Part shown: piece after piece, positions 1 to 64,000 of the stretch
How the letters are laid out: every line of letters starts with the position of its first letter
Numbering within the stretch: position 1 is the stretch's first letter
Assembly: GCA_963740355.1 (NCBI GenBank)
Contig: CAVUDW010000002.1
Location: 256,001-320,000 of the forward strand
Source of the DNA: an uncultured Gemmatimonadaceae bacterium
GTDB lineage: Bacteria > Gemmatimonadota > Gemmatimonadetes > Gemmatimonadales > Gemmatimonadaceae
DNA: 64,000 nucleotides
Direction of reading: 5' to 3'
The notes under the pieces: generated by a model
Told to the model about the DNA's origin: nothing
The model's input: the letters and a program-made list of their open reading frames with translations, nothing else
The model's database searches: none
Program-made: the position numbers and the translations under genes

Positions 1-2
1 AC

Positions 3-518
3 TCGCCGGGCGATCAGCGGTTGGTGGCGTACGTCGTCCCGGCCGAGGGCGCGGCCGTGGCCTCGGAAGGGCTGCGTGCCCTGTTGCGCTCGCGGCTGCC
101 TGAATACATGGTGCCTGCGACGATCGTCCCGTTGGCCGAGCTGCCGCTCACGCCGAACGGCAAGATCGATCGGAAGGCGCTCCCGGCGCCGGCCGCCGTG
201 CGACCCGCTGCCGCGACCGCGTCTGACACCGTCATGACCGATCCGCAGCGTCGTGTTGCCGCCATCTGGCGCGACGTGCTCCGCATCGAGCACCTCGGCG
301 TCGACGACAACTTCTTCGACCTGGGCGGACACTCCCTCCTCGTCGTGAAGGTGCATGCGGCCCTCCGACGTGAGTTCCAGAAGGAGCTCACCCTCGTTGA
401 CCTCTTTCAGCATACGACCATTGCTGCGCAAGCCACTCTCGTTTCGTCCGAGGCCACCGATCGTGGCGCGTCCGTCCAGAGGGCGCGCGCACGCGCGGCT
501 CGGCAAGTCCATGTCTGA
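3..518 (+). CDS. NRPS C-terminal fragment (end of A domain + PCP), 5'-partial
   Basis: Frame open from position 3 (SPGDQRLVAYVV). Has LPEYMVP, the A10 motif LPLTPNGKIDRKAL and the PCP motif DNFFDLGGHSLL. True stop may be at 555 (see findings). Confidence 0.93.
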   Translation, partial: SPGDQRLVAYVVPAEGAAVASEGLRALLRSRLPEYMVPATIVPLAELPLTPNGKIDRKALPAPAAVRPAAATASDTVMTDPQRRVAAIWRDVLRIEHLGVDDNFFDLGGHSLLVVKVHAALRREFQKELTLVDLFQHTTIAAQATLVSSEATDRGASVQRARARAARQVHV

Positions 519-551
519 GCAGTCGCTGCGGCGTGCACAGGGAGTCGAGGC

Positions 552-3500
552 GTGAGCACCGACCACGTCGCGTCTCGCCGCGCAATTGCCATCGTCGGCA
601 TGAGCGGTCGCTTTCCGGGCGCCCACTCGTTGCAGCAGTTCTGGCAGAATCTGCGCGACGGCGTGGAGTCGCTGGAAACGTTCACCGACGATGAGCTGGA
701 GCAGGCCGGTGTCACCGCCGCGATGCGTGCGCTCCCGGGATGGGTGTCGCGTGGCACCGTGCTGCAGGACGCCGACCACTTCGATGCGGGCTTCTTCGGC
801 TACTCGCCGCGCGAGGCCCAGATCATCGACCCACAGCAGCGGCTCTTCCTCGAGTGCGCGTGGGAAGCGATGGAGCACGCCGGCTACGCCGGTGAGCCGG
901 ACGGACTGACGGTCGCGATCTACGCTGGATCGAGCATGAACACCTACGTCTACAGTCAGTTGCTTCCGAACAAGGAGCTGTTGGCGTCGGTGGGTGGCTA
1001 CCAGGTGATGTTGGGTAACGACAAGGACTTTCTCACCACGCGTGCGTCGTACAAGCTCGACCTGCATGGCCCCAGCATGGCGATCCAGACGGCCTGCTCG
1101 ACGTCACTGGTGGCGGTACAGGTCGCGTGCCAGTCGTTGCTGCGCCGCGAGTGCGACATGGCGCTGGCCGGCGGGGTCTCGATCACCTTCCCGCAGCGCA
1201 CCGGCTATCAGTTCCAGGAGGGGATGATCTTCTCTCCGGATGGGAGCTGCCGACCCTTCGATGCGGATGCGAAGGGAACACGCTCAGGCGCCGGCGCCGG
1301 GATCGTGGTACTGAAGCGGCTCGAGGATGCGCTCGCCGACAACGACACGATTCACGCCGTGATCCTTGGCGCAGCGATCAACAACGATGGCGCTGGCAAG
1401 GCGGGCTACACGGCGCCGAGCATCGATGGTCAGGTGGAAGCGATCGCCACGGCGCAGGCGCTTGCCGGCGTGGCACCGGAGACCATCTCGTACATCGAGG
1501 CACACGGCACGGCCACGCCGCTTGGCGATCCGATCGAGATCGCCGCGCTGACCCGCGTGTTCCGCGAGTCGACGGATGCGACGGGGTTCTGTACGATCGG
1601 ATCGCTGAAGGCGAACCTCGGTCATCTCGATGCGGCGGCCGGTGTGGCTGGGCTGATCAAGACCGTGCTGGCATTGCGCAACCGTGAGCTCCCACCGCAG
1701 CTCAACTTCCGCGCGCCCAATCCGCAGTTGCAGCTCGAGGCCTCGCCGTTTCGTGTGGCCACGACGCCGGAAGCCTGGGTCGCCGGCGCCACGCCGCGGC
1801 GCGCCGGGGTGAGCTCGTTCGGCATCGGCGGCACGAACGCCCATGTCGTGCTCGAAGAAGCTCCGGCCATGCTGCCGAGCGCCACGTCGCGTGACCGCCA
1901 CCTGCTGGTCGTCTCGGCAAAGTCGGCGGAGGCACTGGAACGGGCGACGACCAATCTGGTCGATGCCCTGCGTCGAAATGATGCGCCCGCGCTCGCTGAC
2001 GTCGCGAACACCCTCCAGATCGGCCGCCGCGTCTTTGCACACCGCCGGAGTGTCGTCGCGCGCGACGCGGCCGAGGCGATCGCGTTGCTCGAGGCACCCG
2101 ATAGGGCACCGGTGGCAACCGGCGTACACGACGGTGCGTCACGGCCGGTTGCATTCCTGTTCAGCGGCCAGGGCAGCCAGCATGCGGGGATGTGCGCCGA
2201 GCTGTATCGCACCGAGCGCGTCTACCGCGCGGCCGTCGATCGGTGCGCCGAACTGCTGCAGCCGCATTTCGGGCGCGACGTCCGGGAGTTGCTGCGCGAT
2301 GGCAGCGATGGTGAGCTGAGCGAGACGTACGTCGCGCAGCCGGTGCTGTTCACCACCGAGTATGCACTGGCCGTGCTCTGGATGTCGTGGGGCGTGCAGC
2401 CGGCGGCGATGCTTGGCCACAGCATCGGGGAGTATGTCGCGGCGCACCTGGCCGGTGTGCTGTCGCTCGAGGATGCGCTGTTGCTGGTGTCGGCTCGTGG
2501 GCGGTTGATGCAGGGCATGGCGGCGGGCGACATGCTCGCCGTGCGACTGGCGCCAGCTGACCTGCGCGCCCGCTTGCGTGATGGCGTCGAGATCGCGGCG
2601 GTGAATGCCCCCGCGCTCTGCACCGTGTCAGGCACGCCGCACGCCATCGACGCATTGGCGGCAGAACTCGAGCTGGCCGGCATCGAGCATCGGGCGCTGC
2701 ACACCTCGCACGCCTTCCATTCGGCGATGATGGAGCCGGCGCTGGCGCCATTCCGTGAAATCGTGTCGCGTGTGACGCTGTCACCACCGCGGCGCCCCTA
2801 TGTCTCGAACGTCACCGGCACCTGGATTCGTCCCGAACAGGCGACCTCTCCCGACTATTGGGCGGCACACCTGCGGAACGCAGTGTTGTTCGCCGATGGT
2901 GTGAAGACGCTGAGCACCGATCCGACCATGCAGTTGCTGGAAGTGGGACCGGGCAATGCACTCACGTCGCTGGCGCGGCTCACCCTTGGGCGCGACGATG
3001 CCACGCGCGTGATGGCCTCGCTGCCCCATCCGCGCGAGAAGCGCAGTGAGCTCGAGACCATGCTCAGTGCCGCCGGTCGCTTGTGGGCGAATGGCGTGGC
3101 GATTGACTGGTCTGGGTTGCACGCCGACGAATCGCTGCATCGTGTGCCACTGCCGACTTATCCCTTCGAGCGGAAGCGGCATTGGGTCGATGCCCCGAAG
3201 GGCGACGCGACGGCCGCAGCGGGCAGTGTGTCGATGCGACGCGAGCAGCTCGACGATTGGTTCTACACGCCGACCTGGACGCGCGCGCCGTTGGCGCGCA
3301 CGCGGCTCTCGGCATTGGACGGCACCTGGCTCATCTTCGGCCGCGGCGATGCGTTGGAGCAGGCGGTGGCGGACGGAATGCGCGAGCGTCAGGTCTCCGT
3401 CATTCATGTGCACGAGGGCCCGGAGTTCGCGGTCGCAGGTGCCGACCGGTTCACGGTGCGCGCCACCGATGCCAGGGATCACGGCGCGCTCCTCAAGGAG

Positions 3501-5126
3501 TTGAGTCAGCGCGGTGTGATCGTGCGGGGGGTGCTGCATCTCTGGAACGCCGGCGCGCACGTTACCGTCTCCCACGATCGCGATTGCGCGCTGCATGCGC
3601 TGGCCGCGCTCGGTCGCGCGCTGCTGGTCGAGTCGCCATCGGCGCAGGTCCGCCTCGTGGTCGCCACGACCGACGCGCAGAGTGCGCTCGGTGAACCGGT
3701 GGCGAACCCGGATCGGGCGTTGGTGAGCGGACCGGTGCTGGTGCTCCCGCTGGAGCACGAGGGGGTGCGCGCCAGCACCATCGATCTCGACCCCGTGCTG
3801 GCAGACGGCTGGGCGTCGAGTGCGGCGGCGGCGTTGCTTGATGAGGCGGCGAGCGACGATGCCGACCAGATGGTGGCGCATCGGGTGGGCCAGCGGTGGG
3901 CGCGGCGCTTCGTGAGCGGGTCGTTGCCGGCGGTTGCATCGAAGGCGCTGCCGCTCACCGAGCGTGGTGTCTACCTCGTGACGGGTGGCTTGGGCGGCAT
4001 CGGCGTCACGCTGGCGGAGTGGCTCGCGGCCCAGGTGTCCGCACGCCTGGTGTTGACGTCACGCACGGCGATGCCCCGTCGCGAGGAGTGGGACGGCTGG
4101 GTGTCGGAACATGGCGCGGACGACGCGACGACCCGGCGCATCCTCGACATTCGCAGGATCGAGGCGGCCGGTGGCGAGGTGGCGGTGCTGGTGGCCGATG
4201 TCGCCGACGAGGCCGAGATGCGGACATCCCTGGCAACGGTGGAAAATTCGTGGGGTCCGGTGCGCGGTGTGGTGCACGCAGCAGGTGTCTCTGGTGATGG
4301 GTTGCTGGCGCTATCAACTGCTGATGATGCCCGCGTCGCGATGGACGCGAAGGTCGCAGGGCTCGATTGCCTGCTGGCGCTGCTCGGCGATCGGACGCTG
4401 GACTTCGTCCTCCTCTGCAGCTCGATCAATGCCGTGGGCGGTGTGGCCGGCACCTACGCCTACACCGCCGCCAACGCCTACCTCGATGCCTTCGCCATCT
4501 CGAGCCGGCGGCCCGCAGGGTGGTCGACGCTCTCGATCGCCTGGGATGCCTGGCGCGAGGTCGGGATGGCCACGAAGGTCGTCGTCCCCGCCGCGATGCG
4601 AGCGGCCCGTGCCGCGTACGTCGCCGCCGGCATCCCTCCGCGTGATGGTGCCGAGGCGTTCGGGCGCGCGCTCGCCAGCGGCCTGCCGCTGCATGTCGTG
4701 TCGCCATACGACGTGGAGCGCCTGCTCGAGGGTCGCCGCCGCGCCCATGTGCGCCCCGATCGCGAGGCCGGGACAGAGGCCGCAGCGCCGGCCGCCGAGT
4801 CCGTACCCAGCGAGCGGGTTCGGTCGTCTTCGCATGCTGCCCCAGAGGGCGACATCGAGGAGCGACTGGTATCGGTCTGGGAGGACCTGTTGGGTGTGAC
4901 CACCGTAGGCGTTCACGACAATTTCTTCGAGCTCGGCGGCCACTCGCTCCTGGCCACACGCGTGCTGGCTCGGATCGATGGCTTCTTCGGTGTGCGGCTT
5001 CCGTTGCGCGCCGTGTTTGAGGCGCCCACGATCCGACAGCTGGGCCAGTTGATCGCCGCCGAGGCGCTCGCGACTGCCACCGAAGCCGCTGCGCCTGCCG
5101 GCGATCGTGAGGAGTTCGAGCTGTGA
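552..5126 (+). CDS. Hybrid-type PKS module KS-AT(malonyl)-KR-carrier (PCP-like), accepting a peptidyl intermediate
   Basis: KS has GNDKD and QTACSTS (typical of a KS following NRPS modules), EAHGTAT and GHLDAAAG. AT has GHSIG and HAFHS. KR has TGGLGGIG and YTAAN. Carrier FFELGGHSLL. C-terminus REEFEL. Confidence 0.95.
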   Translation: MSTDHVASRRAIAIVGMSGRFPGAHSLQQFWQNLRDGVESLETFTDDELEQAGVTAAMRALPGWVSRGTVLQDADHFDAGFFGYSPREAQIIDPQQRLFLECAWEAMEHAGYAGEPDGLTVAIYAGSSMNTYVYSQLLPNKELLASVGGYQVMLGNDKDFLTTRASYKLDLHGPSMAIQTACSTSLVAVQVACQSLLRRECDMALAGGVSITFPQRTGYQFQEGMIFSPDGSCRPFDADAKGTRSGAGAGIVVLKRLEDALADNDTIHAVILGAAINNDGAGKAGYTAPSIDGQVEAIATAQALAGVAPETISYIEAHGTATPLGDPIEIAALTRVFRESTDATGFCTIGSLKANLGHLDAAAGVAGLIKTVLALRNRELPPQLNFRAPNPQLQLEASPFRVATTPEAWVAGATPRRAGVSSFGIGGTNAHVVLEEAPAMLPSATSRDRHLLVVSAKSAEALERATTNLVDALRRNDAPALADVANTLQIGRRVFAHRRSVVARDAAEAIALLEAPDRAPVATGVHDGASRPVAFLFSGQGSQHAGMCAELYRTERVYRAAVDRCAELLQPHFGRDVRELLRDGSDGELSETYVAQPVLFTTEYALAVLWMSWGVQPAAMLGHSIGEYVAAHLAGVLSLEDALLLVSARGRLMQGMAAGDMLAVRLAPADLRARLRDGVEIAAVNAPALCTVSGTPHAIDALAAELELAGIEHRALHTSHAFHSAMMEPALAPFREIVSRVTLSPPRRPYVSNVTGTWIRPEQATSPDYWAAHLRNAVLFADGVKTLSTDPTMQLLEVGPGNALTSLARLTLGRDDATRVMASLPHPREKRSELETMLSAAGRLWANGVAIDWSGLHADESLHRVPLPTYPFERKRHWVDAPKGDATAAAGSVSMRREQLDDWFYTPTWTRAPLARTRLSALDGTWLIFGRGDALEQAVADGMRERQVSVIHVHEGPEFAVAGADRFTVRATDARDHGALLKELSQRGVIVRGVLHLWNAGAHVTVSHDRDCALHALAALGRALLVESPSAQVRLVVATTDAQSALGEPVANPDRALVSGPVLVLPLEHEGVRASTIDLDPVLADGWASSAAAALLDEAASDDADQMVAHRVGQRWARRFVSGSLPAVASKALPLTERGVYLVTGGLGGIGVTLAEWLAAQVSARLVLTSRTAMPRREEWDGWVSEHGADDATTRRILDIRRIEAAGGEVAVLVADVADEAEMRTSLATVENSWGPVRGVVHAAGVSGDGLLALSTADDARVAMDAKVAGLDCLLALLGDRTLDFVLLCSSINAVGGVAGTYAYTAANAYLDAFAISSRRPAGWSTLSIAWDAWREVGMATKVVVPAAMRAARAAYVAAGIPPRDGAEAFGRALASGLPLHVVSPYDVERLLEGRRRAHVRPDREAGTEAAAPAAESVPSERVRSSSHAAPEGDIEERLVSVWEDLLGVTTVGVHDNFFELGGHSLLATRVLARIDGFFGVRLPLRAVFEAPTIRQLGQLIAAEALATATEAAAPAGDREEFEL

Positions 5127-8100
5127 GCAACGCGACCTTCGCACTGCTCGATCAGCTTCGTGCACTCGACGTGCATGTCCGCGCCGAGGACGGTCGGCTT
5201 CGCATCAGCGCGCCGAAGGGCAGCCTGACTCCCGCGCTCGAAGCCGCATTGGTGGCAAGCAAGGCGGAGCTGCTGAAGGTGTTGACGGCCGCCCCTACGG
5301 CGGCGGCCACCTCGACGCCGGTGCTCTCGCCGGTGCCACGGATCGGGACGCTCCGGCTTTCGTACCTGCAGGAACGGCTCTGGGTGCTGGACCAGCTGCA
5401 GCCCGGGCACACGGCGTACAACCTCGCCACGGCGTCGAGCGTGATCGATCCGCTCGACATTCCGCGACTGGTGGCTGCGTCGCGGCGCCTCATCGCGCGG
5501 CATGAGATCCTGCATTCGCACTTCGTGCTCGATGGGTCGTCGCCCGTGGTGCGGGTCGCGCCCGCCGACTCTACCAGGATCGACGTGCGTGACCTGCGTG
5601 GGCTGGCGGTTGAGGAGCAGCAACGCGTGGTGTCGGCCGCCGCGAGTGTCGCAGCGCATGCACCGTTCGATCTCGCGCACGAATCGCCCGTTCGGATCGA
5701 GATCCTCCAGACCGGTGACACCGCCGGAGCATTCGTCTTCTCCGCGCACCACATCGCCGTCGACTCATGGTCGATGGGGCTATTGATGCAGGAGCTGACG
5801 CGAGAGTACGAATCGCTGGCTGCTGGGCAGTCGCCGCCACGTGAGCCCGAGCCGCTGCAGTACATCGATTTTGCGCAGTGGCAACGTGCGGTGATGGAAG
5901 GCCCGGGGGCGCAGGCGCGACTCAAGTTCTGGACCGATCGTCTCGCGGGGCTGCCGCAGATGAGCACCTTCCCGACGGATCATCCACGACCGATCGATGT
6001 CTCGGGCGTTGGCATGGCGTACGATTTCGCCTGGTCGCCGGAGCTCTATGATGGCGTGAAGGCCATGGCGCGCGACCTCGATGCGACGCTGTACATGATC
6101 CTGCTGGCGGCCATGGCGTCCGTCTTGTCGCGCAATACGGGACAGACCGACATTGCGCTCGGTAGCCCGCTCGGAACCCGCGAGCGGTCGGAACTGGAGG
6201 CCATGATCGGACCGATCGTCAATCCGCTGGTGATGCGATTCGATCTTTCCGATGATCCGCCGTTCGCGACGCTGGTGAAGCGTGCGCGCGAGGCCGTGCT
6301 GGACGGACACGCGAATCAGGACGTTCCGTTCGAGACGCTGGTGCAGCAGCTCAATCCGGATCGCTCGCTGGGACACGCACCGCTCTTTCAGGTGGCGGTG
6401 GTGCAGCACAGCGCGCCCAACGCCGGTGGCACCGCCATCACGGGCGGCGGTGCGATCTACGACGTGACGATGTTTGCGACCGAGCATCATGGCATGCTGA
6501 CTGGCGCGCTCGAGTATCGCTCGGACCTGTACGATCCGGCGACCATCGCGCGCGTCGATTCGCAGATCCAGTCGTTGCTGATGGCAGCGGCACGCGACCA
6601 CCAGCGTCGCGTGTCGGAGCTCCCCTTGCTGACGCCTGCTGAGTCAGCGCGGCTGCTGCACGAGTTCAATCCCGCGCCGGCCGACGTGGATCGGACGACG
6701 GTCGTCGCGCAGTTCGCCCGGACGGCCACCGCGCACGGCGCGCGCGGTGCGGTGCTGGCCTCGGACGGAACGCTGACGTACGCGGAGCTGGATCGCCGCT
6801 CCAACCTCGTCGCTCATGCCTTGCGCGCCGCAGGCGCAGGCCGTGGCATGTACGTCGCACTCGCCACCGATCGATCGAGCGCCATGGTCGTCGGTGCGCT
6901 CGGGATCCTGAAGGCTGGCGCGGCCTATGTGCCTGTGGATGTGGCGTACCCCGCCGATCGTGTGGCCTTCATGCTGCGCGACAGTGGTGTGCAGCACATC
7001 GTGACGACCGAGGAGGCGCTGCAGTCGATTCGCGACCTCCAGCTCCCGTCGGCGGTGATCAAGGTCGATGAGTTGGTCAGCTCCGACGCGGTGGCACCGA
7101 CCATTGCAGTGGCCGATGGCCCCACGCCCGAAGACGTGGCCTACCTCATCTACACGTCGGGCTCCACCGGGACACCGAAGGGTGTGATGGTGCCGCATCG
7201 CGCCATGAGCAACTTCCTCGGCGCGATGCGTGAACGGCCCGGCATCTCGCCGGATGACGGCGTGATGTGCGTGACGTCGATGTCGTTCGACATCTCGGTG
7301 CTGGAAGTGTTCCTGCCCCTGGTCAGTGGTGCCCGCACCATCATCGCGGCGCGCGAAGATGCCAGCGATGGCGCGCGCCTGGCGGAATTGATCCGACGGA
7401 GCGAAGCGACCATGGTCCAGTCCACGCCGTCGGGGTGGCGACTGTTGATGAACGCGCGGTGGTCGGGCGATGAACGTGTGACCGCGATCGCGGGCGGCGA
7501 GCCAATGCCTGAGGACCTCACCCGCTGGCTCACGGAGCGCGTCCGGCGGGTGTGGAACGGCTACGGTCCGACCGAGACCACGGTCTATTCGACGATGGCG
7601 CTCCTGACCGGCAGCGACATGATCACGATCGGAACGCCGGTCGCCAACACCCGCGTCTACGTACTCGACGCCGGCGGGATGCTGGCACCGATTGGTGCGC
7701 CGGGCGAGATCGTCATTGGCGGCGACGGGGTCACGCTGGGTTACCGCAACCGTGCCGACCTGACAGCTGAAAAGTTCGTGCCCGACCCCTTCCAGCCTGG
7801 TCAGACGGTGTACCGCACCGGCGACATCGGGCGGTGGAGGTCCGACGGCCGCCTGGAGCACCTCGGCCGGATCGACGGGCAGGTCAAGGTGCGCGGATAT
7901 CGCATCGAAACCGGTGAGATCGAGGCCGCGCTGTCGACGCACGAGATGGTTCGCACCGCGGTCGTCGGTGTCCGTCACGCGTCGGCCGACGATCCGCGCC
8001 TGGTGGCGTGGGTCCAGCTGCATGAAGAGGACTCGTGCACCGCCAGCGAGCTGCGGCGGCACCTCCGCCAGATGCTGCCGGAATTCATGATTCCGTCGAT

Positions 8101-8452
8101 GGTGGTGCTGGTCGAGTCATTCGTCCTCACGCCCAACGCCAAGATCGACAGCAAGGCGCTGCCGGAACCGTTTGCACACGCGAAGTTCGCGCCGCATGAG
8201 TTCGTTGCGCCGGCGACCGACTCGGAGAAGATGATTGCCGAGGTCTGGACCCGTTTGCTTGGGGTACCACATGTGGGTGCTTCCGACAGCTTTTTCGAGC
8301 TTGGCGGCCATTCGCTGCTCGCGATGCGTGCAGCGAGCGAAATTTCGGAACGGAGCGGTCGAGTGATCGAACCGCGCCTGCTCTTCTTCCGCACCCTTGG
8401 CCAGCTGGCCGAAGCGTGTGATGCCACGATCCCAGTTGCCGGACGCACGTGA
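5123..8452 (+). CDS. NRPS module: N-terminal TubC-like beta-hairpin docking domain-C-A-PCP, no thioesterase
   Basis: N-terminal LRALDVHVRAEDGRLRISAPKGSLT docking pattern. C domain HHIAVD. A-domain motifs YTSGSTGTPKG, YGPTETT, YRTGD, QVKVRGYRIE. PCP FFELGGHSLL, then a short tail. Confidence 0.95.
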   Translation: MSNATFALLDQLRALDVHVRAEDGRLRISAPKGSLTPALEAALVASKAELLKVLTAAPTAAATSTPVLSPVPRIGTLRLSYLQERLWVLDQLQPGHTAYNLATASSVIDPLDIPRLVAASRRLIARHEILHSHFVLDGSSPVVRVAPADSTRIDVRDLRGLAVEEQQRVVSAAASVAAHAPFDLAHESPVRIEILQTGDTAGAFVFSAHHIAVDSWSMGLLMQELTREYESLAAGQSPPREPEPLQYIDFAQWQRAVMEGPGAQARLKFWTDRLAGLPQMSTFPTDHPRPIDVSGVGMAYDFAWSPELYDGVKAMARDLDATLYMILLAAMASVLSRNTGQTDIALGSPLGTRERSELEAMIGPIVNPLVMRFDLSDDPPFATLVKRAREAVLDGHANQDVPFETLVQQLNPDRSLGHAPLFQVAVVQHSAPNAGGTAITGGGAIYDVTMFATEHHGMLTGALEYRSDLYDPATIARVDSQIQSLLMAAARDHQRRVSELPLLTPAESARLLHEFNPAPADVDRTTVVAQFARTATAHGARGAVLASDGTLTYAELDRRSNLVAHALRAAGAGRGMYVALATDRSSAMVVGALGILKAGAAYVPVDVAYPADRVAFMLRDSGVQHIVTTEEALQSIRDLQLPSAVIKVDELVSSDAVAPTIAVADGPTPEDVAYLIYTSGSTGTPKGVMVPHRAMSNFLGAMRERPGISPDDGVMCVTSMSFDISVLEVFLPLVSGARTIIAAREDASDGARLAELIRRSEATMVQSTPSGWRLLMNARWSGDERVTAIAGGEPMPEDLTRWLTERVRRVWNGYGPTETTVYSTMALLTGSDMITIGTPVANTRVYVLDAGGMLAPIGAPGEIVIGGDGVTLGYRNRADLTAEKFVPDPFQPGQTVYRTGDIGRWRSDGRLEHLGRIDGQVKVRGYRIETGEIEAALSTHEMVRTAVVGVRHASADDPRLVAWVQLHEEDSCTASELRRHLRQMLPEFMIPSMVVLVESFVLTPNAKIDSKALPEPFAHAKFAPHEFVAPATDSEKMIAEVWTRLLGVPHVGASDSFFELGGHSLLAMRAASEISERSGRVIEPRLLFFRTLGQLAEACDATIPVAGRT

Positions 8453-9234
8453 ACCTGCTGTTTTTTGGATCCTCGAGCCGACAGTTGTTCGGCGCGTATC
8501 ACACGCCTCCGGTGTCGGTTCCGGGGCGTGGCGCTGCGCTGCTCTGCCCACCGTGGGGGCCGGAGTATCTGGTGTCGCATCGGATCTTTCGCCGACTCGC
8601 GGTGCGACTGAGCGAGAGCGGGTATCACGTGTTGCGGTTCGACTACTTCGGAACGGGTGACTCGGCCGGGGACCGCGAAGACGGGGACCTGAGCACGTGG
8701 CAGTCGGACGCTGAGACTGCGCTCGAGGAGCTGCGCGACATGTCCGGGTTTCCGACGGTGGCGGTGTTTGGCATTCGCCTCGGAGCAGTGGTCGCCTGGC
8801 GCCTGGCGACGACGCGGCGTGATGTGCACACCGTGGTGCTCTGGGACCCGGTCGTCCATGGTGATCAGTACCTGCGCGAGATGGTGATGGCGCAGCGCGA
8901 GACGGATCGGTGGTCGCTGACCCCAGTGCACCGCCGCGATTCGGTGGAGAGTGTGCAGGATCTGCTTGGCTTTCCCATGACCGCAGCGATGCGTCGCACC
9001 ATCGACGCCATCGACACCGACGAGTTCACCGCCACCACCGCAGCGCACGTGAAGCTGTTCTATTCCGACGAGTTGCCTGGGCAGCACGACCTGCATGATG
9101 CGTTGCGGTCCAGCGGCACGCCGTTCCACGAAGAAACGGTGCGCGGCCAGACGCCGTGGCGTGAAGACGAGGGCATTGGCGCCGGCGGCCTGCCGGTGCT
9201 GGTGCTCGAGCGCATGGTGGAGATCCTTCGATGA
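8449..9234 (+). CDS. Alpha/beta-hydrolase-fold protein with Arg at the nucleophile position (GIRLG), resembling exosortase-associated hydrolase 2
   Basis: LRFDYFGTGDSAG motif, elbow GIRLGA at 8770-8784, VLWDPV. GTGA overlap with the NRPS stop. Confidence 0.85.
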   Translation: MNLLFFGSSSRQLFGAYHTPPVSVPGRGAALLCPPWGPEYLVSHRIFRRLAVRLSESGYHVLRFDYFGTGDSAGDREDGDLSTWQSDAETALEELRDMSGFPTVAVFGIRLGAVVAWRLATTRRDVHTVVLWDPVVHGDQYLREMVMAQRETDRWSLTPVHRRDSVESVQDLLGFPMTAAMRRTIDAIDTDEFTATTAAHVKLFYSDELPGQHDLHDALRSSGTPFHEETVRGQTPWREDEGIGAGGLPVLVLERMVEILR

Positions 9235-10181
9235 CCGGGACGGCCAACACGATTCGCGAGCGGGTGGTGCGCTTCGGGCCGGACAAGCGTCTGGCCGGGA
9301 TTCTCACGCTCAGTCGCGAAGTGCGCGGCGACCTGCCGCACATCGTGATCGTGAATGCCGGAATCATCCATCGGGTGGGCCCGAATCGTCTCTACGTCGA
9401 CCTCGCACGGGCCGCCGCTGCACTCGGCTATCCAGTGCTGCGCTTCGATCTCGCTGGCCTCGGCGATTCCGATGCGATCACCGGCGTGGCATCACTCAAT
9501 GACGCGGCGATGACCGATGTGCAGTCGGCGTACGACTTCCTGACGCAGACACGACAGGCCACGTCGTTCATCATTTTCGGGCTCTGTTCCGGCGCCAACT
9601 TCGCGGTGATGAGCACCTTCATCGAGCCGCGTGTGATTGGGGCCTTGTTGATCGACCCGACGGTGGAACGCACCACGCGCAGCACGCTGATCCACGTGGC
9701 GCGTCGCCTCAAGCATTTCGCCACACTCCAGGCGTTGCTCACGCTCCGGCATCCAATCTTCCAGCGCTCGATTTCGCTGGGCCGCGTGCGCAGCGTGGCG
9801 GTGGCGCGCGCCGCCGAAGGCCAGAGTGGCCAGCGCTACGAGCCGGAACTGCAGGAGACCTCCAGCCGCGGCGCCGTGCGCGCATCGCTGGAAGAAATCG
9901 TCAATCGCGGCGTGCACCTGATGCTGGTCTTCACCGGCGGCGTGAATCACGTCTATAACTACCGCAATCAGTTGTTCGACCTGCTGCCAGGACTGGACTT
10001 CCGCGGACAGCTGCGTCTGGAATACATGCCAAACACGGATCACACGGTCAGCGATGGGCCCGGTCGTGCGCAGTTGCTGGTGTACGTGCGCGAATGGCTG
10101 ACGGCCGCCTTCCCTGCCGCAGCGGTCACCGAAGAGCTCCCGGTGCCAAGTGCCGACGAGCGAACGGAGGCGGTGATATGA
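9231..10181 (+). CDS. Alpha/beta-hydrolase-fold protein with a Cys nucleophile elbow (GLCSG), resembling exosortase-associated hydrolase 1
   Basis: HRVGPNR, LRFDLAGLGDS, GLCSGA at 9579-9593, C-terminal TDHT His motif. ATGA overlap with the upstream gene. Confidence 0.85.
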   Translation: MTGTANTIRERVVRFGPDKRLAGILTLSREVRGDLPHIVIVNAGIIHRVGPNRLYVDLARAAAALGYPVLRFDLAGLGDSDAITGVASLNDAAMTDVQSAYDFLTQTRQATSFIIFGLCSGANFAVMSTFIEPRVIGALLIDPTVERTTRSTLIHVARRLKHFATLQALLTLRHPIFQRSISLGRVRSVAVARAAEGQSGQRYEPELQETSSRGAVRASLEEIVNRGVHLMLVFTGGVNHVYNYRNQLFDLLPGLDFRGQLRLEYMPNTDHTVSDGPGRAQLLVYVREWLTAAFPAAAVTEELPVPSADERTEAVI

Positions 10182-10954
10182 GCGCCGTGGCTTCGCCACC
10201 GGCACTGGTGCGCCTCGGCCATCGCCCTGAACCGCGCCGCCGCCTCTTCTGCTTGCCGTTTGCAGGCGGTGGTGCCGCGGCGTATGGCTTGTGGTGGCGT
10301 TCGCTGCCGGCAGACATCGAGGTGCAGGCCGCGTTGTTGCCGGGTCGCGAATCGCGCATCCGCGAGCAGCCGCTGGACACCATCGCGGCGATGGTGGACG
10401 CTGTCTTGCCATCGATCCAAGCGAAGCTGGACCTGCCCTATGCCATCTTCGGGCACAGCATGGGTGGGCTGCTGGCATTCGAGATTGCGGCGGCGCTGGA
10501 GCGCGCCGGTGGTCCCGCGCCAGAGCACCTTTTCGTGTCAGCGCGGCGTTCACCGGATGAGCCGGACCCTGCGACGCCGATGCATCGGCTGCCGGAGCTC
10601 GAGTTTCTCGACACCATGAACGATCGCTACGGCGCCGTGCCTGAAGCGGTGCGCGCCGAGCGTGAGTTGCTCGAACTGTTGCTGCCAGTGCTGCGGGCAG
10701 ACACCCACGCCATCGAGACCTACGAGCCGTCGCGCGAGCGCCGCGTGCGCTGCAAGGTCCATGTCTTCGGCGGACTCGAAGATCGATATCCAACGCCAGC
10801 GCAGTTGCCGAACTGGCAGCGTGTGGCCGAGCAGCCGATTCGAGTTCGCGTTTTTGCTGGTGATCATTTCTATCTCACGGCCCAGCGCGACGCGCTGACG
10901 GCGGACATTGCTGCCACATGGCAGACCGCTCCAGTAGAGGCGGCACGGGCATGA
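10178..10954 (+). CDS. Type II (editing) thioesterase
   Basis: LFCLPFAGGGA, LPGRESR, FGHSMG, LRAD, GDHFY. Start placed at ATG 10178 (ATGA overlap, GGAGG upstream) rather than 10094. Confidence 0.93.
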   Translation: MSAVASPPALVRLGHRPEPRRRLFCLPFAGGGAAAYGLWWRSLPADIEVQAALLPGRESRIREQPLDTIAAMVDAVLPSIQAKLDLPYAIFGHSMGGLLAFEIAAALERAGGPAPEHLFVSARRSPDEPDPATPMHRLPELEFLDTMNDRYGAVPEAVRAERELLELLLPVLRADTHAIETYEPSRERRVRCKVHVFGGLEDRYPTPAQLPNWQRVAEQPIRVRVFAGDHFYLTAQRDALTADIAATWQTAPVEAARA

Positions 10955-13900
10955 ACGGGCACGGGGCAGGGTCGGTAGCAGCGATGCCGATTGCCATCAT
11001 TGGCATCGGGTGTCGTTTTCCGGGTGGCATCGTCGACACCGACAGTTTCTGGCGGGTGCTGGCCGATGGTGTGGACGCGATCGGTGAAATTCCGGCGGAT
11101 CGCTTCGACATCGCCAAGTACTACGATCCGAAGCCGGGTGTGCGCGGCCGCATCATGACCAAATGGGGTGGCTTCGTCGAGCAGCGCCTCGAGGACTACG
11201 ACGCGGCGTTTTTTGGCATTTCGCGCTCGTATGCCGACCGTCTCGATCCGCAGCAGCGCCTGTTGCTCGAAACATCGTGGGAAGCACTCGAGGATGCGGG
11301 CCTCGATGCGGTGGGGCTGCAGGGATCGGCGACCGGCATTTTCGTCGGCCAGTGGACGAGTGACTTCGAGCATCGCCTCTTCTCGGATGCCAGCGGCATC
11401 GACTTCCAGATGGCGATGGGCAGCGGCCGGTATGCGGCGGCAGGGCGCTTGTCGTACGCGCTCGGTTTCCGCGGACCAAGCCTGTCCATCGATGCCGCCT
11501 GCTCATCGGGACTGGCATCGGTGCACCTCGCGGTGCGGAGCCTGCGCAGTGGCGACAGCGCCGTCGCGCTGGCCGGCGGCGTGAACATGATCATGGAGCC
11601 ACACATCCATCTTGCGTACTCGTACAGCAAGATGATGGCGCCCGATGGTCGTTGTCGCTTCGGTGACGCGGCCGGCAAGGGGTATGTGCGTGCCGAAGGT
11701 GCCGGCATGGTCGTGCTGAAGCCCCTCGACGCGGCGCTCGCTGACGGCGACCACGTCTACGCCGTGATCCGTGGCAGCGCGGTGAACAACGACGGCAACA
11801 GCAGCGGCGCCATGGGGCGACCAAGCCGCATCGGGCAGGAAGAGTTGCTGCGGAGCGCGCTGAACGAAGGTGGTGTTCATGCGTCGCAGCTCGATTATGT
11901 CGAGGCGCACGGTACCGGCACCAAGGCGGGTGACCCGGTAGAGCTGGGAGCGTTGGCGACGGTGCTGGCCGAGGGCCGCCCCGCTGATGCCGCGCCCACC
12001 TGGGTGGGATCGGTAAAGACGAACTTCGGTCACACTGAAGCCGCAGCCGGTGTGGCAGGACTGATCAAGGCGGCGCTGATGCTGGAGCGCGGCATGATTC
12101 CGCCCAGCCTTCACTTCGACACGCCGAACACTGAAGTGCCGTGGGCCAGCATTCCAATTGCCATTCCAACGTCGCTGATGCCGTGGCCGGCACGCAGTGG
12201 CCCACGGTTCGCGGGCGTCAGTTCGTATGGCATCGGTGGCACCAATGCGCATGCCGTCCTCGAGTCGGCACCGGTGGTGGTGCCGGCTGAGCGTGTTGCC
12301 CCACCGAGCGGCACGCCGCTCGTGCTGCCGCTCTCCGGTCGTGGCGACGCGGGCTCGCGCGCAGTGGCGGCGGTGTACGCATCACACCTGGAGCAGCTGG
12401 ATCCAGCTGCCGTCCCCGATTTCTGCTGGACGGCGGCAACACGTCGCTCGGCACTAACACATCGCGCCGCGTTCGTCGCAACCGATCGCGAGGCGCTGAT
12501 CGCCGCGCTGCGTGAGTATGCGACAGGCGGCCCAGCCACGGCCAGCGGCGTGGTGCACGACCGTGCGCGCCGGCGCGTCGCATTCGTGGTGCCGGGTCAG
12601 GGCGCACAGTGGGTCGGCATGGCGCGCCAACTTGCGTCCACCGTGCCGATCTTCCGCGCCGCGCTGGAGCGATGTGATGCGGCCGCACGTCGTATCGTCC
12701 CGTGGTCGATCATCGACCAGCTCTACATCGACGAGGGAACGGCAGCGTTTCAGGGTGACCGCATCGACGTGATCCAGCCGACGTTGATCGCGATCGCGAT
12801 TGCGTATGCAGCGTGGCTTCGTTCCATCGGCATTGAGCCGGATGCGGTGGTCGGGCACAGTCTCGGCGAAGTGGGCGCGGCGGCGATCGCCGGCGTGCTC
12901 GACATCGATTCCGCCATGCGTGTCATCTGCCAGCGCAGCCTGCTGATGCAGCGCACCAGCGGGCAGGGTGCAATGGCGGTCGTCGAGCTCTCGCGTGCGG
13001 AGGCCGAGGCGCGGTTGGTGGGCTACGAGACGCGCGTGTCGATCGCGGTCAGCAACAGCCCGAAGTCGACCGTGATCTCCGGTGATCCGTCGGCAGTGTC
13101 GGAGATTCTGGCCGCGCTCGAACGAGACGGTGTCTTCTGCCGGCTGGTGAAGGTCGACGTTGCGTCGCACAGCCCGCAGATGGATCCGCTGGTGCCGGAA
13201 CTGGTGCAGGCGCTGGACGGGCTGCCGACGATGTCGGGAACGGTGCCGGTATATTCCACGGTCAGTGCGTCGATCGCCGACGGCGACGCATTCGGCGCCA
13301 GCTACTGGGGACAGAACCTTCGACAGCCCGTGCAGTTCGGTGCCACTGTCGAGCGCCTGATCGCCGATGGTTTCACGGCGTTCATCGAACTCGGACCGCA
13401 CCCGGTACTGACGCAGGCGATCGAGCAGACGGCCAAGGGCGTTGGCAAGGACGTGGTGGCGGTGGCATGCGGGCGTCGCGATACGGCGGACCTGCTCGCC
13501 GTGCACAGCGCGGTTGCCTCGCTGTGGACGCGTGGTGTCGCTGTCGACTGGATGCGCACACTGCCTCGCGGTGGGCGCCTCGTGAAGCTGCCGTTTTATC
13601 CATGGCAGCGCGAACGGCATTGGGTGGATGCGGCCGACCTGATCGATGATGCAGGTACCGCGGCACGGAAGTCGTCGCTGGATGAACATGCCAAGCGGGC
13701 GCTGCACACGCTGGTCTGGCAGGAGTCAGCGATGCCGTCGTCGACGACACAGGGATTGTCGACGTGGATCGTGGTTGGCGCGCCGGGAGATGCTGCCGAG
13801 TCGGTCGCCGCGGCCCTGCGCGATGGTGGCGCATCGGCAACTGTCGTGGCCTCGATGGCCGATGCTGGTGTTGCCCTGCGGGCAGAAGAGGATCGACGCG

Positions 13901-15552
13901 ACGCCGGCATCATCGTGCTGCCTGCCAGCGATGCCGACATCGCGTACTCGCCCGTCGCCGGAATGCAGGCGCTGCAACAGTCGATGGGTGATACGCCAGG
14001 CGGCGCGGTACCGCGCGTGTGGTGGGTCACGGTCGGTGCCCATGCGGTTGCGGGCACGGCTCCGGCAGCAGCGTGTGCCGCACGCGCAGCGGCGTGGGGT
14101 GCAGCACGTGTCCTCGGTGAAGAGTATCCGCAGTGGTGGGGCGGGTTGATGGATCTCGATCCCTCGCAGTCGCTCGCGGCGCAGTCACCGGCAATTGTGG
14201 CACACCTCGCGACCGGTACTGCCGAGGATCAGGTGGCGTTCCGCGATGGTACGCGATACGCGCTGCGTCTCGTGCGTGCGGCGGCGCAGCACGCACCACC
14301 AGTCGCGTGGCGTGCTGATGCGGCATACCTGATCACCGGTGGCTTCGGCGGTGTGGCGCTGCAGATGGCCCACGCGATGGTCAGTGACGGCGCTCGACGG
14401 CTGGTCTTGCTTGGCCGTACCACACTGCCCCCTCGCGCCGCCTGGGCCTCGCTCGATCCGGCATCGGCCATTGGCCAACGTGTGGCGGCGGTCCGTGCGC
14501 TGGAGCACGCCGGCGCATCGGTGCACCTGCTGTCGGCGGACATCTCGGATGAAGCCTCGGTCCGTGCCGCCTTGGCCACCTACGAGGCCGAAGGGTGGCC
14601 GCCGATCGATGGCGTGATCCACAATGCGGCCGTGCTCGGGAATCGCCTGGCGCGAGACCTCACGCCGAGTGATTTCGACGCAGTGCTGGCGCCGAAGCTG
14701 GGCGGTGCGACGGTGCTCGATCGCATCTTCCCGACCGTCTCGGTGTTTGTGCTGTCGTCATCGATCAGCGCGTACTGGGCACCGCCGGGCATGGCGAACT
14801 ACGCCGCTGCCAACGCCGGTGTCGATGCGCTGGCAGCAGCGCGGCGCGCGCGCGGTGTGCACGCCGTGAGCATCCAATGGTGCCCATGGCACGACGTCGG
14901 GATGCACCACTCCGCCAACATGTCGCGCAACTTCGACGAGATGGCGAAGATGGGCGTGCGTTCGATCACGGGTGAAGAGGGTGTGGCGTTCTTCCGCGCA
15001 CTGATCACGCGGCCCGAGTCGGTGCTCAGTGTGCTCCCCATCGACTGGGGTACGTATCGCAAGGCGCGTCGCGGTCGCGATGCGTCGGTGTTCCGCGCCA
15101 TTCCCGACGCATTGCCGCAGGCCAGCGATGCGGAGGCGACGGATGGCGTGCTGCAGCAGCTGAAAGCGGCAAGTGTCATCGATCGTCGCACCTTGCTCGA
15201 CACGCTGGTGCGCAACGTCGTGGCCGGCGTGATTCGTCGGCCGGCGGCACAACTCGATGCACAGCAGCCATTCGGCGCCGTGGGCGTGGACTCGCTGATG
15301 GCACTCGAGATTCGTAATCGACTGGAGACGGCGCTCGAACGACGGTTGACGGCGACGCTGACATGGAACTATCCCACCGTCGAAGCGCTGGCAGCGCATC
15401 TCGATACACTGATCGCGCCAGTGTCACCCGCAGGAGTGGCAGCCGTGCCTGAGGCAGCGGCGGAGCAGGTCGAGGAGACGGTGCCTGCGTTCGCTGAGAT
15501 CGTCGCGCTGTCGGACGCCGATGCGTTGCGTGCGCTGCGGCGTGGGAAGTAG
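10951..15552 (+). CDS. PKS module M1: KS-AT(non-malonyl, VASH)-KR(A-type)-ACP
   Basis: KS DAACSS, EAHGTGT, GHTEAAAG. AT RIDVIQP, GHSLG, DVASHS. KR lacks LDD and has Trp 8 residues before YAAAN. ACP GVDSLM. Start ATG 10951 overlaps the TEII stop. Confidence 0.94.
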   Translation: MNGHGAGSVAAMPIAIIGIGCRFPGGIVDTDSFWRVLADGVDAIGEIPADRFDIAKYYDPKPGVRGRIMTKWGGFVEQRLEDYDAAFFGISRSYADRLDPQQRLLLETSWEALEDAGLDAVGLQGSATGIFVGQWTSDFEHRLFSDASGIDFQMAMGSGRYAAAGRLSYALGFRGPSLSIDAACSSGLASVHLAVRSLRSGDSAVALAGGVNMIMEPHIHLAYSYSKMMAPDGRCRFGDAAGKGYVRAEGAGMVVLKPLDAALADGDHVYAVIRGSAVNNDGNSSGAMGRPSRIGQEELLRSALNEGGVHASQLDYVEAHGTGTKAGDPVELGALATVLAEGRPADAAPTWVGSVKTNFGHTEAAAGVAGLIKAALMLERGMIPPSLHFDTPNTEVPWASIPIAIPTSLMPWPARSGPRFAGVSSYGIGGTNAHAVLESAPVVVPAERVAPPSGTPLVLPLSGRGDAGSRAVAAVYASHLEQLDPAAVPDFCWTAATRRSALTHRAAFVATDREALIAALREYATGGPATASGVVHDRARRRVAFVVPGQGAQWVGMARQLASTVPIFRAALERCDAAARRIVPWSIIDQLYIDEGTAAFQGDRIDVIQPTLIAIAIAYAAWLRSIGIEPDAVVGHSLGEVGAAAIAGVLDIDSAMRVICQRSLLMQRTSGQGAMAVVELSRAEAEARLVGYETRVSIAVSNSPKSTVISGDPSAVSEILAALERDGVFCRLVKVDVASHSPQMDPLVPELVQALDGLPTMSGTVPVYSTVSASIADGDAFGASYWGQNLRQPVQFGATVERLIADGFTAFIELGPHPVLTQAIEQTAKGVGKDVVAVACGRRDTADLLAVHSAVASLWTRGVAVDWMRTLPRGGRLVKLPFYPWQRERHWVDAADLIDDAGTAARKSSLDEHAKRALHTLVWQESAMPSSTTQGLSTWIVVGAPGDAAESVAAALRDGGASATVVASMADAGVALRAEEDRRDAGIIVLPASDADIAYSPVAGMQALQQSMGDTPGGAVPRVWWVTVGAHAVAGTAPAAACAARAAAWGAARVLGEEYPQWWGGLMDLDPSQSLAAQSPAIVAHLATGTAEDQVAFRDGTRYALRLVRAAAQHAPPVAWRADAAYLITGGFGGVALQMAHAMVSDGARRLVLLGRTTLPPRAAWASLDPASAIGQRVAAVRALEHAGASVHLLSADISDEASVRAALATYEAEGWPPIDGVIHNAAVLGNRLARDLTPSDFDAVLAPKLGGATVLDRIFPTVSVFVLSSSISAYWAPPGMANYAAANAGVDALAAARRARGVHAVSIQWCPWHDVGMHHSANMSRNFDEMAKMGVRSITGEEGVAFFRALITRPESVLSVLPIDWGTYRKARRGRDASVFRAIPDALPQASDAEATDGVLQQLKAASVIDRRTLLDTLVRNVVAGVIRRPAAQLDAQQPFGAVGVDSLMALEIRNRLETALERRLTATLTWNYPTVEALAAHLDTLIAPVSPAGVAAVPEAAAEQVEETVPAFAEIVALSDADALRALRRGK

Positions 15553-15558
15553 GTCGTC

Positions 15559-18500
15559 ATGACTGGGCCTGCGGCGTCACTGACCGGCATGTCGGCCGTC
15601 AAGCTTGCCTTGATGGCCAAGCAGGCGCGCGCGCAGCTGGGCGCCATTGCCCGCGCCGAGCCGATTGCGGTGATCGGCATGGGCTGTCGGTTTCCGGGTG
15701 GTGCCGACTCGCCGGAACAGTTCTGGGCGGTGCTGCGCGATGGTGTCGATGCGGTGGGCGAAATTCCCCGCACACGGTGGGACGTGGATGCATTCCACGA
15801 TGCTGATCCCGCCGCTCCGGGAAAGATCGCGGTTGGCTTCGGTGGGTTCGTGGACGGTGTGGACCAGTTCGACGCCTCGTTCTTCGGCATCATGCGGCGC
15901 GAAGCCGAGCGAATGGACCCGCAACATCGAGTCTTTCTCGAAGTCGCGGTGGATGCACTCGATCACGCTGGCCTCACGCGTGAGAAGCTGGCGGGGTCGC
16001 AGACCGGCGTCTTCATCGCGAGTTATCACAGCGACTACAACCTGCTGCAGTTCGCCGACCGTGATGCGATTGACGCCCGCACGCTGACAGGCACGCAGCA
16101 CAGCGTCCTCGCGAACCGCTTGTCGTATCTGCTGGACCTGCGCGGACCCAGCATATCGATCGATACGGCCTGTTCGTCGTCACTGGTGGCGATTCACCTC
16201 GCCTGCCAGAGCCTGCGCACCGGCGAGAGCAGCGTGGTGCTGGCGGGCGGTGTGTCGCTGATGCTGGCGCCGGAGATGATGATCACGCTGTCGAAGGTCG
16301 GCTTCATGTCACCCAGTGGCCGCTGCCGCACCTTCGATGCGCTGGCTGACGGCTTCATTCGTGGTGAAGGCTGCGGTGTGGTGGTGCTGAAGCGGCTCAG
16401 TGATGCGATCGCCGACGGTGATCGCGTGCTGTCGGTGATTCGTGGTACGGCGGTGAACCAGGATGGTCATTCGACGGTGCTCGCCGCCCCCAACGGGCTC
16501 GCGCAGCAGGCGCTGGTGCGCGAAGCCTTGAGCAACGCGCAGCTGACCCCGGATCGCGTCGGTTTCGTCGAGACACACGGGACAGCCACGCCACTTGGTG
16601 ATCCGATCGAAGTCGAGGCGCTGGCCGCGACGATCGGCGCACCACGGCCGGACGGCGGTGTGTGCTACCTGGGCTCGGCGAAGGCGAATCTCGGGCACAT
16701 GGAAGCAGCGTCTGGTGTCGCGGGCTTGATCAAGGCCACTCTGGTGCTGCAGCATGGCGAGATCCCGCGTCAGGTGCACTTCACGAAGCTGAATCCGCAT
16801 CTCTCGTTGGCTGGCACCTGCCTCGCCGTCGCCGATGCGCATCGGGAGTGGCCAGCTGGAGCAGTGCCGCGGGTGGCCGGCGTGAGCGGGTTCGGCGTCG
16901 GCGGTACGAACGCGCATGTGCTGGTCGAGGAAGCGCCAGTCTTTCCCGCTGACGATACCGCCGCCCCTGCCGGTGCGCAGCTGTTGCCGTTGTCCGCACA
17001 GTCACCAGCCGCCTTGCGGGCACTGGCCGAGAAATGGATTCCGTTTCTCGAGGCCAGCGAGACACCGCTGGCCGCCATTTGTGCAACAGCTGGGACACGT
17101 CGCTCGCACTACGACCATCGCCTTGCAGTGACCGCAGAAAGTGCGGCGCAGATGGCGGCACAGTTGCATGCGTGGACACAGGGCGACGTCAGCTCGGTGG
17201 CCTCGGGTGCGCGACCGTCCGCCGGTGGTTCGCGCATCGCGTTCGTGTTCAGTGGTCAAGGGCCACAGTGGGCGCAGATGGGGCGCGAACTCGCCGCCAG
17301 TGAACCGGTGTTCCGCGATGCGCTGGCTGATCTGGATGCGCGCTTCAAGGTGCTGGGCGGCTGGTCGCTGATCGATGCGCTGGCGGAGCCGGCGGAAACG
17401 TCGCGTGTGATGGAAACGGAGGTGGCGCAGCCAGCCATCTTCGCGATCCAGGTGGCGCAGGCCGCGTTGTGGGCATCGTGGGGTGTGACGCCCGATGTCG
17501 TGCTCGGCCACAGTATCGGCGAGCTGGCGGCGATGTACGTCGCTGGTGTGCTGTCACTGGACGATGCAGTGCGCATCGTCTTCCATCGCGGTCGCATCAT
17601 GCAGGCGGCGACGGGAAACGGTCGCATGCTGGCCGTCGGGCTCACCGAAGCCGACGCGACTGCGCTGCAGCACGAGATTGGCGCAGCACTGTCGCTGGCC
17701 GCAGTCAATGGGCCGCGCAGTACTGTGCTGGCCGGTACTGCGGCCGCAGTGGATACCGCGATCGCCGCGCTCGATGCGCGCGCTGTGCAGCATCGCACAC
17801 TCCCGGTGGAGTATGCGTTTCACTCGGCACAGATGGCGCCGTTTGCCACCGACCTCGTGTCGGCGATCGGTGTCGTCCAGTCGTACCCAGCGCGGATTGC
17901 CTTGCTATTCGAGCGTGACCGGTGCACGGATCGAGCACACGGCCATCGACGCCGGATATTTCGGTCGCAATGTCCGAGAAACGGTGCGGTTCGCGCAGGC
18001 CGTCGAGACAATCCTCGCGTCGCGTGTGGATGCCTTTGTCGAGCTGGCGCCGCATCCCGTGCTGTCGGCGTCGCTGGCCGAGTGCATCAGCGATCGCGCC
18101 CTGGATGTGCCAGTGCTGTCATCGATGCGGCGCGGGCGTGGTGAACGTGACGCAATGCTGCAGGCATGCGCTGGTGTGTACGTGACCGGCCTGACGCCTG
18201 ATTGGTCCGCAATCCTGCCGCCGCTCGACCAACCGGTCGACCTGCCGTCGTATCCGTGGCAGCGCGAGCGCTACTGGTTGCGCGAGTTCGATCGGTTTGG
18301 TGGCATCACCGCGCCGGCAGCCGCCGTGGCGGAACCGTCGCTGCTGGGTGCACGCAGCAGCGATCAAGGCGACGGTTCGATCAGCTTCGAGGGTCGGTGG
18401 CCGACGCCTGGCATCTCGTGGCTCTCGGACCATCGCATCGGTGGCAGGATCGTGATGCCTGGCGCTGCGATGCTCGAGTTGCTGCGAGCAGCAGCGAGCG

Positions 18501-21500
18501 AGGCTGCGGACGGTGCGGTGGTGACGGTGTCGAACTTCGTCGTCAACGAGCCGCTGCTGTTGCCGGATGGCAGCGCGGAGCGATTCGCCTGGCAGACGGT
18601 CGTGATCCCGGATGGCGCAGGGGTGCGGGTTGAGCTTCGCGCTCCGCGTGCCGGTGAACGTGGCGCGGGCGACACGCTGCGCTGTGTGGCATCGGCGGAC
18701 GCCATGGTGTGCCGCGATGAGCAGGTGGCGACGCCCGAAGTCGCGATTGCGGCGCACTGGCAGCACGATGCCGAGTCGCTGTATGCGCGGTTCACAGCAC
18801 TGGGCATGCAGTTCGGGGAGAGCTTCCACGCCATCGATCTCTGGCGGCTGGACGCCACCTCGGGCGAAGCGTGGTTGGTGCGCCGTGCTCCGAGCGGAAG
18901 TGGTGCTTCGGTGGCGGGCGTGCACCCGGCCGTGCTGGATGGAGCGTTGCAACTCTGCGTCACCGCGATGACCAGCGCAGACGAGTCGCTGCCCGGGGCG
19001 CTGCTGCTGCCGATGGGTGTGGACTCGTACACTGTGCTGAAGCCGGCGCCGCAGCGTGTGCGTGCCGTGATGCAGGTGACGCGCGAGACCGGTTCGGCCG
19101 CGATGATGGCGAACGTGGTGCTGTACGATGAAGCCGGCGCGCGGGTTGCCGTGATCAACGGTGCGCGATTCGCGCAGGTGGAAGCCGATGCACTGGCGAG
19201 CCTCACCAGTATCGACGACGACCTGTACGACATCGAGTGGCGTCGTATCGGGTCGAGTGTGGCGGTGGGCGCGGCTGCAGCGGCGGGGCGATGGATCGTG
19301 TTGACCAACGACAGCGACGTTGGTCAGGCGATGATTCACGGCCTCGAGGCTGCGGGGGGCGTGTGTGAAGTCGTTCGCGCGCAGTCGGTTGCTGGCGCGG
19401 CTGGCTGGGCCGTCGATCCCGAGACACCGACGTCAGTGCGAGACTGTTTCCGTGCGATCGTCGGCGCGTCGCCGCTTCCCGTGCGCGGCATCGTGCATGC
19501 CTGGAGCGCCGATGCCGGTGCGGTAGCCAGTGCGGCAACGACGGCGAACCTGCTCGACCCTGACTGGCTGGTGACCGGTTCGGCGCTTTCGACACTTCAG
19601 GCGCTGGCGCAGGAGCCGATGGCTGGCGCGCCGCTCTTTCTGCTCACGCAGGGCGCCCAGCCGGTGAAGGGTGCGGTCGCGGCACCGCAGCACGCGGGCC
19701 TCTGGGGATTGGCGCGCGTGGCGACACTCGAAATGGCGGATGTCGATTGTCGCGTGATCGACATGGAGCCCGGTCCGGCGTCGGCGTCCGCGCCTGCCGT
19801 CATCGGCGAGTTGGTGCGGACCGATGCGGTGCAGCCACGCGTGGCACTGCGAGGGGGCGATCGATTCACGCCGTTCATCGCCCGTTATCGCGCACGCGCA
19901 GCGAGTGCCGTGCCACGCGATGCGCGGCTCGTACTGTCCGACGCGGGGACGCTGGAATCGTTGCGCTGGGAGTCGGCCAGCTTCCGCGCACCCGAGGCAG
20001 ATGAAGTGCGCGTGCAGGTGCTGGCGACCGGCGTGAATTTCCGCGATGTGCTGCTGGCGCTTGGCATGTATCCCGGCAGCGATGGTGTGCTGGGTGCAGA
20101 ATGTGTCGGGGTCGTCGACGCCGTCGGCCGCGACGTCACGACGCTGCAACGCGGTGACCGCGTGTTCGGCTTCGCACCAGGCAGCATGGCGACCAGCGTG
20201 ATCGTGCCAGCCGCCTTCCTCGCTGCAGTACCGGACGACGTCAGTGACACACAGGCGGCTGCACTGCCGGTGGCGTTCCTCACGGCCATGCTGGGCCTGT
20301 ACGCGACGGCGCAAATCACCCGTGGCACGAAGGTGCTGGTTCATGCGGCCGCGGGCGGCGTCGGGCTGGCTGCCGTGCAACTGGTGCAACGGGTTGGCGG
20401 CGAGGTGTTCGCCACGGCGGGATCGCCGGCCAAGCGCGCGTACCTGAAGTCGATCGGCGTTCAGCACGTCTTCGATTCGCGCTCGGTGTCGTTTGCGGAT
20501 GACGTGCTGGCGGCGACCGATGGCCGCGGCGTCGATGTCGTGTTGAACTCGCTCGCAGGTGAATTCATCACGGCCAGCGTGCGCACGATCGCGACTGGTG
20601 GATGGATGCTCGAGCTGGGTAAGCGCGATATCTGGACACCGGCGCAAGTGGCCAGCGCCCGTCCCGACGTGCGGTACCGCGCCTACGACCTTGGCGGTGA
20701 AGCGCTGGCCGATCGCGGACTGCTGCCCCCAATGCTGGCGGAATTGCGCGCGTGGCTTGCCGATGGGTCCCTGCGGCCATTGCCGACGCGCGCCTTCGAA
20801 TTCGGCGCCGTGTCGGAAGCGATGCGCTTCATGGCGCAGGCGCGCCACATCGGCAAGCTGGTGTTGCGTGCGCCGGTGCGCACACAAATGGCTGATGCGT
20901 CGCTGGTTCGTGGCAACGCGACCTATCTGATCACTGGCGGCACCGGCGCGGTGGGTGTGCGCACGGCGCGGTGGCTGGTGTCGGCCGGCGCACGATCGAT
21001 CGTGCTCACCGGGCGCCGCGCGCCGGGTGCGGAATCGCAGGCCATCATCGACGGCTGTCGCGCAGCCGGCGCGGACGTGTTCGTGCGTGCGGTGGATGTC
21101 AGCGACGAACGTGCGATGGCGGCGGTGCTTGGTGAGATCGACGCCGAGATGCCGCCGTTGCGTGGCGTGGTGCACGCCGCAGGTGTCGTGGATGACGGCG
21201 TGCTGGTGAATCTCACGTGGGCGCGCTGGCGCGCTGTGCTGCAGGGCAAGGCGTGCGGCGCGCGCATTCTCAATGCGCTGACACAGCATCGGTCGCTGGA
21301 TTTCTTCGTCATGTATGCCGCGGCAGGGCTGCACCTTGGCCCGCTTGGGCAGGGGCCGTATGCGGCAGCCAATGCAGAGCTGGAAGCGCTCGCGTCGTCG
21401 CGTCGTGAGCACGGGTTGCCGGCGCTCAGTATCGCGTGGGGCATGTGGCCCGATGCCGGCATGGCCGCTGATGTCGCCGCGCGGGGCGGCGACGGCTGGA

Positions 21501-22132
21501 GTGGGCGCGGATTGCACTGGATCGATCCCGAGCGCGCCTTCGCGCAGATGGCGCGGCTGCTCGCAGAGCACGCCACGCAGGTGATTGCGATGCCCATCAA
21601 CTGGGCACAGTTCCTCGAAAGACTGCCCGCAGGCGAGGATCGCAGCTTCTTCCGCGCGGTCGAGCCGATGGTGCGTCGAGTGCCGACGGCACCGCTGGCA
21701 GCCACCGGCCGCGCGGTGTCGGTGGTGGAGAGCTGGCGCGCAGCACCGGCGTCAGCCTGGCGCGACCTCGCCATTGCGCACGTCCTCGAGCGAACGCGCC
21801 AGGTGCTGGGGGTAGACGACCTGTTCGTGATCCCGGAAGGGGTGGCGCTGAAGGATGTGGGACTCGATTCGCTGATGGCGGTCGAGTTGCGCAACGTGCT
21901 GACGCGGTCGCTGGGCAAGTCGCTGCCGGCGACCCTCCTCTTCGACTACCCGTCGCTCGATGCACTGAGTGGCTACCTGCTGCGCACCTTCGAGCTGTTA
22001 CCACCGGTGGTGCCCGCCGTCGTGAGCGTGCCAACCAACGCCACCTCCGAGATCGAAACACTCACCGACGAGGAAGCAGAAGCGTTGCTGCTGGCCGAAC
22101 TGAACTCCCTGGACTCCCAAGGCCGCCGATGA
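15559..22132 (+). CDS. PKS module M2: KS-AT-DH-ER-KR-ACP, one frameshift near 17900 in this sequence
   Basis: ORF 15559-18144 has KS (DTACSSS) and AT (GHSIG, YAFHS). Reading continues in ORF 17495-22132 from PCYSSVTG with [38 protein letters not shown]. Confidence 0.9.
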
Positions 22133-25100
22133 GCAGCGACACCACGACACCCGCCGACCTGTCACCCGTCAAACGCGCGCTGCTCGAAATTCGCGACCTC
22201 CGTTCGCGCCTCGCCGCGCTGGAAGCGGAGCGACACGAGCCGATAGCGATCGTTGGCATGAGCATTCGCGCCCCCGGTGGTGTCACGGATGTGGCGAGCT
22301 ACAGCCGATTGCTCTGGTCGGGCACCGACGCGATCACCGATATCCCGGCATCGCGGTGGTCGATGGAGGAGTGGTATGCCGAACCGCAGGACGCGGCCGG
22401 CAAGATGTACACCCGGTTCGGTGGTTTCATCAGTGATGTCGACCAGTTTGATGCCGAGTTCTTTGGTATCGCGCCGGTCGAGGCCGCGAGCATGGACCCG
22501 CAGCAGCGGCTGGTGCTGGAGTTGGCGTGGCACGCCCTGGAGGACTCTGGGCACGCGCCCGCTTCGCTGGCTGGCACGGCCGCTGGCGTCTATCTCGGCA
22601 TCTCCAACAGCGACTACGGTCGTGCGTTGTTTGCGCACCCCGAGTTGATCGATCCGTACTTCAGCCCCGGTACGGCGTCGAGCGTGGCTGCGGGCCGTGT
22701 GTCATATGTGCTCGGCCTGCACGGGCCGGCCATCAGCGTGGACACCGCCTGTTCGTCATCGCTGGTGTCGCTGCACCTTGCCGTGCAGGGATTGCGGCAG
22801 GGCGAATGCGACCTGGCGTTGGCCGGCGGTGTGAACCTGATCCTGACGCCCGAATTGAACGTCAACTTCTCGAAGGCCGGGATGATGTCGCGCGATGGTC
22901 GTTGCCGGACGTTCGATGCGGATGGCGCGGGATATGTGCGAGGTGAAGGCGGCGGCATGGTGGTGTTGCGTCGGCTGCGTGATGCCGTCGCCGACGGTGA
23001 CCGTATCCTGGCGGTGGTGCGTGGCAGCGCCGTCAACCAGGATGGTCGCAGCAATGGACTCACCGCGCCGAACGGGCCCTCGCAGGAAGCGGTCGTGCGC
23101 GCCGCGCTGGCGAACGCCGGAATCGCACCGAAGCTCGTGAGTTACGTCGAGGCGCATGGGACGGGCACGTCGCTCGGTGATCCGATCGAGGTCAACGCGC
23201 TGAGCGCAGTGTTGTGCGAGGGCCGCGATGCCGATTCGCCGCTGATGCTCGGTTCGGTGAAGACCAACATCGGTCATCTCGAGGCGGCGGCCGGTATTGC
23301 CGGCGTGATCAAGGCGGTCATCGCGCTGCAGCAGCAGGAGATTCCGCCGCACCTGCATTTCGCGACGCCCAATCCGTACATCGATTGGACGGCCATGCCG
23401 ATGCAGGTGCCGACGACCGTGACGCCCTGGGCACCCATCGAGGGTCGACGGGTGGCTGGTGTGAGTTCATTCGGCTTCAGCGGCACGAATGCGCACGTCA
23501 TTCTCGAGCAAGCGCCTGAGCCGGCATCGAGTGATGCAACGCCGGTTGGTGCGGCCGAATACGTGCTGGCGTTGTCCGCGCGAGACACAACTGCGCTACG
23601 CACGCTGGTGGAGCAGTTCAGTGACCGACTGCGCGCCGTCGATGCAGCGGACACCGCGACGCTGGCGAACATCTGCTTCACCGCCAGTGTGGGCCGATCC
23701 CATCTCGCCCATCGACTCGCCGTTTCTGGCGCGACCGCTGAGGCGTTGGTGGTGGGACTGGACGCCTGGTTGCACGGGACATCGCATCCACGCGTCGTCA
23801 CCGGTGTGGCTGGCGCGGAGGCGCCGCGCGTTGCGTTCCTGTTTCCTGGGCAGGGGCCGCAGTACGTGGGCATGGGGCGTCAGCTGTATGACACCATTCC
23901 CGAGTACCGCCGAGCGTTCGATGCCTGCGCCGACGCACTCGATCCGCTGCTGCCGCTGCCGATTCGCCCAATCGTCTTCCCTGACGACGGCGATGCTACG
24001 CTCCTCAACCAGACGGCGTACGCCCAGCCCGCGATGTTCGCGATCGAATACGCGCTGGCGTCGTTGTGGAAGTCATGGGGCGTGCAGCCGACGGCCGTGA
24101 TGGGTCACAGCTTCGGTGAATACGCGGCGGCCTGCGTGGCCGGTGTGGTGTCGCTGCCGGATGCGGCGAAGATGGTGGTGACGCGCGGCCGGCTGGTGGC
24201 GGCATTGCCCGGCGACGGCTTGATGACGGTTGTCGAAGCCTCCGAATCGGAACTGCTGGATGCGATTCGTGCCCAGGGTGGGGTGGTGGCGATCGCGGCC
24301 ATCAACGGTGCGTCGAACTGCGTGATCAGCGGTGACCGGAAGGATGTGACCGCGATTGCCGAAGGATTCGGTGCGATGGGTCGCCGCACCAAGGCGCTGC
24401 GCGTCTCGCACGCATTCCACTCGCCAATGATGGATCCGGTGCTGGATGAGTTCGAGCGGGAGCTTTCGTCGGTGACCTATACCGCGCCTACCACCAGCCT
24501 GATCTCGAACCTGACCGGAAACGTGGCCGATCTGTCGACGATCGGACATACGCACTACTGGCGCGAACACCTGCGGAATTCGGTGCGATTCTCGCAATCG
24601 GTGCAAGTCCTGGCTGCGCAGCGGATTACGCACTACATCGAAATGAGTCCGCATCCAGTGCTGCTTGGCATGGCGGCAGAGTGCGTGACGGGCGGCGTCT
24701 GGCTGCCGTCGTTGCGTGAGGATCAGGGCGCGTGGTCGGAGATGCTGCTCGCGCTGCAGCGCCTCTACGTCGATGGTGCGGCGATCGAGTGGGCTGCCGT
24801 CGTGGGAACTGGTGCGCATTATCGCGTCCAGCTGCCGACGTATCCGTTCCAGCGAAAGCGGCACTGGATCGACGCCGTTGGTACCCCCGCAGTGAGCAGT
24901 GCGGCGAATGCCCCGATCGCCGACTTCTGGTCAGTGGCCGTACCTTCGCTCAACGCACAGGCGCTGCGCGGACCGCTCGACCTGGATGCGGAATCGTATC
25001 CCGCGAAGTGGGAGTGCCTCGCTCGGCTGACGAATGCGCTGGTCATGCAGGCGCTGCGCGACCTCGGTGTGTTCACGCGCAAGGGCGAGTCCCACACGCT

Positions 25101-26547
25101 CGATACGATCCTCGACGTCGCCGGCATCCTGCCGACGCATCGCCATCTCGTGTCGCGCTGGCTGCAACACCTGGTGGCGGACGGCTCTCTACGGCAGGAT
25201 GGCGACGTCTTTCTCGTGCGCGAATTGCGTCCACGCGCACCGCTGGCGGAACTGTGGGCGGAAGCGGAACAGCGCTTCCAGAACAACCGTGAAATGCTGG
25301 CGTACGTGAAGAACTGCGCTGCGCGACTGACGGCGATCGTGACCGGCAAGGAGAGTTCGCTCGAGTCGCTGTTCCCGAACGGCTCGTTCGACCTCGCGAC
25401 CGCGCTCTACGAGCAGTCGGCCACCATGCGGTACATCAACGGACTGGCCGCCGCAGGGATCGAAGCGGTGGGTCGAACGATGCCGGTAGGGCGCACACTC
25501 CGCGTGCTGGAGATTGGCGCCGGTACTGGTGGCACATCCTCGTCGCTGATCCCGGTGCTGGCAGCTGATCGGACCGATTACCTCTTCACCGATGTCAGTG
25601 ACGCGTTCCTCGAGCGCGCGCGGGGGCGATTCGCCAACTATCCGCAGGTGCGCTTCGGCCTCTTCGATCTCGAGATCGATCCGGCGCAGCAAGGTTACAC
25701 TGCTGGACAGTTCGACGTGATCGTGTCGGCCAACTGCGTGCATGCGTCGCGCGACCTGCGTGCCGTGCTGGCGCGACTGCGCGCGCTGCTGGCACCAGGT
25801 GGGCTGCTGATGCTGGTCGAATCGACCGTGCACTTCGACTTCTTCGACATCACCACCGGATTGATCGAAGGCTGGCAGGCATTCGCCGACGATCTCCGGA
25901 CCGACAATCCGCTGCTCCCGCCCGAAACCTGGACGGAGGCGATGCGCGTCGCTGGCTTCGAGTTCGCCGAAGCGTGGCCGGAGCGGAGTTCAGTGGCGGA
26001 TGCACTTGGCCAACACGTCATCGTCGCACGGGCGCCGGGGGCCGTCTCGGCAGTGGCGACCGCTGCTACAGCACCGCGGACCGAACGTGCGGTGGCGGAC
26101 GTTCCGGCGGCACCAGTCGTGAACGATTTCCGGCTCCGCCTCGTGGAGGCCCTGCCCGCCGAGCGCCACGCAATGATGTGCGACGGGGTGCGCGGTGAAG
26201 TGATGCGTATCCTGCGCCTGGACGCATCATCGCCACCCTCTCGGCAGGATCGCCTGATGGAATTGGGCATGGATTCACTGATGGCGGTGCAACTGCGCAA
26301 CGCCCTCTCGACCATGCTCGAACTCGATCGAGCGTTGCCCTCGACCCTCATCTTCGACTACCCGACCATCGATGCAATCGCGGGCTTCCTGATGGAACGG
26401 AGTGGCCTGCTTGCCGCCGCGACACCGTCGCCGGTCGTTGCGACGCCGCGAGTCGATGAGACGGCAACCATCGCGGCCAGTACGATCGCCGGCATGAGTG
26501 ACGATGAAATCGCGGCCGCCCTGCTGGCGCGCGAGGATGGCGCGTGA
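22129..26547 (+). CDS. PKS module M3: KS-AT(malonyl)-MT-ACP, no reductive domains
   Basis: KS DTACSSS. AT GHSFG and HAFHS. SAM motif LEIGAGTGG and ANCVHA. ACP GMDSLM. No KR Rossmann motif seen. Confidence 0.93.
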   Translation: MSSDTTTPADLSPVKRALLEIRDLRSRLAALEAERHEPIAIVGMSIRAPGGVTDVASYSRLLWSGTDAITDIPASRWSMEEWYAEPQDAAGKMYTRFGGFISDVDQFDAEFFGIAPVEAASMDPQQRLVLELAWHALEDSGHAPASLAGTAAGVYLGISNSDYGRALFAHPELIDPYFSPGTASSVAAGRVSYVLGLHGPAISVDTACSSSLVSLHLAVQGLRQGECDLALAGGVNLILTPELNVNFSKAGMMSRDGRCRTFDADGAGYVRGEGGGMVVLRRLRDAVADGDRILAVVRGSAVNQDGRSNGLTAPNGPSQEAVVRAALANAGIAPKLVSYVEAHGTGTSLGDPIEVNALSAVLCEGRDADSPLMLGSVKTNIGHLEAAAGIAGVIKAVIALQQQEIPPHLHFATPNPYIDWTAMPMQVPTTVTPWAPIEGRRVAGVSSFGFSGTNAHVILEQAPEPASSDATPVGAAEYVLALSARDTTALRTLVEQFSDRLRAVDAADTATLANICFTASVGRSHLAHRLAVSGATAEALVVGLDAWLHGTSHPRVVTGVAGAEAPRVAFLFPGQGPQYVGMGRQLYDTIPEYRRAFDACADALDPLLPLPIRPIVFPDDGDATLLNQTAYAQPAMFAIEYALASLWKSWGVQPTAVMGHSFGEYAAACVAGVVSLPDAAKMVVTRGRLVAALPGDGLMTVVEASESELLDAIRAQGGVVAIAAINGASNCVISGDRKDVTAIAEGFGAMGRRTKALRVSHAFHSPMMDPVLDEFERELSSVTYTAPTTSLISNLTGNVADLSTIGHTHYWREHLRNSVRFSQSVQVLAAQRITHYIEMSPHPVLLGMAAECVTGGVWLPSLREDQGAWSEMLLALQRLYVDGAAIEWAAVVGTGAHYRVQLPTYPFQRKRHWIDAVGTPAVSSAANAPIADFWSVAVPSLNAQALRGPLDLDAESYPAKWECLARLTNALVMQALRDLGVFTRKGESHTLDTILDVAGILPTHRHLVSRWLQHLVADGSLRQDGDVFLVRELRPRAPLAELWAEAEQRFQNNREMLAYVKNCAARLTAIVTGKESSLESLFPNGSFDLATALYEQSATMRYINGLAAAGIEAVGRTMPVGRTLRVLEIGAGTGGTSSSLIPVLAADRTDYLFTDVSDAFLERARGRFANYPQVRFGLFDLEIDPAQQGYTAGQFDVIVSANCVHASRDLRAVLARLRALLAPGGLLMLVESTVHFDFFDITTGLIEGWQAFADDLRTDNPLLPPETWTEAMRVAGFEFAEAWPERSSVADALGQHVIVARAPGAVSAVATAATAPRTERAVADVPAAPVVNDFRLRLVEALPAERHAMMCDGVRGEVMRILRLDASSPPSRQDRLMELGMDSLMAVQLRNALSTMLELDRALPSTLIFDYPTIDAIAGFLMERSGLLAAATPSPVVATPRVDETATIAASTIAGMSDDEIAAALLAREDGA

Positions 26548-29500
26548 GCGAACAGGCGTCCGGCACACCGGCACTCTCCCCACTCCAGCGCGCCTTCATC
26601 GCGCTGGAGGAAACGCGCGCACGCCTGAAAGTGGCGGAAGCGGCTGCGCGCGAACCGATTGCAGTCATCGGGCTCGGTTGCCGTGTGCCAGGCCAGGCGA
26701 ACGACGCCTCGAGTTTCTGGAAGTTGCTCAGCGAGGGTGTCGACGCGATCGGCCCGGTGCCGGCGGATCGATGGGACGTTGATGCGTATTACAACCCCGA
26801 TGCAGAGAACCCCGGCACCATCGCGACCCGCCACGGTGGCTTCCTTGGCGCCGTGGACGGGTTCGACCCGACGTTCTTCGGGATCGCACGTCGTGAAGCG
26901 CAGGGGATGGACCCGCAGCAGCGCCTGTTGCTCGAGGTGGCGTGGGAAGCGCTGGAGCATGCCGGCCAGGCGCCAGATGGCCTGACGCGCTCATCCACCG
27001 GCGTGTATGTCGGGTGCGCTGGCAACGATTACGCGTTCATGCAGCTCGAGACCCGCGACCGTGAGCTGCTGGATTCGCACTTCGCGTCGGGTATGGGACA
27101 CAGCGTGCTTTCGGGCCGCATCTCCTACCTGCTTGGATTGCAGGGCCCGAGCCTGACGGTGGACACCGCCTGTTCATCGTCGCTGGTGGCGGTGCATCAG
27201 GCCTCGCAGGCACTGCGCGCCGGGGAGTGCCGGATGGCGCTGGCTGGCGGTGTGAACCTGATCCTGTCGCCCGACATCTACATCGCGCTGTCACGCTCGC
27301 GGATGCTCTCGCCCGATGGTCGCTGTCGCACCTTCGACGCCGCAGCGGACGGGTTCGCGCGGGGCGAAGGCTGCGGCGTGGTGGTGCTGAAGCGATTGAG
27401 CGACGCCGTGGCTGATGGTGATCGTGTACTGGCCGTCATTCGCGGCAGCGCCGTGAATCAGGATGGTGCGAGCAGTGGCCTCACGGCGCCGAACGGCCCG
27501 CAGCAGGAAGCGGTGATCCGCGAAGCATTGACGCGCGCCGGCATTGCGCCGCGACTGGTGAGCTACATCGAGGCGCACGGCACCGGTACGCAGCTCGGCG
27601 ATCCGCTCGAGATGCAGGCTCTGGGCGAGGTGTTCGGTGCGGATCGCGATGGCGTGCCCGCATTGTACGTCGGCTCGGTGAAGACGAACGTCGGTCACCT
27701 CGAAGCTGCCGCCGGTGTCACGGGGCTGATCAAGCTCGTGTTGTCGCTGCAGCACAAGGAGATTCCCGCCCACCTGCACTTCACCACGCCCAGCCCCCAC
27801 ATCCCGTGGGACGAGATTCCTGTGCAGGTCCCGACCAAACGTATCGCCTGGCCGGCGATCGACGGTCGGCGGATTGCCGGTGTCAGCTCGTTTGGTTTCA
27901 GTGGAACGAACGCGCACATCGTGGTCGAGGAAGCGCCGGCGACGGCGCCTGAACCGCTTGGCAGTGCGCTGCGACGGCTCGTGTTTGCGATGTCAGCCGA
28001 GAGCGAAGCGGCCTTGAAGGCGCTGGCAGCAGTGTATGCGTCGAGCTTCGTGGAAACGGCGGAAGGTGACTTTGCGAATGTGTGCTACACGGCGGCGGTG
28101 TCGCGGGCGAAGCATCCGTATCGCGCCGTTGTGCTGGCGTCCTGTGTGCAGGAGTTGCGTGAGTCACTGCTGAACCTTGTGGACGGTGTCGAGGATGATC
28201 GGGTGCGAACGGCGCGTGTCACGGGTCGCGATCCGGCACGCCTGGCCTTCCTGTTCACCGGACAGGGCGCACAGTACGCGGGCATGACGCAGCAGCTGAT
28301 CGAACACGAGCCGGTGTTTCGTGATGCGATCGATCGATGCGCCGCGATCCTCGCTCCGGTGCTCGACAAGCCGCTGCGGTCGCTGCTCGATGCCGCATCG
28401 CCTGACGCACGCTTCTCGACGAGACCCAGTACACGCAGCCGGCACTGTTCGCGGTGGAATACGCGATGGCGTGCCTGTGGCAGTCGTGGGGTATCTCACC
28501 GGACGCGGTCATCGGGCATTCCGTCGGCGAATACGTCGCGGCCTGTGTGGCAGGCGTGCTGTCGCTCGACGATGCGCTGCGACTGATCACCGAACGTGGC
28601 CGCCTGATGCAGGCGTTGCCTGCGGGCGGTGCAATGGCGGCGATCTTTGCACCGGAAGCCGAGGTGTCACCGCTGGTCGAATCGCGTCGCGACGCACTCG
28701 CGATCGCTGCGATCAATGGCGCGGCGCAGACGGTCGTATCTGGCACCACCGAGCCGCTGTTGACGAACTCGCGGCCCACTTCACAGCGCGCGGCATTCGC
28801 GTGCAGAAGCTGACGGTTTCGCATGCGTTCCACTCGCCGCTGATGGACCCGATGCTGGAAACGTTCCAGCGTGCGGCGTCGCAGGTCACCTACGCACGCG
28901 CCTCGACTGCGGCTGATCTCGAACGTGACTGGTGCGGTAGCCGATGCCGCTGTGGTCACCACGCCGACGTATTGGCGCGACCATGTGCGCGCCGCCGTGC
29001 GATTCGCCGACGGGATGCGCTCACTGGCCGCACTCAAGCCGGATGTCTGTCTCGAAGTCGGCCCACACCCGACGTTGCTGCCGTTCGCGAGGAAGCCTTC
29101 GTCGACGGTGCGTCACGCTTCGCGGCCAGCGTGCGCAAGACGCTGCCACCGTACGACCAGCTGGCAGAAGCGCTGGGGACGCTCTTCCTCGCTGGCGCGC
29201 CGATCGACTGGCGTGCCGTCTGGTCGTCGCATGCGGTGACGCTGGTCGACCTGCCGACGTACCCGTTCCAGCGCGAGCGCTGCTGGTTCGCTGCCAAGCG
29301 TGTCTCGGCGGCGAATGGGCAAGGACACGGGCCACCCGCTGCTCGGCACGCGATTGCGGTCCTCGCTGAAGGACGTCGTGCAGTTCGAGCGGGTACTCCA
29401 GTCGACTGATCTGCCCTACCTCCGCGATCATCGGGTGAGTGGACGGACGATTCTCCCGGGCGCCGCGTACGTCGAGATGGCATTGAGTGCCGCGCGTCTC

Positions 29501-32500
29501 GTGCTCGACGGCACGCGTGCGATTCATGATCTCGTGATTGCCGAACCCCTTGTGGTCGGTGATGATGAGGCGCGGCGCGTGCAGACGGTCATTCGCTTCC
29601 GTGATGACGGTGTGTCGACGTTCGAGATCGTATCGATCGACGCGGCAGCCGACGACGATGAGTGGCATGTGCACGCGAAGGGCACCTTGCCGGCACTGTC
29701 GCAGGTCGCACCAGCAGTGCCAGCTCAGTCGTCGACATTTGATGCGCGTATCGACGGGGCGACGCACATCGATCAGTTGGCGGCCCGTGGCCTGGTGTTC
29801 GGGTCGAGCCTGCATGGCGTGCGGCAGATCGATCGTGTGGACGGCGCCGCGGTCGGCGTCATCACGCAGCCGATCGACGTCGAACACGACGAGTCGCATT
29901 ACCTGCTCCCACCCGCACTGCTCGACGCCTGTCTGCAGGTGATCGCGTCAGCGATTCCCGACGGCGCAAGCCGGAATGTGCCGTACCTGCCGCTGATCAT
30001 CGAACGGATCCACGTGTACCGCACGCCCGACGCCTCGGTGCGGAGCTTTGCGTTCGTCAACGAGCCAGCCGTACGACCCGCGGAGACGCTGACGGGTCGC
30101 ATCGTGATCGTCGACGCACTCGGCGTGGCAGCAGAGTTGGAGGGTGTCACGCTGCGCGCCGCGGCGGACGACAGTAGTGCGGTCGCGAAGGACCTGTACA
30201 CGGTGACATGGGAACGTCTCGACGAGCAGGCGCCGTGGACACCGACGACGACGCAGTTGGCACATACCGTCGGGCCGAAAGCTCGACGCGCTCGCCGTCG
30301 AACACGACTTCGCGTCGTACTTCCGTGCCTATGCGGCACTCGAGACGCTATCGACGAACTGGATCGTGCTGGCGCTGCGTGAACTGGGCTGGGCTCCACG
30401 ACCGGTGATACCGTGCGCGCCGCCGATCTTGGCGTCACCCTTGGCGTGTTGCCACGATACCATCGCCTGCTGCATCGCCTGCTCGAGATCCTTCACGAGG
30501 ATGCCATCGTGCGTCGCGAGGGCGATTCGTTCGTGGTGATCGAACTGCCAGCGGCGGACCTGTCATCGACGATCCCTCCGGCCGCGGCTGTCTTCGGGCC
30601 GTCCTCTGCACGCCTCGAAATCACGCAGCGGTGCGGCGATGTGTTCGCTGACATCCTGCGCGGTGACGTCGATCCGTTGCAGCAGCTGTTCCCGAATGGT
30701 TCGTCCACCCTCGCGGAGTCTCTGTATCGCGACACGCCGGAGGCGAAGGGATTCAATCAGCTCGTGCGCGAGACGGTGCGCGAAGTGGCGTCGTGTCTGC
30801 CTGCTGATCGCACGCTGCGCATCCTCGAGGTGGGCGGTGGCACCGGTGGCACGACCGCCTGGGTGTCACCGATCCTCGACGCTGCACGCACCGAGTACCT
30901 GTTCACCGACCTCGGGCCGCTGCTGGTCGAGCGCGCGCGTGAACGGTTTGGGCCGGCGAACCCGTACATGCAATTCGCGACAGTTCGATCTCGAGCGTGA
31001 TCCATCGTCGCAGGCACCGGGTGGCAAGCAGTTCGATGTGATCCTGGCGTCGAACGTGATTCATGCCACCGCCGACCTTCGGCAGACGCTGCGTCACCTT
31101 CGCGGCCTGCTGGCCCCCGGCGGCGTGCTGCTGATGCTGGAAGTCGCGGATCGCGAGCGCTGGATCGACCTCACCTTCGGCTTGACCGATGGCTGGTGGC
31201 GATTCGTCGATACCGATCTGCGTGCCGAGTACCCTCTGCTGTCGCGCGACGAGTGGATCGCCCTGCTGGCATCGGAAGGGTTCGAAGCGGAACCGGTGAA
31301 CGCGCCGCATCCGCATTCGCGCGAGGTATTGCTGGCGGCACGGAAGCCTGCGCAGGAGAAGTGTGCCGGCGGGTCAATCGTGGTTGGTGCTGGCGGACGC
31401 CGGTGGTGTGGGTGATGCCCTTGCCACGCGCCTTCGTGAAGACGGACAGCAGGTGCAGGTCGTTCATGCGCGCTGCCGCCGCAGAGGTGCAGCAGTCGAT
31501 CGCCGAACATGCGGCAGCAGCGGTTGGCATCGTGCACCTCTGGAGCCTCGATGTACCGCCGGCCGACGAGCGTGACGCGACCTCGCTGCTTTCGGCGCAG
31601 GAGACCAGCCTCGGTTCCATCCTGACCGTCGTGCAGGCGCTTGGACGCATGTCGTTCGCCAGTGACGCGGCGCCGCGACTGTTCATCACCACGCGCGGCG
31701 CAACGGCGGCTGGTGCGACTGCACCGGTGGAGTTGTCGCAAGCCGCAGTCTGGGGCTTGGGGATGGGTGTGGCGCAGGAGCATCCGGAGTTGCGTCCGAC
31801 GAGAATCGATCTCGACGCGACAGCCACCGTCGAGTCGCAGGTGGCATCGCTGCTCGGTTGCCTGACGTTGCCGCCTGAGGACGACCAGTACGCAGTGCGC
31901 GGCGCGTCACGATATGTGCCGCGGATCACACCGTACGTCGCGCCGGCCGTGGCATCACCGGCGGGCACGTTGCAGCGTCTCGAGCGCTCGGCGAGTGGCG
32001 TGTTCGAGGATCTGTCGCTGGTCACCTTGCCGCGTGTGGCACCGGCCCCTAACCGCGTGGAGATCGAGATCCACGCGGCCGGACTCAATTTCCGCGACGT
32101 GATGAACGCCGTGGCGATGCGTGACGACGACGAACCGCTGGGCGGTGAATGCGCCGGCCGCGTGGTGGCCGTGGGCGAAGGCGTCACGGAATTTGCCGTC
32201 GGGGATGCCGTGGTGGCGATCGCCGAGGCGGCGTTCAGCACGTTTGCCACGGCTGATGCGGGGCATGTTGCGCCATTGCCGAGTGGGCTGAGTTTTGCCG
32301 AAGCGGCAACGCTGCCGTTCGCCTTCATGACCGCCCATCACGCATTGTACGGGTGCGCGAAGTTGCAACGCGGCGAGACGGTCTTGATTCATGCGGCGGC
32401 GGGTGGCGTCGGACTCGCTGCGGTCCAGCTGGTGCAGTCGGCCGGCGGCGACATCATCGCCACGGCCGGCAGTGAGAGCAAGCGCGCGTTCCTGCGTCAG

Positions 32501-34183
32501 CTTGGTGTGGAGCATGTCTTCGATTCCCGTTCGACTTCGTTTGCGGCTGATGTCATGCGTGTCACCGACAATCGGGGCGTCGATGTCGTGCTCAACTCGC
32601 TGGCGGGCGAATTCATTCCCGCCAGCGCGTCGTGCCTCACGCCAACCGGTCGATTCCTCGAGATCGGCAAGCGCGACATCTGGTCCGATGCCGACTTCAC
32701 GGCGGTGCGTCCGAACGGCGCCTACTTCGCGATCGATCTCGCCAGGGTTCGCCTCGAGTCGCCGGCCGAATCGCACGCGCTCTTCCGCGCCACGATTGCA
32801 GAAGCCGCAGCGGGGCGAATCCGTCCGCTGGCCTTGCGCGCCTTCCCGTTGCACCAGGCCGCCGCGGCGTTCCGCTTCATGGCGCAGGCGCGCCATATCG
32901 GCAAGATCGTGCTGGTGCCGGAGGGGGCCACACGCGGGGCGCTCGATCGCCTCGTCCCGGATGCGACCTACCTGATCACCGGCGGCCTGACCGGCATTGG
33001 TTTGCTGACCGCGACGCATCTGGTCGCACGCGGCGCCAGGCACTTGATGCTGGTCGGTCGCCGCGCGCCGAGTGATGCGGTCATGACCACCCTGGCAGCG
33101 ATGCGCGATGCCGGTGTCGAAGTGCGCACTGCGTCGGTGGATATGGGCAGCGCCGCGGATGTTGACCGGTTGCTGCGCGACGTCGCTGCCTCGATGCCGC
33201 CGCTGCGTGGCGTGATCCACTCCGCCGGTGCGCTCGACGACGGCGCATTGCTACAGCTCTCGTGGCCGCGCTTCGTGACGCCGTTGAAGGCCAAGATGGA
33301 TGGATCGTGGGCCCTGCACGTGCACACACGACACCAGCCGTTGGACTTCTTCATCATGTATTCGTCGGTGGCCTCGGTGCTGGGTTCGTCAGGACAGAGC
33401 AACCACAGTGCTGCCAACGCCTTCATGGATGCGCTGGCATTCCATCGCCGCGCCGAGGGGCTGCCTGCGACCAGCATCAGCTGGGGTGCGTGGAGCGAAA
33501 TTGGTGCGGCGGCGGATCGTCGCGTCGACCAGAGTGTGGCGGCGCTCGGCATCGGTGTGATCACGCCGACGGCCGGCCTGCAGATGCTCGATATGGTAAC
33601 ACGTGGCGATGCCGCACACGTGACGGCGCTGCCAGTGCAGTGGCTGCAGTTGCGCGCACATCGGCATCCGCGGAATGGCTCGCGGTATCTGGATCGGGTG
33701 GCACACGCGGCCGTGGTGGCGCCATCGGCACGCCCGCAGGCTGCCGCAGGGACGCAGCGCGGCGCGTCGGCAGTGGACCTCGACGCCCTGCGCGATGCGA
33801 CGCCAGCCCGTCGCCACGCGGCGATGCTGGCGTTCGCCGGTGACCACGTGGCACGCGTGCTCAGTGCACCGTCGGCACAATCCATCGACGTCGACCAGCC
33901 GCTCAATGAGCTGGGCCTCGATTCACTGATGGCCGTCGAGCTTCGCAATCGACTCAGCCGCGGGTTGCAGCTCGAACGCAGCCTGCCTGCCACGCTCGTG
34001 TTCGATCATCCAACGCTGGATGCCATCGCTCGTTTCCTCGTCGATACCGTATTGCCCGGTGGCGTGGACGCGGATGTGCCAGCACCAGCCGTCGCCGTGC
34101 CCACCGACGCCGTCGGTGCCATCGATGACCTTACTGACGAACAGATCGACGCCATGTTCGCCAACCGCATGCGCAACTCATAG
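26544..34183 (+). CDS. PKS module M4: KS-AT(malonyl)-DH-MT-ER-KR-ACP, broken by about 10 frameshifts between 28400 and 31480 (sequencing error or pseudogene)
   Basis: Motifs run collinearly across frames: [40 protein letters not shown] and [33 protein letters not shown]. Confidence 0.85.
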
Positions 34184-40898
<6,715 letters not shown>

Positions 40899-40902
<4 letters not shown>

Positions 40903-43900
40903 CCGAACCGCAGCAACCCGACTACCGCGCCCTCCTCAAGCGATCCCTCGTTGCCATCGACAAGCTCGAAGGCAAGCTGGCGGCGATCGAGAGTGCGAAA
41001 GCCGAGCCGATTGCGGTCGTGGGCATGGCCTGTCGCTTTCCCGGTTCGTCCAACGACCTCGCGAGTTTCTGGAAGCTGCTGCACACCGGCACCGATGCGG
41101 TGACGGTGGTCCCGGCACATCGTTGGGACGCCGAGGCGTCGTACGATACTGATCCCGATGTGGTGGCGAAGAGCTACACCAAGTGGGGCGCGTTCATCGA
41201 CGAAGTCGAGACTTTCGATGCCTCGTTCTTCGGCATCTCACCGCGCGAGGCCGTCTCACTCGATCCGCAGCAGCGGCTGCTGCTCGAGGTCACGTGGGAG
41301 TCGCTGGAGCATGCAGGCATCGCGCCGTCGTCGATTGCGGGGACGCGCGCGGGCATCTTCGTCGGTATCTCGACGCTCGACTACGCCAACATGATCGGCG
41401 AGCATGTGGGCCTGAGGAACGGTGATGCGTACTCCGCCTCGGGATCCGCGCACAGCATCGCATCAGGACGCCTCTCGTATTTCCTCGGGGTCCATGGCCC
41501 GAATTACGTCGTCGACACGGCCTGTTCCTCATCGATCGTCGCAATCCACAATGCGATCATCTCGCTTCGCAACGGCGAGACGGGGCTGGCGATTGCGGGT
41601 GGCGTGAGCCTCACGTTGTCCGACGTCGGCTCGATCCTGACGTCGCGCGCCCGAATGATGTCGTTCGACGGCCATTGCAAGACCTTCGACGAGTCGGCTG
41701 ACGGCTATGTGCGCGGCGAAGGCTGTGGCATGGTGGTGCTGAAGCGTCTCAGCGACGCGGAACGCGACGGCGATCGAATCCTTGCCGTGCTCCGAGGCTC
41801 CGCCATCAACCAGGATGGGCGGAGCAGCGGGCTGACCGCGCCGAACGGCACCGCGCAGGAAGCCGTCATCCGTGATGCGCTGAGCAATGCCCGCCTGTCC
41901 CCGAAAGACATCAGCGTCATCGAGGCACACGGCACCGGTACGCCCCTTGGTGATCCAATCGAGATGAAGGCGCTCGGTGCCGTGTTCGGCGACCGGTCGA
42001 CGGACAAGGCGTTGCTCGTGGGTTCCGTGAAGACGAACATCGGCCACCTCGAAGCCGCGTCCGGCGTGGCAGGCCTGATCAAGGTGATCCTTGCGATGCG
42101 CGCCGGCGTGGTGCCGCCGCACCTGCACTTCAAGAACCCCAATCACCTGATTCCATGGGATGCCCTGCCGGTGCGTGTGCCGACGGCACCGACCGAGTGG
42201 GTCACGGAACCTGGCGTGCCACGCCGCGCCGGCGTCAGTTCGTTCGGCTTCAGCGGCACGAACTCACACCTCATCGTCGAGGAGGCGCCGGCCCCGAAGC
42301 TTGGCGCGCAAGTCGGACGCATCGCCAGGCCGCAACTGCTCGTCCTCTCGGCGCAGACGACGACCGCGCTTCGCCAGCAGGCCGAGCGATACGCGGCGTT
42401 CCTGCAGCTTGCGCAGGGTGTCGAGCTTGGCGACATCGCGTTCACGGCCGCGACCTGTCGCTCACACCTCCCCGAGCGCCTGACGCTGGTGGCTGAGGGC
42501 GCGGACAGCGCGGCCGACCAGTTGTCGCGCTTCGTGGCCGATGAAGAGGTGCCGGGCCTGGCCGTTGGTCGATTCACCTCCGGTACGGCGCCGGAGATCG
42601 GCTTCCTCTTCTCCGGTCAGGGCGCGCAGTATCCGGGCATGTCGCGCGAGCTCTACGAGACGGAACCCGTCTTCCGCGCGGCATTGGATGCGTGCGCCAC
42701 GATCGCCGACGGCCTGCTGCCGTCACCGCTGATTCCCGTCATCCTCGGTGATGAGGGTGTGCGTGAACTCCTCGACGACACGGCCTTCACGCAGCCTGCA
42801 TTGTTCGCGGTGGAATACGCACTGGCGCAACTCTGGAAGTCGTGGGGCGTCGAGCCTGCGATCGTGATGGGGCACAGCGTTGGCGAATACGTCGCGGCGT
42901 GCCTCGCCGGTGTCTTCTCGCTCGAGGATGGCCTGCGACTGATCGCAGCGCGTGGTCGCCTGATGAGCGTACTGCCGCGTGACGGCTCGATGGTGGCGGT
43001 GTTTGCCTCACGCGAGCGCGTAGCGTCGGCACTGCGTGGCCATGAGGCGGATGTGGACATCGGTGCCGTCAATGGCCCGACCAACACCGTCATCTCTGGT
43101 CGGACACACGCCGTCGATGCGATCCTCAACACGCTGGCCGCTGAAGGCATCGAGTTCGCACGGCTCAACGTGTCGCACGCGTTCCACTCGCCGCTGATGG
43201 ATCCGATGCTCGACGAGTTCGAGCGTATCGCGTCCACTGTCACCTACGCCGCGCCTTCCATCGGGCTCGTCTCGAACGTGACCGGCCGCATGGCGGGTGC
43301 CGAGGTGGCCACGGCTGCGTACTGGCGGCAGCATGTGCGCGCTGCGGTGCAGTTCACCGATTCCATCGCCACGCTGCACGCGGAGAACATCCACACCTTC
43401 CTCGAGATCGGCCCATCGCCGGTATTGGTGGGCATGGGGCAGCGGTGCGACGGTGCAGAGCAGTCCAGCTGGTTGCCGTCACTGAAGAAGGGTCGCAGTG
43501 ATCGCGCGTCGATGCTCGAAAGTGTCGGTCGACTGCATGTTGGCGGGCAGCCGATTGCCTGGAGTGCCGTCTGCGACGCCGGTGCACGTCGCGTGGACCT
43601 GCCGACGTATCCCTTCCAGCGTGAGCGCTACTGGTTCGACTCGATGTACCGGCCGCCCGTACAGCAAGCCGTGTCCGGCCGTTCCACTGGGCATCCGCTG
43701 CTCGGTGACCGGATTGCGAGCCCGATGCGGCTGTACCAGACGGCGCTCTCGATCGCGACCACCCCCTGGCTCTCCGATCACCGCATCTACGAATCTCCGC
43801 TCTTTCCCGTCACCGGCTTCCTCGAACTGGCGATGGCTGCGGGCCGTCATGCCATTGGCACCGATGATGTGGCGCTCTCCAACGTCTCGCTGCGCGAAGG

Positions 43901-46900
43901 GCTGACCATTCCCGAACCCGGCGCCGTGACGATGCAGGTGATCGTCACACCGCACGACGATGGGACGCAGCAGGTGCAGGTGTTCAGTGATACCGCCGAC
44001 GATGCGGATGGCGCGGGCGAGACGGAGTGGCGGTTGCACCTCTCGGCGACTGTCGCGCGTTCCTCCGTCGCGGCACCACCGGCGGGTCTGCGAGCCCTGC
44101 CGAGCGAAGGCCGCAGCGAGCGTGATGTGCCGGAGTACTACAAGAAGTTGCACGAGCAGGGTGCCTACTACGGTCCTGCCTTCCGCGGAATCACGTCGAT
44201 TGCGCGCAGCGCTGATCAGGTGCTCGGTCACGTGCGCCTGCCTGACGAAAGTGCGACGGACAGCGAGAAGTATTTCGTGCACCCGGCATTGCTCGATTCG
44301 TGTGTGCAGCTGATCGGTGTGGGCCTGCCGTGGGCTGATGATCCGCGCTCGACCGACGATATCTGTGTGCCGGTGGGCCTCGCCTCGTACCATGTCTATC
44401 GGCCCGCGGTCACCGACATCTGGTGTCATGTGGAGTCGGTCCGTCCGAACGCCAGCAACAGCAGCATCACCAGTGACTTCGTGCTCACCGATGTGAATGG
44501 TGAGATCGTGGCGCGCGTCGAGGCGCTGGAGATGCATCGCGTGACGCGGGCAGCGATGCAGAAGGTGAACGACAAGCCGGTCAAGCCTGACTGGATGCTG
44601 GAAGTGGAGTGGCAGGCGTCACCGATGGAGACGGCTGCAATTCCTGCGTCAGGCAAATGGCTGGTGGTGACGGATGGCGGCACGCTGGCTGGCAGCCTCG
44701 CCACACAGCTGGGGGCAAAGGGAGCGTCGGTGTTCGTCGCGTCGCATGCGACGGAGTTCGCCGCCACGGCGGCCGGCTGGTCGATCGACGTCACCGATGC
44801 CTCACACTACAAGCGGCTGTTCGCCGAGGCGTCGACGCGCGATGCAGCGCCATGGCAGGGTGTCGTGTCGATGGTCGGTGCACATCCTGTGCTGGTCACG
44901 GATGACAATGAGACGCTGCACCGCGCGCACACGCTGCGCATCGCGGCGCTGCTGGCGATGTTGCCGGCCGTCGTCGAGGCTGGCGCGCGCTTCTCGATCG
45001 TCACCCATGGTACGCAGGCTGTGGGTGATGTGGTGCCCGATCTCGCCGATGCCCCGATCTGGGGCCTCGCGAACGTGGTGGCGTCGGAATATCCGGCGCT
45101 GCGCGTGACGCGAATCGACATGGACACTGCGCCTCGCAAGGATGACGCGGAGCTGCTGGCGGCTGCCCTGACAATCGGCGACAGTGAGGACCGCGTGGCA
45201 CTGCGCGGCGGGCAACGCTACGTGGCGCGTCTGGCGCAGGGCGTGTTGCGCTCCGTCGACGCCATGCCGCCGCGACGGCTCGAGATCATGGAGCGCGGAA
45301 TCCTCGAGAACCTGCAGCTCAACGTCGTGCCGCGTGAAGCGCCTGGCGTGGGCGAAGTAGAGATCCGTGTCTACGCCACGGGCCTCAACTTCCGCGACGT
45401 GCTCAACGCGCTCGGCATGTACCCTGGTGATCCGGGACCACTCGGAAACGAATGCTCGGGTGTGATCACGGCCGTCGGTGAGGGCGTGGACGATCTGTTC
45501 GTTGGTGATGAAGTGGTGACGATGATCGATCGCAGCTTCGCCACGTATGTACTCGCCCCCGCGATGCAGACCGTGCGCAAGCCAGCGAACCTGAGCTTCG
45601 TGGAGGCGGCGACGATTCCCGTCACCTTCCTCACGGCGGAGTACGCGCTCAGTCATCTCGCGGGCATGAAGGCCGGCGACAAGGTGCTGATCCACGCAGC
45701 GACTGGTGGTGTCGGCATGGCGGCCATTCAGCTGGCGCGTCGCGCCGGCGCCGAGATCTTCGGCACCGCGGGTTCACCGGCCAAGCGCGCCATGGCGCAG
45801 GCGCTCGGCTGTCATCACCTGTCGGACTCGCGCTCGCTGGTGTTCGCCGATGATTTCGATCGCATCACCAACGGTGATGGCGTCGACATCGTGCTCAACT
45901 CACTGGCCGGTGATTTCATCCCGACCAGCCTGCGCCTGCTGAAGCGCGGCGGCCACTTCATCGAGATCGGCAAGACCGGCATCTGGGACAAGGAGACTGT
46001 CGCACAGTCGTTCCCGGGCGTGAGTTATCACCCGCTCTACCTTGGCGAGGTGACGGCGGCCGAACCGCAGTTCATGCGCACCATGTTGCAGCGGTTGATG
46101 GACGATTTCGAGAGTGGTGCGCTCACGCCACTTCCGCAGCGCGTCTATCCGCTGGAGCGTGCCGAAGAAGCGTTCCGCTTCATGGGCCAGGGCCTGCACA
46201 CCGGCAAGATCGTGATCACGCAGCACCGGACGCCCGAAGTCCGTGACGACGCCAGCTACCTGATCACCGGTGGGCTGGGTGGCCTCGGCATCGCCTGCGC
46301 ACAGTGGCTGGCCGGGCTTGGCGCACGCAGCCTTGTACTGCTCGGTCGCCGTGCCCCGACACCTGAGGTGGAACGACAGCTGGCGGAGTTGCGTGCCAGC
46401 GGCGTGACCGTCACGGTGGCTTCATGCGACATCGCAAACGAGCGCGAAATCGCCGAGGTGCTGGAGCTGGTCCGCACGGCATTGCCACCGCTGCGCGGCA
46501 TCCTGCACGCGGCCGGTGTTGTGGACGACGGCATGTTGCCGGAACAGACGGTGGCGCGCTTCGAGCGCGTGATGGCGCCGAAGGTTCAAGGCACCTGGAA
46601 CCTGCATCAGCTCACGCGGTCGCTACCGATCGATTTCTTCGTGCTCTTCTCGTCGGGCGCCGCGTTGCTCGGGTCACCCGGGCAGGGCAACTACGCGGCC
46701 GCCAACAGCTTCATGGATGCCGTGGCCTACGTGCGAGGCGCGCAGGGTCGTCACGGCGTCAGCATCAACTGGGGAAGCTGGGCGGAAGTCGGCATGGCGG
46801 CTGAAGTCGGCGAGGCACATCGTCGCCGCTGGGCATCGCAGGGGCTTGGCATGATCGCGCCCGCCGACGGTGTTCGGATGCTGCAGGATATTCTGCAGCG

Positions 46901-47372
46901 TTCCACCGCACGCAACGTGGCGGCGTTGCCGCTCGACAAGGCTCGCCTGCCGCAAAACCTCGGCGTGTTCTTCGAGCGCTTGCTGGTGAAGGAGTCCAAG
47001 CAGGCCGCGCGCGGTAACACAGCGGGTGTCGACGTACTGCGACAGATCACCGACGCCACTCCCGAGGCACGTGAGGACATTCTCCGCGTTTTCCTCACCG
47101 AGCAGATCGTCCGTGTGCTGGCCCTCTCGTCGGCCAGTCGCGCACGTCCCGATCAGTCGCTGATGGACATCGGCATGGACTCGCTGACGGCGATGGAGCT
47201 TCGCAACCGTGTGCAGGGTGCGGTGAAGGTTCGCCTCTCGGTCGCCGACCTGCTGCAGGGACCGACGATCAATCAACTGACGACGATGATCCTCGGTGAA
47301 CTGGACTTCGGCACTGACGCCGTGGTCGCCGCCGTCGATGCAAGCGCCAGCTGGGAAGAAGGATCGTTGTGA
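40899..47372 (+). CDS. PKS module M6: KS-AT(malonyl)-DH-ER-KR-ACP with C-terminal WEEGSL motif
   Basis: Intact 2157-aa ORF: DTACSSS, GHSVG, HAFHS, DH HRIYESPLFP and HPALLD, ER HAATGGVG, KR VVDDG and FSS..YAAAN, ACP GMDSLT. No TE. Confidence 0.95.
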
Positions 47373-48286
47373 ACGACGGGGCGTTCGTCGACTCACGGGC
47401 CAAGAGTGTGTCGGGCCCTGATCGTCGGATTGCCATGTTGCTGATGGCCCTCTTCGCCGTGCTCTGGGCGGTGCTCGAGGACGAACTCGGTGTGCGGCTG
47501 CGACATCCCTACGATCTCACGGAGATCGTCTGGTTTCGATATGCCACGCACCTGCTGGTGGTTGGGTTGGTGTGGGGCGTCCGCCAACCCACGACCTTCT
47601 GGCGCACCTCACGCCTCGGACTGCAGCTCGGTCGATCAATCCTGATGCTGATCATGCCGGTGAGTTTTGCACTGGCGGTGATGCAGGGGGCGCCGGCGAG
47701 CGCGGTCTGGGCGGTGTTCTGGTCGGCACCGCTGATGATCGTGTGTTTTGCACGCGTGCTGTCGCCAGAGCGCGTTCCAGCCTGGGTCTGGGCCGTGACG
47801 ATCGCCGCCTCGCTTGGGGCGATCGCGATGGTTGGACCGCGCGGGCTGCCGGGTGGCATGGGCGCCGTCTGGCCAGTGCTGATGGCCGCGTCATTCGCGC
47901 TCTATGTCGTGCTGACGCGCACGCTGCGCACCGAGACGTTGTCAGCGAATCTCTTCTACACGGCCGTGGGTGTGATCATTCCGCTCAGCGTCTATGTGCC
48001 GCGCATCTGGGTCATGCCATCGCGGCATGACGCGGTGATCCTCTTCGGCATTGGGGCGCTTGGTTTTCTCGCGCTGCTGGCGCTCGATCGTGCCGCTGAG
48101 CGCGCCGAGGTGTCGCGTACGGCGGCCTTTCTCACGCTGCAGGTGGCCGCGGTGTTGTTCATCAACTGGTCGCGGCAGACGGCGCAGTTCTCGACAGTGA
48201 CGCTGGTTGGTGCGCTGCTGGTTGTGTCGAGTCTGACCGCGCTCTGGTTCGCCGGCACGCGCGTGAGACTGGCGGATCCCCGATAG
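47369..48286 (+). CDS. EamA/DMT-superfamily membrane transporter, possible product exporter
   Basis: 305 aa, about 10 hydrophobic segments, EIVWFRY and LQLGRS patterns typical of DMT permeases. GTGA overlap with M6. Confidence 0.8.
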   Translation: MNDGAFVDSRAKSVSGPDRRIAMLLMALFAVLWAVLEDELGVRLRHPYDLTEIVWFRYATHLLVVGLVWGVRQPTTFWRTSRLGLQLGRSILMLIMPVSFALAVMQGAPASAVWAVFWSAPLMIVCFARVLSPERVPAWVWAVTIAASLGAIAMVGPRGLPGGMGAVWPVLMAASFALYVVLTRTLRTETLSANLFYTAVGVIIPLSVYVPRIWVMPSRHDAVILFGIGALGFLALLALDRAAERAEVSRTAAFLTLQVAAVLFINWSRQTAQFSTVTLVGALLVVSSLTALWFAGTRVRLADPR

Positions 48287-48398
48287 CAGCCAGCTCCCTC
48301 CGGTTGTCCGCGCAAACGCTCGGCGACTGTGGTTGGTATATCAGACGTGCGGCCGAGCGAACCCTCGAGATGGTTGTCGCGCCTCGCACCGCCGAGCA

Positions 48399-48427
48399 TT
48401 GACGACAGGGTTAGTCGGTTATAGGCT
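48399..48427 (+). promoter_or_regulatory. Putative sigma70 promoter of the PepSY-TM gene
   Basis: TTGACG (48399-48404), 17 nt, TAGGCT (48422-48427), in an AT-richer intergenic patch. Confidence 0.55.
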
Positions 48428-48441
48428 CAGATGTCACTAGT

Positions 48442-48456
48442 TGAAAACACTTCTCA
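48442..48456. promoter_or_regulatory. Fur-like box (7-1-7)
   Basis: TGAAAAC-A-CTTCTCA versus the TGAnAAT-n-ATTnTCA consensus, between the promoter and the start codon of an iron-uptake-type gene. Confidence 0.55.
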
Positions 48457-48465
48457 TTTACTTCG

Positions 48466-49707
48466 ATGATTCGTACCGTCCTGTTTTGGCTGCACCTCAC
48501 GGCAGGCGTCCTGGCCGGTGCGATCATCCTGATCATGTCCGTCACGGGCGTCCTGCTGACGTACGAGAAGCAGATGACGTACTGGGCTGACACAAAGCAG
48601 CTAGTGACTCTCAACGCGCCAGCAACGAAGCATTTGAGCGCCGACTCACTCGTTTCTCTCGCGAAGTCTGCGAAGCCTGGCAAGACGCCATCAGCCATCA
48701 CGCTGCGAGCCGATACGACGCAGCCGGCACAGGTCTCATTCGGCCAGGACGGCGTCATCTACCTCGATCCAACCACAGGCGCCGTCCTGGGCACCGGCAA
48801 TGCCGCCATGCGTGGCTTCTTCCGGTCAATGACTAGTTGGCACCGATGGCTCGCCGTCGAGGGGCCGAACCGCGGGATGTTTCGATCAGTGACCGGTGCC
48901 GCGAACCTGCTCTTCCTGATCTTGGTCCTGACAGGCATGGTCCTCTGGCTGCCGAAGACCTGGAGCTGGATCAAGGTCAGGGCCGTGCTCTGGTTCCGCT
49001 CCGGCCTCTCGGGCAAGGCGCGAGACTTCAACTGGCACAACGTGTTGGGGATCTGGAGTGCGGTCCCCCTGATCGCCATCGTCGCGTCAGGCGTAGTCAT
49101 CAGCTACCCGTGGGCAGGTGATCTCGTCTACAGGATCGCGGGCGAGGCACCACCGCCGCGGAATGCTGGCGGGCCTCCCGGTGGTGCTGGTCCGGAGCGC
49201 GGTCCAAGCGGTCCGAGCGGATCTGGCGAACCCCAGATGCGCGTTGGCAAGCCTGCAGCACAGCAGGCCGCTACGCCAGCACCATCGACCACCTACGCGG
49301 CCATGATCGCGACAGCAAGTACGCTGATGCCAGAATGGCGCGCAGTCACCCTTCAGGTGCCGAAAGACGGCGCCAAGACGGTCTCGGTCAGTCTCGACAA
49401 GGGCACCGGCGGGCAGCCACAGCTCCGCTCAACCGTGCAGCTCTCGTCAAGCGATGGGAGTGTCGCCAAGTATCAGCCGTTCGACAGCCTCAGCCCCGGC
49501 CGGCAGGCACGCAACGTCCTGCGATTCACCCACACAGGTGAAGTACTCGGCCTCTTCGGTCAGACGATCGCGGGGCTGGTGTCGCTGGCATCGGTCGTAC
49601 TGGTCGTGACGGGCATCATGCTTTCGATCCGCCGCGCCTCGCGGGCGATCGCGCGCCGCAACAACCCGCGCGCCTCAGCGGGCGCCGTCACCGCTCCGAC
49701 CAGCTGA
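48466..49707 (+). CDS. PepSY-associated TM-helix (iron-regulated membrane, PiuB-like) protein
   Basis: LFWLHLTAG, SVTGVLL, YLDPTTGAVLG, WHRWL, LTGMVLW, FNWHNVLG, RFTHTGEVLG. Confidence 0.9.
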   Translation: MIRTVLFWLHLTAGVLAGAIILIMSVTGVLLTYEKQMTYWADTKQLVTLNAPATKHLSADSLVSLAKSAKPGKTPSAITLRADTTQPAQVSFGQDGVIYLDPTTGAVLGTGNAAMRGFFRSMTSWHRWLAVEGPNRGMFRSVTGAANLLFLILVLTGMVLWLPKTWSWIKVRAVLWFRSGLSGKARDFNWHNVLGIWSAVPLIAIVASGVVISYPWAGDLVYRIAGEAPPPRNAGGPPGGAGPERGPSGPSGSGEPQMRVGKPAAQQAATPAPSTTYAAMIATASTLMPEWRAVTLQVPKDGAKTVSVSLDKGTGGQPQLRSTVQLSSSDGSVAKYQPFDSLSPGRQARNVLRFTHTGEVLGLFGQTIAGLVSLASVVLVVTGIMLSIRRASRAIARRNNPRASAGAVTAPTS

Positions 49708-50541
49708 ACAACCCGTCCACGCGCGAAGTGAATCCGTCACTGCGCTGAGCGCCAGTTTCGAGGCGACAAGGCCGTTGTGCGTCGCCTTCGGATCACGAAC
49801 GACCGCCCCATTCGCCTGCAGCCCGGCAATGAAGGCGTCGCTATCGCTGGCCTTGATCAGCAGGTCACGTCCACCGACGACGACCATCGAACGCCCCGGC
49901 ACCGCTGACGCATCCTCGATCGGATTGAACGCGAACGCGGTCGTGTCGAACAATCGCGGGCCAATCGCGCCGGCGCGGGCGCGCACCAGCGAGGAGATAC
50001 GCGTGAACGGCGACATGTAGACCGTCGCCGTGGGGTTGTTCTCCCGTGCAACACGGGCTGCCAGTGCCGTGCCCATGGAGTGGCCAACCACCACGATCGG
50101 CGCTGCGGAATCTGCGAGGCGCGCACGCAAGTCGCGGTAGGCGAGCGACGCGTCGGCGTACACTCCCGAGGTGGTCGGCTGGCCTGCAGACCCACCGTAG
50201 CCACGATAGTCCGGGATCAGCACGGAAAAGCCGGCCGCCTGCAGTGCGCGCCCGATCGGGAGCATCTGCGCGCGATTCTTCCCCTTGCCGTGCAGCACCA
50301 GCGCGCCGCCGCACGATGGAGCCCCAGTCGCTGCTGGCCCCCACCACGCAAGCAGACCACCGGCAGAATCGACCCGTGAAATGGTGTCGAGGCGCGCGTC
50401 AGCCCAGCCCCATGCATCAGGCGTCGATCGTTCGGCCCGGATATCCTTCGGCCGAAAGCCAATCGTGTTCGTGAGCGGCCCGCGCAGCACGCAGCCGGTC
50501 AGCGATGCGCTCATCAAACCGAACACGATGGCGCTCCGCAT
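49675..50541 (-). CDS. Lipoprotein alpha/beta-hydrolase
   Basis: MRSAIVFGLMSASLTGC (lipobox LTGC), LHGKG, PDYRGYGGS, GHSMG, ATHN. Alternative start GTG 50571 overlaps the lspA stop. The 3' end overlaps the convergent PepSY gene by 33 nt. Confidence 0.85.
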   Translation of the reverse strand: MRSAIVFGLMSASLTGCVLRGPLTNTIGFRPKDIRAERSTPDAWGWADARLDTISRVDSAGGLLAWWGPAATGAPSCGGALVLHGKGKNRAQMLPIGRALQAAGFSVLIPDYRGYGGSAGQPTTSGVYADASLAYRDLRARLADSAAPIVVVGHSMGTALAARVARENNPTATVYMSPFTRISSLVRARAGAIGPRLFDTTAFAFNPIEDASAVPGRSMVVVGGRDLLIKASDSDAFIAGLQANGAVVRDPKATHNGLVASKLALSAVTDSLRAWTGCSAGRSGDGAR

Positions 50542-50567
50542 TCGGTGCTCACCGGCGCCGCTGCCCG

Positions 50568-51098
50568 TCACGCCGAATCTGACCGGGATGATCCGCTGCT
50601 CGAACTCTCGAGTGTGTGCGGCGCGTGCGGTCGAAAGGCAAACCAGAGCACGATTGCGCCACAGGTGATCGCCATGTCGGCGACGTTGAAGATCCAGAAT
50701 CGTGTATCGCCGAAGCCGACGTCGATGAAATCCACCACGCCGCGATCCCAGCGAAGGCGATCGACGAGATTGCCCAGCGCGCCTGCGGCGACCAGCGCGA
50801 TACCAGTGAACATCACAGGATTCTCGCTCTTCGTCCGCACCAGCCAGGTGGCGATCGCGATCAGCATTGCCACTGCGATTCCCGCGAGGATCCAGCGCGA
50901 CCAGGCCCCCGCCGTCAGGCCCATGGCGGCGCGAACGTTGTAGGCGAGCGTGAAGCGCAGGACGTCGCCCAGCACGTCATGCGGCACGTAAGCCGGCGAA
51001 AGCTCAGCCACGGCGACGCGCTTGCTGACACAGTCGCTGAGAAAGACGCCGGCGAACAACGGCAGGAAGACACGGGCCTTGAGCGCTGCAAGCCGCAT
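50568..51098 (-). CDS. lspA: Lipoprotein signal peptidase II
   Basis: SDCVSK, GALGNLVDRL, VVDFID, FNVAD (both catalytic Asp present). ATG 51098 is preceded by GGAG. 176 aa. Confidence 0.93.
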   Translation of the reverse strand: MRLAALKARVFLPLFAGVFLSDCVSKRVAVAELSPAYVPHDVLGDVLRFTLAYNVRAAMGLTAGAWSRWILAGIAVAMLIAIATWLVRTKSENPVMFTGIALVAAGALGNLVDRLRWDRGVVDFIDVGFGDTRFWIFNVADMAITCGAIVLWFAFRPHAPHTLESSSSGSSRSDSA

Positions 51099-51317
51099 TG
51101 GGGTCACTCCGGGGAGTCGACCCCTGCCGACCGAATGGTCTGCGCCCGGGGTGCGAGTGGACTGAAATACACTCACGGTCGGGCAGGGTTTCCACCAGGG
51201 CGAGGGCGCCGCAGGTGTTGGGGCCAATCCAGCATTGCCCCGGCCGGCGCCGTTGCTTCGTTTGTTGTGGCGCGGCCGTGGGGCCGCCTGATTCGTCCCC
51301 GACACCGGTTCCAGGTC

Positions 51318-54300
51318 ATGAGTCTTCGTCGCAGCCTCGCGCTCCTCATCGCAGTTGTCCCGGCGCTCGGTGGGCAAGCGGTCGCAAGGACGCCGTTCAC
51401 CGCCGCCGACGCCCTCGGCATCACGACGGCGCAGGTCGCCGACCTGTCGGCCGATGGCCGATGGTTGCTGCTGACCACCGCCACGCGACGGGACGGACTC
51501 GGTGTCGACTATCGCCGCGATACCGACCCGACCTACATCCGCGTCAGCCCTGCGCAACTGAGCCTGATCGACACCCGCGATGGCGCAGAGCGGAAGGTGT
51601 TCGCAGCCAAGGAGACCGTGCGATCGGCCGTGCTGTCGCCTGATGGGAGTCGCGTCGGTGTGCTCGTGCTACGCAACGACAAGTTCGAGCCGGTGATCTG
51701 GGACCGCACGACCGGACGCGCTCGCACCCTGCCGGTGCCGGCCGGCTTCTACGTAGCGGAAGGCAGCGACGTGAAGTGGAGTGGTGATGGCACGCGCATC
51801 CTCGTGTCGCTCCACACCGATGCCTGGAAGCGAGAAGCGTCCGCCGAGTTCGCGCGGATGACACGCGGCCCGGTGTTCGTGCAGGACGGCACGGATCCAT
51901 TTCTGGCGTGGGACAAGATTCGGCGCGAAGGGAACGTGCGTTCGGTGTGGAGCCTCGATGTTCGGACCGGGAAAGCCACCGAGCTGCTCCCGAATGCGAT
52001 GTACGCCTCGTACCAGCTCTCCGAAGACGATTCGCTGATCACCTGGCAGGCCGACATCACGAAGAAGACCGACTACGACGTGATCTTCGGTAGCGACAAT
52101 CGCCTGATGGCACAGCGCCTCTCAGGTGGGCAGCCGATGCAGTTGCTGGCCTCGACCAAGGGGCTGTCGCCAGTGTGGGCGCGCGACGGCAAGCGCTTCG
52201 CCTTCGCGAAGGACGGCCGAGTGTATGTGCGCAGCATCAGCGACTCGGTGGCGCGCCAGGTGGCCGGCCCCGACTCTGCGACCGCCGCCAGGACCGCCAG
52301 CGACACCAGCCCGGCCGCCCGCGCCGCTCGGGCACTCACGCGCTACTCCGTCATGCGTTGGTCGCCGACCGGTGATGCACTGTTGCTCTCGAATCCGCAC
52401 GGACTCTGGCTCGCACCGCTGGCGCAGGGCGCGATGACGCTGGTCATCGCCACCAATGACACCGTGCCGACCACACCTCGTGTGTCGCCGGCCGCGTGGA
52501 GCGACGATGGACGCTACCTGTACCTCACATCGGCGTCCCGCAGCACGTGGGAGCGCGGTGTGATCCGCTTCGATCGCGCCACCGGCCAGACGACGACGCT
52601 GGTGCGCGACGCACGACTCTACGGAAACATCCGACTCGCGAAGTCCGGCACCGTGCTGGTGTACTCGTCAGGTGATGGCAACCGCCCGCAGGAGGTGTAC
52701 GTCGCGGATGGCGCGATGGCCGGTGAGCGTCGGCTCACCACGCTCAATCCGGGCATCGAGCTCAAGACGCTCGGTTCAACGCGACTGATCAACTATCACG
52801 ATGCGGACGGCAAGACGCGGTACGGCGTCGTCTACCTGCCCGCCGGCTACACGAAGGAACGTCGGTACCCAACATTGTTCAGCGTCTATGAAGACTTCTT
52901 CGACGACACGTTCGATGCATCACTGAACGTCCTCTCGTCGCAGGGATACGTCGTCGTGAAGCCGTCGGTCGGCTTCGAGACCGGCTATCCTGGCGAGGCG
53001 TGGTTGAAGGGTGTCACGGCATCTGCCAACGCGCTGATCGAGGCGGGCATCGCGGACTCGTCGAAGCTCGGGGTGTACGGCACCAGCTACGGCGGATACG
53101 CCACCAACCTGCTCATCACACAGACCAGTCGCTTCCGCGCCGCCGTCAACGTTTCGGGCAAGGTGGACATGGTGTCGTTCTACACCGACTCGCCACGCCT
53201 TGGCGTTCGCAACATCCACGCAGCCGAGAAGAGCCAGGATCGCATCGGCGCAACACTCTGGCAGGCGCCGCAGAAGTACATCGCGCACTCGGCCATCTTC
53301 TTCGCCGATCGGATCTCCACGCCACTGCTGCTGATCACTGGCGCCCAGGATCCGAACGTACCGGCCGACAATACGCGCGAGATGTACTACGCACTGCGGC
53401 GCCTCGGCAAGCCGGTAACGTGGGTCAACTACATGAACTCCGGCCACGGTACACCAGGCACCACGGCCGAAGATTTCATCGACTATCACACGCGCATTTC
53501 CGCCTTCTTCGATCGCTACCTGAAGGGCAATGGCGCGGGTGGCGTGGTCGAGGCGACCTCACTCACCGGCCAACCGCTGTACCGCCCGGAGCCGACCGGT
53601 GCCGCGCGCGAAAAGATGGAAGCGCAGCTCGATACCGCGCGTCGTGCGTGGGAGCATACGCCGACCAATATCGACTCCACCATCTGGCTCGGTCGCCGCA
53701 CCGCGTACCTCGGTCGGTTCAACGAGGCCATCGACATCTATACGAAAGGCATTGCTGAACATCCTGACGACGCGCGACTCTACCGCCATCGCGGGCATCG
53801 GTACCTCACCACACGTCAACTCCCGAAGGCGATCGCTGATTTCGAGAAGGCGTACGCACTGACGAAGGGGAAGCCGGATCAGGTCGAGCCGGACGGCCAG
53901 CCGAATGCGCGCAACATTCCGACCAGCACGCTCCAGGGCAACATTCGCTATCACCTCGGGTTGGCCTATTACCTGAGTGGCCAGTTCGACAAGGCGTTGC
54001 CGTTGTATCGCGAAGATATCGCGGCGTCGAAGGGCAACCCGGACATGCTGGTCGCCACCAGCCACTGGCTCTACATGGCACTGCGACGGCTCAATCGCGC
54101 CGATGACGCTGCCGCAGTGCTGGCGCCGATCACCGCCAACATGGATGTGATCGAGAATGGGGCGTATCACCGCCTGCTGCTGCTCTACAAGGGCGAGCTG
54201 ACGGAAGCGGACCTGATGCGCAACTTCGGCCCCGACGGCAACCTGCAGGACATCACGACCGCCTACGGTGTCGGGAACTGGCACCTCTACAACGGACGTA

Positions 54301-54410
54301 CCGCGCGTGCCGATGAAATCTTTGCTCAGATCGTCGCTGTGCAATCACAGTGGGCGAGCTTCGGGTATCTGACTGCTGAAGCCGAGCGCGCTCGGCGCGT
54401 CACGCAATAG
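51318..54410 (+). CDS. Secreted S9 (prolyl-oligopeptidase family) peptidase with C-terminal TPR domain
   Basis: Signal peptide MSLRRSLALLIAVV, beta-propeller repeats (SPDG, WSGDG, WSPTG), GTSYGGY nucleophile, QDPNVP, SGHG. TPR-like helices follow from about 53560. Confidence 0.88.
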   Translation: MSLRRSLALLIAVVPALGGQAVARTPFTAADALGITTAQVADLSADGRWLLLTTATRRDGLGVDYRRDTDPTYIRVSPAQLSLIDTRDGAERKVFAAKETVRSAVLSPDGSRVGVLVLRNDKFEPVIWDRTTGRARTLPVPAGFYVAEGSDVKWSGDGTRILVSLHTDAWKREASAEFARMTRGPVFVQDGTDPFLAWDKIRREGNVRSVWSLDVRTGKATELLPNAMYASYQLSEDDSLITWQADITKKTDYDVIFGSDNRLMAQRLSGGQPMQLLASTKGLSPVWARDGKRFAFAKDGRVYVRSISDSVARQVAGPDSATAARTASDTSPAARAARALTRYSVMRWSPTGDALLLSNPHGLWLAPLAQGAMTLVIATNDTVPTTPRVSPAAWSDDGRYLYLTSASRSTWERGVIRFDRATGQTTTLVRDARLYGNIRLAKSGTVLVYSSGDGNRPQEVYVADGAMAGERRLTTLNPGIELKTLGSTRLINYHDADGKTRYGVVYLPAGYTKERRYPTLFSVYEDFFDDTFDASLNVLSSQGYVVVKPSVGFETGYPGEAWLKGVTASANALIEAGIADSSKLGVYGTSYGGYATNLLITQTSRFRAAVNVSGKVDMVSFYTDSPRLGVRNIHAAEKSQDRIGATLWQAPQKYIAHSAIFFADRISTPLLLITGAQDPNVPADNTREMYYALRRLGKPVTWVNYMNSGHGTPGTTAEDFIDYHTRISAFFDRYLKGNGAGGVVEATSLTGQPLYRPEPTGAAREKMEAQLDTARRAWEHTPTNIDSTIWLGRRTAYLGRFNEAIDIYTKGIAEHPDDARLYRHRGHRYLTTRQLPKAIADFEKAYALTKGKPDQVEPDGQPNARNIPTSTLQGNIRYHLGLAYYLSGQFDKALPLYREDIAASKGNPDMLVATSHWLYMALRRLNRADDAAAVLAPITANMDVIENGAYHRLLLLYKGELTEADLMRNFGPDGNLQDITTAYGVGNWHLYNGRTARADEIFAQIVAVQSQWASFGYLTAEAERARRVTQ

Positions 54411-54422
54411 CAGTCGTCGGTT

Positions 54423-54878
54423 TCACGGCGGCGGTGGTGGTCCCCGATCATCATCGCGCCGCAGCGGCGGCCCGTCGCGCGGTCCGGGGCGACCGTCGCG
54501 CCCTCGACGCGGCGCAGCGCCATCACGTCGGTCTGGTGCAAACCGCGCCAGGCGTTCGCGCTGACTGTCATCTAGCAGCGGATTCAATCGCGCCTTGAGC
54601 GTGTCGATCGTGGCGCGCATCGCACTGTCATGCACGCGGCGCATCGAGATGTTCTGCTGCGCGGTGGCTTCCACGATCGGGCGAATCACATTCCACTGTG
54701 AATCACTGGTGGGCCGGATGACCTCCTGCACACGCTCGATCAGGCCGCCGGGGCGACGGATGTCATTCACGCGCGCGAATCGCCGCTCCTGCATCGCACC
54801 GGCACTGAGCAGGCCGATGGCGATGCCGAGCAACAAGGTGACGATGAGCAGCACCCAGGCGCGAACGGAAGCGGTCAT
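54423..54878 (-). CDS. Membrane-anchored periplasmic helical protein (Spy/CpxP- or heavy-metal-sensor-like)
   Basis: N-terminal TM (AWVLLIVTLLLGIAIG), PTSDSQW and LLDDSQRERL (LTxxQ-like), Pro/Arg-rich tail. Lies downstream of the ECF/anti-sigma genes. Confidence 0.65.
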   Translation of the reverse strand: MTASVRAWVLLIVTLLLGIAIGLLSAGAMQERRFARVNDIRRPGGLIERVQEVIRPTSDSQWNVIRPIVEATAQQNISMRRVHDSAMRATIDTLKARLNPLLDDSQRERLARFAPDRRDGAAPRRGRDGRPGPRDGPPLRRDDDRGPPPPP

Positions 54879-54888
54879 GTGGTGCTCA

Positions 54889-55299
54889 TCACTGGAAGGC
54901 CTCGGACGTGGAAGACAGCACTGATTCGGCAGATACCGGCTGGAGGCCAATCGCGGCCTCGAGGATCGAGGCGTCATCCGCACGCGCAATCACGGTGTTG
55001 TGCACGCCGAGTGCGACGATTGCGAGCGCTGCCGCCGCCGCCAGCACCCGAAAGCTGCGTTGCATGGCCTTCACCCGAACCACTGCGGGTGGCGTGACCA
55101 CACGGGCTGCCGCGAGGCGCGCCATGGTGCGATCGGCAAAGCCGGCGGCGAAGTCGGCCGGCGGCATCGCGCTGCGAAGCAGGTTGCCCGCTCGCCGCGT
55201 CGCCAGTTCGTCGGCGCCGTCGGCGTTGACGGGATCGTCGCCGTGATTGCCGCTGTGATTGCCGCTGTGCTGGTCGCTCATCGCATCATCGCTCATCAT
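54889..55299 (-). CDS. Putative single-TM anti-sigma factor
   Basis: ATGA overlap with the ECF sigma stop, FAAGFADRTMARL motif, one TM (LAAAAALAIVALGV). Confidence 0.65.
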   Translation of the reverse strand: MMSDDAMSDQHSGNHSGNHGDDPVNADGADELATRRAGNLLRSAMPPADFAAGFADRTMARLAAARVVTPPAVVRVKAMQRSFRVLAAAAALAIVALGVHNTVIARADDASILEAAIGLQPVSAESVLSSTSEAFQ

Positions 55300-55862
55300 T
55301 CTGTGAACTCCTCCCACACCGGGCCCAGTGTCACGCGCAGCTGCTGCACGGCGCGTGACAATCGTGAGAGGACCGTCCCCTCCGGCACCTGCAGGATCTC
55401 TGCCGTCTCTCTGGTGCTGCGTTCCTCGAGCAGTCGCAGCACCACCACGGCACGATGATCCGGACGAAGACTATCAAGCGCTTCGCGAATGCGTCGTGCC
55501 TGGCCGTCGTCGCCAGCGCTGACCTGCGCCGCCGGATCCACCGCCTGTGCCAGCGCGGTGTCGTCGCTCACGAATCGCAGCTCGCGGCGCCGCGTGCTCC
55601 GAAGGGCATTCAAGGCACAGCTCATCGCAATTCGCACCAGGTACGTCCGCACCGACGACTCGCCGCGAAAGGAATCGAGCGACTGGTAGAAGCGGACAAA
55701 CGCCTCCTGACCGACATCATCGGCATCGTCGCGTGAGCCGAGCATGCCGAACACCGTGCGCGCGACTGCCGCCTGGTGACGTTCCACCAGGCGACGGAAG
55801 GCGTCGTCGTCACCGTTGCGGGCGCGAGCGACCAGTGCGGCATCATCGTCGGTTTCGATCAC
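55296..55862 (-). CDS. ECF RNA polymerase sigma factor
   Basis: DDAALVARARNGDDDAFRRLVERH, DADDVGQEAF, FRGESSVRTYLVRI, region 4 ETAEILQVPEGTVLSRLSRA. Confidence 0.93.
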   Translation of the reverse strand: MIETDDDAALVARARNGDDDAFRRLVERHQAAVARTVFGMLGSRDDADDVGQEAFVRFYQSLDSFRGESSVRTYLVRIAMSCALNALRSTRRRELRFVSDDTALAQAVDPAAQVSAGDDGQARRIREALDSLRPDHRAVVVLRLLEERSTRETAEILQVPEGTVLSRLSRAVQQLRVTLGPVWEEFTE

Positions 55863-55919
55863 GTGTGTGGCGGGGAGTGTAGCCCCGCGATCGGTTGATC
55901 GGGGGCTGGACGGTCCTCG

Positions 55920-56483
55920 TCAGCGCTGGCTGCCGTTGGTGCTGGCGCCGTCGCGGTCGTTCGGTGGGCCACGACGGTCATCGCGCGGGGGGCCGCGCCG
56001 CCCGTCATCGCGCCCATCGCGATCGTCACGTCCGCGGAATCCGCGGCGCGGTCCGTCGTGACCACGCCCACCACGGCCGCCGCGATCCATCCGGGCGCGC
56101 ATGGCGTCGTGCTTCAGCTTCTGGTCGGGTGTCAGGATCGCCGCCAGCGCCTTCTGGTTGGCGGTCCGGCGCGTTTCCATCGCCGCGCGTTCCGCATCAC
56201 GCTCGGCGACCCGGCGCGCGAGCACCGAATCCATGCCGCGCTGTTCGGCATTGAGCAGCGCCTTGACCTTGTTGGCCTGTTCAGCCGAGAGGCTGAGCTC
56301 CGTGGTCATGCGCTGCACACGTTCGTCCACCGACGGTGGCCCGCGGCGCGTTGGTCCGGGTCCGCGCTGTCCGGCCGCTGGCGGCGGCGGGGTCGTGCCC
56401 TGCTGCGCCTGCACTGGCGCGCTCTGGACGAGGGCGGCCGCCATCATGGCGAAGGCCGTGGCAAGTGTCTTCCGGTTGGTCAT
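55920..56483 (-). CDS. Secreted Spy/CpxP-like (LTxxQ) protein with low-complexity RG-rich tail
   Basis: Signal peptide ending VQA-QQ, LSLSAEQ and ILTPDQ motifs, GGAG RBS upstream. Confidence 0.75.
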   Translation of the reverse strand: MTNRKTLATAFAMMAAALVQSAPVQAQQGTTPPPPAAGQRGPGPTRRGPPSVDERVQRMTTELSLSAEQANKVKALLNAEQRGMDSVLARRVAERDAERAAMETRRTANQKALAAILTPDQKLKHDAMRARMDRGGRGGRGHDGPRRGFRGRDDRDGRDDGRRGPPRDDRRGPPNDRDGASTNGSQR

Positions 56484-56603
56484 CTGCGAGCCTCAGGAGA
56501 GGTGAAGGGCGTGGTGGGAGTGGGACACATTCGGTCCGCACATTCGACACCGGCCACGCTTCCTTCATTCCATCCCGATTGCCCTGCGCTTTGCGGCCGG
56601 AAG

Positions 56604-56896
56604 AAACAGCAGTGGGGGCGGGAGGCCACGGAGCTCACGGAGTAGCGTCACTAGCGCTCGCCGTCGTTTCGCCGCCATTCCAAACAGCAATGGGGTGGGA
56701 GGCCACGGAGCTCACGGAGTAGCTACCGTTGCGACCACCCGTGCAACGCCAGCCATTTCTGACGAGGTAAAGAGGGAACAGCAGTTCTCCTCCAATTAGA
56801 TGGCCGCGATAAGCGGACGCCTCGCCCTTGGAGCTACTCCGTGAGCTCCGTGGCCTCCCGCTCCCATTGCAGTTGCAGTTAGCAGTTGCAGTTGCC
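56604..56896. repeat. Intergenic repeat cluster: three identical 26-nt units (two direct, one inverted) plus a GCAGTT tandem
   Basis: GGAGGCCACGGAGCTCACGGAGTAGC at 56621-56646 and 56698-56723, exact reverse complement at 56833-56858, about four GCAGTT units at 56869-56894. Confidence 0.9.
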
Positions 56897-56915
56897 GTGG
56901 GAGCGGAGGCAGCGA

Positions 56916-59084
56916 CTACGGGGTGACGTCGAGGCGTACGCGGACGATGCGCGAGGAGCCGGGCATGATGTTGTTGTTGCCTTGCGATGTGGTGTAGTAG
57001 CGGCGGTCGAAGAGGTTCTCGACGTTCAGCTGCGCGCGCACCGACTTGGTCAACGTGACGAACCCCGCGGCGTCGATGCGGGTGAAGGCCGGCAACGTGA
57101 CGGCGTTGTCGATGGCGGCGAACATCTTCGCCTGCTGCACGATACCGACACCGGTCCCGACGCGCTTCGCGATCTGGTAGCGATTCCAGAGTGAGAGCGT
57201 CTGGCGCGGAACCAGTGGTACGCGGGCGCCGGCGGCAGCGGCACTGGTGCGCGACATGATGCGCGCCACCTGATTCACGTAGCCACCAGCAATCTGCCAG
57301 CGTGCGGTGGGTGATCCGCTCGCACCGACTTCCCAACCGGTGGTGCGCTGTGCGCCGGTCTGCACCACCACGCCGGCGAGGTTCGGATCGGGAGCGGTGG
57401 TGTTGGTCCGATCGAGACGATAGACCGCGGCCGTCAACGCCAGGTCAGGACGCGCATCCCACTTCACGCCCACTTCGCGATTCGTGAACTGCTCCGGCTC
57501 CAGCGTCTGCGTGGTGGCGGTGAGTGAGCCGAACTGATCGCCGCTGCCCGGCAGGAACGAGACACCGAGGCTGCCGTAGATCGAGAGGGGCGTGATCGGC
57601 TTGATGACCAGGCCGGCGCGTGGCGATACGAGGTTGTCCGTGCGCGACAGGCTCTGTTGGTTGCGATTGTTGCGGTAGTCGAGCACGAGGTGGTCGAAGC
57701 GAATGCCAAGGATTCCCTGCACATGCTCGCCAATCTCGACCTGATGCTGCGCATAGACCGCTTGGGTGGTGTACGTCGTCCGGCTGTTGGCATCGGTCGC
57801 GCTGTAGCGGAACTCCACCGGTGCCGTTACCGTCGGTGCGGTGAAGGGCACGGCATAACTGGTCGCAGTGCTGCCCGTGGCGCCGAAGTAGGCGGTGTTG
57901 CGCTGGTTGTCGGTGCGCTGCGATGCGAATTCAGCGCCAAGGAGCAGCGTGTGACGGAGGATGCCACGCGTGATCGTCGTGGTGACATCCGTCTGGTTGA
58001 AGACGTTGCTGCGATCGGTGCCGTTGTTGTAGCCCTGCAGGTTGACGGTGGCCATGTTGGTGGCCACCGCACCGGGAAAGACATTCTGGTAGAACTTGTC
58101 GTACGTCATGTAGCGCGTGCGATTGCGCAGCTGGATGCCGCTCACCGCGTCGTTACCCGCCCACAGCGTCCGATCGACCGTGGCGGCCACACTCTGCGCC
58201 TCGAGGCGTGAGCGACTGGCATTCGGGTCGCCGAAATAGGTCTCGATCGGTGTTGGCGACGGAGCGCCCTGGTACGAGGGGATGCCGCGATCGACCACAC
58301 GCCGGTCGGTGTAATACTCGTACCCAACGCGCACCATCGTGCCACCCAGCATCAGCGATGCGGTGGGGTTGATGCCGATGCGCTCGCCGCCTGACTGCTG
58401 CCGGAAGCTGGCCGAATTTTCGTAGAGTGCGTTGAGGCGCCCCGCGAGCTTCGGCGTGATGCCCTGGCCGATGTCGAGTGCCGTGCGTCGCTGGTCGAAG
58501 CTCCCACCGGTGACGCCGAGTGAGCGGGTTGTGAACCACTGCGCATCCTTGGTCACGCGGTTGATCACACCGCCGCCACCGCCACGTCCGAAGGTCATCG
58601 CATTCGGGCCCTTGAGCGCCTCGACGCGTTCGACATTGTAGACATCGCGGTAGTACTGGGCGTCGTCACGGATGCCGTCGATGAAGAAGTCGGCGGTGGT
58701 GCTCTGCCCGCGAATCGTGGGGGCGTCGCGATGGCCTTCGCCCTGTCCCATGGTCATGCCGGGGACATAGCGCACCACGTCGGCCATGCCCTGCATCGCC
58801 TGGTCAGCGATGAGCGACTTGCTGATCACCGTCGCCGACTGGGGCAGGTCGCGGAGCAGCATGTCTGTGCGGGTGGCGCTCGTCGAGCGCTTGACGTTGT
58901 AGGCTGGCCGCCGGCGGATGGAGTCGGTGATGGTCACTCGGCTGAGCATCGCCTTGGCCGCCGAATCGCGCGGGGGGGCTGGCTGTTGCTGGGCGGTGAG
59001 TGCGGCCGCAGACAGGCAGAGCGCTGCCGTGGTGGCGGCGGCGCGCGCGGTGGAGGCGAGGGTGGTGCGGGCAGCTCGGGGCAT
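56916..59084 (-). CDS. TonB-dependent siderophore receptor (PiuA/Fiu-like)
   Basis: SATRTDMLLRDLPQSATVI, GQGEGHRD, IRGQ, DFFIDGIRD, NVERVEALKGP, GGGGVINRVTK, C-terminal LNVENLFDRRY. Confidence 0.93.
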   Translation of the reverse strand: MPRAARTTLASTARAAATTAALCLSAAALTAQQQPAPPRDSAAKAMLSRVTITDSIRRRPAYNVKRSTSATRTDMLLRDLPQSATVISKSLIADQAMQGMADVVRYVPGMTMGQGEGHRDAPTIRGQSTTADFFIDGIRDDAQYYRDVYNVERVEALKGPNAMTFGRGGGGGVINRVTKDAQWFTTRSLGVTGGSFDQRRTALDIGQGITPKLAGRLNALYENSASFRQQSGGERIGINPTASLMLGGTMVRVGYEYYTDRRVVDRGIPSYQGAPSPTPIETYFGDPNASRSRLEAQSVAATVDRTLWAGNDAVSGIQLRNRTRYMTYDKFYQNVFPGAVATNMATVNLQGYNNGTDRSNVFNQTDVTTTITRGILRHTLLLGAEFASQRTDNQRNTAYFGATGSTATSYAVPFTAPTVTAPVEFRYSATDANSRTTYTTQAVYAQHQVEIGEHVQGILGIRFDHLVLDYRNNRNQQSLSRTDNLVSPRAGLVIKPITPLSIYGSLGVSFLPGSGDQFGSLTATTQTLEPEQFTNREVGVKWDARPDLALTAAVYRLDRTNTTAPDPNLAGVVVQTGAQRTTGWEVGASGSPTARWQIAGGYVNQVARIMSRTSAAAAGARVPLVPRQTLSLWNRYQIAKRVGTGVGIVQQAKMFAAIDNAVTLPAFTRIDAAGFVTLTKSVRAQLNVENLFDRRYYTTSQGNNNIMPGSSRIVRVRLDVTP

Positions 59085-59093
59085 CGTCGTAGA

Positions 59094-59108
59094 TGAGAAT
59101 GGCTATCA
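59094..59108. promoter_or_regulatory. Fur-like box (7-1-7) upstream of the TonB-dependent receptor
   Basis: On the minus strand TGATAGC-C-ATTCTCA, ending 9 nt before the ATG. Confidence 0.65.
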
Positions 59109-59126
59109 AGAAGCGTTGACGCCACG

Positions 59127-59155
59127 AGAATGCCATCGAATGCCGACAATGTCAA
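59127..59155 (-). promoter_or_regulatory. Putative sigma70 promoter of the TonB-dependent receptor
   Basis: Minus strand TTGACA (59155-59150), 17 nt, CATTCT (59132-59127). Confidence 0.6.
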
Positions 59156-59177
59156 TCGGGATTAAAACGGACGAAGC

Positions 59178-59214
59178 TGGGGACGGAGTTCTCGAGCTCT
59201 TGGGGACGGAGTTC
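59178..59214. repeat. 14-nt direct repeat TGGGGACGGAGTTC
   Basis: Exact copies at 59178-59191 and 59201-59214. Confidence 0.75.
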
Positions 59215-59247
59215 CTGAGCTGAAGACCCCCCCACCGGTTCACCCGC

Positions 59248-59294
59248 TTCAAGGGGTCAGAGTCCTTGAATTTCATGGACTCTGACCCCTTGAA
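59248..59294. repeat. Perfect 18-bp inverted repeat (REP-like hairpin, possible terminator of the BNR/VPS10 gene)
   Basis: TTCAAGGGGTCAGAGTCC (59248-59265) and GGACTCTGACCCCTTGAA (59277-59294), 15 nt past the stop at 59310. Confidence 0.85.
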
Positions 59295-59309
59295 CACTCG
59301 CGGCGCCAT

Positions 59310-62300
59310 TCAGGCGATCGGCTTCACCCGCTTCGGGATCACGATCGGCGCCACCCCCAGCGCCGCAACCTTCGCGTTGAAGGCGGCCACATCCCGGCTC
59401 AACACCTCTTCCAGCCGCTTCACCATCGGGGCCCACTGAGTCACCAGTTCACCCGTGCGCTGCACCGCACCGGCGGTCGGACGCCCTTCCGGGCCACCAT
59501 GGATGTAGCCATTCGTGCCAGTGACGTTGGCGTAGGTCTCGGCCAGTTGATTGTCGAGGCGGCCGCCGAATCGCAGCACGTCGTACGTCACCTTGATGCG
59601 CGGTTCGGTCATGAGCTTTTCCAGCGAATCGAGCGACGCCTCGAGCGACGTGGCGAGTGGCGACAACTCGCTCGCCACCCCAGCCTTCGTCGCCTGATCG
59701 AGACTGGCTCGCACCTGCGTATGCACACCACGCATGGTTTCGATCGAGCGGTTCAGCGATTCGAGCGTGTCGCGCAGCTGTCGCGCCGTCTCGAACTGGG
59801 CTGCGTAGTCCGCCGTCGAGACGTCGGTGAGTCGCGGATCGGACAACACCTTGAAGGCGCGCGTTTGTGTGACGCTGCCGGCGATCAGCCGCGCTTCATA
59901 CGCGCCCGGCACCGCACGAATGCCACCGGTGTAGCCCCACAGCACCTGGTCCGGTGCCATCAGTGGCCCAGGCCAGGTGAGATCCCACACCACCGCGTGC
60001 GCTCCGGCCTTCACCGGCAGCACCGGCTGCTGCCGACGCCGACTTTCGGCTGTATCGGTGGTCAGCGTCCGCACGATTGCGCCGGCCGCAGTGCGAATCT
60101 CGATCGAGTACGGCGTGGTCACACTGTCACGCAGCAAGAGGTGCAACACGGCGCCATTGGGCGGATTGTCGAGCGGCGTCTCTCGACCACCGGATCCACC
60201 ACTCTGGCTCCGATCCGCGCGCACCACATCACGCGGTGTGTGAAGGTGAATCGCGGTCGCTGGCTTGGCGGCCGCCAGCTGCTGCAATGGCGTCAGGTCG
60301 TCGAGGATCCACAAGGAACGCCCCTGTGTGCCGACGATCAGGTCATCGTTGTAGAGCTGCAGGTCACTGATCGGAACGATCGGCAGGTTGCGCTGGAAAC
60401 TCTGCCAGTGCGCACCGTTGTCGATCGACGTGAACAGGCCGTACTCGGTGCCGGCGTAGAGCAGGCCAGCGCGTGATGCATCCTCGCGCACGACGCGCAC
60501 TGGATAGTCGGCGGGAATGCCATTGGTGCCATCAGCAATCCGCGTCCACGTCTTGCCGTAGTCCTCCGTGCGCCAGGCATACGGGGTGTAGTCATCGAGG
60601 CGATAGCGATGCACCGCGATGTAGGCGCGCCCCGGCACATGGCGAGATACGTCGATGCGATTGACGGTACCGAACTTCGGCATCCCTGTCGGCGTGATGT
60701 CCTGCCAGCTGGTGCCCCCGTCCCGGGTGATGTGCACACGACCATCATCGCTGCCGGTCCACAACACCTTCGCGTCCTTCGGGTCTTCCGCCAGCGAGAA
60801 GATGGTGTTGAACATCTCGACACCAGTCTGGTCGCCGTTGATCGGCCCGCCCGCCATGTTCTGCGTCGACTTGTCGTTGGTCGTCAGGTCCGGGCTGATC
60901 ACCGTCCACGACATCCCGCCATCGCGGGTGCGATGCACAACCTGCGAGGCGTGATACACAACGTTGCGATCATGGCGTGAGACGAGAATCGGCGCCACCC
61001 ACTGGAAGCGATACTTCAGGTCCGTCGCCTTCTGTCCAACCTGCTGCTGTGGATAGGCGATCACGTCACGCCGTGTGTCTCGCTTCGGTTCATACCGATT
61101 GATCGCGCCACCGTAACAGCCGCCGTAGATCACATCGGGGTAGTCCGGATTCAATGCCACCGGCCCCGTCTCGCATCCGCCGGCGTTCATCCACGCATTC
61201 ATCGGATGCAGCGTGTTCGCGTCGAGCACCGACGGCACGGAGATCGAGGTATTGTCCTGCTGCGCCGAATAGACGCGGTACGGGAACGCATGGTCGACTA
61301 TCACGTCATACATCTCAGCAGTCGCCATCAGGTTCATGCTGCTCCACGTCTTCCCGCCTGTCAGCGACACGACTGATCCGCCGTCATCGCTCAATCCTAT
61401 GATGCGCGGATTGGTCGGGTTGATCCACAGGTCGTGGGTGTCGCCGTGCGGCACCGGGACGGCCTCGAACGTGCGCCCACCATCGACTGACTTGTGCAAC
61501 TGCACACTCATCAACCAGACCTGATTTTCGCTCGATGGGTCGGCCACGATCCGGTAGTAGTACCACGCCCGCTGCCGGATCTTGTTCTCGGCGTTGACAC
61601 GGGTCCACGTGCCACCGCCGTCATCGGATCGATAGAGCCCGCCGGCGGGTTCCGCCTCGACCAGCGCCCAGATGCGATCGGGGTTCACCGGTGAGATCGT
61701 GATGCCGACCTTGCCCACCAAGCCCGTCGGCAAGCCCCCGCCGAGCTTCGTCCACGTGTCGCCGCCGTCGGTGGAGCGATACACACCACTCTCCGGACCG
61801 CCGGAGATCATCGTCCACGGCTTCCGCTCGGCGCGCCACATCCCGGCGAAGAGGATGCGCGGGTTCTTCGGATGCATCACCAGTTCACTGGCACCGGTGC
61901 TGTCGTTCAGGAACAGCACCTGCTGCCATGTCGCGCCGCCATCCTTCGAGCGGTAGATGCCCCGTTCCTTGTTCTTGCCGAACGGGTGGCCGAGCGCCGA
62001 TACGTACACCAGATCCGGATTCGTGGGGTGCACGACCACACGTCCGATCGCACCGGTCTCGCGCAATCCACTGAAGCTCCAGGTGCGACCGGCATCGCTC
62101 GACTTCCACAAGCCGCGGCCGGTGGACGAGTTGCCTCGTACGTCCTGTGATCCGGTGCCGACATAGATCACGTTCGGATCCGAGTCGGCGACATCGATCG
62201 AACCGATCACACCACCGAAATACTTGTCGGTGATGGGCTGCCAGCTTTGACCGGCATCCTCCGTGCGAAAGACGCCGCCGCCGGTGCTGCCGGAGTAGAA

Positions 62301-62537
62301 GAGAAACGGCGACGACGCGACACCCGCGATCGCCGTGGAGCGACCGGCGCGATACGGCCCAATCTGCCGGTACCGCATCGAGCCAAGCAGCGTGCTGTCA
62401 ATCGCGGCAGCAGGAGGGCTGTCCGGTGCGCGTGCTGGACGCGCGCGCTGCGCGTCGGCGATCGGCGCGAGGGCGAGAAGGGCGACGAGCGCGACCACAC
62501 TGCGCAGGGTCGCTCGGAGGTGTCGGAATGCGTGCAT
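59310..62537 (-). CDS. Secreted BNR/Asp-box beta-propeller protein (VPS10/sortilin-like, often annotated glycosyl hydrolase)
   Basis: Signal peptide from ATG 62537, RQIGPYRAGR, many SxDGGxTW Asp-boxes, PHGDTHDLWINP, TQGRSLWILDD. Confidence 0.9.
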   Translation of the reverse strand: MHAFRHLRATLRSVVALVALLALAPIADAQRARPARAPDSPPAAAIDSTLLGSMRYRQIGPYRAGRSTAIAGVASSPFLFYSGSTGGGVFRTEDAGQSWQPITDKYFGGVIGSIDVADSDPNVIYVGTGSQDVRGNSSTGRGLWKSSDAGRTWSFSGLRETGAIGRVVVHPTNPDLVYVSALGHPFGKNKERGIYRSKDGGATWQQVLFLNDSTGASELVMHPKNPRILFAGMWRAERKPWTMISGGPESGVYRSTDGGDTWTKLGGGLPTGLVGKVGITISPVNPDRIWALVEAEPAGGLYRSDDGGGTWTRVNAENKIRQRAWYYYRIVADPSSENQVWLMSVQLHKSVDGGRTFEAVPVPHGDTHDLWINPTNPRIIGLSDDGGSVVSLTGGKTWSSMNLMATAEMYDVIVDHAFPYRVYSAQQDNTSISVPSVLDANTLHPMNAWMNAGGCETGPVALNPDYPDVIYGGCYGGAINRYEPKRDTRRDVIAYPQQQVGQKATDLKYRFQWVAPILVSRHDRNVVYHASQVVHRTRDGGMSWTVISPDLTTNDKSTQNMAGGPINGDQTGVEMFNTIFSLAEDPKDAKVLWTGSDDGRVHITRDGGTSWQDITPTGMPKFGTVNRIDVSRHVPGRAYIAVHRYRLDDYTPYAWRTEDYGKTWTRIADGTNGIPADYPVRVVREDASRAGLLYAGTEYGLFTSIDNGAHWQSFQRNLPIVPISDLQLYNDDLIVGTQGRSLWILDDLTPLQQLAAAKPATAIHLHTPRDVVRADRSQSGGSGGRETPLDNPPNGAVLHLLLRDSVTTPYSIEIRTAAGAIVRTLTTDTAESRRRQQPVLPVKAGAHAVVWDLTWPGPLMAPDQVLWGYTGGIRAVPGAYEARLIAGSVTQTRAFKVLSDPRLTDVSTADYAAQFETARQLRDTLESLNRSIETMRGVHTQVRASLDQATKAGVASELSPLATSLEASLDSLEKLMTEPRIKVTYDVLRFGGRLDNQLAETYANVTGTNGYIHGGPEGRPTAGAVQRTGELVTQWAPMVKRLEEVLSRDVAAFNAKVAALGVAPIVIPKRVKPIA

Positions 62538-62722
62538 GTGCCGGGTGGGTGGAAGCGACAGCGGTCGTGGCGGTCGGAATCGCGCCTCTCCTGCAGCATA
62601 CGCGACCGTCGCATCCCTCGCTGATCGGCACACAGGCGCCGGCTGCGCTTGCGGACAGGTCGAGCGCTGGCGATGCTCTACTATCCGGTTCTGCCTCACG
62701 TCCCCACCCGGGAGTCCATCCA

Positions 62723-63187
62723 ATGCGATCGCTGCGCCTGCTCTCTGCTGTTGCTGTGCTCTTCACGCTTACCAGCGCCCTTGCCGCACCGGCTCGCCTC
62801 GTGGCGCAGAGCACGGATACCGCGGCCGCAGCGCCTGCCAAGAAGCCGGTGAAGGGCCGCGCCAATCTGATTTCAGAGGAAGAGATCGCGGCTCTGGGTG
62901 GCACGATTCAGACGGCCTATGGCATCGTGCAACGCCTCCGTCCAGCGATGCTCCGCGTGCGGTCTGGCTCGACCTCCAGCCAGAGTGGCGGCAGCAGCAC
63001 GATGGACGCATCAGCAAACGAAATCGTCGTCTACCTCGACAACCAGAAGATGGGCGGCGTACGCGCGCTCGACGAGATCACGCTGTCGCAGATCAAGGAG
63101 ATCAAGTATCTCAGCGCCAGCGACGCCACCACGCTCTTCGGCACCGGCAACATGGCGGGTGCAATTCAGGTCATCGGCAAGCGTTGA
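62723..63187 (+). CDS. Small secreted protein resembling an isolated TonB-dependent receptor plug domain
   Basis: GGAG RBS, signal peptide, NLISEEEI, TAYGIVQRLRP, VVYLD, IKEIKYLSASDATTLFGTGNMAGAIQV. Stops with no barrel. Confidence 0.75.
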   Translation: MRSLRLLSAVAVLFTLTSALAAPARLVAQSTDTAAAAPAKKPVKGRANLISEEEIAALGGTIQTAYGIVQRLRPAMLRVRSGSTSSQSGGSSTMDASANEIVVYLDNQKMGGVRALDEITLSQIKEIKYLSASDATTLFGTGNMAGAIQVIGKR

Positions 63188-63207
63188 TTCTGCAACTGCT
63201 TTAACGC

Positions 63208-64000
<793 letters not shown>

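Follow-up and report, generated by a model that had tools for sequence, protein, structure and literature searches.

The analysed stretch of 64,000 nucleotides, hereafter the window, contains a translationally coupled PKS/NRPS operon in which two genes encoding unlike alpha/beta-fold proteins, designated hydA and hydB, lie between an NRPS gene and a gene for a type II thioesterase (TEII). The features of the window are as follows.

3..518, + strand: 3' portion of an NRPS-type A-PCP gene that starts outside the window (AMP-binding_C and PP-binding, Pfam)
552..5126, + strand: PKS1, KS-AT-KR-ACP (Pfam), with the KS Cys and His residues present
5123..8452, + strand: NRPS module, TubC_N docking domain-C-A-PCP (Pfam; PP-binding at residues 1038-1098 of 1109 aa)
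8449..9234, + strand: hydA, alpha/beta-fold protein with the elbow GIRLG (ORF of 261 aa, GTG start)
9231..10181, + strand: hydB, alpha/beta hydrolase with the elbow GLCSG (ORF of 316 aa, ATG start)
10178..10954, + strand: TEII with GHSMGG and GDHF motifs (PF00975, 163.7 bits)
10951..15552, + strand: PKS3, KS-AT-KR-ACP (ORF opens at 10918, coupled start at 10951)
15559..22132, + strand: PKS4, KS-AT-DH-ER-KR-ACP (frameshift near 17.9 kb; the AT profile spans two overlapping ORFs)
22129..26547, + strand: PKS5, KS-AT-MT-ACP (Pfam)
26544..34183, + strand: PKS6, KS-(AT)-DH-MT-ER-KR-ACP (Pfam; in at least five ORFs)
34184..40902, + strand: PKS7, KS-AT-DH-MT-KR-ACP (Pfam; in three ORFs)
40899..47372, + strand: PKS8, KS-AT-DH-ER-KR-ACP, the last module (Pfam; ends at its ACP, no thioesterase or reductase domain)
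47369..48286, + strand: EamA-family transporter gene, a possible exporter (Pfam; GTGA overlap with PKS8)
49675-50571, - strand: second alpha/beta hydrolase gene (Pfam)

Four-base start/stop overlaps join the NRPS gene to hydA (GTGA) and, further on, hydA to hydB, hydB to the TEII gene and the TEII gene to PKS3 (ATGA in each case). Six PKS modules (PKS3-8) are found downstream of hydA, hydB and TEII in the same operon. Only 11 residues follow the PP-binding match of the NRPS, and no thioesterase or reductase domain was detected in this protein by Pfam, in line with the first-pass annotation of this DNA, according to which the NRPS ends at its PCP and is coupled to the pair. Its further claims, that the window holds no cis-acting thioesterase and that a normal TEII follows the pair, also held: among the 27 window ORFs searched with Pfam, no ORF other than that at 10178..10954 matched PF00975 and none contained a reductase domain. 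Because no glycosyltransferase, flippase or exosortase gene was matched among the window ORFs scanned (and no PEP-CTERM or Wzy gene), no acceptor pathway is visible in the window.

PKS3 has a short N-terminus lacking the docking helix of PKS4-8, and an atypical KS motif, DAACSSG. PKS1 carries a C-terminal tail, ...DREEFEL, ahead of the docking domain of the NRPS. The best NCBIfam matches of the protein encoded at 3..518 are NRPS families, and in relatives this first protein shares 46-53% identity with the module-2 A domain. A reading of the conserved unit as a fatty-acyl ligase, PKS and NRPS that together make an N-(3-hydroxyacyl) amino acid was dropped, since the first protein resembles NRPS proteins and cannot clearly be called a fatty-acyl ligase. 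LgrA was discarded as a lead to A-domain specificity; its high PDB score sums two A domains (270 + 292 bits) and therefore gives no specificity signal.

Sequence and predicted structure of hydA and hydB

Both proteins match Hydrolase_4 in Pfam (hydA 41.9 bits, hydB 29.8 bits), and neither matches PF00975 at E <= 0.001. The best NCBIfam family of hydA is TIGR03101 (96.7 bits, E 1.6e-27; curated cut-off 202.75) and that of hydB is TIGR03100 (73 bits, E 2.4e-20, over residues 20-168 only; cut-off 168.45). None of 28 relatives scored (10 + 18 proteins) reached the cut-offs of these families. The link to the exosortase A-associated hydrolases 1 and 2 drawn in the first-pass annotation was right as to the nearest families, but both scores are far below the cut-offs, and by their profile matches hydA and hydB are relatives, not members, of TIGR03101 and TIGR03100.

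Foldseek comparison of the AF2 models of hydA and hydB (pLDDT 81.9 and 86.2) against the PDB returned only generic esterases, lipases and PET hydrolases (7qjm, 8b4u, 7q4h, feruloyl esterases), at TM-scores on the query of 0.47-0.57 for hydB and 0.54-0.74 for hydA, and provided no functional lead for either protein. A profile search of PDB sequences again recovered esterases, lipases and polyester hydrolases, and a homologue stored in the ESM Atlas led only to 'alpha/beta fold hydrolase' clusters. As literature searches found no study or enzyme assay of a family of the hydA/hydB type, any function of the pair has to be inferred.

Translation confirmed the non-Ser elbows reported for both proteins. 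The elbow of hydA reads G108-I-R110-L-G112, with R110 at the strand-5 elbow of the AF2 model. Of 323 aligned hydA-type domains, 314 have Arg where the nucleophile would be, and GxRxG was found in 119 of 121 hydA homologues and in 76 of the 77 hydA genes of the genome loci (best 80 of 213 loci). D133 is kept in the alignment, no His is conserved after the last strand, and mean column identity in the hydA alignment A2 is 61%. Judged from its sequence, hydA is a pseudo-hydrolase in which Arg replaces the nucleophile and the catalytic His is missing. Its earlier description as probably inactive agrees with the loss of a Ser/Cys nucleophile and of the His, but has to be set against Cys33, at the oxyanion-hole position, which 314 of 323 domains retain.

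In hydB, the elbow is G117-L-C119-S-G121 and the C-terminal motif is D270-H271-T272. In the AF2 model, C119 follows strand 113-118, at the strand-5 elbow, and H271 comes directly behind strand 8 (261-266). Alignment identified Cys at the nucleophile position in 412 of 414 hydB-type domains, with a single Ser, and His271 in all 373 rows aligned at that position; the GxCxG motif is shared by 114 of 121 hydB homologues and, among the genome loci, by 77 of 80 (best 80 of 213). The acid is ambiguous, with D142 present in 334 of 414 domains and D270 in 307 of 373. By strand position and conservation, hydB thus has the nucleophile, the His and acid candidates of a triad, and we propose that it is the catalytic subunit. 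The retention of GxRxG and GxCxG across homologues argues that the odd elbows of the two proteins are not due to chance. One relative matches the pair at 96-97% identity and many others do so at 50-81%, and all key residues are retained. At E <= 1e-30, the hydB profile retrieved 3,284 cluster representatives (clusters at 50% identity).

Folding hydA and hydB together gave an ipSAE of 0.89 in three runs, compared with 0.00 for the best of three controls. In calibration, 116 of 157 solved complexes attained the ipSAE mark, as did 2 of 215 mismatched pairs; these counts hold only roughly here since the complex runs used our own alignments. The runs agreed in at least 73% of contacts, with a partner pLDDT of at least 76. 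The predicted interface includes H44, R45 and T69-D71 of hydA and H47, R53 and G78-D79 of hydB, all invariant in the respective alignments, and also takes in hydB residues 267-278, beside His271. This prediction, together with the many hydA-hydB fusions described below (68 of 120 longer proteins), supports the heterodimer that had been suggested from the gene pair.

Natural fusions and genome neighbourhoods

A census of fusions identified 120 longer natural proteins with hydA, comprising 68 hydA-hydB, 25 A-CP-hydA, 16 C-A-CP-hydA and 6 KS-AT-(CP)-hydA proteins; the remainder were two CP-hydA, one C-hydA and two with hydA only. In 50 of the 120, hydA forms the C-terminus of a synthase, the usual place of a thioesterase, and a carrier domain was detected before it in 47 of these 50. 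Throughout the 120 proteins, fused hydA is invariably C-terminal to the carrier, and hydB was never seen directly behind one. We propose hydA as the putative carrier-side adaptor subunit. Among the 150 best representatives, two have hydB fused to a Polysacc_synt_3 flippase domain, and P0090, a relative 55% identical to hydB, is fused to a TEII.

Genome neighbourhoods were compared in the best 80 of 213 loci, which derive from at least seven phyla. Among these 80, hydA adjoins hydB in 77 and the other three end at a contig edge; PKS or NRPS catalytic domains were matched in 67, and a PPTase gene is located near the pair in 15. In 57 of the 80, a same-strand carrier domain ends upstream of hydA (A-PCP in 50 of the 57), with a median gap to hydA of 48 bp. 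These 57 loci and the 47 carrier-hydA fusions bear out the expected association of the pair with carrier ends that lack a thioesterase.

Downstream modules were counted in the 65 of these best 80 loci with at least 3 kb of downstream sequence. No same-strand module follows hydB in 53 of them, 47 having no module within 5 kb and 6 having convergent modules only; the other 12 have same-strand modules, and 8 of these 12 are close relatives from the window's own clade. Within the window the pair lies mid-operon, with TEII and six PKS modules behind it, as it does in the 8 close relatives. The position of the pair is terminal in most of these loci and ambiguous in the window, where PKS genes follow. 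The NRPS PCP, annotated as likely terminal, need not be terminal in the window itself, because TEII and six PKS modules come after it.

An exosortase- or exopolysaccharide-type context was found in some relatives (L017, L031 and L070). In L031, the pair is flanked by an XrtA/PEP-CTERM glycosyltransferase on one side and an XrtA polysaccharide deacetylase on the other, each scoring above its cut-off, and in L017 it is near an exosortase and a PEP-CTERM protein. The gene order in the cultured Variovorax paradoxus VAI-C (pair at CP063167 2406619-2408374) is NRPS, PPTase, hydA, hydB, followed by polysaccharide export, tyrosine-kinase and glycosyltransferase genes, and a fused hydAB on a Shinella plasmid adjoins ACP, AMP-binding, PLP-enzyme and ATP-grasp genes within a polysaccharide locus. 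Some relatives have loci with a single carrier protein. Co-occurrence with glycosyltransferases, suggested at first pass as a check, was observed for some relatives, but a polysaccharide-type neighbour was counted in only about 13 of the best 80 of 213 loci in a crude tblastn survey.

Proposed function and comparison with known systems

We consider it probable, at roughly 60%, that hydA and hydB together are a trans-acting module, split into two subunits, that terminates chains held as carrier-protein thioesters. On this view hydA would act on the carrier-protein side and bind hydB, whose Cys119 would receive the chain from the phosphopantetheine thiol, assisted by His271 and probably Asp142 or Asp270. 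The putative acyl-Cys intermediate on hydB would then pass the chain to a presumed final nucleophile. The carrier served in the window may be the PCP of the NRPS (5123-8452), if PKS3-8 represent a separate or supplying line, or else the ACP of PKS8 (40899-47372). The TEII (10178..10954) could also be the releasing enzyme.

Within the chain-termination explanation, transfer of the chain to a non-water acceptor or an internal nucleophile is tentatively placed somewhat ahead of plain hydrolysis, neither being more likely than not. The evidence favouring transfer is circumstantial and consists of the near-exceptionless Cys, the polysaccharide loci, the flippase fusions and the minimal A-CP-hydA proteins, in which hydrolysis alone would amount to a futile cycle. 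For the transfer proposed at first pass instead of hydrolysis, the exopolysaccharide operons, flippase fusions and A-CP-hydA proteins of relatives are thus circumstantial evidence, and the window itself is without glycan genes. A more doubtful reading makes the pair a new, widespread two-subunit termination class that does not simply hydrolyse, having a composite active site at the interface and grafting the chain onto a non-water acceptor such as a lipid-linked glycan or another envelope molecule; a two-thiol relay involving the near-invariant Cys33 of hydA and Cys119 of hydB could then move the chain. If true, this would connect NRPS/PKS lines with cell-surface polymer decoration.

The pair might instead act as an inter-carrier shuttle, handing the chain over from the PCP of the NRPS to PKS3 without release in the manner of the Cys aminoacyltransferases CmaE and SyrC, which like hydB have a Cys nucleophile. 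Carrier-to-carrier transfer of the CmaE/SyrC type is described in PMC8748450; no C-terminal docking tail extends beyond the PCP of the NRPS, PKS3 has a short N-terminus without the docking helix of PKS4-8, and PKS genes lie downstream of the pair in the window clade (8 loci). Such a shuttle is nonetheless improbable, as 53 of 65 loci (from the best 80 of 213) have no same-strand modules behind the pair, hydA is the synthase C-terminus in 50 fusions, and a single carrier protein is all that some relatives' loci contain. The restriction of downstream PKS modules and TEII to the window clade (8 of 12 same-strand loci; best 80 of 213) could also mean that the pair is a relic that came along with the NRPS from an ancestor having a terminal PCP, while the chain now proceeds to PKS3-8 and exits by another route, for example TEII. 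Frameshifts in several window PKS genes hint at decay of the cluster; however, they affect PKS genes and not hydA or hydB, which are intact and translationally coupled and retain their key residues at 96-97% identity to one relative and 50-81% to many, and the PKS genes are intact in the relatives L001 and L002. We regard a relic as the least probable of the explanations considered.

Nearly as hard to credit is an accessory esterase- or lipase-like enzyme outside offloading, with a role in tailoring, deacylation, proofreading with TEII, or self-resistance. The nearest solved structures (esterases, lipases and polyester hydrolases), the presence of TEII and the other alpha/beta hydrolase gene on the minus strand at 49675-50571 would all be compatible with it, but it leaves unexplained why hydA is fused directly behind carrier domains, why the pair is almost always adjacent to carrier-ending genes, and why hydA has lost its nucleophile while remaining conserved (61%, A2). 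Its probability is low, below that of the shuttle.

Genome-mining rules infer the end of a line, and the way in which its product leaves, from a thioesterase (PF00975), a reductase or a condensation domain in terminal position. hydA and hydB match none of these rules, yet they end NRPS/PKS genes in many phyla, whether as free-standing proteins, as an extension of a carrier domain or as a fusion of the two subunits. The pair looks like a widespread release device for assembly lines, on which no study was found in the literature searched. If it is the offloading enzyme, many 'TE-less' clusters would gain an explained ending. If the chain is transferred, the products of these clusters may be polysaccharide or lipid modifications and not free metabolites, and would be missed by ordinary metabolite screening.

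The stand-alone hydrolase-fold proteins CmaE, SyrC, CouN7 and LgnA form a covalent acyl-enzyme from a carrier thioester and pass the chain on without hydrolysing it, according to PMC8748450. These act as single proteins whose acceptor is a further carrier or a small-molecule scaffold, with no Arg-elbow partner described, and it is by these descriptions that they are set apart from hydB. PF00975 type I and type II thioesterases share with the pair the alpha/beta fold and the place behind the last carrier (occupied by hydA in 47 fusions), as well as an acyl-enzyme intermediate such as that proposed for hydB; Cys-containing thioesterase domains are known in SulM and ObiF (PMC11298585 and PMC6668435). 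In contrast to these thioesterases, hydA and hydB belong to the Hydrolase_4/Abhydrolase_6 families, are two unlike subunits of which one has no nucleophile, and have a normal PF00975 TEII encoded right beside them.

In the Dlt system, the adenylating enzyme DltA and the carrier DltC are followed by DltB and DltD, which transfer to teichoic acid (PMC13231372). A similar logic, in which an adenylating enzyme and a carrier precede transfer onto a cell-surface polymer, is suggested for the pair because relatives are embedded in polysaccharide loci. The Dlt transfer proteins differ in being MBOAT and DltD proteins, a DltD-domain chain being only very weakly similar (E 0.003), and the window differs in having no surface-polymer genes.

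The exosortase A hydrolases 2 and 1 (TIGR03101 and TIGR03100) are likewise unlike alpha/beta hydrolases encoded side by side, and are represented by 'hypothetical equivalog' models with no assayed function. Their canonical cassette, described in part in the TIGRFAMs text, has a stand-alone ligase with an ACP; the partner of the window pair is instead a modular NRPS/PKS, and no exosortase, PEP-CTERM or polysaccharide genes are present among the window ORFs scanned. N-acyl amino acid synthases were reportedly linked to the PEP-CTERM/exosortase system by Craig, Cherry and Brady in 2011. The text of Haft 2006 (PMC1569441) nowhere mentions a hydrolase, acyl carrier, ligase or decarboxylase. Relatives of the window pair, however, do adjoin XrtA-system genes (L031 and L017), and others adjoin cassettes of ACP, AMP-ligase and PLP-enzyme genes. 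Offloading by the window pair, if true, would provide a first testable function for the long-unexplained exosortase A hydrolase pair.

Organisation of the operon around hydA and hydB

A single hybrid NRPS/PKS operon on the plus strand occupies the first 48.3 kb of the window, whose G+C content is 63-69%. The genes encoding the pseudo-hydrolase HydA and the Cys-elbow hydrolase HydB, the pair proposed here as a split chain-termination module, are located mid-operon:

3-518, plus strand: NRPS-type A-PCP gene, end only
552-5126, plus strand: PKS1, KS-AT-KR-ACP
5123-8452, plus strand: NRPS module, TubC_N docking-C-A-PCP
8449-9234, plus strand: hydA
9231-10181, plus strand: hydB
10178-10954, plus strand: type II thioesterase (TEII), PF00975 match
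10951-47372, plus strand: six PKS modules, PKS3 to PKS8
47369-48286, plus strand: EamA transporter gene

Four-base stop/start overlaps were present at the NRPS/hydA, hydA/hydB, hydB/TEII and TEII/PKS3 junctions and at several later ones. A domain search of 27 window ORFs identified the stand-alone TEII as the sole PF00975 match and detected no reductase domain; PKS8 ends C-terminally with its ACP. PKS3 has a short N-terminus without the coiled-coil docking sequence present in PKS4-8, and its KS (10918-12100) has the active-site motif IDAACSSG as opposed to DTACSSS in the others; PKS3 may be the start of a separate line.

Frameshifts break three of the six PKS genes that follow the TEII (15559-22132, 26544-34183 and 34184-40902); they are located near 17.9 kb in PKS4, between 28.3 and 31.4 kb in PKS6, which is split into at least five ORFs, and near 35.7 and 37.35 kb in PKS7. 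PKS1, the NRPS, hydA, hydB, TEII, PKS3, PKS5 and PKS8 are intact, as are the counterparts of the broken genes in two related loci (L001 and L002). Either the cluster is decaying or the frameshifts are errors made in sequencing or assembling repetitive modules.

Genes past the operon (48466-59084) include those for a PepSY_TM protein, a sigma factor and a siderophore receptor, possibly an iron-uptake set. Features identified in the remainder of the window were:

49675-50571, minus strand: alpha/beta hydrolase (Hydrolase_4, 61.9 bits)
50568-51557, minus strand: signal peptidase II gene (lspA) with a long N-terminal extension, adjoining the alpha/beta hydrolase gene
50616-54410, plus strand: S9 peptidase with TPR repeats, a long ORF; it overlaps the lspA ORF, and the start of one or the other is therefore over-called
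55296-55862, minus strand: ECF-type sigma factor
56916-59084, minus strand: TonB-dependent siderophore receptor (TIGR01783, 260.6 bits, above cut-off)
63227-64000, minus strand: IS110-family transposase gene (DEDD_Tnp_IS110, Transposase_20), running off the window end

Nucleophile elbows and family placement

Pfam searches assigned both proteins to the alpha/beta-fold. The nucleophile elbow of HydA reads G-I-R110-L-G, while HydB contains G-L-C119-S-G and D270-H271-T272. In AlphaFold2 models (mean pLDDT 86.2 for HydA and 81.9 for HydB), R110 and C119 directly follow the fifth strand and H271 follows the last strand, the canonical sites of the nucleophile and the histidine. The odd elbows, already pointed out in the first-pass annotation, were borne out by the sequence and by conservation among homologues: GxCxG was found in 114 of 121 HydB homologues and GxRxG in 119 of 121 HydA homologues, with corresponding values of 77/80 and 76/77 among the best 80 of 213 loci from other genomes. 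When domains were assigned to either type by the better-scoring profile, the nucleophile position was Arg in 314 of 323 HydA-type domains and Cys in 412 of 414 HydB-type domains (one had Ser), and His271 was kept in all 373 HydB rows aligned at that column. The elbows are thus family traits. Full-length exceptions were few; the hydB ORFs of L066 and L071 yielded no GxCxG, and the hydA ORF of L076 no GxRxG.

HydA shows conservation and not decay, since mean column identity of its alignment was 61% and Cys33 (codon 8545-8547), at the oxyanion-hole position beside Arg110, was kept in 314 of 323 HydA-type domains, equal to Arg110 itself. Cys33 could have a structural role, bind the phosphopantetheine arm or act as a second thiol that accepts the acyl group.

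The best NCBIfam matches were TIGR03101 (hydrolase 2, exosortase A system-associated) for HydA, with 96.7 bits against a curated cut-off of 202.75, and TIGR03100 (hydrolase 1) for HydB, with 73 bits against 168.45; all 28 relatives scored against these models also fell below the curated cut-offs. The exosortase A-associated hydrolases named in the first-pass annotation are therefore the best-scoring families, and membership in them did not hold: with scores this far under the cut-offs, HydA and HydB are probably relatives of these families, a separation based on profile score against cut-off. The closest relatives of both were proteins from Gemmatimonadaceae metagenome bins. The family is large: among representatives of clusters at 50% identity, the HydB profile matched 14 505 at E <= 0.001 and 3284 at E <= 1e-30.

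Gene neighbourhoods, fusions and predicted complex

Species-representative genomes were scanned and 213 loci recovered, the best 80 of which were analysed, their domains being located in tblastn searches that used domains of the window as queries. These 80 span Gemmatimonadota, Alpha-, Beta- and Gammaproteobacteria, Myxococcota, Planctomycetota, Acidobacteriota and others. A same-strand carrier domain ended just 5' of hydA in 57 of the 80 (gap: median 48 bp, maximum 585 bp), as part of A-PCP in 50 and as a carrier domain alone in seven, six of these at a contig end. The genes were divergent in seven loci, with an A domain adjoining hydA in five; 13 had a tandem pair without a carrier match directly upstream (three interrupted by a contig end) and three lacked upstream sequence. 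Some PKS or NRPS catalytic domain was present in 67 of these best 80 loci; in 12 of the other 13 the contig stopped 0.1-1.3 kb 5' of the pair, and the remaining one (L031) was a polysaccharide locus. The commonest neighbour found near the pair in the best 80 was a phosphopantetheinyl transferase gene (15 loci). Sequence after hydB extended for 3 kb or more in 65 loci; 47 of these had no module within 5 kb downstream, six had convergent modules only and 12 had same-strand modules. Eight of the 12 belong to the clade of the window and, like it, continue with a TEII followed by PKS genes. Based on these upstream and downstream counts, the pair usually closes an assembly-line operon without a thioesterase domain.

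Seven loci (L011, L020, L033, L035, L037, L040 and L042), five from Hydrogenophaga, contained a second, convergent NRPS ending in its own hydA/hydB-like pair (for example, L020 10952-12573, minus strand). These second pairs are more distant from the window's (HydB 24-28% and HydA 29-39% identity), and such loci probably hold two paralogous systems tail to tail.

A search for longer HydA-containing proteins yielded 120. Of these, 68 were HydA-HydB fusions, whose N-terminal half carried GxRxG and C-terminal half GxCxG. The others were 25 A-CP-HydA, 16 C-A-CP-HydA (a TubC_N docking domain being present in some), six KS-AT-(CP)-HydA, two CP-HydA, one C-HydA and two HydA alone. Throughout, the order was constant and matched gene order, with the carrier before HydA and HydA before HydB; we take this to mean that HydA stands at the thioesterase-domain position and that the pair functions as a unit. 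HydB was also fused to a Polysacc_synt_3 (Wzx-like flippase) membrane domain (P0313 and P0358) and, in a protein with 55% identity to the window's HydB (P0090), to a type II thioesterase, mirroring the gene neighbours in L016 and L019 and in the window, respectively.

Co-folding of the pair gave an ipSAE of 0.89 in three runs (best of three controls, 0.00). Among solved complexes 116 of 157 attained this score, as did 2 of 215 mismatched pairs; the calibration is only rough here, as the pair was folded with custom alignments. At least 73% of contacts were common to the runs and partner pLDDT was at least 76, supporting the predicted binding. The predicted interface involves H44, R45 and T69-G70-D71 of HydA, motifs invariant in the alignments, and H47, R53 and G78-D79 (invariant) of HydB, plus its residues 236-243 and 267-278 beside His271. 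The model fits a pseudo-symmetric dimer whose contact adjoins the HydB active site.

Carrier served, proposed mechanism and known systems

The assembly line begins outside the window, and the mid-operon position of the pair allows more than one assignment of the carrier. PKS3 to PKS8 possibly form a separate or supplying line, leaving the NRPS PCP as terminal carrier as in most relatives; the missing N-terminal docking helix and unusual KS motif of PKS3, and the lack of a tail after the NRPS PCP, hint at this arrangement. It is also possible that A-PCP, PKS1, the NRPS and PKS3 to PKS8 constitute one colinear line, the pair serving the PKS8 ACP or acting as a shuttle. The adjacent TEII could also be the releasing enzyme.

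On the anatomy and conservation observed for the pair, we infer the following steps of release. The chain on the phosphopantetheine of the last carrier would be brought to the HydA-HydB dimer, where Cys119 of HydB would accept it as a thioester, aided by His271 and Asp142 or Asp270, and a final nucleophile would then free it from HydB. HydA would serve for docking on the carrier side and may contribute to the pocket via R110 and C33.

We lean slightly towards transfer or attack by an internal nucleophile over hydrolysis, because the Cys is kept almost without exception in HydB, because a bare A-CP-HydA with HydB would waste ATP if only hydrolysing, and because part of the family sits in polysaccharide loci. 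In Variovorax paradoxus VAI-C, genes for an NRPS, a PPTase, HydA and HydB are followed on one strand by export, tyrosine-kinase, sugar-transferase and glycosyltransferase genes. On a Shinella plasmid, fused hydAB has a flippase gene on one side and ACP, AMP-binding, PLP-enzyme and ATP-grasp genes on the other; in Azospirillum lipoferum 4B a fused hydAB occurs together with an ACP and an amino acid-[ACP] ligase. L031 is flanked by XrtA-system genes scoring above their cut-offs, L017 has a PEP-CTERM protein and exosortase downstream, and in L016 and L019 a flippase gene adjoins hydB. By a crude survey this link involves a minority, about 13 of the best 80 of 213 loci, and it does not extend to the window, where no glycan genes were found among the ORFs scanned.

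The distribution of the pair is wide. A limited literature search found no account of a module from this family in which two subunits, one of them an Arg-elbow partner, occupy the position of the thioesterase. Enzymes of the hydrolase fold are known to act in trans on carrier-bound chains, offloading or shuttling them (TEII, CmaE, SyrC, CouN7 and LgnA; PMC8748450), and thioesterase domains with a Cys are known from SulM and ObiF (PMC11298585, PMC6668435).

Follow-up and report, generated by a model that had tools for sequence, protein, structure and literature searches.

The polyketide and peptide synthetase genes in the window (the whole 64,000-nucleotide stretch of DNA analysed here), together with the part of the first gene that lies to its left, probably (about 0.8) form a single hybrid cis-AT PKS/NRPS line of a Gemmatimonadaceae bacterium in which the gene order is rotated relative to the order of action. 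It is very probable that the last PKS, M6, delivers its product to NRPS0, which is encoded at the front of the cluster, as judged from terminal sequence motifs and related clusters. In the proposed order, M1 would start the polyketide and the chain would move from M1 to M6 via helical docking ends; the ACP tail of M6 (WEEGSL) would dock on bHD1, the first of two beta-hairpin docking domains (bHDs) of NRPS0, and C1 of NRPS0 would couple the acyl chain to glycine on the NRPS0 PCP. PKS552 would then add a malonate unit and reduce it, after which its REEFEL tail would dock on bHD3 and NRPS5123 would add a second small amino acid, with release predicted to occur in trans by two hydrolases and/or a type II thioesterase. 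Predicting the product of an assembly line requires its true order to be read from its docking ends, and here that reading is backed by comparative gene order. An earlier note had proposed the order M1-M6, NRPS0, PKS552, NRPS5123, which the comparative evidence below likewise favours.

Domain organization of the assembly line

All genes described here lie on the plus strand. The 3' end of NRPS0 (A-PCP by Pfam) occupies positions 1 to 518, and the remainder of the gene is left of the window. The whole gene (G000:C2:251551-256518, 1655 aa) has a Pfam layout, kept in orthologues, of bHD1 (residues 3-53), C1 (62-503), bHD2 (526-576), C2 (594-1041) and A-PCP. The earlier note had placed this NRPS after M6, and it does open with a TubC_N domain and a C domain rather than a loading module. 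HHxxxD is kept in both C domains, glycine is the residue indicated by the A-domain code (DILQLGMIW, with the K of NGKIDR) on the basis of the accessible part of PMC12283262, and the protein ends in a basic tail (...RARARAARQVHV) that forms a short basic helix. In PKS552 (KS-AT-KR-ACP by Pfam, 552 to 5126), no N-terminal docking segment precedes the KS, whose active-site motif, TACSTS, is one that we take to be typical of KSs following NRPS modules. The stop codon of PKS552, directly after the type-2 tail REEFEL (5106-5123), is overlapped by the start of NRPS5123 (bHD3-C3-A-PCP by Pfam, 5123 to 8452). The partial A-domain code of NRPS5123, DILQIGGVY, is Gly-like with some uncertainty, and the protein has neither a TE nor an acidic tail, ending in ...PVAGRT with a short C-terminus that varies among orthologues.

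Downstream, an alpha/beta hydrolase gene (hyd1, 8449 to 9234, Pfam Hydrolase_4) is translationally coupled to NRPS5123 and is followed by a second (hyd2, 9231 to 10181, profile match) and by a type II thioesterase (10094 to 10954, Pfam Thioesterase, 163.7 bits), whose start codon is uncertain. hyd1 matches TIGR03101 at 96.7 bits (cut-off 202.75) and hyd2 matches TIGR03100 at 73 bits (cut-off 168.45), both under the cut-offs; the position of hyd1 after the NRPS is conserved in the orthologous cluster G001, and hyd1 is a candidate trans-acting release enzyme.

The PKS series comprises M1 (KS-AT-KR-ACP, 10918 to 15552), M2 (KS-AT-DH-ER-KR-ACP, 15559 to 22132) and M3 (KS-AT-cMT-ACP, 22129 to 26547), all assigned by Pfam, followed by M4 (KS-AT-DH-cMT-ER-KR-ACP, 26544 to 34183), M5 (KS-AT-DH-cMT-KR-ACP, 34184 to 40902) and M6 (KS-AT-DH-ER-KR-ACP, 40899 to 47372). 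M6 has an N-terminal coiled segment and no TE, and its stop follows the type-1 tail WEEGSL (47352-47369) and is overlapped by the start of an EamA-type transporter gene, possibly an exporter (47369 to 48286, weak Pfam match of 30.5 bits). In M1, the first PKS module, the KS Cys-His-His residues and an AT VASH motif are present, and no recognisable loading domain was found; the start of the line at M1 is thus a proposal, as is its starter unit.

Sequence inspection is consistent with the earlier note's description of helical C-terminal tails on M1-M5 and coiled N-termini on M2-M6, with none on M1. The tails include ...LSDADALRAL.. (M1, helical), ..MSDDEIAAALL.. (M3) and ..MSDDELALRLAQRL... (M5), approximately 30-35 helical-looking residues stand ahead of the KS in M2-M6, and the M1 KS begins near residue 24 with no docking segment before it. 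These helical-looking ends of M1-M6 may be class-2-like. The note had also read M6 as lacking a TE and ending in WEEGSL, and the hybrid PKS as ending in REEFEL before an NRPS with a beta-hairpin; the last six codons of M6 and of PKS552, the domain search and the TubC_N match of NRPS5123 (48.2 bits) agree with both readings.

Docking domains and tails across the genome

Three matches to TubC_N (Pfam PF18563, the bHD model) were detected in the whole genome, all inside this cluster and each upstream of a C domain: bHD1 (44.6-49.3 bits) and bHD2 (53.2-58 bits) directly before C1 and C2, and bHD3 (48.2-53.5 bits; residues 8-54 of NRPS5123) before C3, against a Pfam cut-off of 26. The two acidic tails are found right at the C-terminus after a carrier protein (ACP...SASWEEGSL in M6 and ACP...GDREEFEL in PKS552). 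To gauge how often such ends arise by chance, all stop-to-stop frames of 60 aa or more in the genome (52,444) were scanned, and a carrier motif was sought in the last 140 residues. Nine of these frames end in [WFMLVIY]x[ED]Gx[LIVF] and 10 in [ED][ED][IVFLM]x[LIVF]; M6 alone in the first set and PKS552 alone in the second add the carrier-protein motif, and the scan found no further carrier protein with either tail type. Hairpin domains therefore outnumber tailed carriers genome-wide by three to two. Because all three TubC_N domains lie in the cluster and no other tailed carrier was found, a docking partner encoded outside the cluster appears unlikely. Moreover, since NRPS0 begins with bHD-C, an upstream donor would be needed.

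Gene order in orthologous clusters

A W-E-x-G-x-L tail was kept in all orthologous clusters despite differing gene order. M6-type tails of orthologues read WESGSL, WESGVL, WETGSL and WETGSL; the tail is conserved in G001, G174, G003 and G002 and also in G205, G204 and G206, while the PKS552 orthologues end in REEFEL, REEFVI, REEIEF or REEILI. G001 and G174 have the final pair of PKS genes in convergent orientation, and the PKS operon is divergent in G206 and G210. A Polyangiaceae contig (G205) is fully colinear, with TEII, a PKS ending in WEEGSI, the NRPS0 homologue, a PKS ending in REEIEF and a bHD-C NRPS in succession, and in two proteobacterial MAGs (G204 and L038) a PKS ending in WEDGTL or WEDGSL overlaps the start of a bHD-C-bHD-C NRPS. 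Gene order in homologous clusters, which the earlier note had put forward as a check on its proposal, thus places a tailed PKS directly before the NRPS0 homologue in all three. No named product was found for this cluster family in the accessible literature; an orthologous cluster is present in the cultured strain Hyphomonas oceanitis SCH89, so the idea is open to bench testing.

Covariation of tails and hairpins

We surveyed 80 loci with a C1-like domain, which keeps a bHD in 29. A large upstream ORF ends within -3 to +56 nt in 21 of those 29, and in 20 of these 21 adjacent pairs with C1-like bHD-C its tail is of the form hydrophobic-x-[E/D]-G-x-hydrophobic. At colinear C3-like loci (n = 13), the tail is REE-hydrophobic-x-hydrophobic or similar. 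Across 40 colinear tail/bHD pairs from many phyla, which are related by descent, a tail Gly at position -3 pairs with a hairpin F/Y residue (21/21) and a bulky -3 residue with an aliphatic or small one (19/19); the Fisher probability over the 40 pairs, 7.6e-12, ignores that relatedness. Hairpin class also largely tracks C-domain clade, the two being separated only by the cross cases L147 and L042. In this cluster, the -3 residue is G in M6 and F in PKS552, and the hairpin residue is F in bHD1, V in bHD2 and I in bHD3. bHD1 and its orthologues prefer the type-1 profile by 17-38 bits and bHD2 the type-2 profile by 2-23 bits, the margin for bHD2 of this genome being +4 bits once cluster orthologues were removed from the profiles. 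By the covariation rule, M6 would fit bHD1 only, and REEFEL would fit bHD2 and bHD3.

A code based on tails may overstate specificity, given that SLiM/bHD pairs can cross-talk and that in FR-901375 biosynthesis the SLiM is dispensable, with the bHD gripping the ACP directly (as described in the accessible text of PMC13324335 and PMC9113145). No hairpin/tail code was described in the literature text available, although figures or supplements of Kosol et al. 2019 and Hacker et al. 2018 may hold one. More than 1,400 SLiM/bHD pairs have been published, according to PMC9113145. If the covariation holds, it offers a simple, testable rule for pairing PKS/NRPS subunits that are encoded apart and could help in selecting docking pairs for engineering.

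The tails and hairpins bear on two other orders of action. C1 of NRPS0 could be a starter C domain that takes an acyl group from primary metabolism, with the chain running colinearly through PKS552 and NRPS5123 into M1-M6, where the type II thioesterase or hydrolases would free it and the M6 tail would have no docking role. We consider this very improbable. While all genes are on one strand in that order with overlapping stops and starts, and the condensing KS of M1, which has no docking head, could in principle accept a PCP-borne chain, bHD1 would be left partnerless because no other carrier in the genome has a fitting tail. The short, non-conserved C-terminus of NRPS5123, the missing TE of M6, the retention of the tail in relatives with inverted or divergent final PKS genes, and the tailed PKS directly ahead of the NRPS0 homologue in G205, G204 and L038 also speak against it. 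As an alternative, the earlier note had suggested that the WEEGSL and REEFEL tails compete for NRPS5123 at its docking domain, so that the line would branch and yield two products. The two tails share an acidic character and a C-terminal Leu, and promiscuity is known for SLiM/bHD pairs (PMC9113145 and PMC13324335, accessible text). However, an aromatic hairpin residue accompanies Gly at -3 in 21/21 pairs and the Ile of bHD3 resembles the hairpins of bulky tails (19/19), so that M6 would fit only bHD1, a partner for WEEGSL that is present in the cluster; covariation speaks against such competition, which we likewise regard as having very little chance of being correct.

A predicted second docking port in NRPS0

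With M6 docking at bHD1 as the preferred reading, bHD2-C2 suggests a second, re-entry port in NRPS0. Because bHD2 shares its hairpin class with bHD3, the PKS552 ACP is predicted to dock on bHD2 too; the growing chain would then return to the Gly-loading A-PCP of NRPS0 for a second visit (pass-back), or different chains would share this A-PCP. That one tail would serve two hairpins is predicted from bHD2 and bHD3 sharing one tail class. In its fullest and most tentative form, a proposal that we hold at well below even odds, two differing bHD-C units feed one Gly A-PCP: port 1 would take the M6 polyketide and port 2 would re-admit the PKS552 chain, with specificity set by size complementarity (tail Gly with hairpin Phe/Tyr; tail Phe/Ile/Val/Met/Leu with hairpin Val/Ile/Leu/Cys/Ala), so that a hard-wired pass-back would repeat a Gly-plus-ketide unit. 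The internal docking domain and second C domain of NRPS0 lay outside the view of the earlier note, and they alter the picture of how PKS552 may be used.

An HMM-based count found two bHDs in 85 of the 120 best homologues; 76 have the N-terminal plus internal layout, with the aromatic hairpin first and the aliphatic second in 71 of the 76. The two-port design is kept in dozens of uncharacterised clusters from at least four phyla. C2 has the highest identity among orthologues (64-70%, compared with 53-55% for C1 and 58-62% for C3) and keeps HHIASDGWS, and it is most closely related to ordinary elongation C domains located internally after PCPs. Identities within the cluster (C1-C2 32%, C2-C3 35%, C1-C3 27%) gave no indication of which C domain pairs with which donor. 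Modules of the form bHD-C-bHD-C-A-PCP are common in metagenomes and carry only generic names in the databases searched. Through them, pass-back or the merging of two chains may be built into an assembly line.

The second port can be interpreted in other ways. Two chains might converge on one glycine as in the icosalide synthetase, with C2 N-acylating Gly-S-PCP with the PKS552 beta-hydroxyacyl group and C1 esterifying the M6 polyketide onto the hydroxyl, so that the product would be a branched depsi-lipopeptide and not a chain with a repeated unit. Tandem C domains working in this way are described for icosalide in the accessible text of PMC10510592, and the two ports are of different docking class, C2 adjoins the A domain, and PKS552 has a KR, so its product would bear a beta-hydroxyl. 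Nevertheless, we find this quite unlikely: C1-like domains of single-port relatives (bHD-C-A) occupy ordinary PKS-to-NRPS junctions, for which an amide bond would be expected, and the PKS552 KS would need another primer, whereas its motif and its adjacency to NRPS0 indicate priming by NRPS0. It is also unlikely that bHD2-C2 is a relic or a structural tether, for example one by which NRPS0 holds PKS552 for PCP-to-KS transfer with C2 not condensing. This would suit the missing classical docking pair between NRPS0, with only its short basic C-terminal helix, and PKS552, but not the conservation of C2 as the best kept of the three C domains with an intact HHIASDGWS, nor the two-bHD layout of 85 of the best 120 homologues.

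Frameshifts in the PKS genes

In the assembly, the reading frames of three PKS genes are interrupted: by one frameshift near 17900 in M2, by at least four and an in-frame stop at 30380 in M4, and by two, near 35600-35800 and 37260-37400, in M5. The line may thus be non-functional in this strain, or the assembled sequence may contain errors. In a sediment-metagenome run (X1), 18% of sampled words were found, and its contigs were short, low-depth and partly from a 91%-identical relative. Compared with the window, the contigs of that relative have 1-nt indels at 28411, 29089, 30281 and 30980, which showed no clean correspondence with the frame changes. The intact rpoB and rpoC, a small sequence sample, argue against a genome-wide indel problem.

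Comparison with known docking systems

At the PKS-to-NRPS junctions TubB/TubC and EpoA/EpoB, bHD docking is described with TubC_N before the C domain and the tail on the upstream ACP (PMC13324335 and PMC9113145, accessible text). The same N-terminal TubC_N-C and short ACP tail are present here; in contrast to those junctions, the partner genes lie apart, and one protein carries two bHDs, one of them internal. A non-colinear gene order is ordinary, and the unusual part is the conserved two-port module. The iterative rhabdopeptide NRPS Kj12ABC has three bHDs and two SLiMs, the same count as the three hairpins and two tails here, and this is the published basis of its iterative module use (PMC9113145, in the text accessible). 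Unlike Kj12ABC, which is all NRPS and has a single bHD in each subunit, the present line has two bHD classes in one PKS-NRPS subunit, and its iteration is a prediction.

The thalassospiramide NRPS-PKS is described as re-using a segment by pass-back to give repeated amino-acid-plus-ketide units, and this re-used hybrid segment resembles the pass-back that may operate here; a difference from NRPS0 is that the accessible text of PMC10510592 mentions neither a second C domain nor a docking port dedicated to the return step. The icosalide synthetase, from the same source, has two C domains before one A-PCP with separate donors, as in NRPS0; its second C domain is of the starter type and takes a fatty acyl donor, and no docking domains are described in that text, whereas NRPS0 has a bHD for each C domain. 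In enacyloxin biosynthesis, the PCP-SLiM of Bamb_5917 recruits the bHD-C of Bamb_5915 from elsewhere in the cluster, as proposed here (PMC9113145 and PMC13324335, accessible text), with the difference that Bamb_5915 is a stand-alone release catalyst and the bHD-C of NRPS0 is fused to an elongation module.

Cluster architecture and docking ends

Assembly lines whose non-colinear gene order is resolved by docking ends are already known, and the proposal of the earlier note, that the PKS genes M1 to M6 feed an NRPS encoded earlier in the cluster, is supported by the tests that the note itself had named. The new elements, as read from sequence, are a conserved two-port NRPS module and a simple covariation between docking tails and hairpins.

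The genome holding the window is 5.45 Mb long (65% GC), and from the left edge of the window to 48.3 kb every gene lies on the + strand, with stops and starts mostly overlapping. The 3' end of NRPS0 (to 518) is followed by PKS552 (552-5126; KS-AT-KR-ACP), NRPS5123 (5123-8452; TubC_N-C-A-PCP), two translationally coupled alpha/beta hydrolase genes (8449-10181), a type II thioesterase gene, M1 to M6 and an EamA-type transporter gene. M1 (10918-15552), the first PKS module, is KS-AT-KR-ACP, M2 is KS-AT-DH-ER-KR-ACP, M3 is KS-AT-cMT-ACP, M4 is KS-AT-DH-cMT-ER-KR-ACP, M5 is KS-AT-DH-cMT-KR-ACP, and M6 (40899-47372) is KS-AT-DH-ER-KR-ACP. Cys-His-His is kept in all seven KS domains. A second PKS-like locus on the same contig (G000:C2:932128-936889) has 66-76% DNA identity to the KS-AT region of PKS552.

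We infer both the starter unit of M1 and the release step of the assembly line. M1 has no loading domain; its KS is of the condensing type (DAACSSG) and its AT reads GHSLGE...VASH, with HAFH in the other ATs, and in two relatives (G001 and G003) an additional KS-first module precedes the M1 homologue. Domain assignment placed a cis thioesterase in none of the cluster's modules, and the two hydrolases and the type II thioesterase are candidates for chain release. The hydrolases show distant similarity to two paired exosortase A system-associated families, hydrolase 2 (TIGR03101, 96.7 bits) and hydrolase 1 (TIGR03100, 73 bits), both scores lying under cut-off.

The docking tails are as the earlier note described them: M6 ends ...SASWEEGSL (WEEGSL, 47352-47369) and PKS552 ends ...GDREEFEL (REEFEL, 5106-5123), M1 to M5 have acidic C-terminal tails that read as helical, and M2 to M6, not M1, carry a segment of about 30 residues ahead of the KS. 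The expectation that the upstream NRPS would begin with a beta-hairpin docking domain and a C domain also held. NRPS0 (G000:C2:251551-256518; 1655 aa) reads TubC_N(3-53)-C(62-503)-TubC_N(526-576)-C(594-1041)-A-PCP, and thus has a second, internal hairpin domain and a second C domain that had not been foreseen; both C domains keep HHxxxD. NRPS0 is preceded by genes for a PPTase, an ABC transporter and efflux, which makes it the first biosynthetic gene. Its A-domain code, read from motif anchors, is D-I-L-Q-L-G-M-I-W, with the K in NGKIDR, and DILQLGMIWK is listed for Gly-activating domains in PMC12283262. The NRPS5123 code (DILQIGGVY) is close to that of NRPS0, not identical, and is read only as a small, Gly-like residue. 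At its C-terminus (430-518) NRPS0 has a short basic helix, RARARAARQ, that is conserved in orthologues and reads RAKKRAERL in Alphaproteobacteria. PKS552, which follows, has no N-terminal docking segment, and the helix may serve this cluster family for docking between NRPS and PKS.

M2, M4 and M5 (15559-40902) are broken in this assembly by about seven single-base frameshifts and an in-frame stop at 30380; the reading frames of NRPS0, PKS552, NRPS5123, M1, M3 and M6 are intact. All M2, M4 and M5 orthologues read in relatives are open, contigs of a related strain (public run) have 1-nt indels versus the window at 28411, 29089, 30281 and 30980, and rpoB and rpoC of this genome are intact. The frameshifts may represent sequencing error or decay. 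Upstream of the window, an AcrB-type RND pump ORF (L009:6432-9662 = G000:C2:244432-247662) covers only profile positions 252-1019, its first quarter lying in a different frame, against a single 1054-aa frame for the orthologue of G174; a further frameshift near the cluster is possible.

Tail and hairpin classes covary

Tails with Gly at -3, as in M6, were called type 1, and those with a bulky residue, such as Phe in PKS552, type 2. The hairpins fall into corresponding classes: the first NRPS0 hairpin (bHD1, LRFR) is type 1, and the second (bHD2, LKVN) and that of NRPS5123 (bHD3, LRIS) are type 2. Profiles built from the two hairpin sets agree with this residue rule, favouring type 1 by 17-38 bits for bHD1 and its orthologues, type 2 under every profile pair tried for bHD3 and its orthologues, and type 2 by 2-23 bits for bHD2 and its orthologues (in this genome +13 bits with all sequences, +4 bits excluding cluster orthologues).

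The residue rule was drawn from loci fetched with C1-like (80), C2-like (78) and C3-like (80) domains, the tail being the C-terminus of the gene directly upstream wherever the C domain had kept its N-terminal hairpin. The hairpin was kept in 29 of the 80 C1-like loci, eight of which have no adjoining megasynthase gene (four being the non-colinear Gemmatimonadaceae or Gemmatimonadales orthologues). In the other 21 a large upstream ORF ends at -3 to +56 nt, and 20 of these 21 tails read hydrophobic-x-[E/D]-G-x-hydrophobic (e.g., WEEGSL, WEEGSI, WVEGEL, FEEGVL, MLEGEL). Among 21 C3-like loci looked at, hairpin and upstream tail were both present in 13, every tail being of the REEFEL, REEIEF, REEITI or REEMKL kind; 17 C2-like loci gave six usable pairs, five with bulky-residue tails and one with a Gly tail.

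Across the 40 pooled pairs, Gly at -3 was matched by F or Y at the mid-position of the hairpin's second strand (the F in LRFR) in 21/21, and F, I, V, M or L at -3 by V, I, L, C or A in 19/19 (Fisher's test, 7.6e-12, a significance overstated by counting related sequences as independent). The covariation holds without one pair from an unpublished genome (L251, G212). Both classes are present in cyanobacteria and in Methylobacter, and at the two loci where hairpin class is at odds with C-domain clade (L147 and L042), the tail tracks the hairpin. A size-complementary cross-strand pair with flanking salt bridges, R-F-R facing E-G-E, is plausible given the published strand pairing (PMC9113145). FR-901375 biosynthesis can do without the tail, and cross-talk occurs between non-cognate pairs (PMC13324335).

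On the residue rule and the profile scores, M6 should dock on bHD1 rather than on NRPS5123, which goes against the earlier note's alternative of two tails competing for NRPS5123. PKS552 would have two candidate ports, bHD2 and bHD3. The whole genome (94.5% complete) has three TubC_N domains, all in this cluster, and among its 52,444 frames of 60 aa or longer a carrier-protein motif is combined with a type-1 tail in M6 alone and with a type-2 tail in PKS552 alone. No docking partner encoded elsewhere, which the earlier note had named as a refuting case, is apparent.

Gene order in related clusters

Members of this cluster family in several genomes share the tails but vary in gene order. Homologues of NRPS0 in four Gemmatimonadaceae or Gemmatimonadales genomes (G001, G174, G003 and G002; 53-57% identity over residues 1-600) all have the double docking/C layout, and in each one PKS ends REEFEL and the final PKS ends WESGSL, WESGVL or WETGSL. 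The last two PKS genes of G001 and G174 are on the other strand and converge on the remaining genes. The PKS operon and an NRPS0-PKS-NRPS operon run divergently in two Alphaproteobacteria, Hyphomonas oceanitis SCH89 (G210) and a MAG (G206) whose last PKS ends WEEGTI. A Polyangiaceae contig (G205) is fully colinear: thioesterase, PKS (WEEGSI), NRPS0 homologue, PKS (REEIEF) and hairpin-C NRPS. In G204 and L038, both proteobacterial MAGs, a PKS ending WEDGTL or WEDGSL overlaps the 5' end of the NRPS0 homologue, the PKS552-like and NRPS5123-like genes of G204 lying farther upstream. Two adjacencies recur, tailed PKS to NRPS0 and NRPS0 to PKS552 to NRPS5123, and joined together they give the order put forward in the earlier note, M1-M6, NRPS0, PKS552, NRPS5123.

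This cluster has six PKS modules versus seven in G174 and eight in G001, where the extra penultimate module is on the opposite strand beside the final one; a chain length other than that made by this genome is therefore probable for their products.

A proposed two-port NRPS module

A database search with NRPS0 residues 1-640 returned 2,299 proteins (E <= 1e-40), the best 120 of which carry only generic names. Two hairpin domains are present in 85 of these best 120, so the double layout is no artefact of this assembly; 76 have the N-terminal plus internal arrangement, with an aromatic hairpin first and an aliphatic one second in 71 of the 76. Among orthologues C2 is better conserved than C1 or C3, and its nearest relatives elsewhere are ordinary elongation C domains following PCPs. 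The pair of a PKS (REEIEF/REEFLL) and a hairpin-C NRPS is also present in related clusters of Hydrogenophaga, Methylibium and Oceaniovalibus; the preceding NRPS there matches the query only from about residue 60 and over a single C domain, the match region holding neither a hairpin nor a second C domain.

Glycine offers a single amine, so a Gly-PCP served by two C domains must either be used twice in making each product or serve alternative chains. We favour pass-back through NRPS0 as the reading of the two ports. C1 would couple the M6 chain to Gly, PKS552 would then extend and reduce it, and the PKS552 ACP would dock next on bHD2, where C2 would add another Gly and the chain would circulate again, or on bHD3, from which it would proceed to NRPS5123 and release. 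An ester branch at NRPS0 like that of icosalide is possible, as is a purely structural role for bHD2-C2 as a tether. Parallels exist in described systems: three hairpins and two tails in the rhabdopeptide NRPS (PMC9113145), and pass-back in thalassospiramide and tandem C domains in icosalide biosynthesis (PMC10510592).
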